Source: Gordius albopunctatus (Eukaryota). Taken from it: a stretch of DNA of 64,000 nucleotides. The position numbers were made by a program, and so were the translations under genes. Each line of letters opens with the position of its first letter. Within the stretch, counting starts at the first letter, position 1. The stretch is from the NCBI GenBank assembly GCA_964276515.1, contig OZ193909.1, positions 7,502,001 to 7,566,000 on the forward strand. Reading direction: 5' to 3'. Of this stretch, positions 1 to 64,000 are shown piece after piece. The notes below the pieces were generated by a model. It was given only the letters and a program-made list of their open reading frames with translations, did no database searches and was not told the origin of the DNA.

Positions 1-19
1 AAACAGGAGAAATTTTTAC

Positions 20-715
20 TTTTACATCCTTCACCCAAAGGGGAATATGTATTTGTTCTTTGCTGGGGATTATTTATTTGTAAGATTATTCACCCAATCT
101 ATGATACTCCAATACTAGTTTATTCACTCCAAAAATTATAATACAACTCCGGACACGGGATATAATTGAAGTATCCGGCAATAAGTGTTAACACCACAAT
201 AATAGCGCGGGAATATAATTTCTAGCGATTACAAGGGGGGGGGATTGGGTTTACAATGGAGAAATTTTCATTCTACGGGAGAAAATCCTATTTCTATGTT
301 TCTCTGCCTAGTATCGATTTTGCTGGGACTTATATAGGTTTCTTTTCTTGGCCTGTGCCTTTATCCTTGAAACTTCTTTTTTTTTGACCCATTTTACCGC
401 GCCAATTTCGTGATGAATGGCCCTTCACTTCCAAGGCTTTTCCACGTCCTTTGGAATCCTCAGCTGACAGTTCTAGGTTTCCCCTACCTTTCTTATGCCA
501 ATTCAATATTTATTACCAGGTGATGTGATACCCTTGCTTCCTTCTGCTACTTCTTTCAGGCCAAGTCTTAATTTACAGCTGTATCCTTGTACTATTTAAC
601 TACCAACCCAAATTTCGGTAACCTTCCCTTTCCCTTCGTTTATTTTTCATCTTATCACGTGCTCCTGCCTTATAAGGGCTGGTTCCCTTTTTAATATTTT
701 CTCATGGATATGACA
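20..715 (-). repeat. 3' LTR of element 1 (696 bp)
   Basis: Minus strand starts TGTCATATCC and ends GGATGTAAAA. Matches 6387-7022 except a 60-bp indel, 2 substitutions and 2 single-base indels that I could see. AATAAA at 119-124 (-). Confidence 0.95.
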
Positions 716-729
716 CCTCCCTTTTCTTC
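716..729 (-). promoter_or_regulatory. Polypurine tract (element 1)
   Basis: GAAGAAAAGGGAGG on the minus strand directly before the 3' LTR TG. Confidence 0.9.
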
Positions 730-913
730 AGGGATCACGTCTCGGGGGGGGGGGTCTTCTGGTTGAGTGTTCACGGTGGTTGGAACAAGTGGTTGGATAG
801 GTGGGTGGAACAGGTGGTTGGGTCAAGTGGTTGGGATCTTCCAATTTCGGTCGTTCGTTTTCTGGTCCTTGTTTAAGGTTTCCTGTTGATATTTTGTTCC
901 TTTCGATGGTCAT
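728..913 (-). CDS. Possible Pro-rich 61-aa accessory ORF ending at the PPT
   Basis: ATG ORF whose TGA overlaps the PPT, preceded by an acceptor-like ttttataatAG (928-927). No recognisable homology. Confidence 0.3.
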   Translation of the reverse strand: MTIERNKISTGNLKQGPENERPKLEDPNHLTQPPVPPTYPTTCSNHREHSTRRPPPPRRDP

Positions 914-1174
914 CGTAGTACGTCACCTATTATAAAATATAAATGCTGCCCGATCCCTAATACAGGATCAGTAGCCATATTCACCTCTACATCAACACCC
1001 TTCTACGTTATAACAACTTTTATTTCCAATCAACACACCAAATTTTCATATTGATATATGGGGAATAATTCTATAAATGACACAGCACACAGGGGATAAT
1101 TTATATCAATAACAGGTCAATCGGGTACATAAATTATATACATCATAGGGCAATTGTCCCTCAAGAGTGGCTTT

Positions 1175-1522
1175 TCACTCCTTCCCTTCTTCCAGTTTGA
1201 AACTCTTTAACCTTTCTCCAATTTCTTCCCACACGTTTGTTGGGGGTCTAGCGTTCGTCTGGGTTTCTACATCCGTCTGGGTCCCTACACTTTTAAAGTT
1301 GTCTTTCTTCTTCGCCTTCTTCACCTTTTCCCTCGTCCATTTCTTCTTAATCCCTCTCGTGGTACACTTTCTTCCCCTGCTCCTCCAGGGGCACGTCTGC
1401 CAGCGATGAGTTCCTCGCTCATCACATATATAACAAATTATTCCTTCGACCTGCACTTCCGACCCATAGTAACACTGCCACGTTCTATGGCTGTCATACT
1501 GCCAGCACACCTTACATTGGAG
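1175..1522 (-). CDS. Post-integrase accessory ORF with two CX2CX5HX4C zinc knuckles and a basic tract; probably exon 2 of a spliced mRNA
   Basis: LQCKVCWQYDSHRTWQC...CYICDERGTHRWQTC followed by a K/R-rich stretch; preceded by tattttattaCAG (AG at 1524-1523). Confidence 0.75.
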   Translation of the reverse strand, partial: LQCKVCWQYDSHRTWQCYYGSEVQVEGIICYICDERGTHRWQTCPWRSRGRKCTTRGIKKKWTREKVKKAKKKDNFKSVGTQTDVETQTNARPPTNVWEEIGERLKSFKLEEGKE

Positions 1523-1549
1523 CTGTAATAAAATAGATTTCCTTAGTCC

Positions 1550-4500
1550 CTACTGGTCTCGTCGCCGTAACTGGTCAATATGCCTCCAAAATTCCTTACC
1601 GTCTTCTATCGTCACTCGACACCTTACCCCTCCTTCTACGGCGATCACTAACCCCTTTACCCACTTACTCGGACCTTGATACATTTTAACCCAAATCGTA
1701 TCCCCTAATTTAAAGCGGGCTGCCCTCCCTAAATAACTCCTTCCCTCTACCCTTCTCAACTCGTCTAGCAATACCCTCCCTCGTCGTCCCAAGAATCTCG
1801 ATGACGGGGACTGGCCATCTCCTTCCTTCGCGTTATTATACATTAACTTCATCGGCCACTGCTCGGATGTCCCCCTTTTCTCCTTAAGAATCCACCCTTT
1901 AACTACTCCCACCATTCTTTCCACCTGCCCGTTGGAACTGGGATGATAGGGTGGGGTGATAATATGTTCTATCCCTTGACTTCCACAAAATTCTTTAAAC
2001 TTTACGCTACTAAATGCTGGACCTCCGTCGGACACTATCAGTTTTGGTAATCCATATCGCGCCAATAGTCCTTTCAATATCCTTATTACAATCCGGGTCG
2101 AACTTCCATTAACCTTTTCGTACTCTACCCATTTAGTACCGGCGTCCACCGCTATAAAATATACCTGCCCTAGACACTCGAAAAAATCTAGATGGACCCT
2201 ATCCCACGGATTTTGTGCCCTAGCCCATTGGCTACCTTTAATTTTGGGTGGCATCGCGGCTATGCTATTGCATGCCTCACATTGCCTGCAGAGATATTCG
2301 CTATCCTTTCTGATATCGGGCCACCAGATATATTCTCGCGCCCATCTCTTCATCTTTACCATACCCTGATGTCCTTTATGTAACTCATTTAACACCTCCT
2401 TCCTTAACACATCGGAGATGATTATCTGTAGACCTTTCATAATACATCCATCCACTATGCTTAATTGCCTTTTGATCTTTTGGTACTTTCTCAGGGCGAG
2501 GGGCCACTCGGCTTCTCCTCGAATACACTGGCCTAATTTCTTTAGTTCGATATCCCTCTCCGTTGCTTCCTTGACATCCATCCAGGAGATTGGTCCTCCG
2601 TCCGATATTCTTAAAATGTATGGTGCATCATTGTTATTATAGTTTTCTTCCATTGAGTCACTGTCTACTTTCTTGTCCTCTCCCTGGTCTTGGGTACCCA
2701 TTCGTGATAATGTATCGGCTATATAATTATCCTTGCCTCTTTTATATTTTATTTCCACTTCAAACGCTCCTATCATTACTAGCCATCTCTATAGTCGAGA
2801 AGATAACATAAGATCGTTGTTATCCTTCTTAAATAATGCTACTAAAGGTTTGTGATCCGTATATAACACAAAAGGTTTGCCTATAATATACTCCCAACAT
2901 TTATGGAGGCCATATACGACGGCTGAGGCTTCTTTCTCGATTACCGAATATCGCAATTCTGGATCTTTAAATTTTCGCGAAAAATACATAACTGGTTTTT
3001 CGTTTCCATCTTCGACCTGTAATAACGCCCCACCGACAGCTTCTTGCGAGGCGTCCACTACTATGTGAGTTTCCTTGCTACTATCAAAACAACTTAATAT
3101 TGGGGGTTTGGTTACACATTCCTTTAAATCCTGGAAACTCCTTTCCACTTCCTCATTCCATTTAAAAATTGTACTACCCTTAATCAGATCATATAAGAGC
3201 CTAGCTCTAGACGCAAAAAGTGGCACATATATATTGTAGTAATTTATTAATCCCAAAAAGGATTGCAGTTCTTTTTTAGAAGCTGGTGCACCAAGGTTAC
3301 TTACTGCCGCGATCTTACTCTCTATGGGCCTAATGGTACCATTTTCGATAATATGCCCCAAATATTCGACTGTATTTACATCAAAAATACACTTTTCTTT
3401 GGACAATCTTAATCCATTGTCATCAATAATTTGTAAAACTTGTCGTAATTTATAATCATGTTCCGCTTGTGTTTTTCCTGCCACTAATAGATCATCTATA
3501 TAATAGAAGACACCTTCTATTCCTCGAAATAATGAATTCATGGCCATCTAAAAGATTGGAGCCGAAATACTTAATCCAAAAGGTAATCTCAAGAACTTAA
3601 ATAGACCTAAATGTGTGTTTATTGCTAGGGCTTGACTCATCTCTTTTGATACCTTCAATTGTAGGTAAGCCGTTACAAAATCTAATTTTGAGAAGTGTTT
3701 ACATCCATTCAACTCCACCAAAATCTCCTCTAAACGCGGCAATGGAAATTTTAGACTCTCAATACAAGGATTTAGAGTGATACGAAAGTCCGCACACAAT
3801 CTCAACTTACCATTAGCCTTCCTTACCGGTACTAAGGGCGTTGCCCAATAACTAAAGGATACCGGTTTGGTTATTCCTTCTTTAACCCACTTGTTTAACT
3901 CCTCCTCTATTTCACTGCGCCATTCATAAGGTACTCTTCGAGCTGAACAAAATTTCGGGGTTACTCCTGGTTTTAATTTCATCGTGGCCTCATAATTTTT
4001 CAAACATCCAAACTCTTTATTGAAAATTCTTGAAAACTCTGCACGAATCTCCTCAAACTTCGCGCCTGTACTCTCTTGCAACATTAACTCCATGTTTATT
4101 AAATCACTACCCGAGGTCGGCTCAGTTCTTATTTTATTCAACCAGTCAACCTCAAAGTTTTGAATCCAGTCCCATCCTAAAATATTATTAACCCTTAGGT
4201 CCGATATATATAATATTAAATTTTTAACAACTCTATTTACGGTTATACGCACGTCGCACTGTCCTATTAATTTTATATTGTCATTATTAAATAGCTTCAC
4301 TTCCAATTTTGACTCTTTAAATAATCCACCGTTACAAATTCTAAACCAATCATCTCTATTAACTACAGTTATGGATGAACCGGTGTCAAATATAAAATTA
4401 AGTTGAATTTTGTTACAGAATATTTTTACGCGGGGAACTGGGTTATTTTTAATTTCCAGCATATTTATGGTAGGAATTTGCATTACTTCGTTTTTTATCG

Positions 4501-5332
4501 ATTTTTGTTTGATAAAATTCCCTAAAAGATCATGATTACGCGGCGATGTTACGTTAAACACTTCCCAATTTCTTTTAATGGGTATTAAAGTTAATTTACA
4601 TTTAGGATAGATAACAGGGGTGGTTTTTGTTGTTGTAAACTCGTTCAATTTTCCATAGTCATACCAATACTCATAAGTTAAAAATAAAAATCTTCGACAC
4701 ATATACTTGTAAAAATTACTCGTGTTGACCTTATCAATTTGCTCGCTACCCTTCCAAGGATTTAAATAAAGGTTCATTTTACTTTTGTTATATTTATTTA
4801 TTTCCATTAAATTATTTCTTCCCTTCCCTATTTTATTTTTGTACTGGGTTTTGCTTTTTGGTACTTTAAAAACGGTAGATTGCATAAATGATTCCAGATT
4901 TAAACGGTCGTAAGTATATTCGCCCAAAACACAAAAATTGGTATTTCCTAACCAATAAAATTTATTCCAGATTTCAAATCGCCAACACGCCCGTGAGTAC
5001 GATTTAATTATATACGTTGGTGGAGTATTAGGAATTTCGAATGGCTTAACCACGATTTCTCGGATCTCCTTTCCAATCGACCTATTCCCAAGATTTTTTA
5101 TCTTTCGACAAACCATCTCTTTATACTCACCCAAAATATATGAAAAATACCCTTTTTGAGTATCTTTATAAAATATACAATTATTTTGTATATTAAAAGT
5201 GTTTTTAGAAGAATAATATTTGTCCCGTTTAAGTGTGTTATGCCTCCCATGTATTTTTAAAGTACCAAACTGCACTATATTTATCATAATTTTAATAAAA
5301 AGTTGCAAACCCAAAAATAATTTGTTCAACAT
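1550..5332 (-). CDS. pol: Pol polyprotein: unknown N-terminal domain + protease + RT + RNase H + integrase, interrupted by two in-frame TAGs
   Basis: ORFs 3548-5332, 2789-3547 and 1550-2776 share one frame. FDTGS protease at ~4385, YIDD, VDAS RNase H, HHCC and D-D-E integrase. TAG at 3548-3550 and 2789-2791. Confidence 0.93.
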
Positions 5333-5691
5333 GTTAAAATTTCTATTAATCCTTTATTAATTTTTTACTATGACCCTTTTACTTTAAATTCTTCATGCTA
5401 ATGATACCTTTTATTATTTTTTTTTTTGATCAAAATCAAAGTTCAACACTAGTAGTCAAAAAATTTTATTTATACATATCAATATTAATATATTTTATGC
5501 AAATTGAACAATAAACATATTATGCAATAAAATCAATAAAATTTATTATAAAAATTGATATTTTATATTATATAACGAATTCGACATAGCAAGCGCAGGG
5601 GGGGGGGTTACGAACATTATGGGGAAGGTGCTAACATTATTTTTTATATTATTAGTAATTGCATATTATTATTAAAATAAAATATAAGTCC

Positions 5692-6027
5692 TTAGGGCTT
5701 ATATTTGGGAAATAACATTTTATTTTTGCAAAATTCAGCATAATGCCCAATATCTCCACAATTTACACATCGGGGAGTGACATAATTATTTTTACTTTGG
5801 TTTGGGGTATGTAATGATGGATTACTTAATTGCTTATTATTAAAATAACAATTACGCTGTAAATGATTTGTGTTTCCGCACGTAAAGCACCTCAATCTCT
5901 TGGTTAATTTATTAACTAACTGTCCAATTAAAATGCCCAATATCAAAATAACAAGGTAATCAATATATTCATATAAATCAACAAACAAATTTCTTAAATA
6001 AAGTCGATTATCGCTTTTACCAAACAT
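5692..6027 (-). CDS. 111-aa ORF: hydrophobic (TM-like) helix plus two CCHC zinc knuckles (nucleocapsid-like)
   Basis: YLVILILGILIGQLV followed by CFTCGNTNHLQRNC and CVNCGDIGHYAEFC; ATG start and TAA stop. Confidence 0.8.
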   Translation of the reverse strand: MFGKSDNRLYLRNLFVDLYEYIDYLVILILGILIGQLVNKLTKRLRCFTCGNTNHLQRNCYFNNKQLSNPSLHTPNQSKNNYVTPRCVNCGDIGHYAEFCKNKMLFPKYKP

Positions 6028-6106
6028 GCTAAAATATATTTTTTAAAATTAATAATTAATGAAATTAATAAAATCACGAAAAATATTATATAATAAATTA
6101 ACATAC

Positions 6107-6139
6107 CTTTTTATAACGCTGGTTTCCGTGTGTGTCCAT
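6107..6139 (-). CDS. Leader mini-exon MDTHGNQRYKK ending at a splice donor
   Basis: gtaATGG start, 11 codons, then AAG|GTATGT (GT at 6106-6105), phase 0. Confidence 0.6.
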
Positions 6140-6207
6140 TACGAATTTCGTCTGTTTTGATCGCGTCTGATTGCGGTTGAGTCTCACGGCTGTGTTTTGT
6201 CCTTTGG

Positions 6208-6379
6208 ATTGCGGCGGTTTTGATTGTGTTGAATCTTAAAGTCGACTTTTGTACGAGTATAACCGGGATTGCAGCGGTTTTGCTTGTGTATAATCTTAAG
6301 TCTTTTGTACGAGTATAACCGGAATTGCGGCGGTTTAGTGTATAATCTTAAGGTCGCCTTTTGTACGAGTATAACCGGG
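6208..6379. repeat. Three ~57-bp tandem repeats in the element 1 leader
   Basis: Unit attgcrgcggttt...aatcttaa...ttttgtacgagtataaccgg x3, abutting the PBS. Confidence 0.9.
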
Positions 6380-6385
6380 GCACCA
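6376..6385 (-). promoter_or_regulatory. Primer-binding site TGGTGCCCCG (elongator tRNA-Met-like)
   Basis: One base after the 5' LTR end; complementary to a ...CGGGGCACCA tRNA 3' end. tRNA identity is from recall. Confidence 0.8.
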
Positions 6386-6386
6386 C

Positions 6387-7022
6387 TTTTACATCCTTCA
6401 CCCAAAGGGGAATATGTATTTGTTCTTTGCTGGGGATTATTTATTTGTAAGATTATTCACCCAATCTATGATACTCCAATACTAGTTTATTCACTCCAAA
6501 AATTATAATACAACTCCGGACACGGGATATAATTGAAGTATCCGGCAATAAGTGTTAACACCACAATAATAGCGCGGGAATATAATTTCTAGCGATTACA
6601 AGGGGGGGGATTGGGTTTACAATGGAGAAATTTTCATTCTACGGGAGAAAATCCTATTTCTATGTTTCTCTGCCTAGTATCGATTTTGCTGGGACTTATA
6701 TAGGTTTCTTTTCTTGGCCTGTGCCTTTATCCTTGAAACTTCTTTTCTTTTTGACCCATTTTACCGCGCCAATTTCGTGATGAATGGCCCTTCACTTCCA
6801 AGGCTTTTCCACGTCCTTTGGAATCCTCAGCTGACAGTTCTAGGTTTCCCCTACCTTTCTTATGCCAATTCAATATTTATTACCAGGTGATGTGATACCC
6901 TTGCTTCCTTCTGCTACTTCTTTCAGGCCAAGTCTTAATTTATAGCTGTATTCTTGTACTATTTAACTACCAACCCAAATTTCGGCTGGTTCCCTTTTTA
7001 ATATTTTCTCATGGATATGACA
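6387..7022 (-). repeat. 5' LTR of element 1 (636 bp)
   Basis: Direct repeat of 20-715; TATATAA candidate at 6696-6702 (-). Confidence 0.95.
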
Positions 7023-7197
7023 ATGTTGTATAAATTTTTCTTAAATGTCGAGACGAGACGAGAATTCTCGCCAAGATGAGACGAGACCGAGATTTTTCTT
7101 GACCGAGACGAGACGAGATCGAGATTTTTATAATCGCTCCCGAAACGAGACGAGATTTTTGCTTTCGAGACCGAGACGAGATGAGATCGAAACACTA
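7023..7197. mobile_element. Right end of a non-autonomous hAT (GAGAC-repeat family) interrupted by element 1
   Basis: CGAGA/GAGAC arrays ending aaacacta. Bases 1-19 joined to 7023 onward align with 41629-41758. Confidence 0.85.
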
Positions 7198-7199
7198 CC

Positions 7200-7740
7200 C
7201 GGAGAGGACAAAATTTTTATTTTTTCTTAATTAAATTAATATATTGTTCTTGTTAATACCATTGATAATATGACTTTTTGACCTTCCGCTGGCTACTGAA
7301 CAATAAAAAAAATAACCATTGGCCAAATTGTGATTCGAAATTTTTTTTCGTTTTTGAATTGGTTAACATTGATAATTACCCTATGCCCTCCTCTAGAAGG
7401 GCCTATGCCTCTACTGATATGGGTCCCTGTGCCCCTACAAAGGCTTATGACTCTATTAATGTCGGTTCGAATCCCAGCGAATGTTCTGAATTGCTGGTTC
7501 GATACTCGGAGAGGGCAAAATTTTTATTTTTTTAAATTAAATTAATATATTGTTCTTGTTAATACCATTCATAATATGACTTTTTGGCCTTCCGCTGGCT
7601 ACTGACCAATGAAAAAATGACCATTGACCAAAATGTGAATCGAATTTTTTTTAGTTTTTTTTGACTCGTATGTATTTATAGACCGTCTCTTGGTACTTAC
7701 CAATAAAAAAAATGACCATTGGCTAAATAGTTTTTAAGTA
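7200..7740. repeat. Dispersed repeat with a ~140-bp internal duplication and a B-box-like GGTTCGAATCC; inverted relative at ~11510-11790
   Basis: 7201-7345 repeats at 7509-7650; gctggctactgaccaat...accattggccaaa recurs reverse-complemented near 11685-11720. Confidence 0.6.
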
Positions 7741-9657
7741 AAGGCTAAAATTTTAAAATGCTCCTCCCAAAATCATTATAAAATACTGAAACAAATTCTT
7801 GAATATTTGATGATCAAAAAACGCCTACCCCAAATATTTTATAATTTTTTTGCGGCCCCACATTTTTTTCATAATAATTTATATTTGTTAAAATATCTTT
7901 AATATATTGATTTTCTATTATTGTTTCATTTTATTAAATAATGAACACAAAACACAAGAAAATCATATTTTTAGATGGTTACTAACTAAATGCATACAAA
8001 ATTCCGTCGTTTTGTATTTGCTATGTTTAAAAATATATGATTGGAATTAATCAAAAAGATTAAACATTTTGCTAAAATTTATGACATGATTTATTTTCTG
8101 ATTTAAACTTATAATTTGTTTTTTTGGCGTTAAAAAAATCATAAAATTGCAGAAAATTTTGCAGCTGTGCCTAAAGGGTGTCGCTTAACACCACCTCAAT
8201 TTAATAACAATAAATTATACCAATTAATAGACATAAAATAAATTAACTAAATTATAAAGGGGGGGGGGCATGTGTCGTGTTTCTTGGAGGGGGGAAATCT
8301 TACCCGCCTTAATGCTTTTACACAGTCCATAAAACTGGTTTCATTCCCCAATCAAATATCCAATTGTAATAAATTTAGATACGATACGGGGTTTATACCG
8401 CACTATTTATATGCCAAGGTTAAACTACATTTTATTACCCTACCTCTATCTTACCCTCTTTTCAGCCCACCGCTGACTTGGCATTATCACAAGGAGGCAC
8501 AGTATTTATTGCTTTTTTCCTCCTCACTTTCTAATATAATTAATAATTCTAGCAGAGAGGGAAATCTATAAAAATACCATATAGCATGGGCCTAGCCAGC
8601 ATAAGAATTTGAGGGGGGCAAAAATGATTATGGGATGGGTAAAATAATATTTTAATTTAGCCAATATTTTAATAAACTTCAAAGAGTTTTTGGACTTATA
8701 GGGGGCAGCCGCTCCCCCCCCCCCTTCATCCACCCACTTAATAAAATATAAAACATTATGTGAATTCGTTTAAATGATAATTATACCGATTAGATAATAT
8801 ATTAATTGCTAAACAATTTTTTAAATACCTTTTTTAAAATTTTAGGCTTATATATCTATGATGCCTTTATAGTCTCGAATCCTTTTTTAGATTTTATCCA
8901 ATTGTTTTTTATTTAAATGGCATCATATCCATTTTGATATTTTTGGTTTATAAAATTATTAATTCAAGGAAGACTTGATTTAAAATTTTCCAGAGGGCCC
9001 TTAAATCCAAATTATTTAAGAGTCTTATTAAAAAATGTAAAAAACCAGCAAATTTAATTATACAAGGATTAGCCTAATGGGCTTAGCCATAGGCGGAGAG
9101 CAGGGAGGAGCGGCTGCCCCCCCCTAAATTCAATATGCAATTTATGGGCTCACTTTCCATTTTCCGATGTCTTGTCACGCACCGAATGTCTTGCACCGAA
9201 TGTCTTGTTACGCTTTACGTCGTGTTTACCACTGAAACCGCTTGGAAGTAGGTTCGATACCCAAGGAAGGCCATTTTTTGTTAATTAAATGGAAAATTTG
9301 TAATTATAATTAACTAAACATTTTGCATTTAATACCCCCTATAGGCAATCTCACCGCTTCCCACCTTTCTCGCCCATAAATGGCATAGCAAATGGGCTAC
9401 TTTTATACGGAGTATAGATGATTGTTCCCCATTCCATCCTGCCCCTCCCTCTCCACTTCCCTTCCCTTCCCCTCCCCTTCCCCCCTCCCCCTTCTTACGA
9501 GGGCCGAAGGCCCGAGTTTATTTTATAAAAAAATTAGTTTGCTTTATTAAATTTGGGCCGGGCTTCGGCCAGCCTGTTTATTTTATTGATGGCTCTACTT
9601 GTAGGGGTGGGGTGCGGTGAGACATGGGAAAGATTTGTTACCATCGGGTATCGTACT

Positions 9658-10708
9658 TAGAGATCTGCAACGGGCCGTTTTTAGAAGGTCGGCCCGCCCG
9701 TACCCGTTTTCAAAACTTCAAGGCCCGTCCGACCCCGGCTGTAGTTTTTTTCCACACTTCCGGCCCGCCCGAGCCCTTCCGTAAATATTTAGGCCCGTCC
9801 GTAAACTTTTAGAGCCCGTTCATACCCGTTTAGATAACCGTCAGGCCCGCTCAAGCCCGTTCAAATTTTTTTAAAGAACTCCGCGCTCGGCCCAATTCTG
9901 CATAATTTTATTTTATGACATATTCATAAAAATATCAATAATTATCATTATTTCCGCAGTTATCACACCTAAAAAAATTTCAATATATAGTACTTTAAAT
10001 TACATGAGAATATTCCACCTTCAACAATTTACTTTTATTTGATTACTTTAAGTTAATGAGAATTCACTATCACCATTAAATTAAAATACTTTAATAAAAT
10101 TACATGAGAATTATTCAACTTTCAATAAGCAGTTTACATTGATTTGGTTAATTTTTGAATGCACCTAAGTTGTAGATTAGAACAAAAATATTTATTAAAT
10201 TATATAGCCTTAATAATAATTATACAAGTAAAATTTGTGATAAAATTAAATACAAAAATTTTGGTGCATTATAATTAAGTAATTGAACTTACGTATAAAA
10301 GAACATACGAAGCTCAAATCTTAAATTATTTAAACGAAAATCTATAGCAAATAGAATAAAAATGTTTTCAAGTCAAATTTAGCGCTTGGAAAAAGAAATA
10401 AATGCTACAGGATATACAAAAATTAAAGTTTGGAAAAATTAAGCAATTAATAATCTATATATTTAATAAAAATTATATATTTATACAATTGTATGACTTT
10501 TAAGGACCTTGGCAATTTTATCGTTTATATAATCTCTGGTCCGTTGAAGCACGTTTATAAAACGTCAGGCCCGTTAAAAAAATCTTAGGCCTGCCCGAGC
10601 CCGTTCCATTAATTTTTAAGCCCGTCCGGGCCAGGCCCGTTAAAATTTTTATAATAAAAAGCCCGTCCGTACCCACCCGCGGGCCGGGCCTGCCCGTGCA
10701 GATCTCTA
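9658..10708. mobile_element. Non-autonomous hAT element (GGCCC/GCCCG subterminal repeats)
   Basis: TIR TAGAGATCTGCA; perfect 8-bp TSD ATCGTACT (9650-9657, 10709-10716). Confidence 0.95.
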
Positions 10709-13054
10709 ATCGTACTCAAGATGGCTTAATAAAAATCTCAGCGGTCACAGTGGTAATTGTTGTATTTATGCCAATTTAATACACCAATGATTATAATATA
10801 AGCAGGGGCGGGGGGAAGGGAAGGGGGGAAGGAGGTGTAGGAGAGAAGGGGGGGGCGAAACTCATCTATACTCCGTATAAACGTACCATATTCTATGAAA
10901 TTTATGGGCGAGAAAGGTGGGAAGGGGTGAGAATGCTTATGGGGGGGGGGGCAATGGTCAAGCAGGGAGTCAGATAATACTCGTACAACTTTATAGTTGT
11001 TTTTTAAACATACTATTTTCATTTATAATTTTCCTCAATAAATAAAGTATTAATAATTGTTTTATAACAGGTTTTACAAAAATGTAGTTTTTAAAATATT
11101 TTTATGAAATAATTAATAATTTTCCTTAATAAATAAAGTATTAATAAATGTTTTATAGCAGGTTTTACAAAAATTTAGCTTTTTAAATATTTGTATGGAA
11201 AAAAAACTAAGTTATTATTTTATTTTGAGGAATAGGTTTTATTTCATTTATTCTTATTTATCAACTTCTAAATTAATCAAAATGACGAAAGGAACGCAAA
11301 TAGAGGGTATGACCTTGGAAAAGCCAATAGTCATCCTTCCAAAACGTATAACTTTCAATATAGAGTTTTTTTGATACTGTATAAATTTAAACAATTTGGT
11401 GTAGGTGACCCATAATTTGAATCATGACGATAGACTCTATTCAAATCATGCGCATATGTATAGTTTAAACAAGATATTAAAAAAACGAAAAATTTTCCAA
11501 TCAGAATTTAACCATTGGTCACTTTTTCCATTGGTCAGACGGTCAAATCGCCTATAATTATAATATACAAAAAAAATGCGATATACACTTTTGCCAGTGG
11601 TCATTCTTTCTAATGGTAAGCAGAGAGTCAGATAACTAGCCTATAATTTTAATCTAGAGAAAAAAATAGATTTTAATTTCACTTTGGCCAATGGTAATTT
11701 TTTTATTAGTCAGTAGCCAGCAAACTGCCACAAGACCAATTTAAATTAAAAAAATGCCCTCGCCGGGATTCGAACCCACATCAGTAGATTAATAATACAA
11801 GTTGGACGGACAACGAAAAGCGAGCCCATAAATTGCATAGCAATTAAAAATTTGTTAAATAAGCCCTTGAACAGTGTAATAACCTAAGTGGTCTGGTCTT
11901 ATATTAGGGTAGATAGGGTGATATGTAAAATACTATCACTATTTAATAAATAGTGATAGTAACTTAAGAGGCCTGGTGCTATAACAGTAAACACGACGAA
12001 ATATGACGTCCATTTGACGTAAGCATATCGGGCCAAAAAACAAGGCTCTTATTTTGCAAGAGGGTAATGATTTAATTTCATGATTAACGAATTATAAAAA
12101 ATAATCAGGCCACCGGGTGGGCCAGGCCACCAGCTCGAACAAACTATAAGCAACGAACTAAGTTATCCTTTTTAGTCATAATATTTTTTAAAAATAAAAT
12201 TTAATATAATTGTTTTTATTAAGTTAAATGGCTATATATGGTTGAATAAATTTTCAAACTTGAAAATAATATCTAGCAGAACTGAGTTAAAAAAGTTAAG
12301 TGTGGGTCGGGCTCAGCCCTAATTTAAGAAAACTTGGGTTTATATTCTGTTTAGGCTTTAGGCTGATTAAAAACAATTTCGCTGAACTTTTGTGCTATTC
12401 CAAGTTTACTAAGCCACTTGAAGATTGAAAGGGCAAAACTAAATTAGTAGGAGTAAAAGAGTAACTTTAGTTTTACTCCTTCCATCATTCCAACCCTACC
12501 AATCTTAATCAATATTTTAAAATCAATTTAGACTGGGCTATTTCAAATTTCAATAAAAATCTTTAATAAGGACCAATTCAAACGATTAATTCAAAAATGA
12601 CTAATAGTTTTGCGAGTAAACCCTTTAAAAGGAACTTTTTTATTGATAAAATTTGTTATTTTATATTAATCATTGAATGGACAAAAAAATGGACGGAACT
12701 TATGAAACTTGACGTGGTTACTTTTACAAACACAAATTTTTTTTGAAACTAATCCCTTTATTGCAAATATGAGCTCTGGCTTAACCTAGGAACTTTTGTA
12801 AATATATGAAGGAAAAAGACAAACTCATAATTTTTTTATTTAAGATTTGAACTTGAACAACTTCGTATTTAAGTAGTTAAACAGCTCTTATTATATTACT
12901 TTTTAAAGTTAGTTATAGACAATGTTTAAAATGCTATGATGTTTTAACAATTATTGATTGCTGCTTAACAAATTCGTGAGTATGAGACGTAGCGTAGCGT
13001 AGCCACAACAATTCAGAATTAGTCGTTTTTATTTTTGCCAGTTATTTATACAAT

Positions 13055-13228
13055 TGGACGCATACCTAATCAGAGGAGGGCTAAAATGGCATGGAAACAT
13101 AAAATAGATATGGACTTGAGAAGGGACAAGCTAAAGCAAAGCTAGTGTAAGTGCAGGAATACATGGAGAACCTATTTGAAGAAGGTGACCACTAAATGTG
13201 ACAAACAGCTATAGGAAGAAAAAAAATA
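13055..13228 (+). mobile_element. 5'-truncated 3' end of the RTE LINE family
   Basis: Matches the reverse complement of ~29343-29490 (gcaggaatacatggagaaccta...cagctatagga + A-rich tail). Confidence 0.85.
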
Positions 13229-13930
13229 TAACATGATAGCCGTTTATTACATCGCGACGTCATTATTTCAAAATATGGCACTATTATTTTATTGAGATTA
13301 AAATCAAGGTTTTTAACGGTTCGGTACATCAAACTTTCAAGGGGGAGAAAAAAGAATTAGTCCATCCAATTGACATTATACTTGCCAATTATTCGCATTT
13401 TTTCTGCAAATCCAAAGAGTATTTTAAAAATCAAGGAGGTATTTTCCCTCCTAACATCAATTTACAGGCAACCCTTAGCGTCGCTCCGTAAGACAATATA
13501 AAATTAGGCTCCCTATGAGCAAAAACCTAGCTATGCCACTGATTTACATAAAAATTACTCAGTGTTTTGTCCAAAAATTATTTTGATTGAATTTGAGATC
13601 ATTCAACATTTGTTTTTCTTAAACACTCAATATATGAATAGGGATTTTGTTATAACATGTGAAATGGAAATATTTAAATGCCAACTATTATAAATATGAC
13701 CAATTTCCCACATGATTTATATAAAATAAGCTAAAAATGCAGAAAATTTGTGATGCGCTTTTCCAACACTGTATTTTGTTTGCCATGTTAAAATCATTTG
13801 TTTTTATTGATTCACATTAAGTTGTGATTCAAAATTTTGCAGTTATGTAAGAAGTAAAAAGGGTGAATTTGATGATGGTGTTTGAATATGATAACATTTA
13901 CGATAGTCATTGTTGACATTAAAATGTTTT

Positions 13931-15322
13931 TCAATTATAGGAAAAGATAACTGATAATTTCATGCATATTGCTCTTATTTTGTGCCAGCAGAATTCAATA
14001 AGTTCGGACGCCTTCCTTCTAATAATTGAGTCGCAAAGTATGAAGACGTAGGCAGACGTGGTGTAATTAAGAAATTTAAATAAATAGGCGAATGTTTGTA
14101 ATGCAAACGTATTAGAATTAATAAAAGTGTCTCTCCACGCCCCACCATTTTTGCAAATGTATATAGTCAACGGTAACATGCATATAATAAAATGCAAACT
14201 TATAAAAAGTATCGTTGACGTGACCCTCTTTTCATTAAAACTAATAAGATTTTTATCTCTTTCTACATTCTTATTATAACCAATTGTTCTTACACATGGT
14301 CTTATATCATTTTTGACATCTGTGTAGTTTCTTGTAAAATTAGCATTTGGATGAATTATATTGGTAGGGCTATCAGAGTAGATAATAATTGATTTTTCTG
14401 CCGTTAGGTGAATATTTCGTCCACCCTGATCAATATTAGATAATATTTTAGTTGTTATTCTATCATTTTCTCTAAGATTAATGCCTGGACCTTTTATCAA
14501 TGGATTTACGATTGCCATTTTTCGCTTTAGAATTTTTAGATATTTATAGATTACCGATATATTGAGTATGAAGGTTAATATTAAAGGTAAGAGAAACATA
14601 ATTAAATTAACTCCTACTTCATAAAAAGGGGTCCACTTATACGATGATTGTTTCAAACAATATATATATGACAGTTTTGGACGTTTCCCCATTATACTAA
14701 ACGTGTAATTTTCAGGTTTTAATAATTTCTTTTGAGTTTTCACATATATAAAATGAGATGATATGTTTTCAGAAGAATAATTCAAGAAAGTGCAAATATC
14801 ATACACATTTATGGATGAATTCGAGTAGACTTGAAACGCCACTATTTGATAAATGAGCATATATGGTAGTGCGGATATAAATGATATAAACATTATAACA
14901 AGCAAATATATTATTATAGTTTTTCGGTTTGCCATAAATTGTGAATGATAGTATACAGGCCAAGTGATGGCAATAAAACGATCAGCAGCCATGACAACTT
15001 TGATAAGATTACTGATATGACAAAATGTGTCTTGTATAGCCCAAAAATAATTAGCGATGAAAGTGATATAAGCTTTGTGAGTTGTAATTGTTAAAATATT
15101 TTGAGAATGGAAGAACACGGGCCAGACCAGCATTGATAAAGAAATACTAAGGTCGGCTGTGGCAAGAATTTGTAAATATATATACATCTTTGGCTTACTG
15201 ATATTACAAAGGTAAGCACATGCAAAATACAGAACATTTCCTACAATTCCAATACAACTTAAGATCGATCCAAATCCGGTATAAATTATGCGGTCTGACA
15301 GGGCTCTAAATTCTGGAGGCAT
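13931..15322 (-). CDS. Class A peptide GPCR, FMRFamide-receptor-like, divergent; single large coding exon, start uncertain
   Basis: Seven hydrophobic segments; GIVGN (TM1), LATAD (TM2), ADRF..I.WP (TM3), FLLP (TM5), FIICMLP (TM6). The ATG at 15322 follows an acceptor-like ttttctacag, so an upstream exon is possible. Confidence 0.88.
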   Translation of the reverse strand: MPPEFRALSDRIIYTGFGSILSCIGIVGNVLYFACAYLCNISKPKMYIYLQILATADLSISLSMLVWPVFFHSQNILTITTHKAYITFIANYFWAIQDTFCHISNLIKVVMAADRFIAITWPVYYHSQFMANRKTIIIYLLVIMFISFISALPYMLIYQIVAFQVYSNSSINVYDICTFLNYSSENISSHFIYVKTQKKLLKPENYTFSIMGKRPKLSYIYCLKQSSYKWTPFYEVGVNLIMFLLPLILTFILNISVIYKYLKILKRKMAIVNPLIKGPGINLRENDRITTKILSNIDQGGRNIHLTAEKSIIIYSDSPTNIIHPNANFTRNYTDVKNDIRPCVRTIGYNKNVERDKNLISFNEKRVTSTILFISLHFIICMLPLTIYICKNGGAWRDTFINSNTFALQTFAYLFKFLNYTTSAYVFILCDSIIRRKASELIEFCWHKIRAICMKLSVIFSYN

Positions 15323-17035
15323 CTGTAGAAAATTTATATCGCCTAGCAATTATGACTTGAAGTTAATTTTTAAAAAATTAAATAAATAGGATATATATTC
15401 TCTAGCCTTTTAATAACATTTTTAGCTGTGTTGTTAATGGATATCCAGCAGTGATTTTTTAGGTGATTTTGTCAACACCACTGTTCAATCAATTGATTTT
15501 TCTCAATTTTAAAATAAAATGAGCCAGGAGAGTAGACAGGATTGCCTAAAGGAAGGGGATTTCCAAAAGATTTTATAAATAATACTATTAAACAAAAACT
15601 TATCAAGATTATATGCATTAGTAGAGGTGGCAGGAGTCCAATTAAATGGGGGGGGGGGGTAAATTTTGCGTCAAAAGATTTTGATAAAACAAAAATTAAT
15701 ATAAGCATATAAATGCAATATATACGATAAGTTTTTGGTAACAAAATGAATTAATAATATCTTCAGGGACGCAAATCGCAAAGAGCCCCTCCCATTTCTG
15801 TTTATGCTAATTAGGGCTATGATCGTTTTAACTATAAATATGGAGCCTTTTACGTTAATTTGCCCACCATTACCAAAAATTGTCCGGTCCCAGACCGTTA
15901 CTGAAATTATAGGCCCGAACCCGCCCGCATATTTTTTGCAAAGCATGGTCCCAGCCTACACCCTTCCCAGAAAAAAATTCTTATAGACTCTGTCGCTTCT
16001 TAAACATTTTTGTCAATATTAAAACAATCATTTATTTATAAGTTAAAAATGTTCAATAATCACGTTAAAAAAATCAGTCTCAAACAGTCTTTTGTTTCTT
16101 CCAACAAGAAACGCGGTGTTAAATTTTCACTAGTAGCACTTGATGCTGCATAAAACCATTTATGATAGTTGAAACTCCATACAAGGTTAATTTTATATAA
16201 TTACATATACCTATTTTTGTCAATTTTTCATGATCCTCTTATTAAAAAACTCTTGGAATCCACTTATTTAAAAATCACAAGTTTTAGGAATAAATAACCA
16301 AAAAAAATTAATATTTATTAAATTATATTGTGAACTTAAATAATAATAAAACATCATAAAACCCATAAATTCCATAGCAATTAATATACCATTTTTTGTA
16401 TATTAAAATATGAAAGCAAAAAGGTTATTAAATTATTCTGTTGGACGGAGTCGCCCCTCCTTAAAGCTAGGCCCCTCCCGAGCCCGTTTTATTACCATAA
16501 CGCTCGTCCAAGCCCGGCCCGCAATTTTTAACAAAAACCCCATCCATCCCCGCATTTAGCAATGATAGCTGTGTTTGCTTTAATAAAGTTAAAGTTAGCT
16601 CTATCATGGCCATTAAAAAGCAATTAGCACTCACAATTTCTAAAGGAAATAGATTGTAAAGTATTGTTGTAGGTAATTAAATAATTTTTTTTTAAATCTT
16701 TTAAAGTAATTTAAATAGTGGTAAGAATTAAATGTTTTAAAGTAATTTAATATCGTCTGCGGGAGAAGCCTAATTAGTGGTTGGTTTAAGGCACTAATTA
16801 GAAACAGATGAATATGTTAAAGGCATTCCTCATGCAAATTGAAATGTGCATTACATCGACCTGTTAAATATATATATTAAATACTTCAATAAAAATCGCA
16901 AATATAAAATTGGTAGCAAGAGATTCTCAAACATAAAACTTAATTCCCACATATAAAAAGTATGTTTAAAAATAAGCATGCACGAATGAAATATGCAAAA
17001 GGCTTTGCAAAATTTTCATTTACATTTATTTGTAA

Positions 17036-17948
17036 CTAGATGAACCCGGCAAACGTTGTTTTGCCATTTACCCGGAAGTATTAAATTATGTTGGAATTTT
17101 AGGGCATATATGATGATAAAGCGGTTATTGAAGTAAAAATAAATTTTGATGTCTATATGTTCTACGTTCTACTTCTATTGTTAAACAATTAAACATGCAA
17201 TAATATTAAGACTTCATTTTTTGAACTACAAAATAAATTAAAAATCTATTAATTGCTCTGCAATTGATTTTGTTATCAATCTTTCTAGAAAGTAGGCATT
17301 TTGTTAAGAGGGAAGGAAATTGTTTTCTCAATCATTTAAAAAATTTTCATTTCTATAACTCTACTTTGAAATTTATTTGATTATAAAAATGCTGATTATT
17401 TTTTTATTTTGACCATTATGCAAGGTGCCATGTAGATAGTTTTAAATTTAAACAAAATTGATAAATCTGTGATTAAGGTACGATTAGTATCAGGATTTAA
17501 AAAAATTTATCTTTATTAAAGGCCTAGGAAATTCCGATCATTTGTAGATTGTGTCATAAAAATGATCATCTCGTTGGTCTTTAGCATTTAAATTGCGACA
17601 ACCGTGTTGAATAGGGACAATCATATTAATAAAAATAAGATTTGTTGTCACCGTTGAAAAAAGATGACGCTTTAGAAAATACTATAAGTGATACACTTTT
17701 ACTAAGGAACTGTATATTCAAATTTTCAAAGAACACGATGAGGCTACGTTTTATTGACATTTATTAAACGTCAAAACTTATAAAACAAACTCGAAAACTA
17801 CTGGACCGATTTGGCTCAAACAAATCTTAAAACATGCTCCGGAGTGTCAGGAATAAACTGTAAAATTTTGAGCCAAATCGGTCTGGTAGTTTTCCAAAAT
17901 TGGTGGCGGTATACACACACATATATAGTTTCATTTTTATATATAAGA
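17036..17948 (-). mobile_element. Non-autonomous Helitron
   Basis: Minus strand A|TCTTATATATAAAA ... GGCAAAacaacgTTTGCC hairpin then CTAG|T; no TSD; internal inverted repeat ~17795-17893. Confidence 0.88.
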
Positions 17949-19393
17949 TTTATTATCATACCCTTCTCAAATAGTTTAATACCCGCAATTTCTATAAACA
18001 AGGAATACAATTTAAATTTAAATAATTATAAATACTTAGAAAAATAAAATTACAAATTAACTCTACAACTAAAATTTGGCTTGTATTAGCATCTTCCTCA
18101 TTATTTTAGAGGTTGAGATAATTTATTAGAAAAATAATTAAGAATTATATTTCTTATTAGAAAACACGCCTTCGAGACAGAAAATTGTTGTATAAAAAGT
18201 CTTATTAGTAGATTTCATATTAAATCTCAAATTAATAGATAATTTATTTTTCTGTATGGGCAACACTATCAAGACTACTATTAGTATAATTAATTTTTCC
18301 CATTTTGTCAATGGGGAGAGGGGGTCTAACAAAACCCCCCCCCCACTCTTTCCTGCGTAACTGAAATGATTCATTTATAGACATGATAAGATAATCATTA
18401 TATTTGCTACAATAGGCCACCCTAGATTAGTATTTGCCTTTAAACGAAGCGCTACAGATTTATATAAGTCTAATTATGATCCTTTTGATTTTTAAATTAT
18501 TTTACCTATTGATAGCAATTTGAGAAATAAATGTATCAAGTGAATTTTTTTTAAATAATGCCTCAATTCCATAAACCCATTTCAACCTATAATAAATATC
18601 CAATATGTTAAAATCAATTGATAATTTTAGAATGTTAAAAATAAGAGCTAATGGATATGAGTTTAAATTTAACCAGTGCCATTAAGCTTTTTAAAAAGAA
18701 ACTGTCATAATCGCGTTGGTTATCACCTGTATTTATAATAAATCAAAATTCTGATTATTATTTTAAAAATTTTACATCTATGATTTACACCAAGAAATTT
18801 ATAGCTTTATACTATAAAGATACCATTAATAAAGTCATAAGAAATAAGATAATTTTAATTACTGCAAAATAGAAACATCATGGTTATGAGAATTTTCCTA
18901 ATATCGAGATTTTTGGCAGCATGCAGTCCACGTAGTCAATAATCAATTCTATAAAATTTGTAAACTCGGCTTTCCTATCCATTAGAGCCTTTGCACATGT
19001 GCCTATGGAAGTACAAAAAAGGGTTTGTTGTTGTTTTACTGGTAAATGTTTCATAATAATATTTATATTAAAGCATAATATATAGAGTTAAATAATGGTA
19101 TCACAAAGTCGATATAAAAATCAATTGTTGGCATAGACTAATTGTTTGTGGTAGTTTTATAAAATTAAATTTCTTGCGCTCGAAAGATGGATGTGTTAGG
19201 TAATTTTTTTATTTATATATCGTAAATAAGTATAGTTTTATTCTAAAAAAATAGGTTCTATAAACTTTAACAACTAAAATTGAATTTTAAATACACTGAT
19301 TGATATGTTTTATACTATGTTCCCTTTATGTGAAAAACATTTGCTTTTTTATCTGATAGGACCTGTCATAAAATAAAAATCAGTAGTGTCTAC

Positions 19394-19533
19394 CATAGGC
19401 GTAGACAAGGGGGCAGGGAGGGGCCGCTGCCCCCTTTAAATCCAAAATCTTATTAAAATTTATTAAAATTATGGCTAAAATTAGAAAAATGATCATTTTG
19501 CCCCCCTCTAATTCCATGCTGGCTACGCCTATG
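19394..19533. mobile_element. hAT-type MITE (CATGGGCGTAGCCAG family)
   Basis: TIR cataggcgtag...ctacgcctatg; degenerate 8-bp TSD gtgtctac/gcgcctac. Confidence 0.85.
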
Positions 19534-19943
19534 GCGCCTACTAATAACTTTATTTTATGATAAAACTACGCTTATATTTAATTATTTTTTGAAAATAACG
19601 TTCTTTAGTTTTAATATGATTTAAATATGAATGACAATATTCTTATCTTACACCTATATTAAAGCAGTCAATAATCGCAAATTTCAAATCAATAATATAT
19701 CTGGTGTTCCTGGTTTTTCAGTATTGTGATTGTTGATAATGAATGGCAACACGGCTATGACGACAAAACAGTTGAGGCGATTGAATTAGTTTTTACCAGA
19801 GACCATTCCTACTTCCAAAATCTAGAGATTGATAACCTAATTAACAACCGAGAGGTCCTAGATTAAAATGATTAAATAGCTGATTTTTATTCCAATAATT
19901 TTGAATACGTCCCTGCTAAGGTAAAATTAATTTATTTTATAAG

Positions 19944-22900
19944 TGTAATATATAGCGTAATTTGTAATATCAGTTATATATATATATCATGTGGATAAAA
20001 ATATATGATATGTTTTGAATTAGAATAAACATTCCTAATTAGTAAAGTGGCGCGGTCCCCAAACAAAAATGGAAGGAATACCTCAATATAAGGCAGGTGA
20101 TAACATAAATACATATTTGTTCACTCTTGATAAATAACATATTTGAGTCTAAAAATGTCCTAAAAGAAACTAGAACCAAAACTATCTTGGAATTACTGAT
20201 AAACTTTGTTTATCCATAGAATATATCCTCATTTTAATATGTAGATTTGATCAAATTGATTAAGAAGGTATTCCAAACGAAATCCATTATATTTCAAGCA
20301 AGACTAAACTTTATCAGATGCGTAAAACAAGTAGATGAATCGTTAATTGAATATGTTTCTAGATTGAAAGCTTCTGTAGAATGTTGTCATTTTAAATCGT
20401 TGGATGAACGATTGCGTGATCAATTTTTAAATGGATTACATAATCCACAATTAGAGAGAGATGTTAGAGCAAGATGGCCGGATGCTCTTAAGCATACTGG
20501 ACTAGAAGTGACATTTAATTATATTTATAATTTAGCTGAATCAATGCATCTTGCGAATAATTTTAAAAGCTTGTGGAAATCGTACAATACCAATTAATGG
20601 AGAAACTTTACTCAAGGTATGTTGCAATAATAAAATAATGAAATTACCAGCCGTTGTGACAACTTCGGAGTAAGAACCTATTTTTGGTTTAAATTGGATA
20701 GAAGCTTTTAACCTAAAACTTCCTCATCAAGTTAAGATTAATGCTATAGAAAAAAACCTCAAAATATAGAAGAAGAATTGGTTGAAAAGTATACCAATGT
20801 GTTCATTGATGGCATTGGCTGTATTAAAGATTATGAGGTAAATCTTTTTGTAAAAGAAGAAACCAAAGACATGGCATTTCCTGCACAAAGAGTTCCTTTT
20901 CCTTTAAGGAATAAAGTTAAAGAGAAAATTAAAAGATTATTGGACGAAGATATAATTGAACATGTTGATCCTGCAACAACACCAATAACATGGGCAACTC
21001 CAATAGTAAATGTATAAAAATCAAATAATTCCATTAGAATCTGCTGCGATTTTTGAGTTACTATCAATCCCTTCCTAACTTTAAACAACCATCTACTTCC
21101 GACATTTGACGATTTAATTCTGAAGATCGCAGGAGGGCAGAAATATAGTGTAATTGACTTACGTGATGCCTATCTTCAGATAAAGGTCGAAGAAAAGTCG
21201 CGACATTATCTCACTATCGCAACACATTTAGGTTATTATCGATATAAACGTCTTCCATTTGGACTTTCGATAGCACCAAATTTATTCCAACGTTATATGG
21301 AGGAATAATTAGATGGGATTCCCCATACCGGCGTACTTCTAGACGATATCATAGTTACAGGGGTAAATAAAAATGACCACCTGCAAAATCTGAACGAAGT
21401 ACTAAAGAGGGTACAGGACGCTGGTCTAAAAGCAAAGAAATAAAAGGTTAAATTTTTCCAAAATTCAGTTAAATACTTTGGACATGTGATCGATGCAACA
21501 GGGATCCACCCGACTCAAGAGCGAGTGGAAGCCATTGTTAATTTCAAATAACCACAAAACAAAAAAGAACTAAGTTCCTTTTTAGGACTAATTAATTATC
21601 AGGAAAGGTTCATCCCAATGCTACACGAAAAATGCGCGCCCTTGTATGCATTGACGGGGTCATCATAGGTTGGAAATGGACGACTAAAGAGCAGAAGATT
21701 TTTAACGATGTTAAACTGATGCTTTCAACGTCCAATACTTTGGTACCGTATTCAACCTCATTGCCGTCATACCTAGCGGTAGATGTCTCTGAAACTGTTA
21801 AAGGTGCTGTACTATCACACTTTATATGCAGACGGGTCTGAAAGAGCTATTGCGTACGCATGCAGGACGTTAAGCGAGTCCGAAAAACTATACTCTACAA
21901 TTGATCGGGAACCGCGAGCCATTGTGTTCGGTGTTCAAAAATTCAATACGTACGTGGTCGAAAATTTGTATTGATGACGGATCACAAACCTCTAGAAAGA
22001 TTATTCGGAAATCATCGGGATTTACCGAAAGTGATCCATAATAGATTAATTCGATGGGCTTTATTTTTAAATGGATATCAATACGACATAAAATACCGAT
22101 CAGGAAAGACCAATCAATGTGCTGATGCATTGTCGAGACTGCCAGGTCCAAAATACTTTGAGACGGATCAGATCAATCACGTAGGACTACTCATGTTAGA
22201 TGAATTAAAGTTAGATTATGAAATGCTAAAAACATCAATTAAACAAGATCCTTTTTGTCGTGAATTAATTTTAGCGATCAACCGAGAATGGCGGTTGGAT
22301 TTAGAAAAATGCCGTTTTGACATGAAAACGTACTACAATCGAAGGGAGGAACTGTCATTCAAAGATGGATTATTATTGCATAGAAATCGGTTAATAATAC
22401 CGAGGAACTTACAAAAGTTGGTTTTAAAAATATTACACCAAGGACACCCCGGTATTACAGGAATGCTTAATTTAGCCCGATATTATGTTTGGTGGCCGGA
22501 AATGGACAAGAATATTGATTTGTTTGTAAAGGAATGTGACTGTTGTCAAGAAGGCCAACAAGCCGAACAAGAAGTTCCCTTATATTCTTGGTCCGTACCT
22601 TACCGTCCTTGGGATCCAGTCCACATAGATATTGCTGGATCTGTCGAAGGAAATTATTGGTTGGTTTTAATTGATGCATTATCGAAATGGGTGGAGGTAG
22701 CCACACTATCGTCGATTAAAGGATCACAAATTGTGAGGCAGTTACGAAATTGATTTTGCAAGTTCGGTACTCCCTTGCAAATAGTATCAGACAATGGACC
22801 ACAATTTGTCGATGAAGAATTCACAAAATTTTGTGACAACAACAACATTAAGCACGTAACATCAACTCCATACCACCCCAAAACAAATGAATCGGCTGAG

Positions 22901-23601
22901 AGAATGATTCGAACGCTAAAATCAAGATACTGGGCAGCAAGAAAATCAGGGGGAGAGAAAGAATTATGCCTTCAACAAATAATTATGACATACAGGAATA
23001 AACCTCAGACAATCACGGGTAAAGCTCCGGCGCAATTGTTGTTGGGAAGAAGAGTAAGGAGAGGGTTGGACCTTATTCGACCAGATCCAAAAGAAAAGTG
23101 GAAGGAGAGATTAACTAAACAAAAGAGCTACCATTACCGAAAAGCGTGTTATAGGGAATTTAATGTAGGAGATCCAGTATGGGGCGAAATGAAATTAAAG
23201 CGGGCTGGTACAAAGGATTTATCATAGAACGTAAAGGCCCATATTCATATAATGTTCGCACTGATAAAAGAATTAAAAGGAAACACGCGGATCAGTTAAA
23301 ATTTAGGATGAAATCCCAGTTCGTCGAAACTAACGATACTAGTCTGCAACCGAATGTTGAAAAGGTTGCAAGTCCGAATACTAGTCTGGAAACGAATGTT
23401 GAAAAAGTTGCAAGTCCGATTACGTTAAGACGATCGACTAGAACGTCAAAACCACCTGTACGATTCTACGAGGAAGTTCACGTTTAAAATAGGGAGAAAT
23501 GTAATATATAGCGTAATTTGTATTATCAGTTATATATATACCATGTGGATAAAAATATATAATATGTTTTGAATCAGAATAAACATTTCCTAATTAGTAA
23601 A
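19944..23601 (+). mobile_element. Degenerate Mag-like Ty3/Gypsy LTR retrotransposon with short LTRs
   Basis: LTRs 19944-20046 and 23500-23601; 5-bp TSD ATAAG; PBS TGGCGCGGTC at 20048; PPT before 23500. Gag capsid-like segment (ESLIEYVSRLK...LRDQFLNG), RT (LLDD), RH and IN with stops and frameshifts; knuckles and most of the protease missing near 20600. Confidence 0.96.
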
Positions 23602-23916
23602 ATAAGATTAAGCGCAGGATGATAAATTTGAAAAACTTTCTACACATCTTGAATTTTCTTAAATAATTATTTGTTAAGGATAAGGACTCGGGTGTTCCTG
23701 CATAATCTTTCTGCAATAAATCATTAGTTTTTAATAAATTATAAAAGCCTTCATCATATGTATTAGAGACCTGCCGACCCACGGGACAGACCTGGAAGGG
23801 CCGTAGTATAAACAATCGTGCTTGGGCAGGGCTAGATCTACGTAAGACCCATTGAAAGTCCGTTACAAAATCAATTATATTTTTATTTGAGTCTTATAAA
23901 ATTTAAATCAAAGGTG

Positions 23917-25470
23917 TATTTTTATATGCTAGGTCGTGAGAAAAGCCACGATTGACGATCTCCACACTGAAAGATTTATTTAAAGTCAACATTATGCCTT
24001 TAAGCTTAAACTGCGCCTCGGCTATTTTTTTAAAAAAAACTTATTTTTATATGCTAGGTCATGAGAAAAGCCACGATTGACGATCCCACGCTGAAAGGTT
24101 TATTTAAAGCCAACCTTATGCCTTTAAGCTTAAACTGCGCCTCGGCTATTTTTCAAAAAACGTATTTTTATATGCTAGGTCATGAGAAAAGCCACGATTG
24201 ACGATCTCCACACTGAAAGGTTTATTTAAAGTCAACCTTATGCCTTTTAGTTTAAACTGCGCCTCGGCTATTTTTAAAAAAACAATGGACCAAATATTAG
24301 GAGGCATCAAGGGAGTAGCAGTATACATCGACAATATTCTATTGGCAGGTGAAATTGAAGAATTCCCCAACGAAAGGCCACTCAAGGTACTAGAAACTTT
24401 ACGAAATTCGGAGTTCGTACCAAACATAACAAAAGCACCTTGTGGGCTAAGCAAGTTAATCAGCAACAAAGGGATTAAAATCAACAGTAATAAAACCCAA
24501 CTAATAACAGAATGGAAAAAATGGACAAATAAAAATGAAATTAAATTGTTTCTTGGGTTAACATTTTTTCAAAGTTCATTAGAAACTACGCCAAAATCGT
24601 GCACTATTCAAAAACTCATGAAAAAAATCTGATCTACCACTGGGGTGGAACAAGCCGAAGCTATCAAGCCTCGCGTACTAAGATGCCCGTGCTAGCATAC
24701 TTTAATGGAGATTTGGAGACAGGCCTGGTCGTAGATGCATCTGGTACAGGGCTGAGGTCTATCTTATAACAACGAGTGCCAGGGGAAAATTAGAGAATGG
24801 CGGCATATAGTCAAGATCGTAGAGCGATAATGAAAGCTGATATTCAACGATTGAACGGAAGGCGCTGGCGGTGATCTAAGGGCTAAAAAAGTTAAATGAA
24901 TATATATAGGGACGAAGCATTACCATTCTGATGGATCATATACTTTATATATTTGATCTAAGCAAAGGGGGCAAGGAAAAATCGTTGCCACGATTAACTA
25001 GGTGAGCACTCATGGTATCAGCTTACACGACACAGTTTAAGTACAATGGATCAGAAAACGCGGCAGATATCTTATCCAGAAATAAGAACAAACACGCATA
25101 TCATGTTAGCGAGGATATACTAGAAGACTCTACAAATCCATTTATATCATTGGACGTCATACCTTGGACGATTCAGGGTTACGTCAGTGAAAAGAGTGGA
25201 TAAGAGAGAAACAAAACACGATTGTCACTTATGGGCTAAACGCCACTACGAAAAACACTTCCCCAAAAAACATATCATTTTACAAAGGGCGACAAACATT
25301 AAATTCGGCTAAATTAAGAGGAGCCGTTTTCCAAAGACAACATAGGGTCCACGTGGGATCAAGCCAACGCAAAAAGTGGCATGGCAGTATATATGGTGGC
25401 CGCTCTCGAGTCTCGACGATGACTTATTGAGCTTAGCAAAAGGCTGCCGAAGTTGCAATTACACTGCCGC
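23917..25470 (+). pseudogene. Highly decayed Gypsy pol relic with a triplicated ~122-bp segment
   Basis: MPFSLNCASAIF..MDQIL.GIKGVAVYIDN, VDASG, YSTIERKALAV, NAADILSR and YIWWP remnants; repeat units start at 23917, 24042 and 24163. Confidence 0.85.
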
Positions 25471-25489
25471 AGCGGCGATGAAGGCACCG

Positions 25490-26900
25490 TTTTCCTTTCC
25501 ACCTTTTCAACACCTCATTCGGCTTGAATAAAGCTTGACCCTTCTCGTTTTTGACTATTTTAAAGACTCCAACATCGCGATTTCTACTCCCTCATCTTGG
25601 CCAATTTTTACATAAGCCTGTCACCTCCTTTGTGATTAAGTTTGTTTACCATTTCGGTGTAGGCAGCATTCTTCGCTATTGCAACGGCATTCTTCGTGGC
25701 TCTCTTTGCCTCCCTATATTCTTGATAAACCGGTTATAAAGAACTTTTTTATATGAAAACTCTGACCGATTGATCTCATCACCATAGTTCCATATTCAAA
25801 GCTTTGCCTCCTTCAAACATCGCATCAATTATATCCGCATTTAGCGTTTCTCAAGTGTCGTATATATTCCGTTCCAACTTCATGGCGCACAAGAGTGTTA
25901 AGGTTTTTTGATGATCGTTAGTCGACCTATCCTTTATCATTTCGTATCGAATTCGAGATACAGAAATCTTCTTCTTTCCTGAATAACTTTTCTTTCGAGA
26001 TTTATAGAAAGTGGACGATGTTGCCCGTCGTTCTTTTCCCGCTAGTATTTTGCAATCTTTAATCCTCCATAAATGCTTTCGCCATTTGAGCACAAAGTCA
26101 ATTTAAATAATATGCTTCCCACTTCTGTAAGTTACAATATGGTCTTTGCGTTTTTGAAAATAAGTGTTAACGCTCACCATGTCGTATGTTTGGGATACTC
26201 GGAGAAGTTTTCCCTCTTCTTTTTTCTTCAGACTATGCCCATAGCCTCCACAATTGCGTTCATAGCCGAGGCGATCTTTCCCTACAAGAGCATTAAAATC
26301 CGCCCCAATAATTACCCTTTCTTCCTGTCGGATTCCTTGTATTTCTTTTTCCAATGAATCGAAGAATATGTCTTTCTCTGGTCCATACACCCGATTTGGG
26401 GAGCATATGCGCACATACCGGTTATGAGGTCTACTGGATCTGCAGTCTTTACCCACATTAACCTGTCTAACGCTTGAGTTCAACCACCTTGTCCTCGAAC
26501 GATTTGCTTAGAACGATACTTTACCCAGTTTCTACGATTTAGTGACCCACTTGTATCCCTCTATTAACTCTCGAGCTTTAGTTCCGTACTACTTCGTCTG
26601 TAGGCAGGCGACAAGTAACTTTCATCTTTTTAGCATTGCGACTTCAAAGCTCTTTCCTGTCAACGTGCCAAAATTCCATCACGTGATTCGTTTTTTTACA
26701 ACTAATTTATTTAACCGCCTTCGTTGTGAGTCAGGCGATAATACAAGTATATTTTTTACATTGCACACGTCGTTTGTAGAGGACGCTGCTTTCTGCTGTA
26801 ACGTTTTATTTGAAACTATCATGATTTTGTAGTTTTTTAGGCAGCCGATTTCCATATGACGCCAAACTTCCTCTTTCTGCACACGGACTTGACCATAATA
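25490..26900 (-). mobile_element. Internally deleted RTE-clade LINE
   Basis: APE motifs (WNFGTLTGK, VIIGADFNALVG, NTYFQKR..H.VTY.SG) joined to RTE C-terminal sequence; RT core absent; ends approximate. Confidence 0.8.
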
Positions 26901-27433
26901 GGTAATGCTTCCAACTAGAACTCATATAATTATAAAGTTCAAAATCAGATTTCCAAATTACCATACAAATATTATTAATAAAAATTTATTCTATTTATTT
27001 TTACATAAAAGTGTTTTACAAATTTATTAAACTTTAAATTCCTCTATCTATAATCTAAGTTCAATCATAAATTCACATATTAAAAGTAATTTGTCAATTA
27101 AAAACTGAGCCAAAGTAGTCTAGGCCTGGTACAGCCATTAATTAATAAAATATCCTTACGAGTCGTTTTATTGTACCGGGTTTAACACTTTTAAAATATA
27201 AATACCAATTGGGATCGTACTTTGGAAATAATTAACATAGCAGGTTCAACGACAATTTTGGAATTTATATATAACATTAACATATAACAATTTCAATCAA
27301 TTTTTAGACTAGGTACATTAATAAACAAATTCAAAATTTTTAATATATTTACATATCACATTAATAAAGATATTGAGATGTTTTCTCCCTTAAATAAGCA
27401 TCTCGTTGCATCTGTAATCAAAAGAGGCTTTTA

Positions 27434-30400
27434 TTAAACCATAGTTTCATGTTGTTTGCCTTCCTCAAATATTCTTAGTTGATGCAATTTAAAGGCCTTT
27501 TCATTTATAAAAGATTGAGAACGATTCTTTTTGCCCGATGTTTTAATCCTAAAATTGTTCCGACGTCTATTTTGACGTGTTCTTTTGGGAATTCCATTGG
27601 TTCCTTGCTTAATCGGCACATAATGTACGAAAGGACACCACCTGAAGGCACTTTTAAATCCTTGACGAAATCTAAATTAATGTTAAATCACTTTAAGGCT
27701 AATATTTGTTTAAATTAAATGACATATTCATAAATAATATATTAATGATTACTTAATGTTTAGCCAGTAATAAATCAACGGATTATACATGGAATTACTC
27801 ATGCCAATCCAGTAAAGTATTAAAAATATATGTTGAGTCGCTTTGTGATTTGTAACATAAGGATATATTTTTTGAATCAAAAAGTAGGTTTGGTAGGGTA
27901 AATAGCACAATGCAAATATCAATGTAACAAGGATCATCATTTTCACAACCTAATTAAAAAAAATTGTTTATGTTCTTATATTTTATTAAATGTCTAATGT
28001 CTTACCCTTCTCTTGGACTTGATATTTGATAGTTGCTTTTCTGTTTCTTCCCCTATTAACTCGCTCCACCATAGACTGAGGCCAATTTTGATATAAACTA
28101 TGGCTAGAATTATAACAGGCACGAAGTAAGTTGAGATCATTAGAAACAATTCGTACCTTAAAGATGCAAGTATAAAACAAAAAACATTACTTCCTTCATA
28201 AATAATTCATTTTAATTTAAAGTAACGGTCAGGTATTTAAAAATAAATAATCTTTTATAGCTGAAACTTATAAAGATTAATTATTAATTACTCTATTAAT
28301 AAAATATCAGTTGTCTGAAATAGTGGCTTAAACTATATTATTCGATTTTAATGAGTATTAATGTCTATTTATATAATTCATTTATTATAAAAATCATTTT
28401 ATAAATAAATTGTATTTGTTCTTTAGAAGTCAAAACGCAGACTATTCCTTTTTATCAAACGTGTTTAAAACCAGATTTTAAATTTTATATTAGGATTTTA
28501 ATTTATGCACCAACACAAATGAGTGATCAGAATGTATTATTTATATTTTAACTTAAAAAAAATTAAATTTCCTGCATATAATGAGTTACTAAATTAATTT
28601 AAACCATTGATAACTTAAAAGATGTTTCATCAATTAATCAAGCACACCTAAATGTATTATTGTCTCATATAAACGCCTTATATATTTTAACGAGATTTTA
28701 GCCAATTATCTTTACATGACTTATTTTTTATTTAAATAATTTTAAATACTGCTTACAAGTCAGTGATTAAAAGTGACTAAAATTTAATAATATCATAAAC
28801 CGTTTGTTCTTCATGCTTTTTTAATGATTACCCTAAGGATGCGGATCCATTTAGTTCTAGGTAACACACAGTTCTTTTAGAATTGTCTTGATATACCCAC
28901 GTGTAAGTTTTGGAATATAGAATGTATGGTAATGATATAATAAACGAAACCGTCCATATAATGACTATGGTGATTACACCTTTTTTGAGGCTAAGTTTTT
29001 TGTGCAACACGTGAACTAATGCAAAATACCTATAAATAAAATTATTTTGTTTTAGATAGTATAAAATGAATTCGTAGACGTTCATCTTATTATATTAATT
29101 TTTTAATTTATACATCTTTACATATATATATGCCTTATATTCTTATTTATAAATTTTGTTCAAAGCATTATACTATATTCGACTTATAATTATTCAAAGG
29201 GAAATACTAGGATAAGCATCATTTTTTTGTTTACGCTTTATAGAAATTATGGTATTATTCCGATAAATCCATGGTATACAGCATTTTAATTCTTTATATT
29301 ATAGTTTTGCTATCTCCAGATAACTCCCTAACCATAAAAATATTTTTTCCTATAGCTGTTTGTAACATTTAGTGGTCAGCTCCTTCAAGTAGGTTCTCCA
29401 TGTATTCCTGCACTTACACCAGCTTCGCTTTAGCTCGTACCTTCTCAAGTCCATATCAATTTTATACTTCCATGTCAATTAGGCCTCCCTCTCTTTCGCT
29501 TACCTTCGACTTGCACTTTCTTGATATGATTTGCCAAGTGACTTTTCTCGCGTCTCTCCAAATGGTCATACCATCTCAATCTTCTTACCACCAACTTTCT
29601 CTGAATCGGAACTACATTTAGTTTATCCCTTATGTCTTGATTCTTTATATGGTCTTTTTTGCTTATTCTCATGATCCATCTCAACATTCGCATCTCCATT
29701 GTAGCAAAGCTTTGGTCCTATTTTGCCTTAATTGCCCAGATTTCAGCTCTATACAATACCGTGGGTACAATAACGGTGCGTCCTTTCAATTTGGGTGGTA
29801 TGTGCTTGTCACATAGGAAACCACTCAACTCCCTGAATTTTAGCCAGCCTTCGTTTATTCTTGCCTTAATTTCGTTTTCCACACTTCCATCACATTGTAC
29901 CCTAGAACCAAGATATTTTAATTCTTTCCTGCTGCTTAAACACCAGTCATCGATTTGCAGGTATGCTTCTTTGTATTCATTCCCCGAATCCAAGCATACA
30001 TATTCCGTTTTATCTCGGTTGACCCTAAGGCCTTTGCTTTCAATTCGTTCCATCCACACTTTCACCTGCTCTGCTAATTCCACGTTTGAGCCTGCGCAAA
30101 GGACGATATCATCCGCAAAGAGCATTGCCCAAAGTGATTCGCGTTTCAGGTTCTTCGTTATCGAATCAATTATTCCTATGAAGAGCAATGAATTTAAGGG
30201 CGATCCTTGATGCGCACCGACATTTAGACTGAATCCCGTACTTTGGTTTTTGCGTTTCTATACATATCCTTTATTAACATTATATAAGCCTCGGGTACAG
30301 CATTGGAACTCAGGCTATCCCATATCAACTGCCTTGGCACTTTATCGAAAGCTTTCTCAAGATCGATAAAATACATATGAAGATCCTTTTGTTTTTCCTT

Positions 30401-33400
30401 ATATACTTCCATAAGTCTCCAAAGACCATGTATTGCATCTGAAGTCGACTTTCTAGGCATGGACCCAAATTTTTGTTCATCTATTAATATTATTTTTTAA
30501 AGTCTAGCTTCTATAACTTTTTCCCAGACCTTCATTACGTGACTTGTTAACTTTATCCCTCGATAGTTGTTGCATTCTTGTACATCTCCCTTCATTTTAT
30601 AGATAGGTATAACATAACATAGCTTTCCCTCCACTCATCAGGCATCATACCACTTGCAAGTATTTTGTTAAACAGCTTTGCAAGTAGATGTACACCCAAG
30701 GGTCCTAGCATTTTGAAAGCTTCCATAGGTTTATTATCAGGTCCTGCCGCTCTACCAATGTTGATATTTTTAAGCACCTGGTCAACATCTTCTTCTGTCA
30801 CTTCTAACTCTGGGTCATATTTATAGTTGTTGCTATCGCAGTAGTCCAAAAACCCATTTTCATTGTTTAATAATTCTTTATAGTATTCTTCCCAACGATC
30901 TATGATTTGATGGTCCAGAGTTAGAGTGATGCCATCTTTGCTCTTTATGGTTTTCACGTTTACTACATCCTTTGAGTTCCTTGGCCTGGTCTTTGCGATT
31001 TTGTAGATCATTCTATTCAAATTATCGTAGACCTCTGTTTTAGCCTTGGCTACACAACGCTTTGCCTCATTTTTAGCTTTCACATATGCTAATAGTGTTT
31101 CCTCATTTCTGTTACCTGACCATAATTTGTAAAGCTTTCTTTTCAATTTGACCAGGCGTTGCACGTCTTCGTTCAACTACCATGTCTCCTTATCTTTTTG
31201 TAAACCTGGTTTACCTTCTCCTAGAACACACCTCGTTACTAATCTTACCGTGTCAGCTATGTTATTCCACATATAGTTAGCATTCTGCTGATCATCTATT
31301 TGCAGCCGTTCAACTATTTGATCATTGTAAATATCTTTCAATTTTGGTAGCCGGAACCATTTGATTTTCCCATTTAATCTCTTCGATTTTTGTGTTTTTG
31401 CCTTGGAGATGGTATAGTCCATCACAACAAGTCTATACTGGGCTGCAATAATCTCGTACATTCTTTAATTCCTTTCTTGATATTAGGAAAAAGTCCATCT
31501 GCGAAGATCGATTTCCACTTTTGTACGTTATTAGGGGATTTACATTCTTTTTGAAGAAGGTATTTGTGATAGCCAAATCAAATGCAACGGTTATTTTCAA
31601 TATTTCGTCGCCCTCATCGTTTCTCCCTCCATATCCATTCCCACCATGGTACCGTTCAAATCCTTCTCTTGTTTTGCCTACGTGACTATTCATATCTGCT
31701 CCAATTATAACTATCTCGGCTCCGGTTATCATTCGCAACATTTCGTCTAATTCTTCCCATTCCTCATTTTTTCATCTGTGCATCCTGTTTGCGGAGCATA
31801 TCCGGAAACTACATTAATCATTTAACCTTCTATGCATAGTTTCAACATCATGAGTCGCCCACTTTTTCTTTGTACCTCAATGACTTTATCTTCCAGGTGT
31901 GAGGCTAGTATCATTGCCACGCTATTTTTATTCGTTTCAAGGCCATTGAAGTAAAGTTTATAGCCTTCAACTATCATCCTTGCTTTTACGCCTTTCCATC
32001 TTGTTTCCTGTATACACGCTATATCGTCTTGTCGCTTGCTGAGGGTGTCACCAACTTATCGGCATTTTGCAGTCATCGTTCCAACATTTAGCGAGCCTAC
32101 TCTCAATCTCGTCCTTAGCAAACTTGTTTCTTTAACTACGTCCGTTTGCGGAAGATGTAGTGACCCTCGTTGACTTTCACATGATACGGGCGCCTGCCAT
32201 GCGTGTCGTTTACGGAGGACGCCCTAGTGCTTTCATTACTTTCATTATTACAAACTTTAATAGCACTTGGATCAAGGGTGACGCTCGGCTATCCAGCCCT
32301 GACAGCCGTGTTGACGATGTGAGATATTTTTAAACTTTGAAATAAATGCCGGAGGTGGAATCGAACCGGCAACCTCGCGCTTCAAAGTCTAAACTTATAC
32401 CCACTACACCACCACGCCCCACTCCATTACCATAAAAATAAGTTAGCTTAATTACATCAAATTTGAATGCATAGCTGCTGCAAGATATAGATCAATTATG
32501 CAGATAATACATATGCCAACTATATAATTAACTTTTTAGCCATGTAACAATTACTATAAAATATTTTTACGAGGGTAAAAATTCCAAAATTCATTATATC
32601 AAATAGTAAATAACTTTTAAAAAATGATAATAAAATTATAGTTGGCAAATCTTTGAATATATAAAGCATGGGTAGAAACAATAAACTGAATTATGCTGAT
32701 ATGTAAAAAGTATCATAATATTTCTTAAAAAGGACATGAATTGTCTTAATAATCAATCATAAATTCGCAATAGGTCTCAAGATGTCAATATATATATATA
32801 TATATATTGAATTGATTTTGATTTATAGGATAAATTAATGGTAGATATTTGAATAGCTTCCTTGAAATGTGAAAAAAATATAATGTTAACAAAGGTAGTC
32901 ATTTTGGCTTTAAAACTGACTAAAGATGAACAGATAAGTCGCAAAAGGATAACGATAAAAAACCATTATGACGTTATACATAGGTCGGGTGAATATATTT
33001 AAGGAATAAAATATTGTTAAAGATCATTGTATAACGAAAAAAATCTGTGTGTTTAATTAAAGTAGTACAAGTCGTTCATAAAAAACATTAAAAATTTAAT
33101 TAATTTAAGAAGTGAGTGAAGATAAAATAAACCCAATTAATGAGCTTTTCAAAATATTTACATTAAATTTTGTTAAAATAATTCATTTAATTAAATTATT
33201 GTTTTTTAAAGAAAATGAGGAATATTTTAATTTGTAGACTTTACAATTTGATTTATTCCTTAAAACTAATGATATTTTTGAAGCATTCGTTAAATGCATT
33301 AGCTTAATTGTAAAGCGTTCCACACCGATTTTATTGTGGTAAATTTGAGTTAATACAATATATCACAAATAAAACGCAGGTCTACAAAAAAACCATTTAG

Positions 33401-36400
33401 CAATCGGACCTATAATTATGATAGAGAATTTTTTAGTTTTTCCCAAAACCTCCTCCCTTTCTCCTTTATTTCCACTCCCGCCCCCATATCTAGCCAAGCA
33501 CACAAGAATTGGGGGGGGGGGATTAATGGGAGGGTAAGTGAAGGTAGGGAGTTATGCTTTATTAAACAACGCATGCCTAATATGTACCCTAATTTACTCC
33601 GTTTTCCAGACATTGCGGGACGAATTTTGATAAGGGGAAGGGGGTACACGTAAACGCGACTAAATTTAAATTTAGAGATAAAAACTAAAATTATGGACAT
33701 ATACACTTAAAAATATAGGTTTAACAAAAAATATTAAAAAATGGACCTATGGAAGAAAGTTTAGTCTAAAGAAATATATTGATATTCTTAAATATATAAA
33801 AAATGCCGCGGGAATATAACCTCAAAAAAGGTTAACACGGGAATTTTTGCACCCTCAACCTTGTTTATTTAAAAACCTTGAAGTTTTAGAAAAAAAACTA
33901 AAACATTTTATTATTCAGCACAAATTCTTTATCAGAATTATTGGTCTGATTGCGAGATTAAATCACAAAATTAATATTTTTTAAACTTGTGTTTAAATAT
34001 ATATAAACCCATTACTTATTTGACCTAATTAATTTGTTTAAATAGAAAAGCAATAGAATAATTTGAAAAGCAAATAAACTTTTAAATATGCAATCTGTTT
34101 TTCAAAGTTAAATCAATTCATTTTAAACATAAATAAAAATTTAATATGTTTATTTTAGTGCATCTTAAAAAATCATACATCATAGCATAAGTATGGATCT
34201 TTATATCATTATAACTTTTATAACATATTATGTCTAAAAGTAGCTTTTGATAAATTTCTGTCATCATATTATGTCATTACCACACTTCAAGTCATAACTA
34301 AAGTGAACCTGTAGCACTGATCTTGCAATCTCAAGGACTCGTGATTCCCACAAAATCATCTCGAGTCTTATGATAGGAAAAAATTGTTTAGCCTTATTAA
34401 AAACAATCCTTATATTAGTATGTAAAAGTTGATTATACACAACATAAGTGTCATACATGACCCCTGATCTTATCAACCTACCGAAATAGCACTTAAGTGT
34501 ATGACAAATGTTTGAACATTGCAAAAAGGTCTCAAAATACATTTGTTATGTTAAGACAAAATATACTTTGAAATAACAATTTGTAGTATAACACATTACT
34601 GATACGCGAATTGAATGAATATTAATCCAAGAGCAACAGTTGAAACTATATAAACAGTCATCGTAGGTTCAATAATATGCATTTATATAGACTAGACTAA
34701 GTTGCTACAAATTAAATTTATTATAGAATAAAATAAATGATAATTATAATCCATATCTATTTGAAAACATAATTGTTAGTTTAACATACCTAGCAGTTTA
34801 AATCAAGGCTATTATAAAATATAGTAAAGAGCTTTATGTTTTTTAATATAATTTAAAATCGATATTTACCAAATGAATTAATTTAAACGGAAGTTAGTTA
34901 TATAATTACTGAGACAAGTGGATTAATGCTTTATATTAGAACCGTTTTATTTTCTAATTTCGAGTTAAGCACTGGTTTTAAATTTATATCATTAACTTGT
35001 ATATATATTACTGCATCGAAGCTAGTACTTTTAAAATTAAAAGTTAAAAAAAATGTAAATGTTGTTTTACTTTATTACTTGCAATCATGCGATTGGCCAT
35101 CTTTATTTGAAGAATAATAAATTCTTTTCCGTTCATATATCCAAAATTTGGTTTTTGATTTAAACCATATGTAAATTAGTATATTAAAAAAATAATCTAC
35201 ATGAATATATTACTATTTCTCACTAAATATTAAAAATACTGTGACAATATAGCCCCAAAAAGGGTTAAAAGGGGCATTTTTAGCACCTTCAACCTCGTTT
35301 ATCTAACAAATTCGTAATTTTAGTAAAAACTAAAAACAGATTATTTTTCAGCGCAAAATTCTCTATCAGAATTATTGGTCGGATTGCGGGATGTAATCAC
35401 AAAGTCAATATTGTTTAGTAAATTGATTTTTAATGTAAACTTTTAGATAATCAGGATATAGCCAACTTTTTTAAGCAAATATGGTTGGCTGCTGATGGCC
35501 TATAAGTGTGCCGGGCATGAATGGCTTGTAATTGAGAAAAAATAAGGGTCGGGCTTGGACGGGCTTTAAGGTAACCAAACGGGCCCGGGCCGGAATCAAC
35601 TATAAGTAGAACCGGTTCCGCGCACCAAAATTATTAAATAATGGCTTTATTATAAGAAATAATGTGTTTTTTATGATCTTTACAATTTCCATCATAATTT
35701 TTCCATATAACTGTTGTCTTAAAAAAATAAATCCCTAACAATTTTATTTTTAAATAAGGTTGATAATTAACACAACTTGGTAATTTTTGTTCAATAAATT
35801 AACCTTGCATACAGTTCCCAATCATACTTAACATAAATGGTGCAGCTAAAAGTGCTACTAGTTGAGGTTGCATGGCGGGTCCTTTGTTGGAAGAAATAAA
35901 AACCCGTTTGAGATTATGATTTTTAGCGTGATTATTATTGAACATTTTTAACACAATTAACCCCCCCCCCTTTGGGCGATCATATCTACGCTACTGACTG
36001 ATATATATTTTTAACAAATTTAATAATATTATTTATCAACAAATTTTGGACCCACTTTAGGCAATCCTGCCTGTATACGCCATTAAAATCTATCTATTTT
36101 TTGACTCAAATTTAACTAACGCATTGCCAAATTTATTACCCAATATTGGTGGACTTCTTAATTAAAACACAGGTGGGGTATATGTGTTATAAGCGTTGCC
36201 ATATAAGTTGGCTTCAACTATCATATCGTTATCAGAGACCAGAAATGCCCGGCCCACTGCCCGGCCCGCACGACCCGGCCCACGGGCCGGGCCGCGCAAC
36301 TGCCTTAAATTTTAATTTTCGGGCGGGCACGCTGATAAGATTCGGGCAATTCGGGCATGCCCAAAATTTTATCAAATTATTCCTTGAAAAAAGATAAATT

Positions 36401-39400
36401 CGCTTATAAACAATTTTGGGCCATAATAAATTTGACTAGATTTTTTTCCATCGCTTAAATCTTCATTGTACGTTTATATAATGTCCTAATTTCAATTTCT
36501 TCAAAATTAAATTTTATTTCGAATAAATTAGTTTAACTGTTTTGTCTCAAGATCAAAAATGTTTAATTTTCAGTTTATATTATAAAAGAATAAAATCTCA
36601 ACGATTTAAACTGCCATGGGCGTAGACAAGGGGGGGGGGCAGGAAGGGGCAGCTGCCCCCCTCTAAACTCAAAAATTTGTTAAAATGTATTAAAATTATG
36701 CCTAAATTTTCAAAATATGATCATTTTGCCCCTCCCTAAATCATTATTGCCCCCCTCTAATTTTAATGCTGGCTACGCCCTTGTAAACTGCTACTCTAAT
36801 TTAATACTATGGAAGAAACCATTTTACTCTCTGGAAGTAAATTATTTTACTACATTTTTATCGCATTCAGTTAAATCTTTGCCCTACTCCATTATGGAAA
36901 GGATTGGATTATTTATATTTATGTAGTAGCCAAAGCCATTTCATTGTTCGCAATACACTACACATGTGTGCCGTCATGTGTGCCGTCTAGACTTAAAACA
37001 AAGGCTCATGCCATTTTCTAACAATGCGCATAATTCTAATTCATTTAATTTCTTAACAACTAAAAAAACACGGTGGAAAAATAAAGCAAACAAGTCACAT
37101 TAAAGTTATTAAAAATTATAACAATTTTGGGTATCCTAAATTAGCAAGGTTTAAAAAAATACTCTTTGCCATCCCGGCGACGAGTGCTGCTAGTGAAAGA
37201 AGTTTTTCTATCGCAGGAAGATTAATAGAGGAAAGATGTACAAGATTATCCCCGGAAATTGTCGACGATATGAATAATAAAATATTGTGATCTTTGTTTG
37301 GATCAATATGTCATTGCTTATTTTGTAATAGTGGCTAAAGATTTTGGGATTGGATACTTTCGGGTCTACCGGGAAAATTTTATTAATCAGGACGGGCAGC
37401 TCTAATGGTTTGGGCATGGCTAAGCCGACACTTAGAAGGGTTCAGGCGGGCAATTTAGTTAAAATTGGACCGGGCCGGGTTCGGGCAGAAAAATTTAAAC
37501 TACCCCGACCTCTTTTTGAGACCTCATAAATTCGGGACTAACGGGCAAATTTAATATTTCGGGCCGGGCAATTCGGGCAGCTTTAACAATTCGGGCGGGC
37601 TCGGCGGACACTTAGATGGGTTCGGGCGGGCCCCGGCGGACACTTAGATGGGTTCGGGAGGGCCCGGGCGGGCAATGAAGGTAAAAAATTTAGTCGGGCC
37701 GGGTTCGGGCAGAAAATTCCCAACAAATCTGACCTCTAATGGTTATCATGTGCGTAGCCAGGATTTGAATTAGAGGGGGGCAATAATGATTTGGGGAGGG
37801 GCAAAATGATAATTTTTTGAATTTTTAGCGATATTTATATTAAATTTTGATGAATTTATAGATTTAGAGGGGGGCAGCCGCCCCTTCCTGTCCCCCTCTG
37901 GCTACGCCTATGTATGTTATAGATTGGGACTTAAACTTTAAACATTTTTATTAAATCTCTTGTATTAGCTTGCTTACAATAATAAATGTGCCCGTATTTA
38001 ATTTAAAGATTAAAGATAAGAGAGGACGTTAAAAAGTATAAATTTTTATATTATCCTATGGTAAATTTTTTTAATAAATTTGTGCATTTTACGTAGCAAA
38101 CAATATTAACCAGCTAATATCATCAATTTTGTACCCTCAAATTTATTCCCCATTGGTAATGTGACCCACAAAAATTAAAAAAAACAAATGGAAAATTTCG
38201 CCATTTTCAAAATCATTAAGTTAGGTTGTCCAGAAAGATGTAATATTTTAATATCTATTCATTAAAAATTTAAAAAAATCGTAGAGATTTTCTATTTTGA
38301 AATTTGTTATGGGAAACTAAATTTTTACCCTAAATACCTTATGCTTCACGAGTTTATATATAGGCTTAAATCATATAGTTCCATAAATTAAATGGAGGGT
38401 TAAAACCATGCTAAAACATATAGAGTTGGCATAAAGTTAAAAATTTGATTTTTTGAAATAACATGAAGTGTATAAATATCCAATGCGTAATCTTGAATTT
38501 AACAATGGTCAAATAAAGACCCTAGTGAGTATTCAGATTTTTCGTTTTCAGATCTTTACAAATAAATCCACCCCCGCAAATTCTTATGGACTTGGGTAAC
38601 AAAATTTAAATCTCATTTACCTCAAAAGCAGAAAATTTGGATGCAGTTGATGGATTGAACTTGCTATTTATTTTAATTAAAAACAGAATAATATATTTAT
38701 ATTTATGCGTATACACTGTTTTCAACTAAGTTTTATTCATATAAAAAATAAATTTTTTAATTAAAACAAGACCAAGATTAAATTTGTTAATCTATAGTAT
38801 CTACCAAATTAAAGGTATACAAGCAGCCATGTTAATGATTATATGATTCTATAAAATGTTAAAAAATGTAAAACTTTTGAATAAATGGTATGCTTAAATT
38901 TAGATAAGGTGTAAAGGGAAAGAAAACTCAATATTTCGGGCCACAGGGGCCCATCTTCAAGGAAAAAGAAAGTAAATAGGTGAGGAATGATATGGAACAA
39001 AAATATATAGGAAATCATTTTTTAATTATATAATAGCAATATTTATATAAATTAAGAGCCGCAATATTTCTCTATTACAAAACAAATTCTTCCCATATCA
39101 TTGAACTGCGTTTAACTTAACTTAAAGTTTAATTAAACCCTATAACTATATTCCCATAATTAAAATATAAACACCATTTACAAACAACTTGCATTAAAAG
39201 ATCCCCATTAATAGCAAGCATGGTTATATAAAACCCCTTTTTTGATTTATATAGATACCCCTTAAAATTATAAAAAGGGTGAGAAAAATTTAAAAAAATT
39301 ATATAAGTCTTTTTCTATTTCACACACTTAATAAAAGTTTCATACGAGCCTAGTGAATTTGGTACCTACTGTTAATCCGTTCCCCTAAGTAACCAGTACC

Positions 39401-42400
39401 TACTCCACTTTAATCCGCCCATGCTATAAAACTTAATAAATTTGAATATTAAAGGTTTTAATCTAATAAGTAAAATTCATGCAAATAAGAGCATTCATAT
39501 TCAAAGAGTTTAGTTTTCAAACTTGTATTGGAATTACCACAATTTTTTAATGCGAACGAATTTGTTGGTTATAATATATATTTAAAAATTGGTGATGTTT
39601 TCCTATAAGTAATTGCTTGTGTTTATTACACACTAGAATGAATATCCCACATTCACATTATATGAGTGGGCGACAATCGCGGTCTTTTATTAAATAACAT
39701 TCCGTCCCAAAATTGGTATTATTTCTTCCAATCAGATAGGCTCCTTCGCTTACTTTAACAAGGCCCACTCGAAATAAAATTTGTCTTAAAAAATTTAAAA
39801 GGTCAAATACGAACATACACTTAGTCCAAACAAGCATTGTATAATATCGAAAAGCCGAATATGTCTTTAATAGATTCCATGGAAAGAATTCAGATTATGT
39901 CAGAACGACTTAATACTTTAAAATTAAGGCTATCTCTAAAGGTTTTTTTTATTAATAGCATGGCTTAATATTAATTTAAGAATAATAATTAAGGTTGTAA
40001 TGGCAAAATTATGCGTTGATTAGTATTTAAAAGGATAATTTTTGCTCATGTCTGCCCAGAATAAAGTGGTCCTTACCGCCAATATTAAATTTCATTCGTT
40101 TAACTTGTTAAGGCAAGCCTGTGACCAGTGAAGTAGCTAACGGGGTACCAAGGAGGCCAAGCCCCCCCCCCAGGAGTAACTGGTCTCTTTGCCCCCCCCC
40201 CCCAAAGGAAAAAATCATTAGTGATGCGGAAAAACCGAGAAAAGTCTCGGTCTCGTCTCGTCTCGGGAATTTTGATGTCGAGACGAGACGATATTTTTTC
40301 GACGAGATCTCGACTTTTTATTGATCGTTAGATTTTAGTAAATTATTTTGTATTTTAATTTGCCTGATTTACATTACATTAAAGGTATTAAGTGTAAATC
40401 AATATGTATAGAATAAATTTGATATTAAAAAAATTACTAAGTGTAGTAAATATCATATATTTTTGCCAAAAATTTAAAATTTCGCAATCATTTACCTAAG
40501 TAAGGTTGATCCATAGGGTATGTTAATAATTTTATAATATTTTTATCACCTATCTGTATCCATCCATAACACTATTAAATATTAAAGAAATTTTAGGCTT
40601 ATAATGAATTCTGATGGACTAGTAAATATTACTAAAGCATATTTATATTTTGCAGTACTCATCCTGCATAATGCGGTAGTCAATCAGTTTGAATAAGTAG
40701 GTCTAGATTTTTGAGCACCCGCCTAACGATTTCAAAAGTACAATGGAGTATTTAATGATACATTAATAGATTAAATCTAAATCATGGATTTTTTTAAAGT
40801 TTTTATGCTTCAACTAATAGTATACCTCCCAAATTTTTGAATATTAATAAGACATTATGTGAATACATAGTTTTGTCATATGCATTACTTTTCACATTAT
40901 ACGCTGGGTTGGCAGGTGCATTTAAATTTATTATATTTCCATAATTGTGAAATATAAAATAAATACACGAACCTATACTGTATTCGATAAATAACTATTT
41001 AATGGCAAAGTTATTTGGAATTGGAAGGTAATTATTTGGAATATAAATTTGATTATAATGATTTCTGTCATAAATTTAAATACGTGCAATTTACAGTTTA
41101 AAACCTTATCTTCTTAATCCTATAATAATGCTGCTTTTATTGTTGTTTTTACAACGTTTTGATATGTGCATCTAGTTATCAATTCTGTAAATAATAATAT
41201 TATCATTAAAAGTCACTAGCACTTTATGGTTTATAAAGCTGTAGTAAACATGCAATAAACACTATGGCATATAATTTATGATGGTAACAATAGACTTAGT
41301 CAATTAATTGCTCAATTATGAAACTAAGTCAACTATAAGCGAACGTATTATTAAGTCTATTTATAGTTGACAAAAAAGTAAATTTGATACAAATGTTATA
41401 ATTTGCTAGAACATTCACATTTAATTTTCTATACTTCGAATTTATTTATAGTCTTTTAGTCTGCACTTTTCATAGAAAATGTTATCTTTATGAATTAATT
41501 TATATCTTTATATTGTCAATGAGATGTCGTGTCCCGCTAAATCTTTGAAAAGTTTGTGCATTAAAGTTTCTTAAAAAATATAAAAGTTTGCCATTTGGAT
41601 TTTTAAAACTTTTTTAATATTTGTAATAAAACAGGAGAAATTTTTATTCAGTATATATTTTTTTTAAAGTCGAGACGAGACGAGATCGAGATTTTCATAA
41701 TCGCTCCCGAGACGAGACGAGATTTTGTTTTCGAGTCCGAGACGAGATAGAAACACTAAAAATCATCATCCAAAAATAACTATTTTAAAACAGGGCAGTA
41801 TAATTATGTTTGAATAAGTTTTATTTAATGTTTGCAATTATAGTAATTGTTATTTAATTTTTAAATTATCTTGAACTGTGTTTATTTTGGGTGATTAAAT
41901 AAATTAATTGTTACAAATGTCTATCAAAATAGAGAATTTAGTCAAGCCTTTTTAAGTAGTCTTACCCAAAACCCATCTTAGCACAATTAATGTTGATATA
42001 ACTAAATATATTTTATGCAGGTTTTCATTCATAATCTCTCAAAAATTAATTATAAGTCAGCCTTAATGATTCACTACACCAATGTTGAAATAAAATTATT
42101 TTAAAAGGCTTAAAATTGAATCTAAAAGTTTCCATTTATTTTCTTAAATGTGCTTAAATAATCAAGGAAAATTTATAGGGAATTAAAATAAAAGCGCAAA
42201 CTATATGAGCGAAAAACATGGAACCAGTTTCAAATAATTGCTCGAAAATCTTTGTTTTTAGTTAGATATATGCTGATTTATACTTTTATATATTTTTTAT
42301 CAATTTATTCAGGTCGTAAACATCAGAATTTCAACTAGATCATCTTTGTAGTAGGAATAATGTATAATTTTAAAAATTTTAATTCAACATCCACGAGATT

Positions 42401-45400
42401 AGATATAAACTTTCTGTCTCCTTAATCTTAGTAAAACAAAAATTGAATGTATATATTATTTTGATTTTACATAATTTTAGAATCAACCAGAGGAGTAAAA
42501 AGAAGTTTTTAATTATATATATTATAAGGACAAATTTATATTAGCCATAAAAATTTTATTTAACATTAAATTTTAAATTATATCTTGAATATATAAAAAG
42601 ACATTAGACTGTAAAATCAATAGAGCTAATAAAGCTTCAAGGTCATTTTTAAATAAATACTTTACCTTAGTATTAAAAGGCCATGGGTGCAGCCAGGAGG
42701 GAAGGGCAGTTTATTCTATTCCTATATCCTTATTCCTTTTGCCCCGCCACCCCCCCCCCCAATCCAAAACCAGGCTACGCCCATGTAAAAAAGGCTGCAT
42801 AAATTCGTAACATTAATGTAATTAAGTATCAAAAATGTTTCATGAGGTTTAATTGATTATCCCATACATTAAAAATTTAATTAACTGGATATTTACATTA
42901 ATGTTCATTTAAAAAGACTAATCAATAATCAATATACAATAAGTCTAGATAAATAATTTTAGCAATCGCCGACTGGAATTAGACCGACTCAGGGCTGATC
43001 TAAAATACAAAAATCGCTTATAGATTACAAATTACTAAATTAGTTAACTTTTAGACATACTAAATCGATTAATATTCTGTAACAAAATAGGCGCTCAAAG
43101 ACGAGATTTTTCTTTAGATTATATATATATATTCTTAATTTACATACTAATGAGTTTACACTCACCCACCATCTCACCTTAATTACATTAGAAGGTAAAT
43201 TCGTTTAATCATTTATGCTTTCCCTCACATTTTACATTAAAATATACGTAGAATGCGACATGCCATATAAAATTCTTTTAGATGTGAAGCCTAATATTTG
43301 ATTCATGTGAAATTACATAGAATTAAATGAAGGTGCCGATGACTGCAGTCAAATATATTTTATTTCCTTGCCTGTATATATATTATCTCCCAAAAAGGAA
43401 ATTCTTGTTGTACACCAATAAAACATATCCATTGACAAGTTTAATTAAATTTCAATTGCATTTTCACGCTTACAAACAAGATGAACGATGAAGTGTGCTC
43501 TGTTAGAGTCAAACAACCAAATTACCAATTAGTTCGTCGAGGCAATACAAATTAATATATTGGATCTCGGACAGAGTTTTCTTTTAATTATGCAATGCCC
43601 TGCCAAATTTCCCACCTTAAGTTATCTATGTGAGCTATGTCATAAATCATTTAAAGAACGAGCCGTTAGGAGAATCAATAAACGGGTAGCTTGTCATGGT
43701 ACACAAATACGATGCAATTGCATTAATTGAATTTCATTAAAGAGCCTGAATTAATTGATTATATATTAGAGCTCAGGTTCGTTTGAATCCACAAGCCTCT
43801 AATCTGTATTTTATGCTTGCATCATTAAAAGTATTATTTAGCAGAAAATAGGTAAAATCCCCTAAATATAAAATTTTAAATATTCGCCAAATTATAGTAG
43901 GTATTAATGCAGGTGTTTAATTTCTTCAATATTTTCCCTTTTTAACAATAATATTATGAGAATTAGAGGTGTGCACGGATCAATCCGATCCGACATCCGA
44001 TCCGATCCGTCCGAACTCGGATTGGATTGGATCGGATCAAAATTTTAATTTTGGAAGTCGGATCGGATCGGATCAACATTTTATTTTAGTCGGATCGGAT
44101 CGGATTTTCAAATTTAAAATAAAAATAATAAGTTCTAATTAATTAAATTAATAATTTTTAGTATACCTTTTCATAATTATCTTTGCATTGTTTTTTTACT
44201 TTACCATTTTTGATGCCCAATACCACCTTACTTACCCTAACATATTTATCAGTATTTCCTTAGCGTTTTTCCCTAGCCAGACTTTCTTGTTTGGCGAGAA
44301 AGGAGCTAGTGTCAATGATAAATCAGCATCTCCCGTTTCCTTTTTAGCACACGCATCTCTTTCTATCTCAACTCAACTCCGAAAATCATCAATCACAATC
44401 TCCCCTTTCCTTAAAGCACACGCGAAGATCCTTTCTATTGTTTATCATATTAAAAACCGTCATAGTAATAATAAAAAAAATTTAAAAGAAATATGCTTCA
44501 ACAAGTTAAAAAAGAAGACGGAAAAAGTCAAATTTGGAGTTACTTTGACCTTCTAAATAAATGAAAATGATACATACACCGGTTATCTTATCTGCAAGAA
44601 ATGCCATTATATCTACAAATATAATTCCATTCGAGGTAGTTCCCATCTTTTGCATCATAAATGTATTCCAAAAACTTCAGCTAAAAATACAATTTACAAA
44701 TTTGTTACCAAACCTCTCGCTGAAATCACAAAATTAAAATTTTTTTTTGAAAAGCATCTAATTTATTTTATTTCAAAAGATATTCGACAGTTTTCAATCG
44801 TTTACGAGATTCTTTATTATTTTTATATGATAATATGGAATTAGTCAAATAAAATTTTATATTTATTTCAGGTCTATTAAAATTGCCATACCTTATTTTT
44901 ATTTATTTTGAATTTAATAATAAATAAAAAGTTCTGTTCGTAAAATTTTAATTTAAAAGTTTCGGATCGGATCGAATTTAGATTTTAAAAAACTCGGATC
45001 GGATCAGATTTAGATTTTAAAATACTCGGATCGGATCGGATGGATATAAAATTTTCCAAAAACTTCTCGGATCGGATCAAAAAATTTTGATCCATGCACA
45101 CCTCTAATGAGAATATAAGAAAAAACAAGTGTTTATAATTTTTCACTAATAAGTTTTAATACGAAGTCTATTGTAAAATAGCGATTTTTAAAATCTTTTT
45201 GAACTAATCCACTCAATTAAGTTAATTCTGTATATCTAAAATAAATAATTTTTGTTTTAAGAAATGTAACAACGAATTTGCAAACTATAATAATCTTAAA
45301 GCGTCTCTTATTGTTATTTTTCTAAATGGTTGTGATAATTTTACCGTGTTTGATATATATAGGTAAGGGTAAATAATTTAAAAGCAAAATGTTTGTAAAA

Positions 45401-46817
45401 CTATAAAATAATAATAAATTTAAAAGTATATAGTGAGTAAGCTTCAATATTAATTTATGGCAATTGGATTACAATAATTATTGGACATTAACTCATTGTC
45501 ATTAGAGCGTAAGAAAATTAAGTCGAACAAAACATAATCCCTGAGCTTCAGTAAATGCAGTCGACTGGAATAATGTGATAAAAAAGCGATCCACAGGGCG
45601 AAATTAAGTCCACTTTCTTTATTTCTAGTCATTTTACGAGATGTTTAAATAGACCTCAAGAAAATTAACTGTAATAAATTAATTTATCTATGCTATTTCA
45701 TCAATATATTCCATCCATATTTGAATGATTTTGAGTCCATTAATTTTTTGAATTTGAGTGCCATAAAAATAATGCTTTTTGTTTTGATATATTAACAAAT
45801 CTTTTAAATAAATCCTCAATATAAAAGCATGTTACACATGAGTTTATTTTAATTTTGAAACGTGTAAATCGTTTAATTAATTTTAAAAAGTCATAAAAAT
45901 GGTGAAGTTTAATTTAAAACACTTAAATATTATTGTTGTTGGTGTAATTTATTTAATTGCTAAATCAAACAACTTTGTACCCGCTTCTATTTTGAGTTTT
46001 ATTTTTATAATGATCGCACTTTGAAACATTTTTAAAATAATGTAAAATGCATTAAGGATATAAAATTAGTTTTGGTATTTAATAGATCACTTAAGCTAAA
46101 TGGTTTTAGTACATTCATTTGCCTAGATATGTTAAAAATGCAAGAAATTGCTTCAATCTTAGATGGACAATCTCGTTGTTGGCTCAACTGTACATGTATA
46201 GAATCTATTTTTCTAATTTACCTGTCGATACTGATAGCCACCAGGGTAAAAACACTAGAGGTGAGAGTGACGTTCGAAACGAAATTACTAACCACGCAGT
46301 ATACTTGTCCGAAAGGCCAATGACTATTCATCATGTAAATGAAGTTAAAAAATATGTTGAGGGCTGCCACCAGGGTATCCGAAACACTCATGTTCACGAT
46401 GAAATAATTTGTGGCCGACCTCATTTGCCGGCGGCCCAGAATAATCCAAATGACCAAAGAATTTCCAACGGTCGAAACTATGATCAAGGCGCCAAAGATT
46501 ATGATGTAAACCATTTGCATATACCACGGTTGAGCAAAAATATTTTTGTTCATAGTAATTTCTTGGTTCAGGGTTAGCAAGGTACCCGGCCCCGAAGAGG
46601 AGCGGTTTAGAGCCCATGCCGAATGGCATACAAGCTTGGAACCCTCTGCTTCACTACCAACCCCCTCTATCAGGCTATAATTGTGATAGGTGCTGTCGTA
46701 AGTGTTATTTCCGACGCATGGTAAAACTGGAGACGTAAAATTTTTGACCGAAGCAGGAGTTATGGACGAATTTAGTAGTAATTCTTGAAGAAAAAGAATA
46801 CCCAGTTTAGCGATTGC
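27434..46817 (-). CDS. Tachykinin-like peptide receptor (class A GPCR), 5 coding exons
   Basis: Exons 46817-46222, 29029-28832, 28156-28006, 27949-27753 and 27671-27434 join in frame through GT-AG introns. Motifs: MRSATNYFIVN, WPFG..YC, SIDRY, LWWSELIGE..SKRRVVKMM, CYLPY, MSNSMYNPLIY, FRQGFK..FRWCPF. 5' start unresolved. Confidence 0.93.
29343..32420 (-). mobile_element. Full-length but decayed RTE-clade LINE (APE + RT) in intron 1 of the tachykinin receptor
   Basis: RVGSLNVGTMT, IIGADMNSHVG, FIDLEKAFDKV, MLFADD, KYLG, RLRWY.H, RGRP motifs with stops and frameshifts; 20-bp TSD (18/20) at 29323-29342 and 32421-32440. Confidence 0.95.
32345..32420 (-). other. tRNA-derived head (A and B boxes) at the 5' end of the RTE; not a functional tRNA
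   Basis: GGGGCGTGGTGGTGTAGTGG...GACTTTGAA...GGTTCGATTCC; acceptor and anticodon stems do not pair. Confidence 0.8.
33850..35412 (+). repeat. Two dispersed copies (~33850-33980, ~35284-35412) of an unclassified repeat
   Basis: Shared tatcagaattattggtc.gattgcg.gat..aatcacaaa core and upstream similarity. Confidence 0.7.
36233..37738 (+). mobile_element. Deleted hAT transposon with a transposase C-terminal dimerisation-domain remnant
   Basis: Imperfect TIR CAGAGACCAGA/TCTGACCTCTA; TSD atcgttat/atggttat; CGGGC arrays. 37132-37272 reads YPKLARFKKILFAIPATSAASERSFSIAGRLIEERCTRLSPEIVDDM. Confidence 0.93.
36615..36783. mobile_element. hAT-type MITE nested in the hAT element
   Basis: catgggcgtag...ctacgcccttg; perfect TSD TAAACTGC. 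Confidence 0.92.
37747..37912. mobile_element. hAT-type MITE (same family)
   Basis: catgtgcgtagccag...ctggctacgcctatg; flanks atggttat/tatgttat. Confidence 0.88.
40219..41758. mobile_element. Non-autonomous hAT (GAGAC-repeat family)
   Basis: TAGTG...CACTA ends; perfect TSD AAAATCAT; inverted GTCTC/GAGAC subterminal arrays. Confidence 0.93.
42682..42785. mobile_element. hAT-type MITE
   Basis: catgggtgcagcc...ggctacgcccatg; flanks taaaaggc/taaaaaaggc. Confidence 0.8.
43964..45106 (+). mobile_element. Deleted hAT transposon with a BED-finger remnant
   Basis: 20-bp TIR TAGAGGTGTGCAYGGATCAA; perfect TSD ATGAGAAT; CGGAT arrays. ~44520-44665 reads GKSQIWSYF...GYLICKKC..IYKY...GSSHLLHHKC across a frameshift. 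Confidence 0.94.
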
Positions 46818-48400
46818 CTAATAAATACATAATTCGAATGGATTGTTAAATATAGGGTTAATAGGTAACTTCCCTTTGCTGATATCATTTATAAATTCCA
46901 TAGATTAAATGATTTTACGCTCATGCTTATGGAATACGAAATGTATACCCTTTTGACAATGCCAATATCTAATGGAAATTGACTGACCTGGAGTGTCAAA
47001 TGTTATGATTAAAAAATTGATTAAAGGTAATTTCAAAATAATTTATACGGCCATCCATATTGTACAAGAAGTTTAATTTAAGTAATGGAAAAAATATAAT
47101 CGATTTACACGAAGGTTATATTTCTGTTATTCCTTGAATCCAATCAATTTTCATTATGGTAACTTTTTATAACTAAGTTGAATGTGAAGCTGTTGTTGGT
47201 GCAGAGGGAGGTAATTAAAGAGTGTCAGTTTGGAATCATTACAAAATAAATTGTTATTTTATCAGTCATTAAAAATATCCTGTTGCCCGGCTTACCAGTG
47301 TACCGTACCGTTAGCGTTGTCGCGTCGCATTTAGAAGATTAATAGGAAAAATATTGTTTTTTTTTGGGGGGGGGGGGGGAGGGATGGGGCGAAGAATATT
47401 TTTTTATATTAATCAAATACCACAGTAGTAAGTGTAAGTATAGATATTATTGAGATATCGAAAATGGATAGATGAAGGGGAAGGGATGCATAGTTGACCC
47501 AATTGGAATGTAAAACGGTGTGTGTATAAGTTTTAAACGAACGAACGTAATGTGTTCATCATCAAGCCACGACGACACACACGGGCTGTGCCTACTATGC
47601 ACGTTGCCAGTTTGATGTGTTAAATCAAGACGTCTTGTCTTACCCGCACCTACTAACGCTTTTCGGAGGAAGATCCGCGTCAAGCACTAACAGCATGATG
47701 CGTTTATAAATTAACGAACCCTTCCTCCTGCCTGCCTCACTGGAGCTCAGATTGATGTTTTCATAGCTTATAACTTATTATAACTGTTTACCACTAAAAT
47801 AATATATTGATTTAGTCGGGTTCTTACCAATTAATTTGTTTATCTATGCCAAATCAGTTTATTAACTAAAATGAAAAATAAATTAATTAACTTAATGGCA
47901 CATCCGACATATATATATCTAGGTGATTAACCGGGTAACTCAGTTGTTTAAGACTTTTTACAAGTCTTATCTGAGATGAGCTGAGCACATTGGGAATTAA
48001 CATGAAAAATAGTAAAGTGCTAATATTAATGTAAAAACTCCCGAAAGATTTTTGATTAATAATGAGGAGGGCTAATGAAGTGCAATTATGCCGAATCTAA
48101 GTCTTATACTAAGGGTCAGACTTTAACAAAAATATTAATCACGCTTATTGCGCATTGTCCAGAATTACCCTTGTTAATTTTAGCAATCATTCAGTAATGC
48201 TCTTAAAAGATGATAAAAACAAGAGATTCTATGAATGAAAACTTTTTTTAAAGAGTGTATATTTTTTATGTATTTCCCCTCCCCCTTTGATGATCACTTT
48301 GACGATAAGCAGATCATTAAACAATGTTACATCAAGTTAAATAACAATTGCAATAATAGATATTATTGTGTGGGTTTGAAATTTTAGGGATACTTTTATT

Positions 48401-48566
48401 CATGGGCGTAGCTAGGTTTTGGATTGAGGGGGGATGAAACGTTTAAAATTTCAATTAGGGGGGGGGGGCAAAACATAAGTTTTTTTTAAATTTTAAGTCT
48501 TTTTGCATCGAAATTTTTTTTTCGCCATTTAGGCCCCCCCCCCTGCCCCCCCTGGCTACGCCCATG
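48401..48566. mobile_element. hAT-type MITE
   Basis: catgggcgtagc...gctacgcccatg; perfect TSD CTTTTATT. Confidence 0.93.
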
Positions 48567-51500
48567 CTTTTATTACTATTTTATCATTTTGAGAGGTTTT
48601 GTTTTTTAATACAAAAAAGAGAAGTTGCAACGTTGACATCTATCCTCCAATGAGAGATATTGAACCTTTCAGATTAACGGATTAGCGAAATTCCATAGCA
48701 TTTTAAGCGGGTCTTTAGAATTTCAAAATGAAGAGTAAATCCAAAATTTTGACATATTACGTATGGCATTGTATTTTTTAAAGTATAAGTGATGAGCTTA
48801 TGAGTTACTATCTGAAGTGTGCTAAAGTTAAGTTAAAATTTTAAAATTTCGATTGAATTAATATTTTAAATTCATTTAATAGATACATTAATTGCCATTA
48901 TAAAATTACAAAAAATGTGTAACTCCGAATATTAATCATTTAATTTTTTTATTATTTTGCTGAAATTATAACCTGAGATTATTAACATAAAAAGACTGTT
49001 TTCGCAAAAATAGCAACTTTATGATATAGGCTTTAAAAGTCCTGAGGCAATGATTTTTAAATTATATAATCGAAGTTTATTAGAATTTATGGTTTTAAGA
49101 TGACTATTTTTAGCCAGGACGAAAAAAAATTTTTTCAATGCAAAAAACCTTAAAAATTAAAGAAATTTAGGTTTTGCCCCACCCCCCCCCCCCCGATTGA
49201 ACTTTTAAACGCTTCGCCCCCCCCCTAATCCAAAACCTGTCTAGGCCCATGAACGCATACATTTTGACTTAAGATGTTAATATATCAGCGATGAGATTTA
49301 ATTTGCTATGTTTTTTAGGCAATTTAGGGCATTTAATTTAAACAATAACTGCCTCTTTAGGGAAAATTAAATTGCTATATAATCTATTTGAAAGGTAATT
49401 CCAGTTAAAATAATAAATTGAACATGATTTAAACATGGTTTTCATAAATTTAAAATTTATAGTATTTAATAAAAAAAATTTAAACGTTAAAATTACTCTC
49501 GATTACATTAGAATTAATTGGGCGCAAGACGACAGATAACTTTATAAATTATTTGTATAATTTAACTGAGGGCTAAGAAAAGGACAAACCCTACTCCTAT
49601 TCTTAGGATGACCACTTGTGAATCTACAATGAATTGCTACAATATTTAGGATTTCGAACGCCTATAAATTTTGATAATTACCTAGGCGGGGACAAAAACG
49701 CAAAATTAATATACCATTATAATAGCAGGGCCGTCATTAATAATTAACGGTGCATTTGGATTTATTATAAACCCCTCGCCTTTTTACGATAATAAAAAGG
49801 TCAAGAGAGGGTCCATTTAATTAAGCGGAATATAAGATCAGATGGGTTGGGGGGGGGGCTAGATGGGCATGACTGTAACCTTGAGTTCTATTTTGAGTAA
49901 GAAGTGGTATCGGGGGATTAATTAATTAAATTTTGACATTCCTTATATATTATTAATAGTCTGGAGACAGTAGAATTCACCTTTCGTTGCATATATAGAT
50001 ATTTAAAATATTGGCTTTAGAGTTAGGGGGCGAATTTGTTGCACTAGCCGATTTTCCCTAATAATTTTTGAGTATCGAAAAAATCTCAACGTTTACCAAA
50101 GTGTGACAACAAAAGAAACTACATTTTTGAAAGTTATTTTGGTGTTAAATAACATTTTTAGACTACTTATGAACTCAAATTGCATTTTAATAGATTTGTT
50201 GAAGTTCATGGATATATTTTTAGTGAGTGTCATTTTGGAACTCAGAATTCAAATGAATTTATAAGAATGAGATTTTCCCAGAATGCTAGAGAATTTTTTA
50301 CACACAATTTTAGTTTTGAGTTAAAATTTCTTTATTATCCAAAATGCTCTTTCTGCTAAAAGTTAGGCGACTAGAAGATGACTTTGATCCCGTACCAACT
50401 TATTATTACATAAAAATTCTCATTATTTTGAAAAATTGCAACTTTTAAACATCATACCCGTTAATTTCTCAGAACCCATTAATTTCTCAGAAATTAGACG
50501 CCAAACCTCGAACAAGCAATTAGTTAAACGGAAAACAATATTGATTGGGTTTTCTATCGCGTAAAAATTTATTGGTTTACATTGCCTCTCCTCCCCCAAA
50601 AAATATCGGCAATTGATATCATTCGCCAATTCCCCATTACACCCCAAATATTTTTGAGTAGAACGTTTTATAAACTAAATTAATGTCGGGGGCAAGGATG
50701 TGTGGAAACTATGAGCAGCCGCAAAAGATTTACCCAACACCAACCCTTGCCTGTATCGAGGCGCACATATTGGCACGGTGTCTTAAAATGAATTTTTATG
50801 ATCAATTTACTCTAGTTTGGATATAAATTGTACCCAGTACCCCCCCCCCTCCAAAAAAATAATAAATATGTTGCAGTTTCAAGGTTCTTTTAAATAAATT
50901 TTAATCAGGAATTATTTATGATTGCCATTATTCGTACGAAATTCCCGCTTAAAATTATCGTTTTTTGCCACAAATTCTATACATGATAGGCAATTATTGT
51001 CAAACTTTGAATCTTCGATTAAATTTTTTTAATATTTAAAAATCAATAAGTATAATCATTGATAAAGTACCATTATATTGAGTAATTGTAACCCTGTTTC
51101 GAGCAACGACTGAATATACCCAACCATGTTTAGTGCCGTGTATTGGCGAAATGGGATAAACGATCCTGTTAAATTTTTTCTTGCCTTAGATGGAGTAGAA
51201 TTTGATAACTTAAACGTCATTTGGTGCTCATTCTCCTTACATAACATAACAGTTCAGAATACATTTTTTTGGTGTTTATTAAATGACCTAAAAAATTTAA
51301 ATGCAATTTAAAGTGCATTACTGGTTAAATTACCTTACTGTTTTGGATGAAATTTTTGCATTTAATTTGCTGTAAACTTATTAACGGTGACCTAAAAGAT
51401 GTTATATTCAGGCAAAGTTTGCTATAAACCTTAAATTTATAAGCACAGCAATAATTTTGAGACATATATTCACACAGGCGTAGCCAGGATAGGGTTAGGG

Positions 51501-54500
51501 TGGAGGCGAAAATTGTGAACAATTGTTCAATCAAATACAAATGGTAAATTATAGGATAAATTTATATTCATTACAATATAAATATACTCTTATCAATTAT
51601 GAAAGTTTATATTCAATTATTTAATATAATTAGATATTTCAAAAAATAGATGTAATGAAAATTATCCAAAATTAAGATTTTTTTAAAAATATATATAAAT
51701 TTTAAATGCGACTACAACTTAAGCACAATGGAATATGTATTTGTCTCAGTCAAACAAACAATAAATATTTAATTTTAAATACTTATTTAATATCACAAAG
51801 TTAAAAACGTTTTGCTTTTAAAAGATATTACCCAAAAAGGTTATCAATACACTACACATGGGATTATCACTTAGAGGATTTAGAGAAAACAGCCTAAGTT
51901 ATGAAAATGTATAATGAAAGCCGTTATAAGCCTTAAAATATTAATAGGATGCTTTTAAAGGCTATTTTTTAATAAGGCCTTATCACCAGCAACGGTTGTA
52001 AATAATTTTATCATATTGTTAGGACACGATGACTTAATACCGTCCTATATTAATAACATTCTTTATAAATGTGTACCACCCTTCCATTTATATACGATGG
52101 CCATCCGCAAATTTAATATCTAATAATTTATTAATAGTTTATAAGTACAAAACAAATCATTAAGCAAAATTATATAAAGTTAAGACAAAGCTTTTAATGC
52201 ATTTATTAATTATTTAAGTTGGGTTTAGTGACATTATAAGATTTCAAAATAAAGTAAAATCCAGTTTAATTAAATGGTTTTAAACCACTTTATTTTGATT
52301 GATAAATTTTATAAAACCTGATAAAATGATAGAGTTACCTCTTTTTAATGATAAATAATTAATTTTAATATGTTTGAAGTGTTAGACAAAACAAATAAAA
52401 GTCAAACATATAGAGCCCTTGCTTTATCAAGTTGAAGGGATATGGGTAGTTAAAATGTGTTTTTAATAACAAAAATAATTTGTTATAAACCTATCAATCA
52501 AATTCTGCTTATAGATTTCTTATAATTATAAATGAAAGACTAAATTAACATGTAACTCTTAAATAATTTAATAAGTAGCTTTTTTGTTGGCTCATATTTA
52601 TTAGTAAAAGTTTCAGAATCTAAAACATTGCTTAATCGTCTTATTAATCTTGGAAAAAACCGAGAAAACTATGTGTTTTAAGTTAATAGTAGGTTCCATT
52701 ATGCGTTGTAAATTGCTTGTAATCATAAAGGCTTATTCTAATCGCCTAAAAATTAACAATTTATATTTCTTTGGATTCTGTATTGAGGGCCAAAAATTGT
52801 TATAGTCTTTTAAGAAATTAATTAAAAAATCTAAGTTTGGTCAAATCATCCTCTTAAACTATCAATTTGTTTTAAATTAATTTAACCCCCTACGAATTCA
52901 ATTAAGATTTAATCGTAATTAAATAACGGTAGACAAATTCTATTAGACAAATTTTATGAAGTTCACAAATAATGGATTTTGCCTAGGTTTTCATAAAATA
53001 TGGCAAGGATTTTGCAAATTTTAATAGAATGTTCGACGCACTAACATTAAATTGCCATGGATGATTTTTAGGAGGCTAATTGAATCTCACTATTTGAAAT
53101 TTTAATATTAATAAGTTTTTAAAATAAATTTTTTAATCAAAATAATTGAAAAAAATCATACATGCACATTGAAACGTAAAGCGTCAAACATAAAAAAATG
53201 CAAAATTACCTTATCGAGATAGTCGTCTAAAAGTGAGTATATATGGCAAAGGTTTTAAATTTATATTTGACAATAAAAATTCCAAGTTTTTGTTTATTAC
53301 AAAAGATGAGGAATGTATTGACCGCCAAGAACATCTTCTTAACTTCATAAAAAATGCTAAAGAATGCGTACCAAAGGTATTACCCTGGAATAAAATATAG
53401 GCACACGTTTTGGAAGTATTGTTTTTTGCTTCTTGGTTACATATAGAGATTTAAAATTATCGATGAAGGAGGCGAAAAATTGATCACAAATTTAACTTAA
53501 GAGGCAAAGGATCCCAGGATAAAGGGAAGATCAAGAAATCCATGAGCTCTAAGTTGGATGGATACTTTGCCTTAAGAGCCTTTAGATTAATGACATGGGG
53601 TTTCGTTTGTTTTAGATATTTACATTTTTTGCACTATAAATAACTTGCAGTTGTGGCAGGTGAATGACTTTGATTATTTGACACCTGTCTAATTATGATG
53701 GAATTTAAAGTTTTAAATTATTCAAATATCAGCCCCTTGGATAGACTAGAATATACTTCTGATTAATAGAAAACGACTTTATTTAAACATTCAGGGACTT
53801 ATAATACTATAATCATATTCACAAAAATTGGATGCAAGTTTAATGCCCGATTCGTTGCCTACCTTCATCTGACATGCGATGCCAAATAGCTTTGCATCTG
53901 AAGTCATTAGCTTTTGATCAACCCTGTAGTGAATTGCTAGAGGATTGCCCTAGCAAGGTTTCTGGAATGCGTTTGGAGAACTCGATATTGTTGTTTAATA
54001 TAGCGCTCCTCATGGGTTGCATATATACGCCACCCTATTCCTGTCGGTTTTGCAATTTCCTTTTAGACGAGAAAGCGCGTCATCCTCTGCATCTTAAAAT
54101 GAATAAAGGCAGTTATAGTAGGTACGAAAAAATTTTAACATTGTTACAAGCTGCCCTCAACCGGCGTTACCTCCATTCTTGAACTGTCAGATCCATCTCT
54201 TAGAGTACTGATGCGTTCTCATATGTCTTCACTCGTTCCACGAGACAAAGGCTTGTTTGTAAAAGGGGACCACACTTGAATCGATCTTTTCTCTTACGAT
54301 ACTCATGATCTCGTAGGATCGGTGGAGCATAGTAAATTATTATAGTTCTGCTTTATTAGGAACCTCTATATATTCCCATTGATTCGTCGTGCTCCGAAAC
54401 ATTCGTGAAGAGTGCTTTAACTTTTTTTAAAAACTTAATAAAAGCTAACCTTTCTCGAAAATATTTATTAGTTTTTACTCATGCATTCAAACGCCATGCT

Positions 54501-57153
54501 TTAGCAAAATAAATTTTGATGGATTCAATGACCATCCTGAAAAAAGATCAAGAAACTGACTATGCTTTTTAATCATTATATTTATTTATTTTCGTTTTAA
54601 TATGTTTTTTTTAATTTCAATATATATTTATTTCTTTTTCATTAAAAAACTTTAATTTTTATTTTTGAAACTGCGAGTAACATTGCTTACACCAAGATAA
54701 TTTAAAAGTAATATGATTTGCAATTCAAAAAGTGAGATAAAAGAGACTACGAGCGAATCTCTAAAGTACCCGATTTAGTTGGTAATGAAGCTTGTAGGTA
54801 GATTGAGTATAAAATTTGATGATTAAAATAGCATTTAGTATTAAGATTTTCTTATAAAGACAAAGGAAATTATATTTAATATTGAATAATATAATCATTT
54901 CACAACTTAGTCTCTAAATTTATACTATGAGTGCCTACAATAGTTTCTGGTGTCTTGTTCAATGGCAGACATGGCTGTTAACCCGTATGTCACATTTGAT
55001 TTGATGAACTATAATAGCATCGTAATAGAGTCCAGGGTTTCGTGGAGTTTAACGCTTCTAGTTGTGATGACTGGTGCTGCATTTTGCGAACTACGCCTAC
55101 TTCCCTTTTAGGCGATTATTTTGATCAAGTTTTATGATAAGTTGGCTAGGAACACTTTTTGAACAAATTATGGGCACTGAGATGGATGGCTTTTATTAGG
55201 TTTAGGGAGCTTATCCTTTGGTTTGCCCCCCCCCCCCCCCTTGTTACTAGCAAGTTGAGATTTGTCTTTATCGGAAATGTAAGTTTATAATTACAAGTTT
55301 GTAAACACAACCCCCCCCCTTTTATCGTATAAGGCAGTTACGAAAAACCTATTAGAAGACAGATCTAGAAAATGATCGTGAACTAAATAGCCCATCAAAC
55401 AAAAAATATCTGAGATCCCAATTATGTCTTCCAACAAACGATGTATGCCATCGGATACTTATGTCCCGACACGTTACATGAGGAAAAAATCTGATGTATG
55501 TCGATGACTCAGGTTCGCAGATCCTGCCGACAATGAACATGCTACTTGCTAGCCGTCAACATATTCAGAAAAAGTTATCTCGAAGAACATAATATTGTGG
55601 ATAGATTATGTATGCACCCACATCCCTTCGTTCCCCCTTTTGATCCCTATATAGACCTTGTTTATAAAGTGCACGTTATTAATTGTGTATGCGATATTAA
55701 TTATATACCCTGTTTCTTGTTTACTGGTCAGCTATTATTATGATGCAACTCTTTACGAGTTATTTCACCCTGTTTTTTAGCTTGCAAATACCAACTGTTA
55801 GAAAAAAGTAGAGAGATATTGATTACGATAATTCTTCTTATGCGATAAAATTTTTCTTTTGGCTGATGGGTGCCAATTGTACATTATTAAGTGTAAGTAA
55901 GAGATATAACTATTAAACCTTCGAATACAATTTTTATCATATTTGGATGCAATGATAAAGGTGACAAGACAGAAATCTCGTCAGTTCGCCTTTTATATTT
56001 GTATTGTAGATACAAGAGGTAATCTCTTGCCACTTTGACCTACAGCCTATAACACCTTTGCGAATAAACATACTTAATAGTTAAGGAGGACCGAAAGGGG
56101 ATGATGTAAGTAAAGTGGAAAGGATTACGGATAGCTGAAATTTTTACTTTATAATTTATGAAATAGGCGACTTTATTTATTCCGAATTAACAAATAATAT
56201 ATACAAATTTACAAATAAAATGGGGTTTCACAAAAGGAGGGGTTTGCGATTGGGAAATGTATAACAATTAATTTTTGATAAGGGATTTGGTATCATTAGC
56301 CATTGTTTTCCCCCCTGAGTGATAGGCTTGATTGAACGATCGATGTTCTGAGGATTTGATAGCAGATGTAAGTGGCGTACTAGAAAAAGAAAAAGTAATT
56401 AAAAAATGGCGTCAAAGAATTTAGTCACTTCCGCGTATAGGCTAACCCTCGTTGAAATTGTTTTGACCTATTCCCTTTTTTATTACAAAGATTACAGCCA
56501 TTCCTAAACCCTTTTTACGTTTTATACATAAAAAAGATCTTAATATACCGTGTAATAATTAAAAACGTCTTGGTATACCACATGGATACCACAATAGTGT
56601 CGCAGCCTAGCATAAGGATGCAGTCAAAAAAATTAAGATGTGTTTGGAAGATAAATCCTAAAATTGGCATCGAAGGTTTAGTGTCCAAAATTGAAGAAAA
56701 TTGGCGCAAAACATAATATGATTCAGAATTCGGATTTCTTTGGAAAAACAGGCCGGATGGCGATTCTGATATAAGTCGACTAAATTAGATGCCTTGACAT
56801 TAAGGGTTAGGGATTCAAATCATTCACCTTGATATTTTGCCCAAATGTTGGACATTGTAATTGGGGTTTACATTTTTTGAAAAGAGATATATTATTTAAT
56901 TATGATTTACTTATGCAGCGTACGTTCTGATTTAGAAGAACACTTTTTAATGCAAATTATTAATCGGTAAAAAAATAAAAGTCTATTCTGTAATGTATTA
57001 TTTTGTAGGTTATAAATTTTTGGTATATATAATTTATATATATATTTATTAGTAATAATGACAATAGTGCATTCAACGGCCTGCATTTCTACGTGACAAG
57101 AATCTAGCTATTTTGTTTAATTTTTGATGAAAAGCCTTTAATTCAAATGCCAT

Positions 57154-60100
57154 ATGGATCGTGTGGTAAAAAAAGTAAACCGCGCTAAGCGTGAAGTTAG
57201 AAGTGGTATGTTTGAATTTTTTTATAATTAATTATGATAATTATTTATTTTAGAGCTCAATTTTCCGGGCGGCTGGAGTTTTAATCATTACGCAGATAAA
57301 TTTAATCCATTAAAATCAATCAATGACACGTGTGAAAGAGCTGATGGTCGATTTTTAAGCAAAGAAGAATTTATTGAAAAGTTTGAAAAACCAAATAAAC
57401 CTGTTGTTTTGACTCATTTGACGGATAATTGGCTAGCTCAACAGAAATGGTCCCCAGAAGTAATCTTTATATAATCCTGGTGATAATTTATATTTACATA
57501 GATATTGATATTTTTATAAAAGTACCTTAATAGAAAATAATCATTGAATATTTATATATATAATAATATTTATCATCTCAATATTTTTATTATAGAATTG
57601 AAACATTTTATTCCAGCACAACTACATAATTAAGATAAACTTAAGTGTCTCACCAGACAATTTAGCAATTTTTTCAAATACATATTTTTAATTTATACTA
57701 TTCTGTTATTTAAACAGCGTTAAAATTTAATTTAAAAATTAAATTGTTTTCTATAGAGTTAAAAAAAACTAGTTTCAGTCTGACTTCAAAAAAACTCAAT
57801 CAATTCCTCAATTTAAACATTTTTTTACATTTAAATGCTAATCAAGATTTCCCAATGTACAAGTTTTTTTTATCTCTATAGTAGTTTTAATAGTTTTTAA
57901 AATTTAATAAAAACTTATTTTAAAATGGTTTAATTAAATTTAAGCTGTTGTTATTATAATTGACAAATTTACTATAATTTTTGTGTTATTATTATTGTAT
58001 CCTGATCAAAAATTACTAAGTCTTAATAGAAACCTTGCTTTGATTTTTCTTGTTCCAAAGATCCACAAATATCTCTGATTTTTTTATTGTCATTCTTTAT
58101 AGTCTTAAAGATTAGAAAGCCTTAATTACTTATTTAATTTTTTGTATCCCAGTTAGCTTGTTATTTAGGGTTTGCCAGAAGCTTAACTTTCTTTTATCTC
58201 TAATATTAGAGCTTAAAAATCTGAGTTTTTACATTAAGATTACTTAAATCTTTGCATTTAATTTGAGCCCTTAAAAGCTATATTTTTAAAATAGGTTTGT
58301 ATATTTAGCCATTGATGGGTTAGACCGAATCTTTGGATGTGTACTTTTATTTGCTCAAATCATTTAAGTAAAAAAGTTATATTAATAATATTTTATAATT
58401 TAAGGCTAGCAGTATTTATTTTAAAAAAATTGACATCAATCTATAAGGCAAAAAATTGAGGCCATAAAAATTATTAATATCTAAACATGCATTTTTTTAA
58501 ATGTAGATATTTCAGTGGCAAATAAATTTCTATTTATAAATTAAAAAACTTTAATATTTCGTTATTTTATTATTTTTTTCTATTTAAAGCCCGCTAAAAA
58601 CTTTTTTATCAATAGGCTACAATTTTAATGCTTTGCCAAGTGTTGCTCTCTTAGTAATGGTGCAATAAATAAAATCGTCCCATCATTGACTTTTTTAATT
58701 TTTATTTACAACTTAGAATAATTTTAAAAGGCGCATTAATTCCTAGTGGCCAAGGTAAATCACAACATTTTATAAAACTACCATTATAATGGGCTTAAAA
58801 ACCTACCATTTTTTCTGGTCTAAAATAAAAAGAATGAGTCATTGAAAAATTTATCCATAAAAAATTAATATAACTCTACCAAAATTTATTACTATCTTTA
58901 TTTAAATAAGTAAGGATAATTTATCTAAACATAGATATTTATAAAACAAAAACACGTGACATTCATCTTAAAGAGGAAGCATGTCAATTTTTAGACGCAA
59001 AGATAAAGTATGTATGCAAGGAAATAATACTGATCAGAAATTTCAACCACCTTAATAATACAGTTAAATATTTAAACTGTAATATTTTTAATTCTGAAAG
59101 CCATCTTATACTTCAAACAAAAATAATTCTATGATAAGATTAAAAGTCAATTTGTACATGCATTGATATATTTCTTATAAGATGTATAGTCTTGTGTAAT
59201 AACTCCTAAAATCAACAAAGAGTTAAAACATAAAATTTATTTATATTACCTATAATTAATTATTTAAAAAGCTTGCATTAATCAAGATTCAAATTTATAA
59301 ACCATTACACATACATATATTATTATATTCCATAAAATCCAAAATATTTTTTGCAAAAAAGCTACATACTTTGGTTACTTTCACCTTTTCCTTTGTCTTG
59401 AAACTATTTAGTTCCTATTCCTAGTTAATTTTCAAAAATATCTTGTGCAGTTTCTTTTAAAAAAATGCTTTTTCACAGCTTTAGCTTTAAATGATAAAAG
59501 CATAATAATTTATTTTGATATGTGTTATTTTATATAAGCTTCATCTTATAATTAAAAAAATGTTTTTGTCTTAATCATATTTCCCTATAGTATAGTTGAG
59601 AATGTTTTATACTTATTTTGTTTTTTAACATTTTACATTAGAATTTTTAAGGTTATTCTTATCATTATATTTAAGCTAAGTTTCTCGTATACACCCTCCT
59701 TAATAATGTATGAGATCATTCCATTAACTCCCAACACCTGATTGCAATTAAGCACTGGCTAAGCTTAGCCAACAGATGCAACCACAGCGATTTTTTGGCG
59801 TGTTTTTCCAAAACAGCTCGAAATTTGTAACATAGTGTCGTTGACTCTTCTGGCCATACATCAGCGTTGATTAAACTAGCTGAAGAAAGTTTTTGGTTTA
59901 GCGTTTAGTTTAGACGCAGAGATGATAATGTCATTGCTGATGAGAGTGAAGATTTACTACACTATGTTAACCTTGACTTGAGAACTAGCTGTCATTTTTC
60001 TTACTCTCTCGCGCATTACAACGCTATTACCCCATCGCGCGTTCCTTTACCTCTCCCAGGCTCAGTTGTTCCCCTCTTGATTTTAGCATTGATTTTTTAA

Positions 60101-63100
60101 AAACTTTTTCAGGGTTTTTCTCGCATCTATGGATCCTATGGATCAATTGCTTCTCCTAGAAGGTTGACGCGCTAATTAGATTTTTTTATTATTATTTGAG
60201 GAATCGCTTTTATTAAGTCATAAATATTTTCTTCATTTCTTAAAACCGCGATTCCCGTCAAGCTTTTAGCATGTTTAAAACTTCTTTACACCAAAACTAA
60301 ATGCTGCCCTATCAGGTTTGACAATTAAAAAAGCTTTGCAGAATAAGTTGTTGATAAAGATGAGTGAATAAAATCGGCGATTATTTAATAAAATAATAAC
60401 GCTTCCGCTCGAAATTATTTTAAAATCATTCTCAATTGATTTTGCTAAGGACCTGGCCCATGTTAGCATACGTGCCAAAGAGACATAAGGCAAATTAGGC
60501 ACTTGAGCAAAAAATTTTTTTGCTTTAATAGTAATTTAAAAATGTGCTTTTATTAAAACGCCTATTTATTGTTTTTATGGTAGAAATTAGTGAAGAAGTA
60601 TCGAAATCAAAAGTTTAAATGCGGGGAAGATGATGATGGTTATAACGTTAAGCTCAAGATGAAGTACTACATCCCCTACTGCACGCACCTTTGTCACTTG
60701 GACGACAGTCCCATGTATATTTTTGATGGCAGTTTTGCTGATGTAATACCATACATACATATCTTGTTTTTACGAGTTTACATATTCTTTGACTTTTATA
60801 TTTGTAGTTAATTTGTTTAGGTTTTGTGTTGGTTGTCTTTATCTCATGCTTAAATTGTAAAATTTCCTTGTTTATATATTTGGTAGTTTTTAAAATTAGG
60901 CACTAGCCTAGATTTATTTGCGAAAGCTATGGATACCTACATTTTTGTATCTAATGGCCACTATGTTACTAAACATTAAATACATTTTTAATAATATAGC
61001 ATAAAAATGATAGCCTTTTGAATGGCGTCTATTCATATTAATTTCCAAGCTCACTCAAAACAAAAGTTTTTAAAATATAAAGTTATTTTCTATATAATAA
61101 AGAAATTTTTAAATTGTGTGTAAACGACCCAAGATTTTCCCCATTTTTATTGTAAAAGCAATCGGTATCAGATCGTCGAAACATTAATGTGTATGTTGTA
61201 TGCTAGCAAGCTAAGAAGCAGTCGCTGCTGCAAGATTACGAAGTTCCGAAATACTTTAGCGAAGATTTGTTCAAGTACACGAGCGAAAGGCGCAGGCCCC
61301 CTTATCGTTGGATAGTTATAGGACCGACTAGATCCGGGACGGGGATACACATTGACCCCTTGGGCACGTCGGCTTGGAATGCCTTGGTCAAGGGGCATAA
61401 ATGGTGACTCAATTTTTTTACAAGTTTAATGCTTCTGACCTCCTCTTTTTCGTTAATCCCTACTATTAACGAAGATTTAGTCTTAAATCTTATGGGGCCG
61501 TATTGATATTTTAAATATTCATATCAAGTAATATTTTGATTAATCAAGTTCTCTGTAAATTTTAAAAGTCGAATCCCGCCCTATTTTATCCTTCTCTCGA
61601 TTTTAGATTCGACTTTTGAATAACAATTTATATTCCGAGTGTCGCATCTAATCGATTTTGATTATGGAAAAAATCGTTAACTCTAAAACCTTAATAGTTT
61701 AATTCTTATTTAATTTATATTCTCAAACCACACCTTTCATATACCTTAATGGTGGGATTCTAAAAATTTTTTTATATAAATAATTGTCATACAACCGATT
61801 AATGGGGGGGGGGTCATATGTTAAAATCCAAAAAATAAGTGCGAAAGTATTTTCACCGCTACCAGTTTCCTCATGCAAAATCAATGCAACAAACTATTGG
61901 TCCTCTTGTACTATTCAAACAACTCTACGACATGGTTAATTTTTTTATAGACTTTGATAATTCGTTGTTAGTCTCTTTTGTAAACATCTCGATTTATCCT
62001 CGTACATCAATGGCCATCATAGTATATGACCCTGTGCTGTGCGTGATTTTTTAAGGTGGTGCCTCTTTCCACCATCCACGCCTAAGCAATTGTTGAAGGT
62101 TAAATCGGCGGAGAGTAAGAAGAGTAAGGGCGAAGCCATAACCTGGTTCGACATCATATACCCGCGCACAAAACGACCTGATTGGCCCGCACAATACCCA
62201 CGGGTAAGGGATCTTGTGCTTTTATTTCATCAATGATTTTCTATCTCGTCGAGTATTTCTGTTTCGCCAACACCTTTGTTTGTAAATTGCTCGAGTTTTT
62301 ACTACCACCTCCCTTTCCTTTTCCCAAAGAAAACTTCTACTTTTATATATTAAGTGAAATTTGTTCCAAAAACGACTTTGGGCAATTTATATCTATCGAT
62401 TTTTTGATCAACGACACTTTTGCCAGTTGAAATAGGGATCTTTATGGCAATGACCATAACGCTTTGCATATTATCTTAAGCTTGGGTTTTAATAAAAACT
62501 TTAGTCTTGATTATATAATCATACATTAAACGAGTTACTCGCTTCTCCCTCGAGCAAACTTTTTATTAACATTAATTTATCGCGGGGATCGTGATATTTT
62601 AAATTCATAAGAACCTTCACTCAAGCCGAGCCCTACTAACCTTTGGTTAAATAAAAAAGGTTAGAACTAATTTGTTGTTAATAATAACTTCTCTTTAATT
62701 ACTATGCATTTATATCTAAAGATGGAAATTTTGCAAAAACCGGGCGAAACCGTTTTCGTACCTTCGGGGTGGTGGCACGTCGTTATCAATTTGGATTTCA
62801 CGGTGGCCGTAACGCAAAATTTTGCTAGCACCACAAATTTTCCAATCGTTTGGGTCAAGACTGTCCGAGGTCGACCTCGCCTATCCAAAAAGTGGTACGA
62901 ATCGCTGAAGGTCAGTCAATGACATTTTTATAATTATGAAATTGCTTTGCGGTCACGGCCTTTACTTATTAACATCTTTTCACCTATATTTTTAAATTTC
63001 TAAAAAGACCTCGGCTATGTTTAGTCCACCCTTGATTTACCTAAACCTAACGGTCGAATTAAGACCAAAATGATCTGGCCTGTTTTTCAAATTTAAAGAA

Positions 63101-64000
63101 ACCTAGAGGCCCTCTAAGACTAACGGCTGACTTATCAATGATAGACCAAAATCATCTGGTCAGTTTTTCTATTTTTGACGAAGCCTAGAGTTGACTAAAC
63201 AAAACCCAGGCCTTTTTAAAACACTGCTATAATCTTTAAACGTTTCGATAATATTTTTACTTACAAAATACGTATGAAGCTTTTTAACGAATATTTTTTT
63301 TACATTAAAAGTTTATTTGTTAAAAAATCCGTTGTCATTAATATAAAATAGATACATAAAATACACATATAACAAAATGAAATATAAACTATTCTCTATA
63401 TCATCGTGTTATTACAATTTGTTACCATTTATGATCCTTTATGAGGCGGTCAATAGTATTGGCCGACTCTAGTGTTATAAAAACGACTTGGTTTTGTTGG
63501 TCGACCTTTGGTCTTAGTCGCATAAACAACAGATCAAAGATGATTTGTTGGTCAAACCTTTGGTCTGTTCATGGGTGTAGCTAGCATTGAAATTAGAGAG
63601 GGGCAACAATGATTTAGGGACGGACAAAATTACCTTTTTTTGAAATTTTAGCCATGATTTGCATAAATTTCAACAATTTTTTGAATTTAGAGGACTGTCC
63701 CCAGCTACGCCCATGGGTCTGTTTATGTTTAGTCGACTGAAAGCAAAGATCAACCAAACCTTATGATCTACTTAATTTCCCAGTATTAGAATTGTCTAAA
63801 AATATTGTCCATAGCTAATATGAACGAGCATTTACACTTTTACGTTTGGAAAAATGGATGATCCTAATGCAGGCTTACCGCCCGGATTTGGCGGCTATCG
63901 CTGACGAAATAGATCGTAGACCGGATAGGGGGCTGTCTTTGCTGAGCATTCAATCGGACGCCAGCTATTCTTCGTCATCTTCATCTAGCAGTAGCAGCAG
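57154..64000 (+). CDS. JMJD6: Bifunctional arginine demethylase / lysyl hydroxylase JMJD6 (PSR); runs off the window end
   Basis: Exons 57154-57205, 57254-57459, 60584-60742, 61207-61403, 62056-62203, 62722-62910 and 63873->64000 join in frame. [58 protein letters not shown] and the poly-Ser tract. Confidence 0.97.
63002..63215. mobile_element. Probable MITE in a JMJD6 intron
   Basis: Imperfect ~24-bp TIR aaaagacctcggctatgtttagtc / gactaaacaaaacccaggcctttt. Confidence 0.6.
63570..63715. mobile_element. hAT-type MITE in a JMJD6 intron
   Basis: catgggtgtagct...agctacgcccatg; perfect TSD GGTCTGTT. Confidence 0.92.

Follow-up and report, generated by a model that had tools for sequence, protein, structure and literature searches.

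Here we describe a Ty3/gypsy element on the minus strand of the analysed window (the whole stretch of 64,000 nucleotides), where sequence and Pfam place it from 7022 to ~18/19. It belongs to an animal family of Ty3/gypsy LTR retrotransposons that is present in many copies, and this particular copy is dead. As far as can be told from its sequence, the capsid (CA) core common to its pol lineage is absent. A capsid-nucleocapsid gag is regarded as the core that LTR retroelements share with retroviruses (PMC2577118). In the family described here this usual gag may well have been replaced by a split set, in which the small protein of ORF1 is joined by an orphan domain of ~300 aa. All coordinates of the element given below refer to the minus strand.

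The element is bounded by two LTRs in direct orientation, a 5' LTR of 638 bp beginning with TG at 7022 (7022-6385) and a 3' LTR of 698 bp (715-18). Direct-repeat comparison yields a core of 601 bp with 99.3% identity and a further 39 bp with 100% identity. As originally predicted, the LTRs differ by few changes: global alignment reveals two substitutions, two one-base indels and one indel of ~58 bp, an extra segment of the 3' LTR (676-619) that is missing from the 5' LTR. Read from the sequence, the predicted polypurine tract (GAAGAAAAGGGAGG, 729-716) lies directly before the 3' LTR and a TGG-initiated PBS-like stretch (TGGTGCCCCGGTT, 6385-6373) directly after the 5' LTR. No tRNA gene that could be compared with this candidate PBS lies in the window. 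The flanks, as read from the sequence, show no clean target-site duplication; contig comparison reveals that the two flanks are joined without the element in some contigs. An Rfam search of positions 1-7100 returned nothing at E<=1. Regarding the hallmarks of Ty3/gypsy elements (Metaviridae), two direct LTRs and the order PR-RT-RNaseH-IN are present, and CA followed by nucleocapsid upstream of the protease was found neither by Pfam nor by the lineage profile, hhalign or the PDB search.

Pfam detects the pol domains in the predicted order PR-RT-RH-IN, namely protease (weak), RVT_1, RNase H, Integrase_H2C2 and rve. The aspartic protease with its DTGSS motif (4414-4160) gives weak matches to Pol_BBD (8.5e-4) and Asp_protease_2 (0.016). 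It is followed by the reverse transcriptase (3823-3347; RVT_1, E 8.5e-21), the RNase H (3160-2765; RT_RNaseH_2 1.3e-28, RT_RNaseH 3.9e-28) and an integrase with zinc-binding H2C2, catalytic core and C-terminal part (2410-1553; Integrase_H2C2 2.4e-12, rve 1.4e-9). The pol stop is a TAG at 1552-1550. A full pol, as had been claimed, is not encoded, as the frame is broken by in-frame TAGs inside the reverse transcriptase (3550-3548) and at the end of the RNase H (2791-2789). The first of these is a sense codon in 17 of 17 other contigs (three from X1, three from X2 and 11 from X3); this TAG is accordingly not kept across copies, and its privacy to the window copy points to decay rather than to a change of code. 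The second TAG is also present in one X2 contig (2634-2816, no differences). At seven places within pol 2416-3550 the X1 and X2 contigs disagree with the window in their entire depth or in no less than 98% of it (one stop, five residue changes and one silent change). Given both internal stops and a number of residue changes private to it, this copy is unable to produce pol.

Judged by best matches, RT-RH-IN is closest to the Mag / K02A2.6-like lineage. Among 1620 matches at E<=1e-20 a protein of the horsehair worm Gordionus ranks first (47% identity), followed by K02A2.6-like polyproteins with ~29-37% identity over 841 aa. Named hits include sea urchin, fishes and pseudoscorpion, and the best 120 of the 1620 matches are almost all K02A2.6-like where named. 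In these relatives a single ORF encodes gag-pol, and the CA core with its pair of adjacent knuckles lies ~300 aa before the protease motif. The CA core is found in 92 of the 120, most of the others being short models of ~940-1240 aa. A capsid profile built from the gag part of 81 relatives was searched against the six-frame translated window; a decayed neighbouring element in the window and 11 relatives outside the profile served as positive controls. The controls were detected, including the CA core of the neighbour at 20238-20594 (E 2.9e-14), in line with the usual capsid motif that had been noticed in it. In the focal element the profile finds no CA core in any frame, and its matches are to the ORF1 knuckles and, weakly, to the tail behind pol. 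The profile thus bears out the original prediction of an element with no recognisable capsid Gag. Lack of a Pfam gag family by itself means little, because most relatives with a CA core are also without one in the precomputed lists.

The gags of the Mag clade consist of CA followed by NC, and the NC part usually has two CCHC arrays (PMC2577118); ahead of the protease of the element, the profile found no CA-NC gag in which two such arrays adjoin. With K02A2.6-like and Mag-type elements the element shares the order PR-RT-RNaseH-IN and the possession of two CCHC knuckles, the usual number in Mag-clade nucleocapsids (PMC2577118). However, its knuckles are located in a separate upstream ORF of 111 aa and lie 27 aa apart, whereas those of the relatives are adjacent, and instead of a CA core an orphan domain of 300 aa precedes the protease. 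The accessible part of the literature on nematomorph or hairworm transposons and on K02A2.6 with gypsy mentions nothing of such a family.

The leader behind the 5' LTR contains three tandem 56-bp repeats (6379-6206; TRF: period 56, 3.0 copies, 82% matches), in each of which the latter half of the PBS-like stretch recurs. An intron-like segment of 78 nt with a GC content of 9% (6106-6029, GTATGT...TTTTAG) has a leader ATG upstream of it, at 6139, and the ORF1 ATG 1 nt behind its end. A leader mini-exon had been proposed: the splice-like segment is present, but its removal would not put the leader ATG in frame with ORF1. The proposed spliced, 'complex retrovirus-like' layout has splice-like motifs as its sole basis. 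ORF1 itself is an open frame of 111 aa (6027-5695, stop TAA 5694-5692) with two CCHC knuckles 27 aa apart and far exceeds chance length (0 of 20000 shuffles open). The knuckles match Pfam zf-CCHC in two stretches (E 1e-6) and, in the six-frame window, the knuckle part of the gag profile of the relatives (E 1.3e-5). Upstream of them, aa 20-40 form a candidate hydrophobic helix (Kyte-Doolittle 1.89 over 19 aa), consistent with the predicted transmembrane and double-CCHC ORF. From the ORF1 stop to the first ATG of ORF2 (5332) extends an AT-rich spacer of 359 nt (5691-5333; GC 21%, stops in all frames), which corresponds to the gap of ~360 bp that had been described. Its RNA structure is no better than that of shuffles (z 0.63).

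ORF2 begins with the orphan domain of ~300-305 aa (5332-4418), fused in frame to the protease and starting with a hydrophobic helix. The hydrophobic segments of the domain (1.71) and of ORF1 both exceed the classical Kyte-Doolittle threshold of 1.6. None of 20000 shuffles is open over the length of the domain, and its purine bias at codon position 1 is 0.61, as compared to 0.62-0.66 in pol and 0.54 in the spacer. The domain has no Pfam match, and a word-indexed search of polyprotein-length proteins found no homologues. A lone HMMER hit among 1.84 billion representatives was rejected as a tandem-repeat artefact. The PDB offered chance antibody matches only (E 0.17 or worse), the ESM Atlas no usable match, and none of 265 pattern matches in metagenome contigs was confirmed. 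Against the gag profile of the relatives there was likewise no match, with an hhalign probability of 0.1%. Single-sequence AlphaFold modelled the domain with a pLDDT of 33, confident for residues 1-25 only. The unknown domain of ~295 aa that had been reported ahead of pol is a real open frame, and has no true relative in the sequence libraries searched. Within the window, ORF1, the N-terminal domain and the tail behind pol each match only themselves.

Both ORFs of the 5' region recur in other copies. Contigs of organism A (X1) cover the start of ORF2 (5094-5418) and ORF1 (5754-6043) with two differences each. Contigs of organism B (X3) cover the N-terminal domain and ORF1, with spans in the domain region of 4260-4543 and 4398-4625. 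Fixed X3 differences inside the domain are each seen in 4-8 contigs. The contigs are short, and among those listed the organisms differ at four places in the domain (two silent, two conservative) and at one in ORF1, too few to show purifying selection. In organism B the spacer (5452-5688) has little depth, as have the leader repeats (6163-6399), and this thin cover carries no weight as evidence. Since contigs of both organisms cover the 5' region, its unusual make-up is a trait of the family rather than a replacement confined to this copy. With contigs this short, and with 4544 further pieces, 545 loose ends and 35 joints outside the set compared, there may also be subfamilies that have a normal gag.

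Behind the pol TAG the frame continues as a tail of 124 codons (1549-1178, stop TGA 1177-1175) that contains two C-X2-C-X5-H-X4-C motifs as well as a basic stretch. It is longer than expected by chance (8 of 20000 shuffles open). In the six-frame search it gives a weak match to the knuckles in the gag profile of the relatives (E 0.12). A second double-knuckle ORF had been predicted here. The two knuckle-like motifs and the length beyond chance agree with this, but the tail is an in-frame continuation of pol past its TAG, the spacing of the motifs is non-canonical and no Pfam family is matched. UAG readthrough of the murine leukaemia virus type takes place between gag and pol. The element resembles this case in having an in-frame TAG followed by an open frame, but its TAG is located at the end of pol instead of the gag/pol border, and RNA structure behind it is not better than that of shuffles (z 0.90). 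The Pro-rich ORF (922-731) is no longer than chance allows, 2361 of 20000 shuffles being open, and has no Pfam match.

The best reading of these data is a diverged, split gag-equivalent. ORF1, with its hydrophobic helix and two CCHC knuckles, would be an abundant RNA-binding chaperone of the nucleocapsid type. The orphan domain would be a much-diverged structural part, equivalent to capsid and freed by the protease; this is suggested because in position and approximate length it corresponds to the gag of the single-ORF relatives. Translation of ORF2 might depend on splicing from the leader donor or on reinitiation downstream of ORF1, yielding much ORF1 protein and little pol, and the two hydrophobic helices could mediate self-association or membrane binding. 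The gene order counts against a split gag, since knuckles in a separate ORF upstream of the capsid-like part are, to our knowledge, the reverse of every canonical gag. Knuckle-bearing ORF1 proteins of non-LTR retrotransposons are small upstream proteins with a self-association helix and CCHC knuckles that would coat the element RNA. By analogy, the small upstream protein with helix and CCHC knuckles may coat RNA here; unlike non-LTR elements, this is an LTR element with integrase, and the likeness would be one of function.

Two alternatives are very unlikely. If the host read TAG as sense, pol and tail would form one intact frame of 1392 codons. All three stops of the pol frame are indeed TAG, and opposite both internal ones the closest relative has the same ordinary residue. 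However, the first is a standard sense codon in all 17 other contigs from three runs and therefore a private mutation, and the in-frame stop of the neighbouring element is TGA. Moreover, the alignment to the closest relative stops three residues before the pol TAG and the protein of this relative ends two residues further, beside the third TAG. We consider a sense TAG extremely improbable and reject it. Scarcely more credible is that the 5' region is an accident of one copy, with unrelated DNA in place of gag, or that the small ORFs are open by chance. The copy is decayed and the Pro-rich ORF lies within chance, but in organism A there are contigs over ORF1 and over the start of ORF2, with two differences each, contigs of organism B cover both ORFs, and chance is ruled out by the shuffles for ORF1 as well as for the domain. 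Contig cover and shuffles together largely refute such an accident, including the replacement of gag by unrelated DNA in this copy that had been raised as a possible objection.

More serious is the possibility that the family is non-autonomous for particle formation, has lost CA, retains just knuckles and pol, and takes Gag in trans from a canonical family of the same genome, the domain acting as a spacer or as an adaptor docking on helper particles. Dependence on Gag in trans is known for other LTR elements. No frame of the element encodes a CA core, and a canonical family with such a core lies in the same window (20238-20594). On the other hand, the family keeps a full pol together with a domain open over 305 codons in AT-rich DNA (0 of 20000 shuffles), the domain recurs in contigs of a second organism, which is unexpected for a mere spacer, and a helper family was not identified, the pol of the neighbour being just 30% identical. 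We regard supply of Gag in trans as unlikely. Somewhat more doubtful still is a family that manages without a capsid, in which ORF1 would coat the RNA as ribonucleoprotein, like the knuckle-bearing ORF1 proteins of non-LTR elements, and the domain would have another role such as membrane targeting or host interaction. Candidate hydrophobic segments above 1.6 in both proteins (1.89, 1.71) are consistent with this, as is the N-terminal helix, the sole confident part of the predicted structure. A signal-like helix heading a PR-RT-IN polyprotein would, however, misroute the enzymes, and we know of no LTR element that replicates without a capsid shell. A partial parallel is given by the LTR retrotransposons of bdelloid rotifers, whose captured extra ORFs are varied and include small transmembrane ones (Rodriguez, Kenefick, Arkhipova 2017; PMC5408684). 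Like these, our family is a modular LTR element with lineage-specific additional ORFs. According to the same study, the rotifer elements keep a normal gag (ORF1) and pol (ORF2) and add a downstream ORF3, whereas here the gag region itself is replaced.

The boldest reading of the data is an unlikely one. A successful animal lineage would have dropped the universal capsid-nucleocapsid gag, and its replication complex would be built or packaged by two new proteins, a 111-aa RNA binder made of helix and knuckles and the orphan domain of 300 aa after its cleavage from pol. Both would be expressed as in retroviruses from alternatively spliced leader RNAs, with assembly possibly on membranes. If the domain is a much-diverged capsid, the family represents ordinary fast evolution of gag combined with an unusual gene order. 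If, however, a high-copy family in at least two organisms works without a capsid fold, or with its knuckles in a separate upstream gene, it would show how far the structural module of retroelements can be rebuilt. The family would then be a natural system for asking what a particle minimally needs.

The focal element is a real, recently inserted and dead copy of an abundant gypsy-type family. Direct repeats at 18-618 and 6385-6985 are 99.3% alike and a further 39 bp are identical between 677-715 and 6984-7022; the LTR bounds are therefore 7022-6385 for the 5' LTR (638 bp) and 715-18 for the 3' LTR (698 bp), both on the minus strand. As the original prediction had stated, the LTRs differ by few changes, i.e. 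2 substitutions, 2 one-base indels and one segment of about 58 bp in the global alignment. This segment (619-676), present in the 3' LTR only, is the sole large difference between them. The predicted polypurine tract GAAGAAAAGGGAGG (729-716, minus) lies directly ahead of the 3' LTR; the predicted PBS is a TGG-initiated PBS-like stretch directly behind the 5' LTR, and its second half recurs in each of three 56-bp units arrayed in tandem along the leader (6206-6379). No clean target-site duplication was identified at the element's flanks. The flanks (1-18 and 7023-7100) place the element inside very highly repeated host sequence, with word depth over 6874-7100 of up to 30,000-170,000. In contigs of X1 and X2, two sequencing runs of coded organism A, position 18 is joined to 7026 and the element is missing, an arrangement resembling the uninterrupted form of the host repeat. 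Direct repeats of about 100 bp with 306-bp spacing lie just outside the element (7211-7731).

A single pol frame spans 5353 to 1175 (minus), with protease (weak matches), RVT_1 (8.5e-21), RNase H (1e-28), Integrase_H2C2 (2.4e-12) and rve (1.4e-9) detected by Pfam in the Ty3/gypsy order. The 'full pol' originally described holds for this order and not for intactness, as in-frame TAG codons stand inside RT (3550-3548) and at the end of RNase H (2791-2789); a third follows behind the integrase (1552-1550). In a search of 5.8 billion clusters the closest relative was a Gordionus protein of 968 aa, with 47% identity across 827 aa; 'K02A2.6-like' polyproteins with about 29-37% identity come next. 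The element's enzymes are ordinary for a gypsy-type family, and its gag region is non-canonical.

Both internal TAGs align to one and the same ordinary residue of the Gordionus protein, which would be expected equally from a nonsense mutation in one step and from codon reassignment. That the host reads TAG as a sense codon is nevertheless hardly credible. When contigs of four coded runs were mapped onto the element, the first TAG was a sense codon in every other contig of X1 (3/3), X2 (3/3) and X3, a run of coded organism B (11/11). The third TAG adjoins the end of the Gordionus protein, with the alignment ending 3 residues before the TAG and the protein 2 residues past the alignment end, and we read it as the probable natural pol stop. 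Moreover, the in-frame stop of the decayed neighbouring element is TGA, not TAG. Recoding is thus largely excluded. The second TAG also occurs in one X2 contig (2634-2816, 0 differences). In 2416-3550 there are 7 places where the entire X1 and X2 depth, or no less than 98% of it, disagrees with the window (one stop, five residue changes, one silent), the signature of a dead copy in neutral decay.

The supposed 'second double-knuckle ORF' (1549-1178) is no separate ORF, being the pol frame continued behind the third TAG. This tail is longer than chance (8/20000 shuffles stay open) and carries two motifs, both of C-X2-C-X5-H-X4-C spacing, without a Pfam match; in a six-frame search of the window with a gag profile of relatives it reached E 0.12, without significance. 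In many relatives pol runs on for about 100 aa behind the same integrase motif. No stable RNA structure was found downstream of the third TAG (z 0.90). The proposed Pro-rich ORF (922-731) is not upheld, its length being within chance (2361/20000 shuffles open) and Pfam giving no match.

Upstream of pol, ORF1 (6027-5695, minus; 111 aa) carries, as predicted, two CCHC knuckles (zf-CCHC, E 1e-6), which lie 27 aa apart; the transmembrane part of that prediction corresponds to a hydrophobic stretch (Kyte-Doolittle 1.89 over 19 aa). The AT-rich gap behind it is confirmed as a 359-nt spacer (minus, 21% GC) in which every frame contains stops. ORF2 starts with the ATG at 5332 (minus), and the roughly 305 aa ahead of the protease agree with the predicted domain of about 295 aa without known relative. 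This orphan domain (4418-5332) gave no match in Pfam or among polyprotein-length proteins, one artefactual match among 1.84 billion representatives, and nothing in ESM Atlas, PDB and metagenome contigs. Its AlphaFold model, made without homologues, reaches a pLDDT of 33, with confidence confined to a hydrophobic helix at the N-terminus (residues 1-25). From 7022 to 1175 (minus) GC climbs from 0.29-0.30 in ORF1, orphan domain and protease through 0.34-0.39 in RT/RNase H to 0.46-0.47 in integrase and tail, a gradient hinting that the 5' third may be of recombinant origin.

Ahead of ORF1, a 78-nt segment (6106-6029, minus; GTATGT...TTTTAG) with 9% GC, between stretches of 43% and 29%, looks like an intron of this AT-rich host. 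Its removal would close the leader's short frame (ATG at 6139) after three more codons and leave the ORF1 ATG one base behind the acceptor; thus the postulated 'mini-exon' would not become part of ORF1. A candidate second acceptor is the AG located ten bases ahead of the ORF2 ATG, and use of the same donor could yield separate ORF1 and ORF2 messages. The window also holds rhodopsin-family receptor ORFs (7tm_1) at 13931-15349 (minus, E 6e-17) and 46218-46817 (minus, E 7e-23), which mark the host as an animal; the latter ends at a canonical AG|GTAAAT donor of the host just behind the DR of its DRY motif. ORFs at 29718-31176 (minus) resemble non-LTR reverse transcriptase fragments, as judged by eye in the list of ORFs.

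For most of the relatives whose gag-pol is full-length, too, no gag family is listed by Pfam, which is a poor judge of gag here; therefore the gag profile was built, from the region ahead of the protease in 81 relatives. It detects the capsid core in 92 of 120 relatives, including 11 left out of its building, those without a match being mostly short, N-terminally incomplete models. As positive control it finds the core at 20238-20594 (E 2.9e-14) in the neighbouring element at 19944-23601 (plus), where the usual capsid motif had been reported. This neighbour, of note above all at 20238-20594 and 21905-23227, is gypsy-type and heavily decayed; it carries frameshifts and, at 22751-22753, an in-frame TGA, and shares only 30% pol identity with the focal element. 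When the window's open segments in all six frames, 1369 in number, were searched, the ORF1 knuckles (E 1.3e-5) were the one significant match in the focal element. The orphan domain gave no match to the profile even at E<=100, and hhalign a probability of 0.1%. Since the profile finds the core in relatives and neighbour and only knuckles here, the element lacks, at the level of sequence, the capsid core of its lineage, and to that extent the predicted lack of a recognisable capsid Gag stands.

That the odd 5' region is an accident of one copy, or its ORFs chance, is very improbable and largely excluded: none of 20000 shuffles stayed open for either ORF1 or the orphan domain, and the region is covered in other copies. 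Organism A carries the family in high copy number, and organism B has related copies. X1 contigs cover 5094-5418 (ORF2 start and spacer end) and 5754-6043 (ORF1) with 2 differences each, and X3 contigs cover 4260-4543 and 4398-4625; therefore loss of a normal gag by this copy alone, the alternative originally named as refuting, is not supported. The contigs listed are a minority of pieces, and subfamilies with normal gag may exist. Each fixed X3 difference within the orphan domain is seen in 4-8 contigs; among the fixed differences listed, 4 lie in this domain (2 silent, 2 conservative) and 1 in ORF1, too few to measure selection.

To our preferred reading, a split and much-diverged equivalent of gag, we give about an even chance. 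ORF1 would be a nucleocapsid-type RNA binder and the orphan domain a structural part, released from pol. Dependence of the family on a helper element's Gag is rather unlikely, and a capsid-less, possibly membrane-linked mode is unlikely. How much the element's gag region matters hinges on how the orphan domain folds and on evidence from RNA.

Follow-up and report, generated by a model that had tools for sequence, protein, structure and literature searches.

A 7-kb LTR retrotransposon on the minus strand of the 64-kb window (the whole stretch of DNA analysed here) has, directly behind pol, a third open frame, ORF3, which is probably a new accessory gene distinct from env. The reading that we favour, with a probability of roughly 45%, is that ORF3 is a third gene expressed from a spliced subgenomic mRNA (6107|6106 to 1523|1522) and codes for a 126-aa accessory protein that binds nucleic acid. 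Under this reading an 11-codon leader ORF, which ends at the donor 6107|6106, would be spliced to the acceptor 1523|1522 and would thereby lend a start codon to the Met-less ORF3. The predicted 126-aa product would bind zinc and RNA or DNA, as suggested by its Cys/His pattern and its basic stretch.

The element and its pol gene

The LTRs, the polypurine tract, the PBS-like word and the order PR-RT-RNase H-IN assign the element to Ty3/gypsy (Metaviridae), where it is Mag-like; the two LTRs are about 99% alike. Its main features are the following:

6385..7022, minus strand: 5' LTR, starting with TGTCAT; 602 nt are 99.3% identical to the 3' LTR and 39 nt are 100% identical
6702, minus strand: TATA-like TATATAA in the 5' LTR
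6491 and 6445, minus strand: AATAAA in the 5' LTR
6368..6385, minus strand: putative PBS-like word TGGTGCCCCGGTTATACT, initiated by TGG, directly behind the 5' LTR
6208..6379, minus strand: leader tandem repeat, three units of about 56 nt each
5692..6027, minus strand: ORF1, 111 aa, with two canonical CX2CX4HX4C knuckles (PF00098, E 1e-6)
1550..5332, minus strand: ORF2 (pol), an orphan 294-aa N-terminal part followed by PR, RT, RNase H and IN
3550-3548 and 2791-2789, minus strand: premature in-frame TAGs in pol
1552-1550, minus strand: natural pol stop TAG
716..729, minus strand: polypurine tract GAAGAAAAGGGAGG, adjoining the 3' LTR
18..715, minus strand: 3' LTR, with 60 extra nt (619-676)

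The 64-kb window contains no further copy of the family and no tRNA gene, and a target-site duplication was looked for at the element and not found. The family is present at high copy number in two public contig sets; it is young and recently amplified. The host genome is AT-rich and animal, with its nearest proteins in a horsehair worm.

Pfam recognises Asp_protease_2 (weakly), RVT_1, RT_RNaseH_2 (E 1e-29), Integrase_H2C2 (7e-13) and rve (4e-10) in pol, and no capsid family in either ORF1 or the 294-aa N-terminal part of ORF2. The latter is an orphan, and its AlphaFold2 single-sequence model (mean pLDDT 34.5) is too poor for a structure search. An intron joining ORF1 to ORF2 was considered and set aside, none of the 21 in-phase GT..AG pairs being compelling. 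Searches at E up to 1e-10 recovered 68 relatives of pol, the nearest being Mag-like (K02A2.6-like) proteins and not named errantiviruses; none of the 68 has a knuckle behind the integrase. The closest is 47% identical over 827 aa and ends within 2 residues of TAG 1552-1550.

Our comparison with other copies rests on the best-supported 40 of 529 differences between the window copy and the family contigs. Both internal pol TAGs are among these 40, and at the first base of each nearly all other family contigs have another letter; both are thus private to the window copy, which is dead because of these two premature stops. TAG 1552-1550 is absent from the same 40 differences, and it appears that pol really ends there, before ORF3. 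Twenty-nine of the 40 lie in pol, where they are spread 10/9/10 over the codon positions, the expectation for neutral decay after insertion, and this even spread implies that the open state of ORF3 reflects the source element. These data also bear on the notion that TAG is a sense codon in the host and that 5353-1175 is a single polyprotein, which would make sense of three in-frame TAGs in a run of 1392 codons that is otherwise free of stops and frameshifts. This notion is almost certainly wrong, given that the internal TAGs are private, that pol of the closest relative ends at the third TAG, that the 670 host codons of the window include no TAG, and that reading TAA as sense too would yield only 13 more codons.

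The third open frame

ORF3 and its parts are as follows:

1549-1175, minus strand: ORF3 as an open frame, 124 open codons behind the pol stop, lacking Met
1175..1522, minus strand: predicted exon 2, 115 codons (1522-1178) and TGA 1177-1175, in the same frame as pol
1472..1516, minus strand: knuckle 1, CKVCWQYDSHRTWQC, CX2CX5HX4C
1391..1435, minus strand: knuckle 2, CYICDERGTHRWQTC, CX2CX5HX4C
1298..1387, minus strand: basic stretch, 15 K/R in 30 residues

The initial annotation had described an exon with no ATG of its own, a basic tail and two knuckles with CX2CX5HX4C spacing in place of the retroviral CX2CX4HX4C, and all of this is borne out by the rows above. In a six-frame scan of the 64-kb window the x5 motif occurs only in the ORF3 pair, and the canonical x4 motif only twice, in ORF1. 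Among 200000 residue shuffles of ORF3 two motifs were obtained in none and one motif in 34; the frame stayed open in 0 of 5000 dinucleotide shuffles, and an open run of at least 124 codons appeared in 10 of 2000 shuffles of the 834-nt post-pol stretch. Chance can hence account for neither the open frame nor the motif pair.

Several further lines of evidence point in the same direction. The base composition of ORF3 is like that of the integrase part and unlike that of the downstream spacer. Scored with a codon table derived from pol, its own frame is the best one, leading by 0.215 bit per codon, where the lead in the non-coding spacer is 0.046. Against the coding reading, the margin of ORF3 is smaller than that of any of the 28 cross-validated pol windows (0.259-0.651). 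Over 1186-1659 the family contigs give a depth similar to that over pol, and one diverged contig can be aligned gap-free over 1275-1397 and is of equal length over 1398-1547. Taken together, ORF3 looks like a real coding region.

Predicted splice signals and competing routes of expression

The signals from which the spliced message is predicted, and a second candidate intron that shares their donor, are these:

6107..6139, minus strand: leader mini-ORF, the predicted exon 1; ATG 6139-6137 (context gtaATGG) and 10 codons, MDTHGNQRYKK
6101..6109, minus strand: predicted 5' splice site AAG|GTATGT, cut at 6107|6106, 8/9 matches to MAG|GTRAGT
1523..1549, minus strand: 27 nt from the pol stop to the predicted acceptor, with a branch-like ACTAAG (1547-1542) and the T-rich tract TCTATTTTATTACAG
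6029..6106, minus strand: candidate leader mini-intron, 78 nt, about 20% GC, GTATGT...TATTTTAG

Splicing from the leader to ORF3 is the best-supported candidate route because the donor and the acceptor stand out and are in phase. A donor score of 8/9 is reached by only 2 of the 311 GT sites in the element interior. Ranked by T content in the 14 nt upstream, the acceptor (8 T) falls within the top 9 of 319 AG sites, and no other site in that group has C at -3 (CAG). The 11-codon exon ending at phase 0 in the donor, as initially annotated, can be read directly on the minus strand, and the ACTAAG and T-rich tract of the acceptor that had been placed about 25 nt past the integrase stop are present, within the 27 nt that separate TAG 1552-1550 from the cut. 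The proposed total of 126 aa likewise stands (11 + 115 codons), with both junctions at phase 0. Counting ATGs from the end of the LTR, that at 6139 comes first, but counting from the TATA-like box at 6702 it comes third; if left unspliced, the leader mini-ORF stops after 13 codons. It speaks against the predicted donor that each of the four host introns that could be mapped in the window starts with a GTAA-type donor instead of GTAT. Two features escaped the initial annotation, namely that pol and ORF3 share a frame with one TAG between them and that a host-like acceptor lies 78 nt from the same leader donor.

The shared frame counts against the splice model, which does not require it. It would instead be expected if ORF3 were a C-terminal extension of Pol made by partial readthrough of TAG 1552-1550, a less likely but live alternative under which the product would be an integrase whose tail carries zinc knuckles and basic residues, e.g. 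for targeting or nucleic-acid binding. The two frames are separated only by one TAG and nine open codons, ORF3 lacks its own start codon, the composition of the integrase part continues into it, and in 42 of the 68 relatives pol runs on past the position at which it stops in this element, into a tail with a common basic motif. A frame is, however, shared by chance in one case out of three, and against a profile of the relatives' tails ORF3 scores -1.1 bit, which places it about 1018th among the 1513 sequences given a score by HMMER out of ORF3 and 2000 shuffles. Readthrough also leaves the T-rich tract and the CAG just before the first Cys unexplained. Expression of gag-pol by stop-codon readthrough is of the murine leukaemia virus type. 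The element resembles that system in having a single in-frame UAG followed by G between two frames, and differs from it in that the junction is pol-ORF3 rather than gag-pol and that no stable downstream structure is predicted: in terms of secondary structure without pseudoknots, the 141 nt that span and follow the TAG have no advantage over shuffled sequences (z +0.85; 161 of 200 fold at least as well). The profile score of -1.1 bit also led us to reject the idea that ORF3 is homologous to the pol tail of the relatives.

The donor of the splice model has a nearer partner in the host-like TTTTAG at 6030-6029, which alone could be the reason for its presence. It is conceivable, if rather improbable, that the donor serves only the 78-nt mini-intron 6106-6029 and that ORF3 is untranslated, in which case the 3' untranslated part of the element would carry it as a relic of recent date or as a knuckle fragment that was captured. 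The GC content of 6139-6028, which includes the candidate intron, is 20%; the intron ends in TATTTTAG, and its 78 nt are in line with two host introns of about 55 and 84 nt. Its excision removes the out-of-frame ATG 6104 and joins the leader only to HVW and a stop (...KK+HVW), giving no long frame. That no database searched contains a homologue of ORF3, and that its codon-usage margin falls short of every pol window, would also suit a relic. Against this, the open frame and doubled motif are far beyond chance, the stretch has pol-like depth in the family, and a relic would be expected to decay in a lineage that gave rise to so many young copies.

A predicted orphan protein in the env position

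A phmmer search of ORF3 against 1.84 billion representative proteins gave no credible homologue; two matches were to repeat proteins without knuckles and were judged spurious. A word search for near-length homologues returned one candidate and none that scored, and pattern matches in metagenome contigs (93) and viral contigs (5) yielded 0 confirmed cases in either set. The profile search on the knuckle pair that had been proposed with the initial annotation failed to place it: Pfam returned 0 families at E up to 10, with zf-CCHC (PF00098) among those unmatched, and PDB sequences gave nothing at the same threshold. Language-model neighbours include zf-CCHC/Gag clusters at scores of 0.79-0.83, all below the 0.9 from which such neighbours were counted. 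The x5/x4 spacing is absent among the knuckles listed for the 68 pol relatives. Literature searches found no report of a zinc-knuckle ORF3 or, under two spellings, of a knuckle with x5 spacing, and nothing relevant on nematomorph transposable elements. A fold of its own would fit such an orphan sequence; the AlphaFold2 single-sequence model of the product (mean pLDDT 45.2) is uninformative and too poor for a structure search.

Earlier reports describe spliced messages as the typical route of expression for ORF3s of LTR elements (PMC5408684, PMC4276936), as for env of errantiviruses such as gypsy of Drosophila, an ORF3 behind pol that is made from a spliced subgenomic mRNA (PMC4276936). The present element shares with these the third frame directly behind pol, the predicted leader donor and the predicted acceptor just past the pol stop, and the label "env-style" given initially is apt in regard to position. 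It does not extend to the product, which is small (126 aa), basic, without a match to any family, env families included, and is not an envelope glycoprotein, for which a signal peptide, a fusion peptide and a transmembrane anchor would be expected; no long hydrophobic stretch was seen in it by eye. The Mag-like affinity of pol is a further difference from the errantiviruses.

An ORF3 need not be env, as PMC5718144 indicates. According to PMC5718144 and PMC5408684, the ORF3s of bdelloid rotifer elements include a DEDDy exonuclease and a GDSL esterase/lipase, and extra ORFs are described in plant Ty3/gypsy elements. The predicted gene is like these in being a non-env accessory gene in the env position, of a type reportedly made from spliced messages, and is unlike the bdelloid examples in that it specifies a small orphan Cys/His protein with no enzyme domain. 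Genes gained behind pol are the means by which LTR retrotransposons became viruses (env) or acquired enzymes. If ORF3 is expressed, by splicing or by readthrough, the post-pol genes would gain a nucleic-acid-binding regulator or chaperone, encoded by an orphan zinc-knuckle gene without a start codon, in an animal lineage that has been little studied and in a family recently amplified to high copy number. Such a gene would further imply that such elements keep introns, and that retrovirus-like subgenomic expression occurs outside the insect errantiviruses.

The nucleocapsid zinc knuckles of retroviruses and retrotransposons (PF00098) offer a parallel, in that they too comprise a pair of Cys-Cys-His-Cys units with a basic stretch behind them. 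The ORF3 knuckles are distinguished from these by an additional residue that separates the second Cys from the His, by the lack of the Gly-His signature and by their location behind pol instead of in gag, ORF1 already having two canonical knuckles. Our favoured guess is that the ORF3 product might be a second protein of nucleocapsid type, acting as an RNA chaperone or aiding in packaging.

A bolder and quite improbable version of the splice model is that the element has a "complex retrovirus" layout within the invertebrate Metaviridae, in which a small spliced regulator borrows the leader AUG and acts Rev-like on its own RNA. Such a protein would unite the new knuckle type with a basic stretch for RNA binding and, at its C terminus, an amphipathic helix, and would export the element RNA or select between its spliced and unspliced forms. 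The basic stretch expected of a Rev/Rex-like adaptor is present in ORF3. The segment IGERLKSFKL fits the hydrophobic x3-x2-x1 pattern, which we take to be that of a leucine-rich export signal, as do segments in 2640 of 20000 shuffles. A helix is predicted, at low confidence, at residues 97-106 of the product.

The element carrying the start-less frame

ORF3, the Met-less frame behind the pol stop (1549-1175, minus strand), and the splice sites proposed for its expression all lie within a single minus-strand LTR retrotransposon, which contains three frames between its LTRs: ORF1, ORF2 (pol) and ORF3.

Features of the retrotransposon (window positions)
7022-6385 and 715-18, minus: LTRs, direct repeats, ~99% identical (99.3% over 602 nt, 100% over a further 39 nt)
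directly behind the 5' LTR, minus: PBS-like word, TGG-initiated (sequence reading)
6027-5692, minus: ORF1, 111 aa, two canonical CX2CX4HX4C knuckles (Pfam zf-CCHC, E 1e-6)
5332-1553, minus: ORF2, with protease, reverse transcriptase, RNase H and integrase domains
729-716, minus: polypurine tract, adjoining the 3' LTR

Pol is closest to Mag-like 'K02A2.6-like' Ty3/gypsy polyproteins from arthropods and other animals, with 68 relatives at E up to 1e-10 in a set of 7529 candidates; the best match comes from the horsehair worm Gordionus sp. (47% identity over 827 aa). ORF1 consists of a hydrophobic stretch and the two canonical knuckles; a 338-nt spacer of 22% GC, with every frame interrupted by stops, separates it from ORF2. 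The N-terminal 294 aa of ORF2 are an orphan region whose hydrophobic first helix is predicted with confidence (pLDDT 86-88); no recognisable capsid was found in the element across ORF1 and this N-terminal part (6027-4450, minus strand). The leader contains three tandem units of ~56 nt (6208-6379, minus strand), and as CCGGTTATACTCGTACAAAAG recurs in each unit and also after the PBS-like TGG, the PBS-proximal region has been triplicated. The 3' LTR has 60 extra bases (619-676) that are absent from the 5' LTR of this otherwise 99% identical pair.

Contigs from two public runs, aligned to positions 1-7100, reach depths in the thousands over the entire element, indicating a high-copy family. Among the best-supported 40 of 529 window-versus-contig differences, 29 fall in pol. 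The three codon positions take 10, 9 and 10 of these; 17 are non-synonymous, 10 are synonymous and 2 sit at stops specific to the window copy, the spectrum expected of neutral decay following insertion. The insertion flanks (6874-7100 and 1-17) are themselves a very high-copy repeat, the last bin having depths of 30599 and 176050 in the two runs. Some contigs connect both flanks without the element, and no target-site duplication is readable at the flanks.

An orphan frame with a pair of zinc knuckles

The initial annotation had predicted that ORF3 is spliced to an 11-codon leader exon, yielding a protein with two atypical knuckles; its coordinates, phases and motifs all proved correct when read directly from the sequence. 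The open frame is not due to chance, as it survived in none of 5000 dinucleotide shuffles, and when the entire 834-nt region behind pol was shuffled 2000 times, only 10 shuffles gave a run of 124 open codons in any of the forward frames. The same holds for the motif pair: ORF3's two CX2CX5HX4C words are the only ones in a six-frame scan of the 64-kb window, and 0/200000 residue shuffles contained two. The base composition (A.35, C.15, G.32, T.18) is like that of the integrase part and unlike that of the downstream spacer. Under the pol codon table ORF3's own frame scores highest of the three; its margin (0.215 bit per codon) exceeds that of the non-coding spacer (0.046), yet falls short of every one of the 28 cross-validated pol windows (0.259-0.651). 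Contig depth across ORF3 resembles that across pol, and one diverged contig aligns without gaps over 1275-1397 (22% mismatches) and is of equal length, though diverged, over the knuckle part (1398-1547). ORF3 thus looks like a regular, faster-evolving component of the family compared with the integrase.

ORF3 had no detectable relative in any search made. A word-based search returned one candidate and none that scored, phmmer against 1.84 billion representative proteins gave two matches, both knuckle-less repeat proteins, and no relatives were confirmed in metagenome or viral contigs. A Pfam search with ORF3 (the initial annotation had suggested a profile search on the knuckle pair) recovered no family at E up to 10, nor did PDB sequences match at that threshold. 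Language-model neighbours, which include Gag/zf-CCHC clusters, scored 0.79-0.86, below the counting threshold of 0.9. A structure model from the single sequence was of poor quality (mean pLDDT 45.2), with a predicted C-terminal helix (residues 97-106) as its sole feature. The C-terminal IGERLKSFKL fits an export-signal-like hydrophobic pattern, which 13% of shuffles (2640/20000) also match.

The two Cys-Cys-His-Cys units are followed by 15 K/R in 30 residues, a composition typical of nucleic-acid-binding knuckle proteins, and such a function may be predicted here. The knuckle spacing differs from that of PF00098 (CX2CX4HX4C). The literature searched yielded no report of a start-less orphan frame with two x5 knuckles, and no match to CX2CX5HX4C when searched as a written spacing. 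Accessory non-env ORF3s are already known in LTR elements, and an ORF3 is not necessarily env (PMC5718144).

The end of pol and the possible expression of ORF3

As ORF3 lacks a Met, its translation would require a start taken from elsewhere, or readthrough. It lies in the same frame as pol, separated from it by TAG 1552-1550, a relationship absent from the initial annotation. A Pol-ORF3 fusion by readthrough of this codon appears unlikely: the one point in its favor is the shared frame, a 1-in-3 event by chance. Downstream of the TAG, predicted RNA folding is no stronger than in shuffled sequence (z +0.85). From sequence comparison the stop looks genuine. The pol of the Gordionus relative terminates within two residues of it, and its absence from the best 40 of 529 differences, which include both premature in-frame TAGs of pol (3550-3548 and 2791-2789), points the same way, as suggestive evidence and not proof. 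These internal TAGs are private to the window copy, the Gordionus relative having a sense residue at both positions. Together with the lack of TAG among 670 host codons and a gain that stays negligible when TAA too is treated as sense, this excludes, to a very small residual probability, a genetic code in which TAG is a sense codon.

A knuckle behind the integrase was found in none of the 68 pol relatives; the knuckles they do have fall within residues 29-430, never with the x5/x4 spacing. In 42 of the 68, pol extends past the TAG-equivalent point into a tail that finishes with a common basic motif (R-R-S-x-R ... K-P-P-x-R-L type), within a few residues of the C-terminus. The possibility that ORF3 is this tail cut off by a stop was rejected: it scored -1.1 bit against the tail profile, ranking about 1018 of 1513 scored in a set of ORF3 and 2000 shuffles, so ORF3 is not simply a stop-truncated pol tail.

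The reading we favor, at a little under even odds (about 45%), is that ORF3 encodes a small nucleic-acid-binding accessory protein translated from a spliced subgenomic RNA, which would borrow the leader start ATG 6139 via a donor at 6107|6106 and an acceptor at 1523|1522. ATG 6139 is the first ATG after the LTR (context gtaATGG), and both predicted junctions are in phase 0. The donor, AAG|GTATGT, matches 8/9 consensus positions, a score reached by just 2 of 311 GT sites in the element interior, and is alone in the 5' part. The acceptor, preceded by 14 nt of which 8 are T, is among the top 9 of 319 AG sites by T-richness and the sole one of these with CAG; the first Cys lies two codons downstream. 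Spliced messages are described for ORF3s of LTR elements (PMC5408684) and for errantiviral env (PMC4276936).

Against the predicted splice, the four host introns mapped in the window have GTAA-type donors and TAG or AAG acceptors. Also against it, a competing acceptor, TATTTTAG, lies 78 nt downstream of the same donor, in a stretch (6139-6028) of 20% GC. This size is compatible with two host mini-introns (~55 and ~84 nt), and the join opens no long frame but removes the out-of-frame ATG 6104; hence the donor may serve the leader alone. That ORF3 is an untranslated relic, with the donor used for such a leader-only intron, is judged improbable.

Host genes and other elements

Two GPCR genes of the animal host lie within the window, one of them a tachykinin-like receptor (27600-46817, minus strand) whose closest relative among the matches listed is from Gordionus (78% over 42% of the query). 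It has at least four introns, with donors GTAAAT, GTAATC, GTAAGA and GTAATC; one of ~17 kb contains retroelement pieces, and two others are the mini-introns of ~55 and 84 nt. Pieces of a second gypsy-like pol and of a non-LTR reverse transcriptase occur at 20772-25080 (plus strand) and 29718-31176 (minus strand), this second pol being unrelated to the present element and ~30% identical to its pol.
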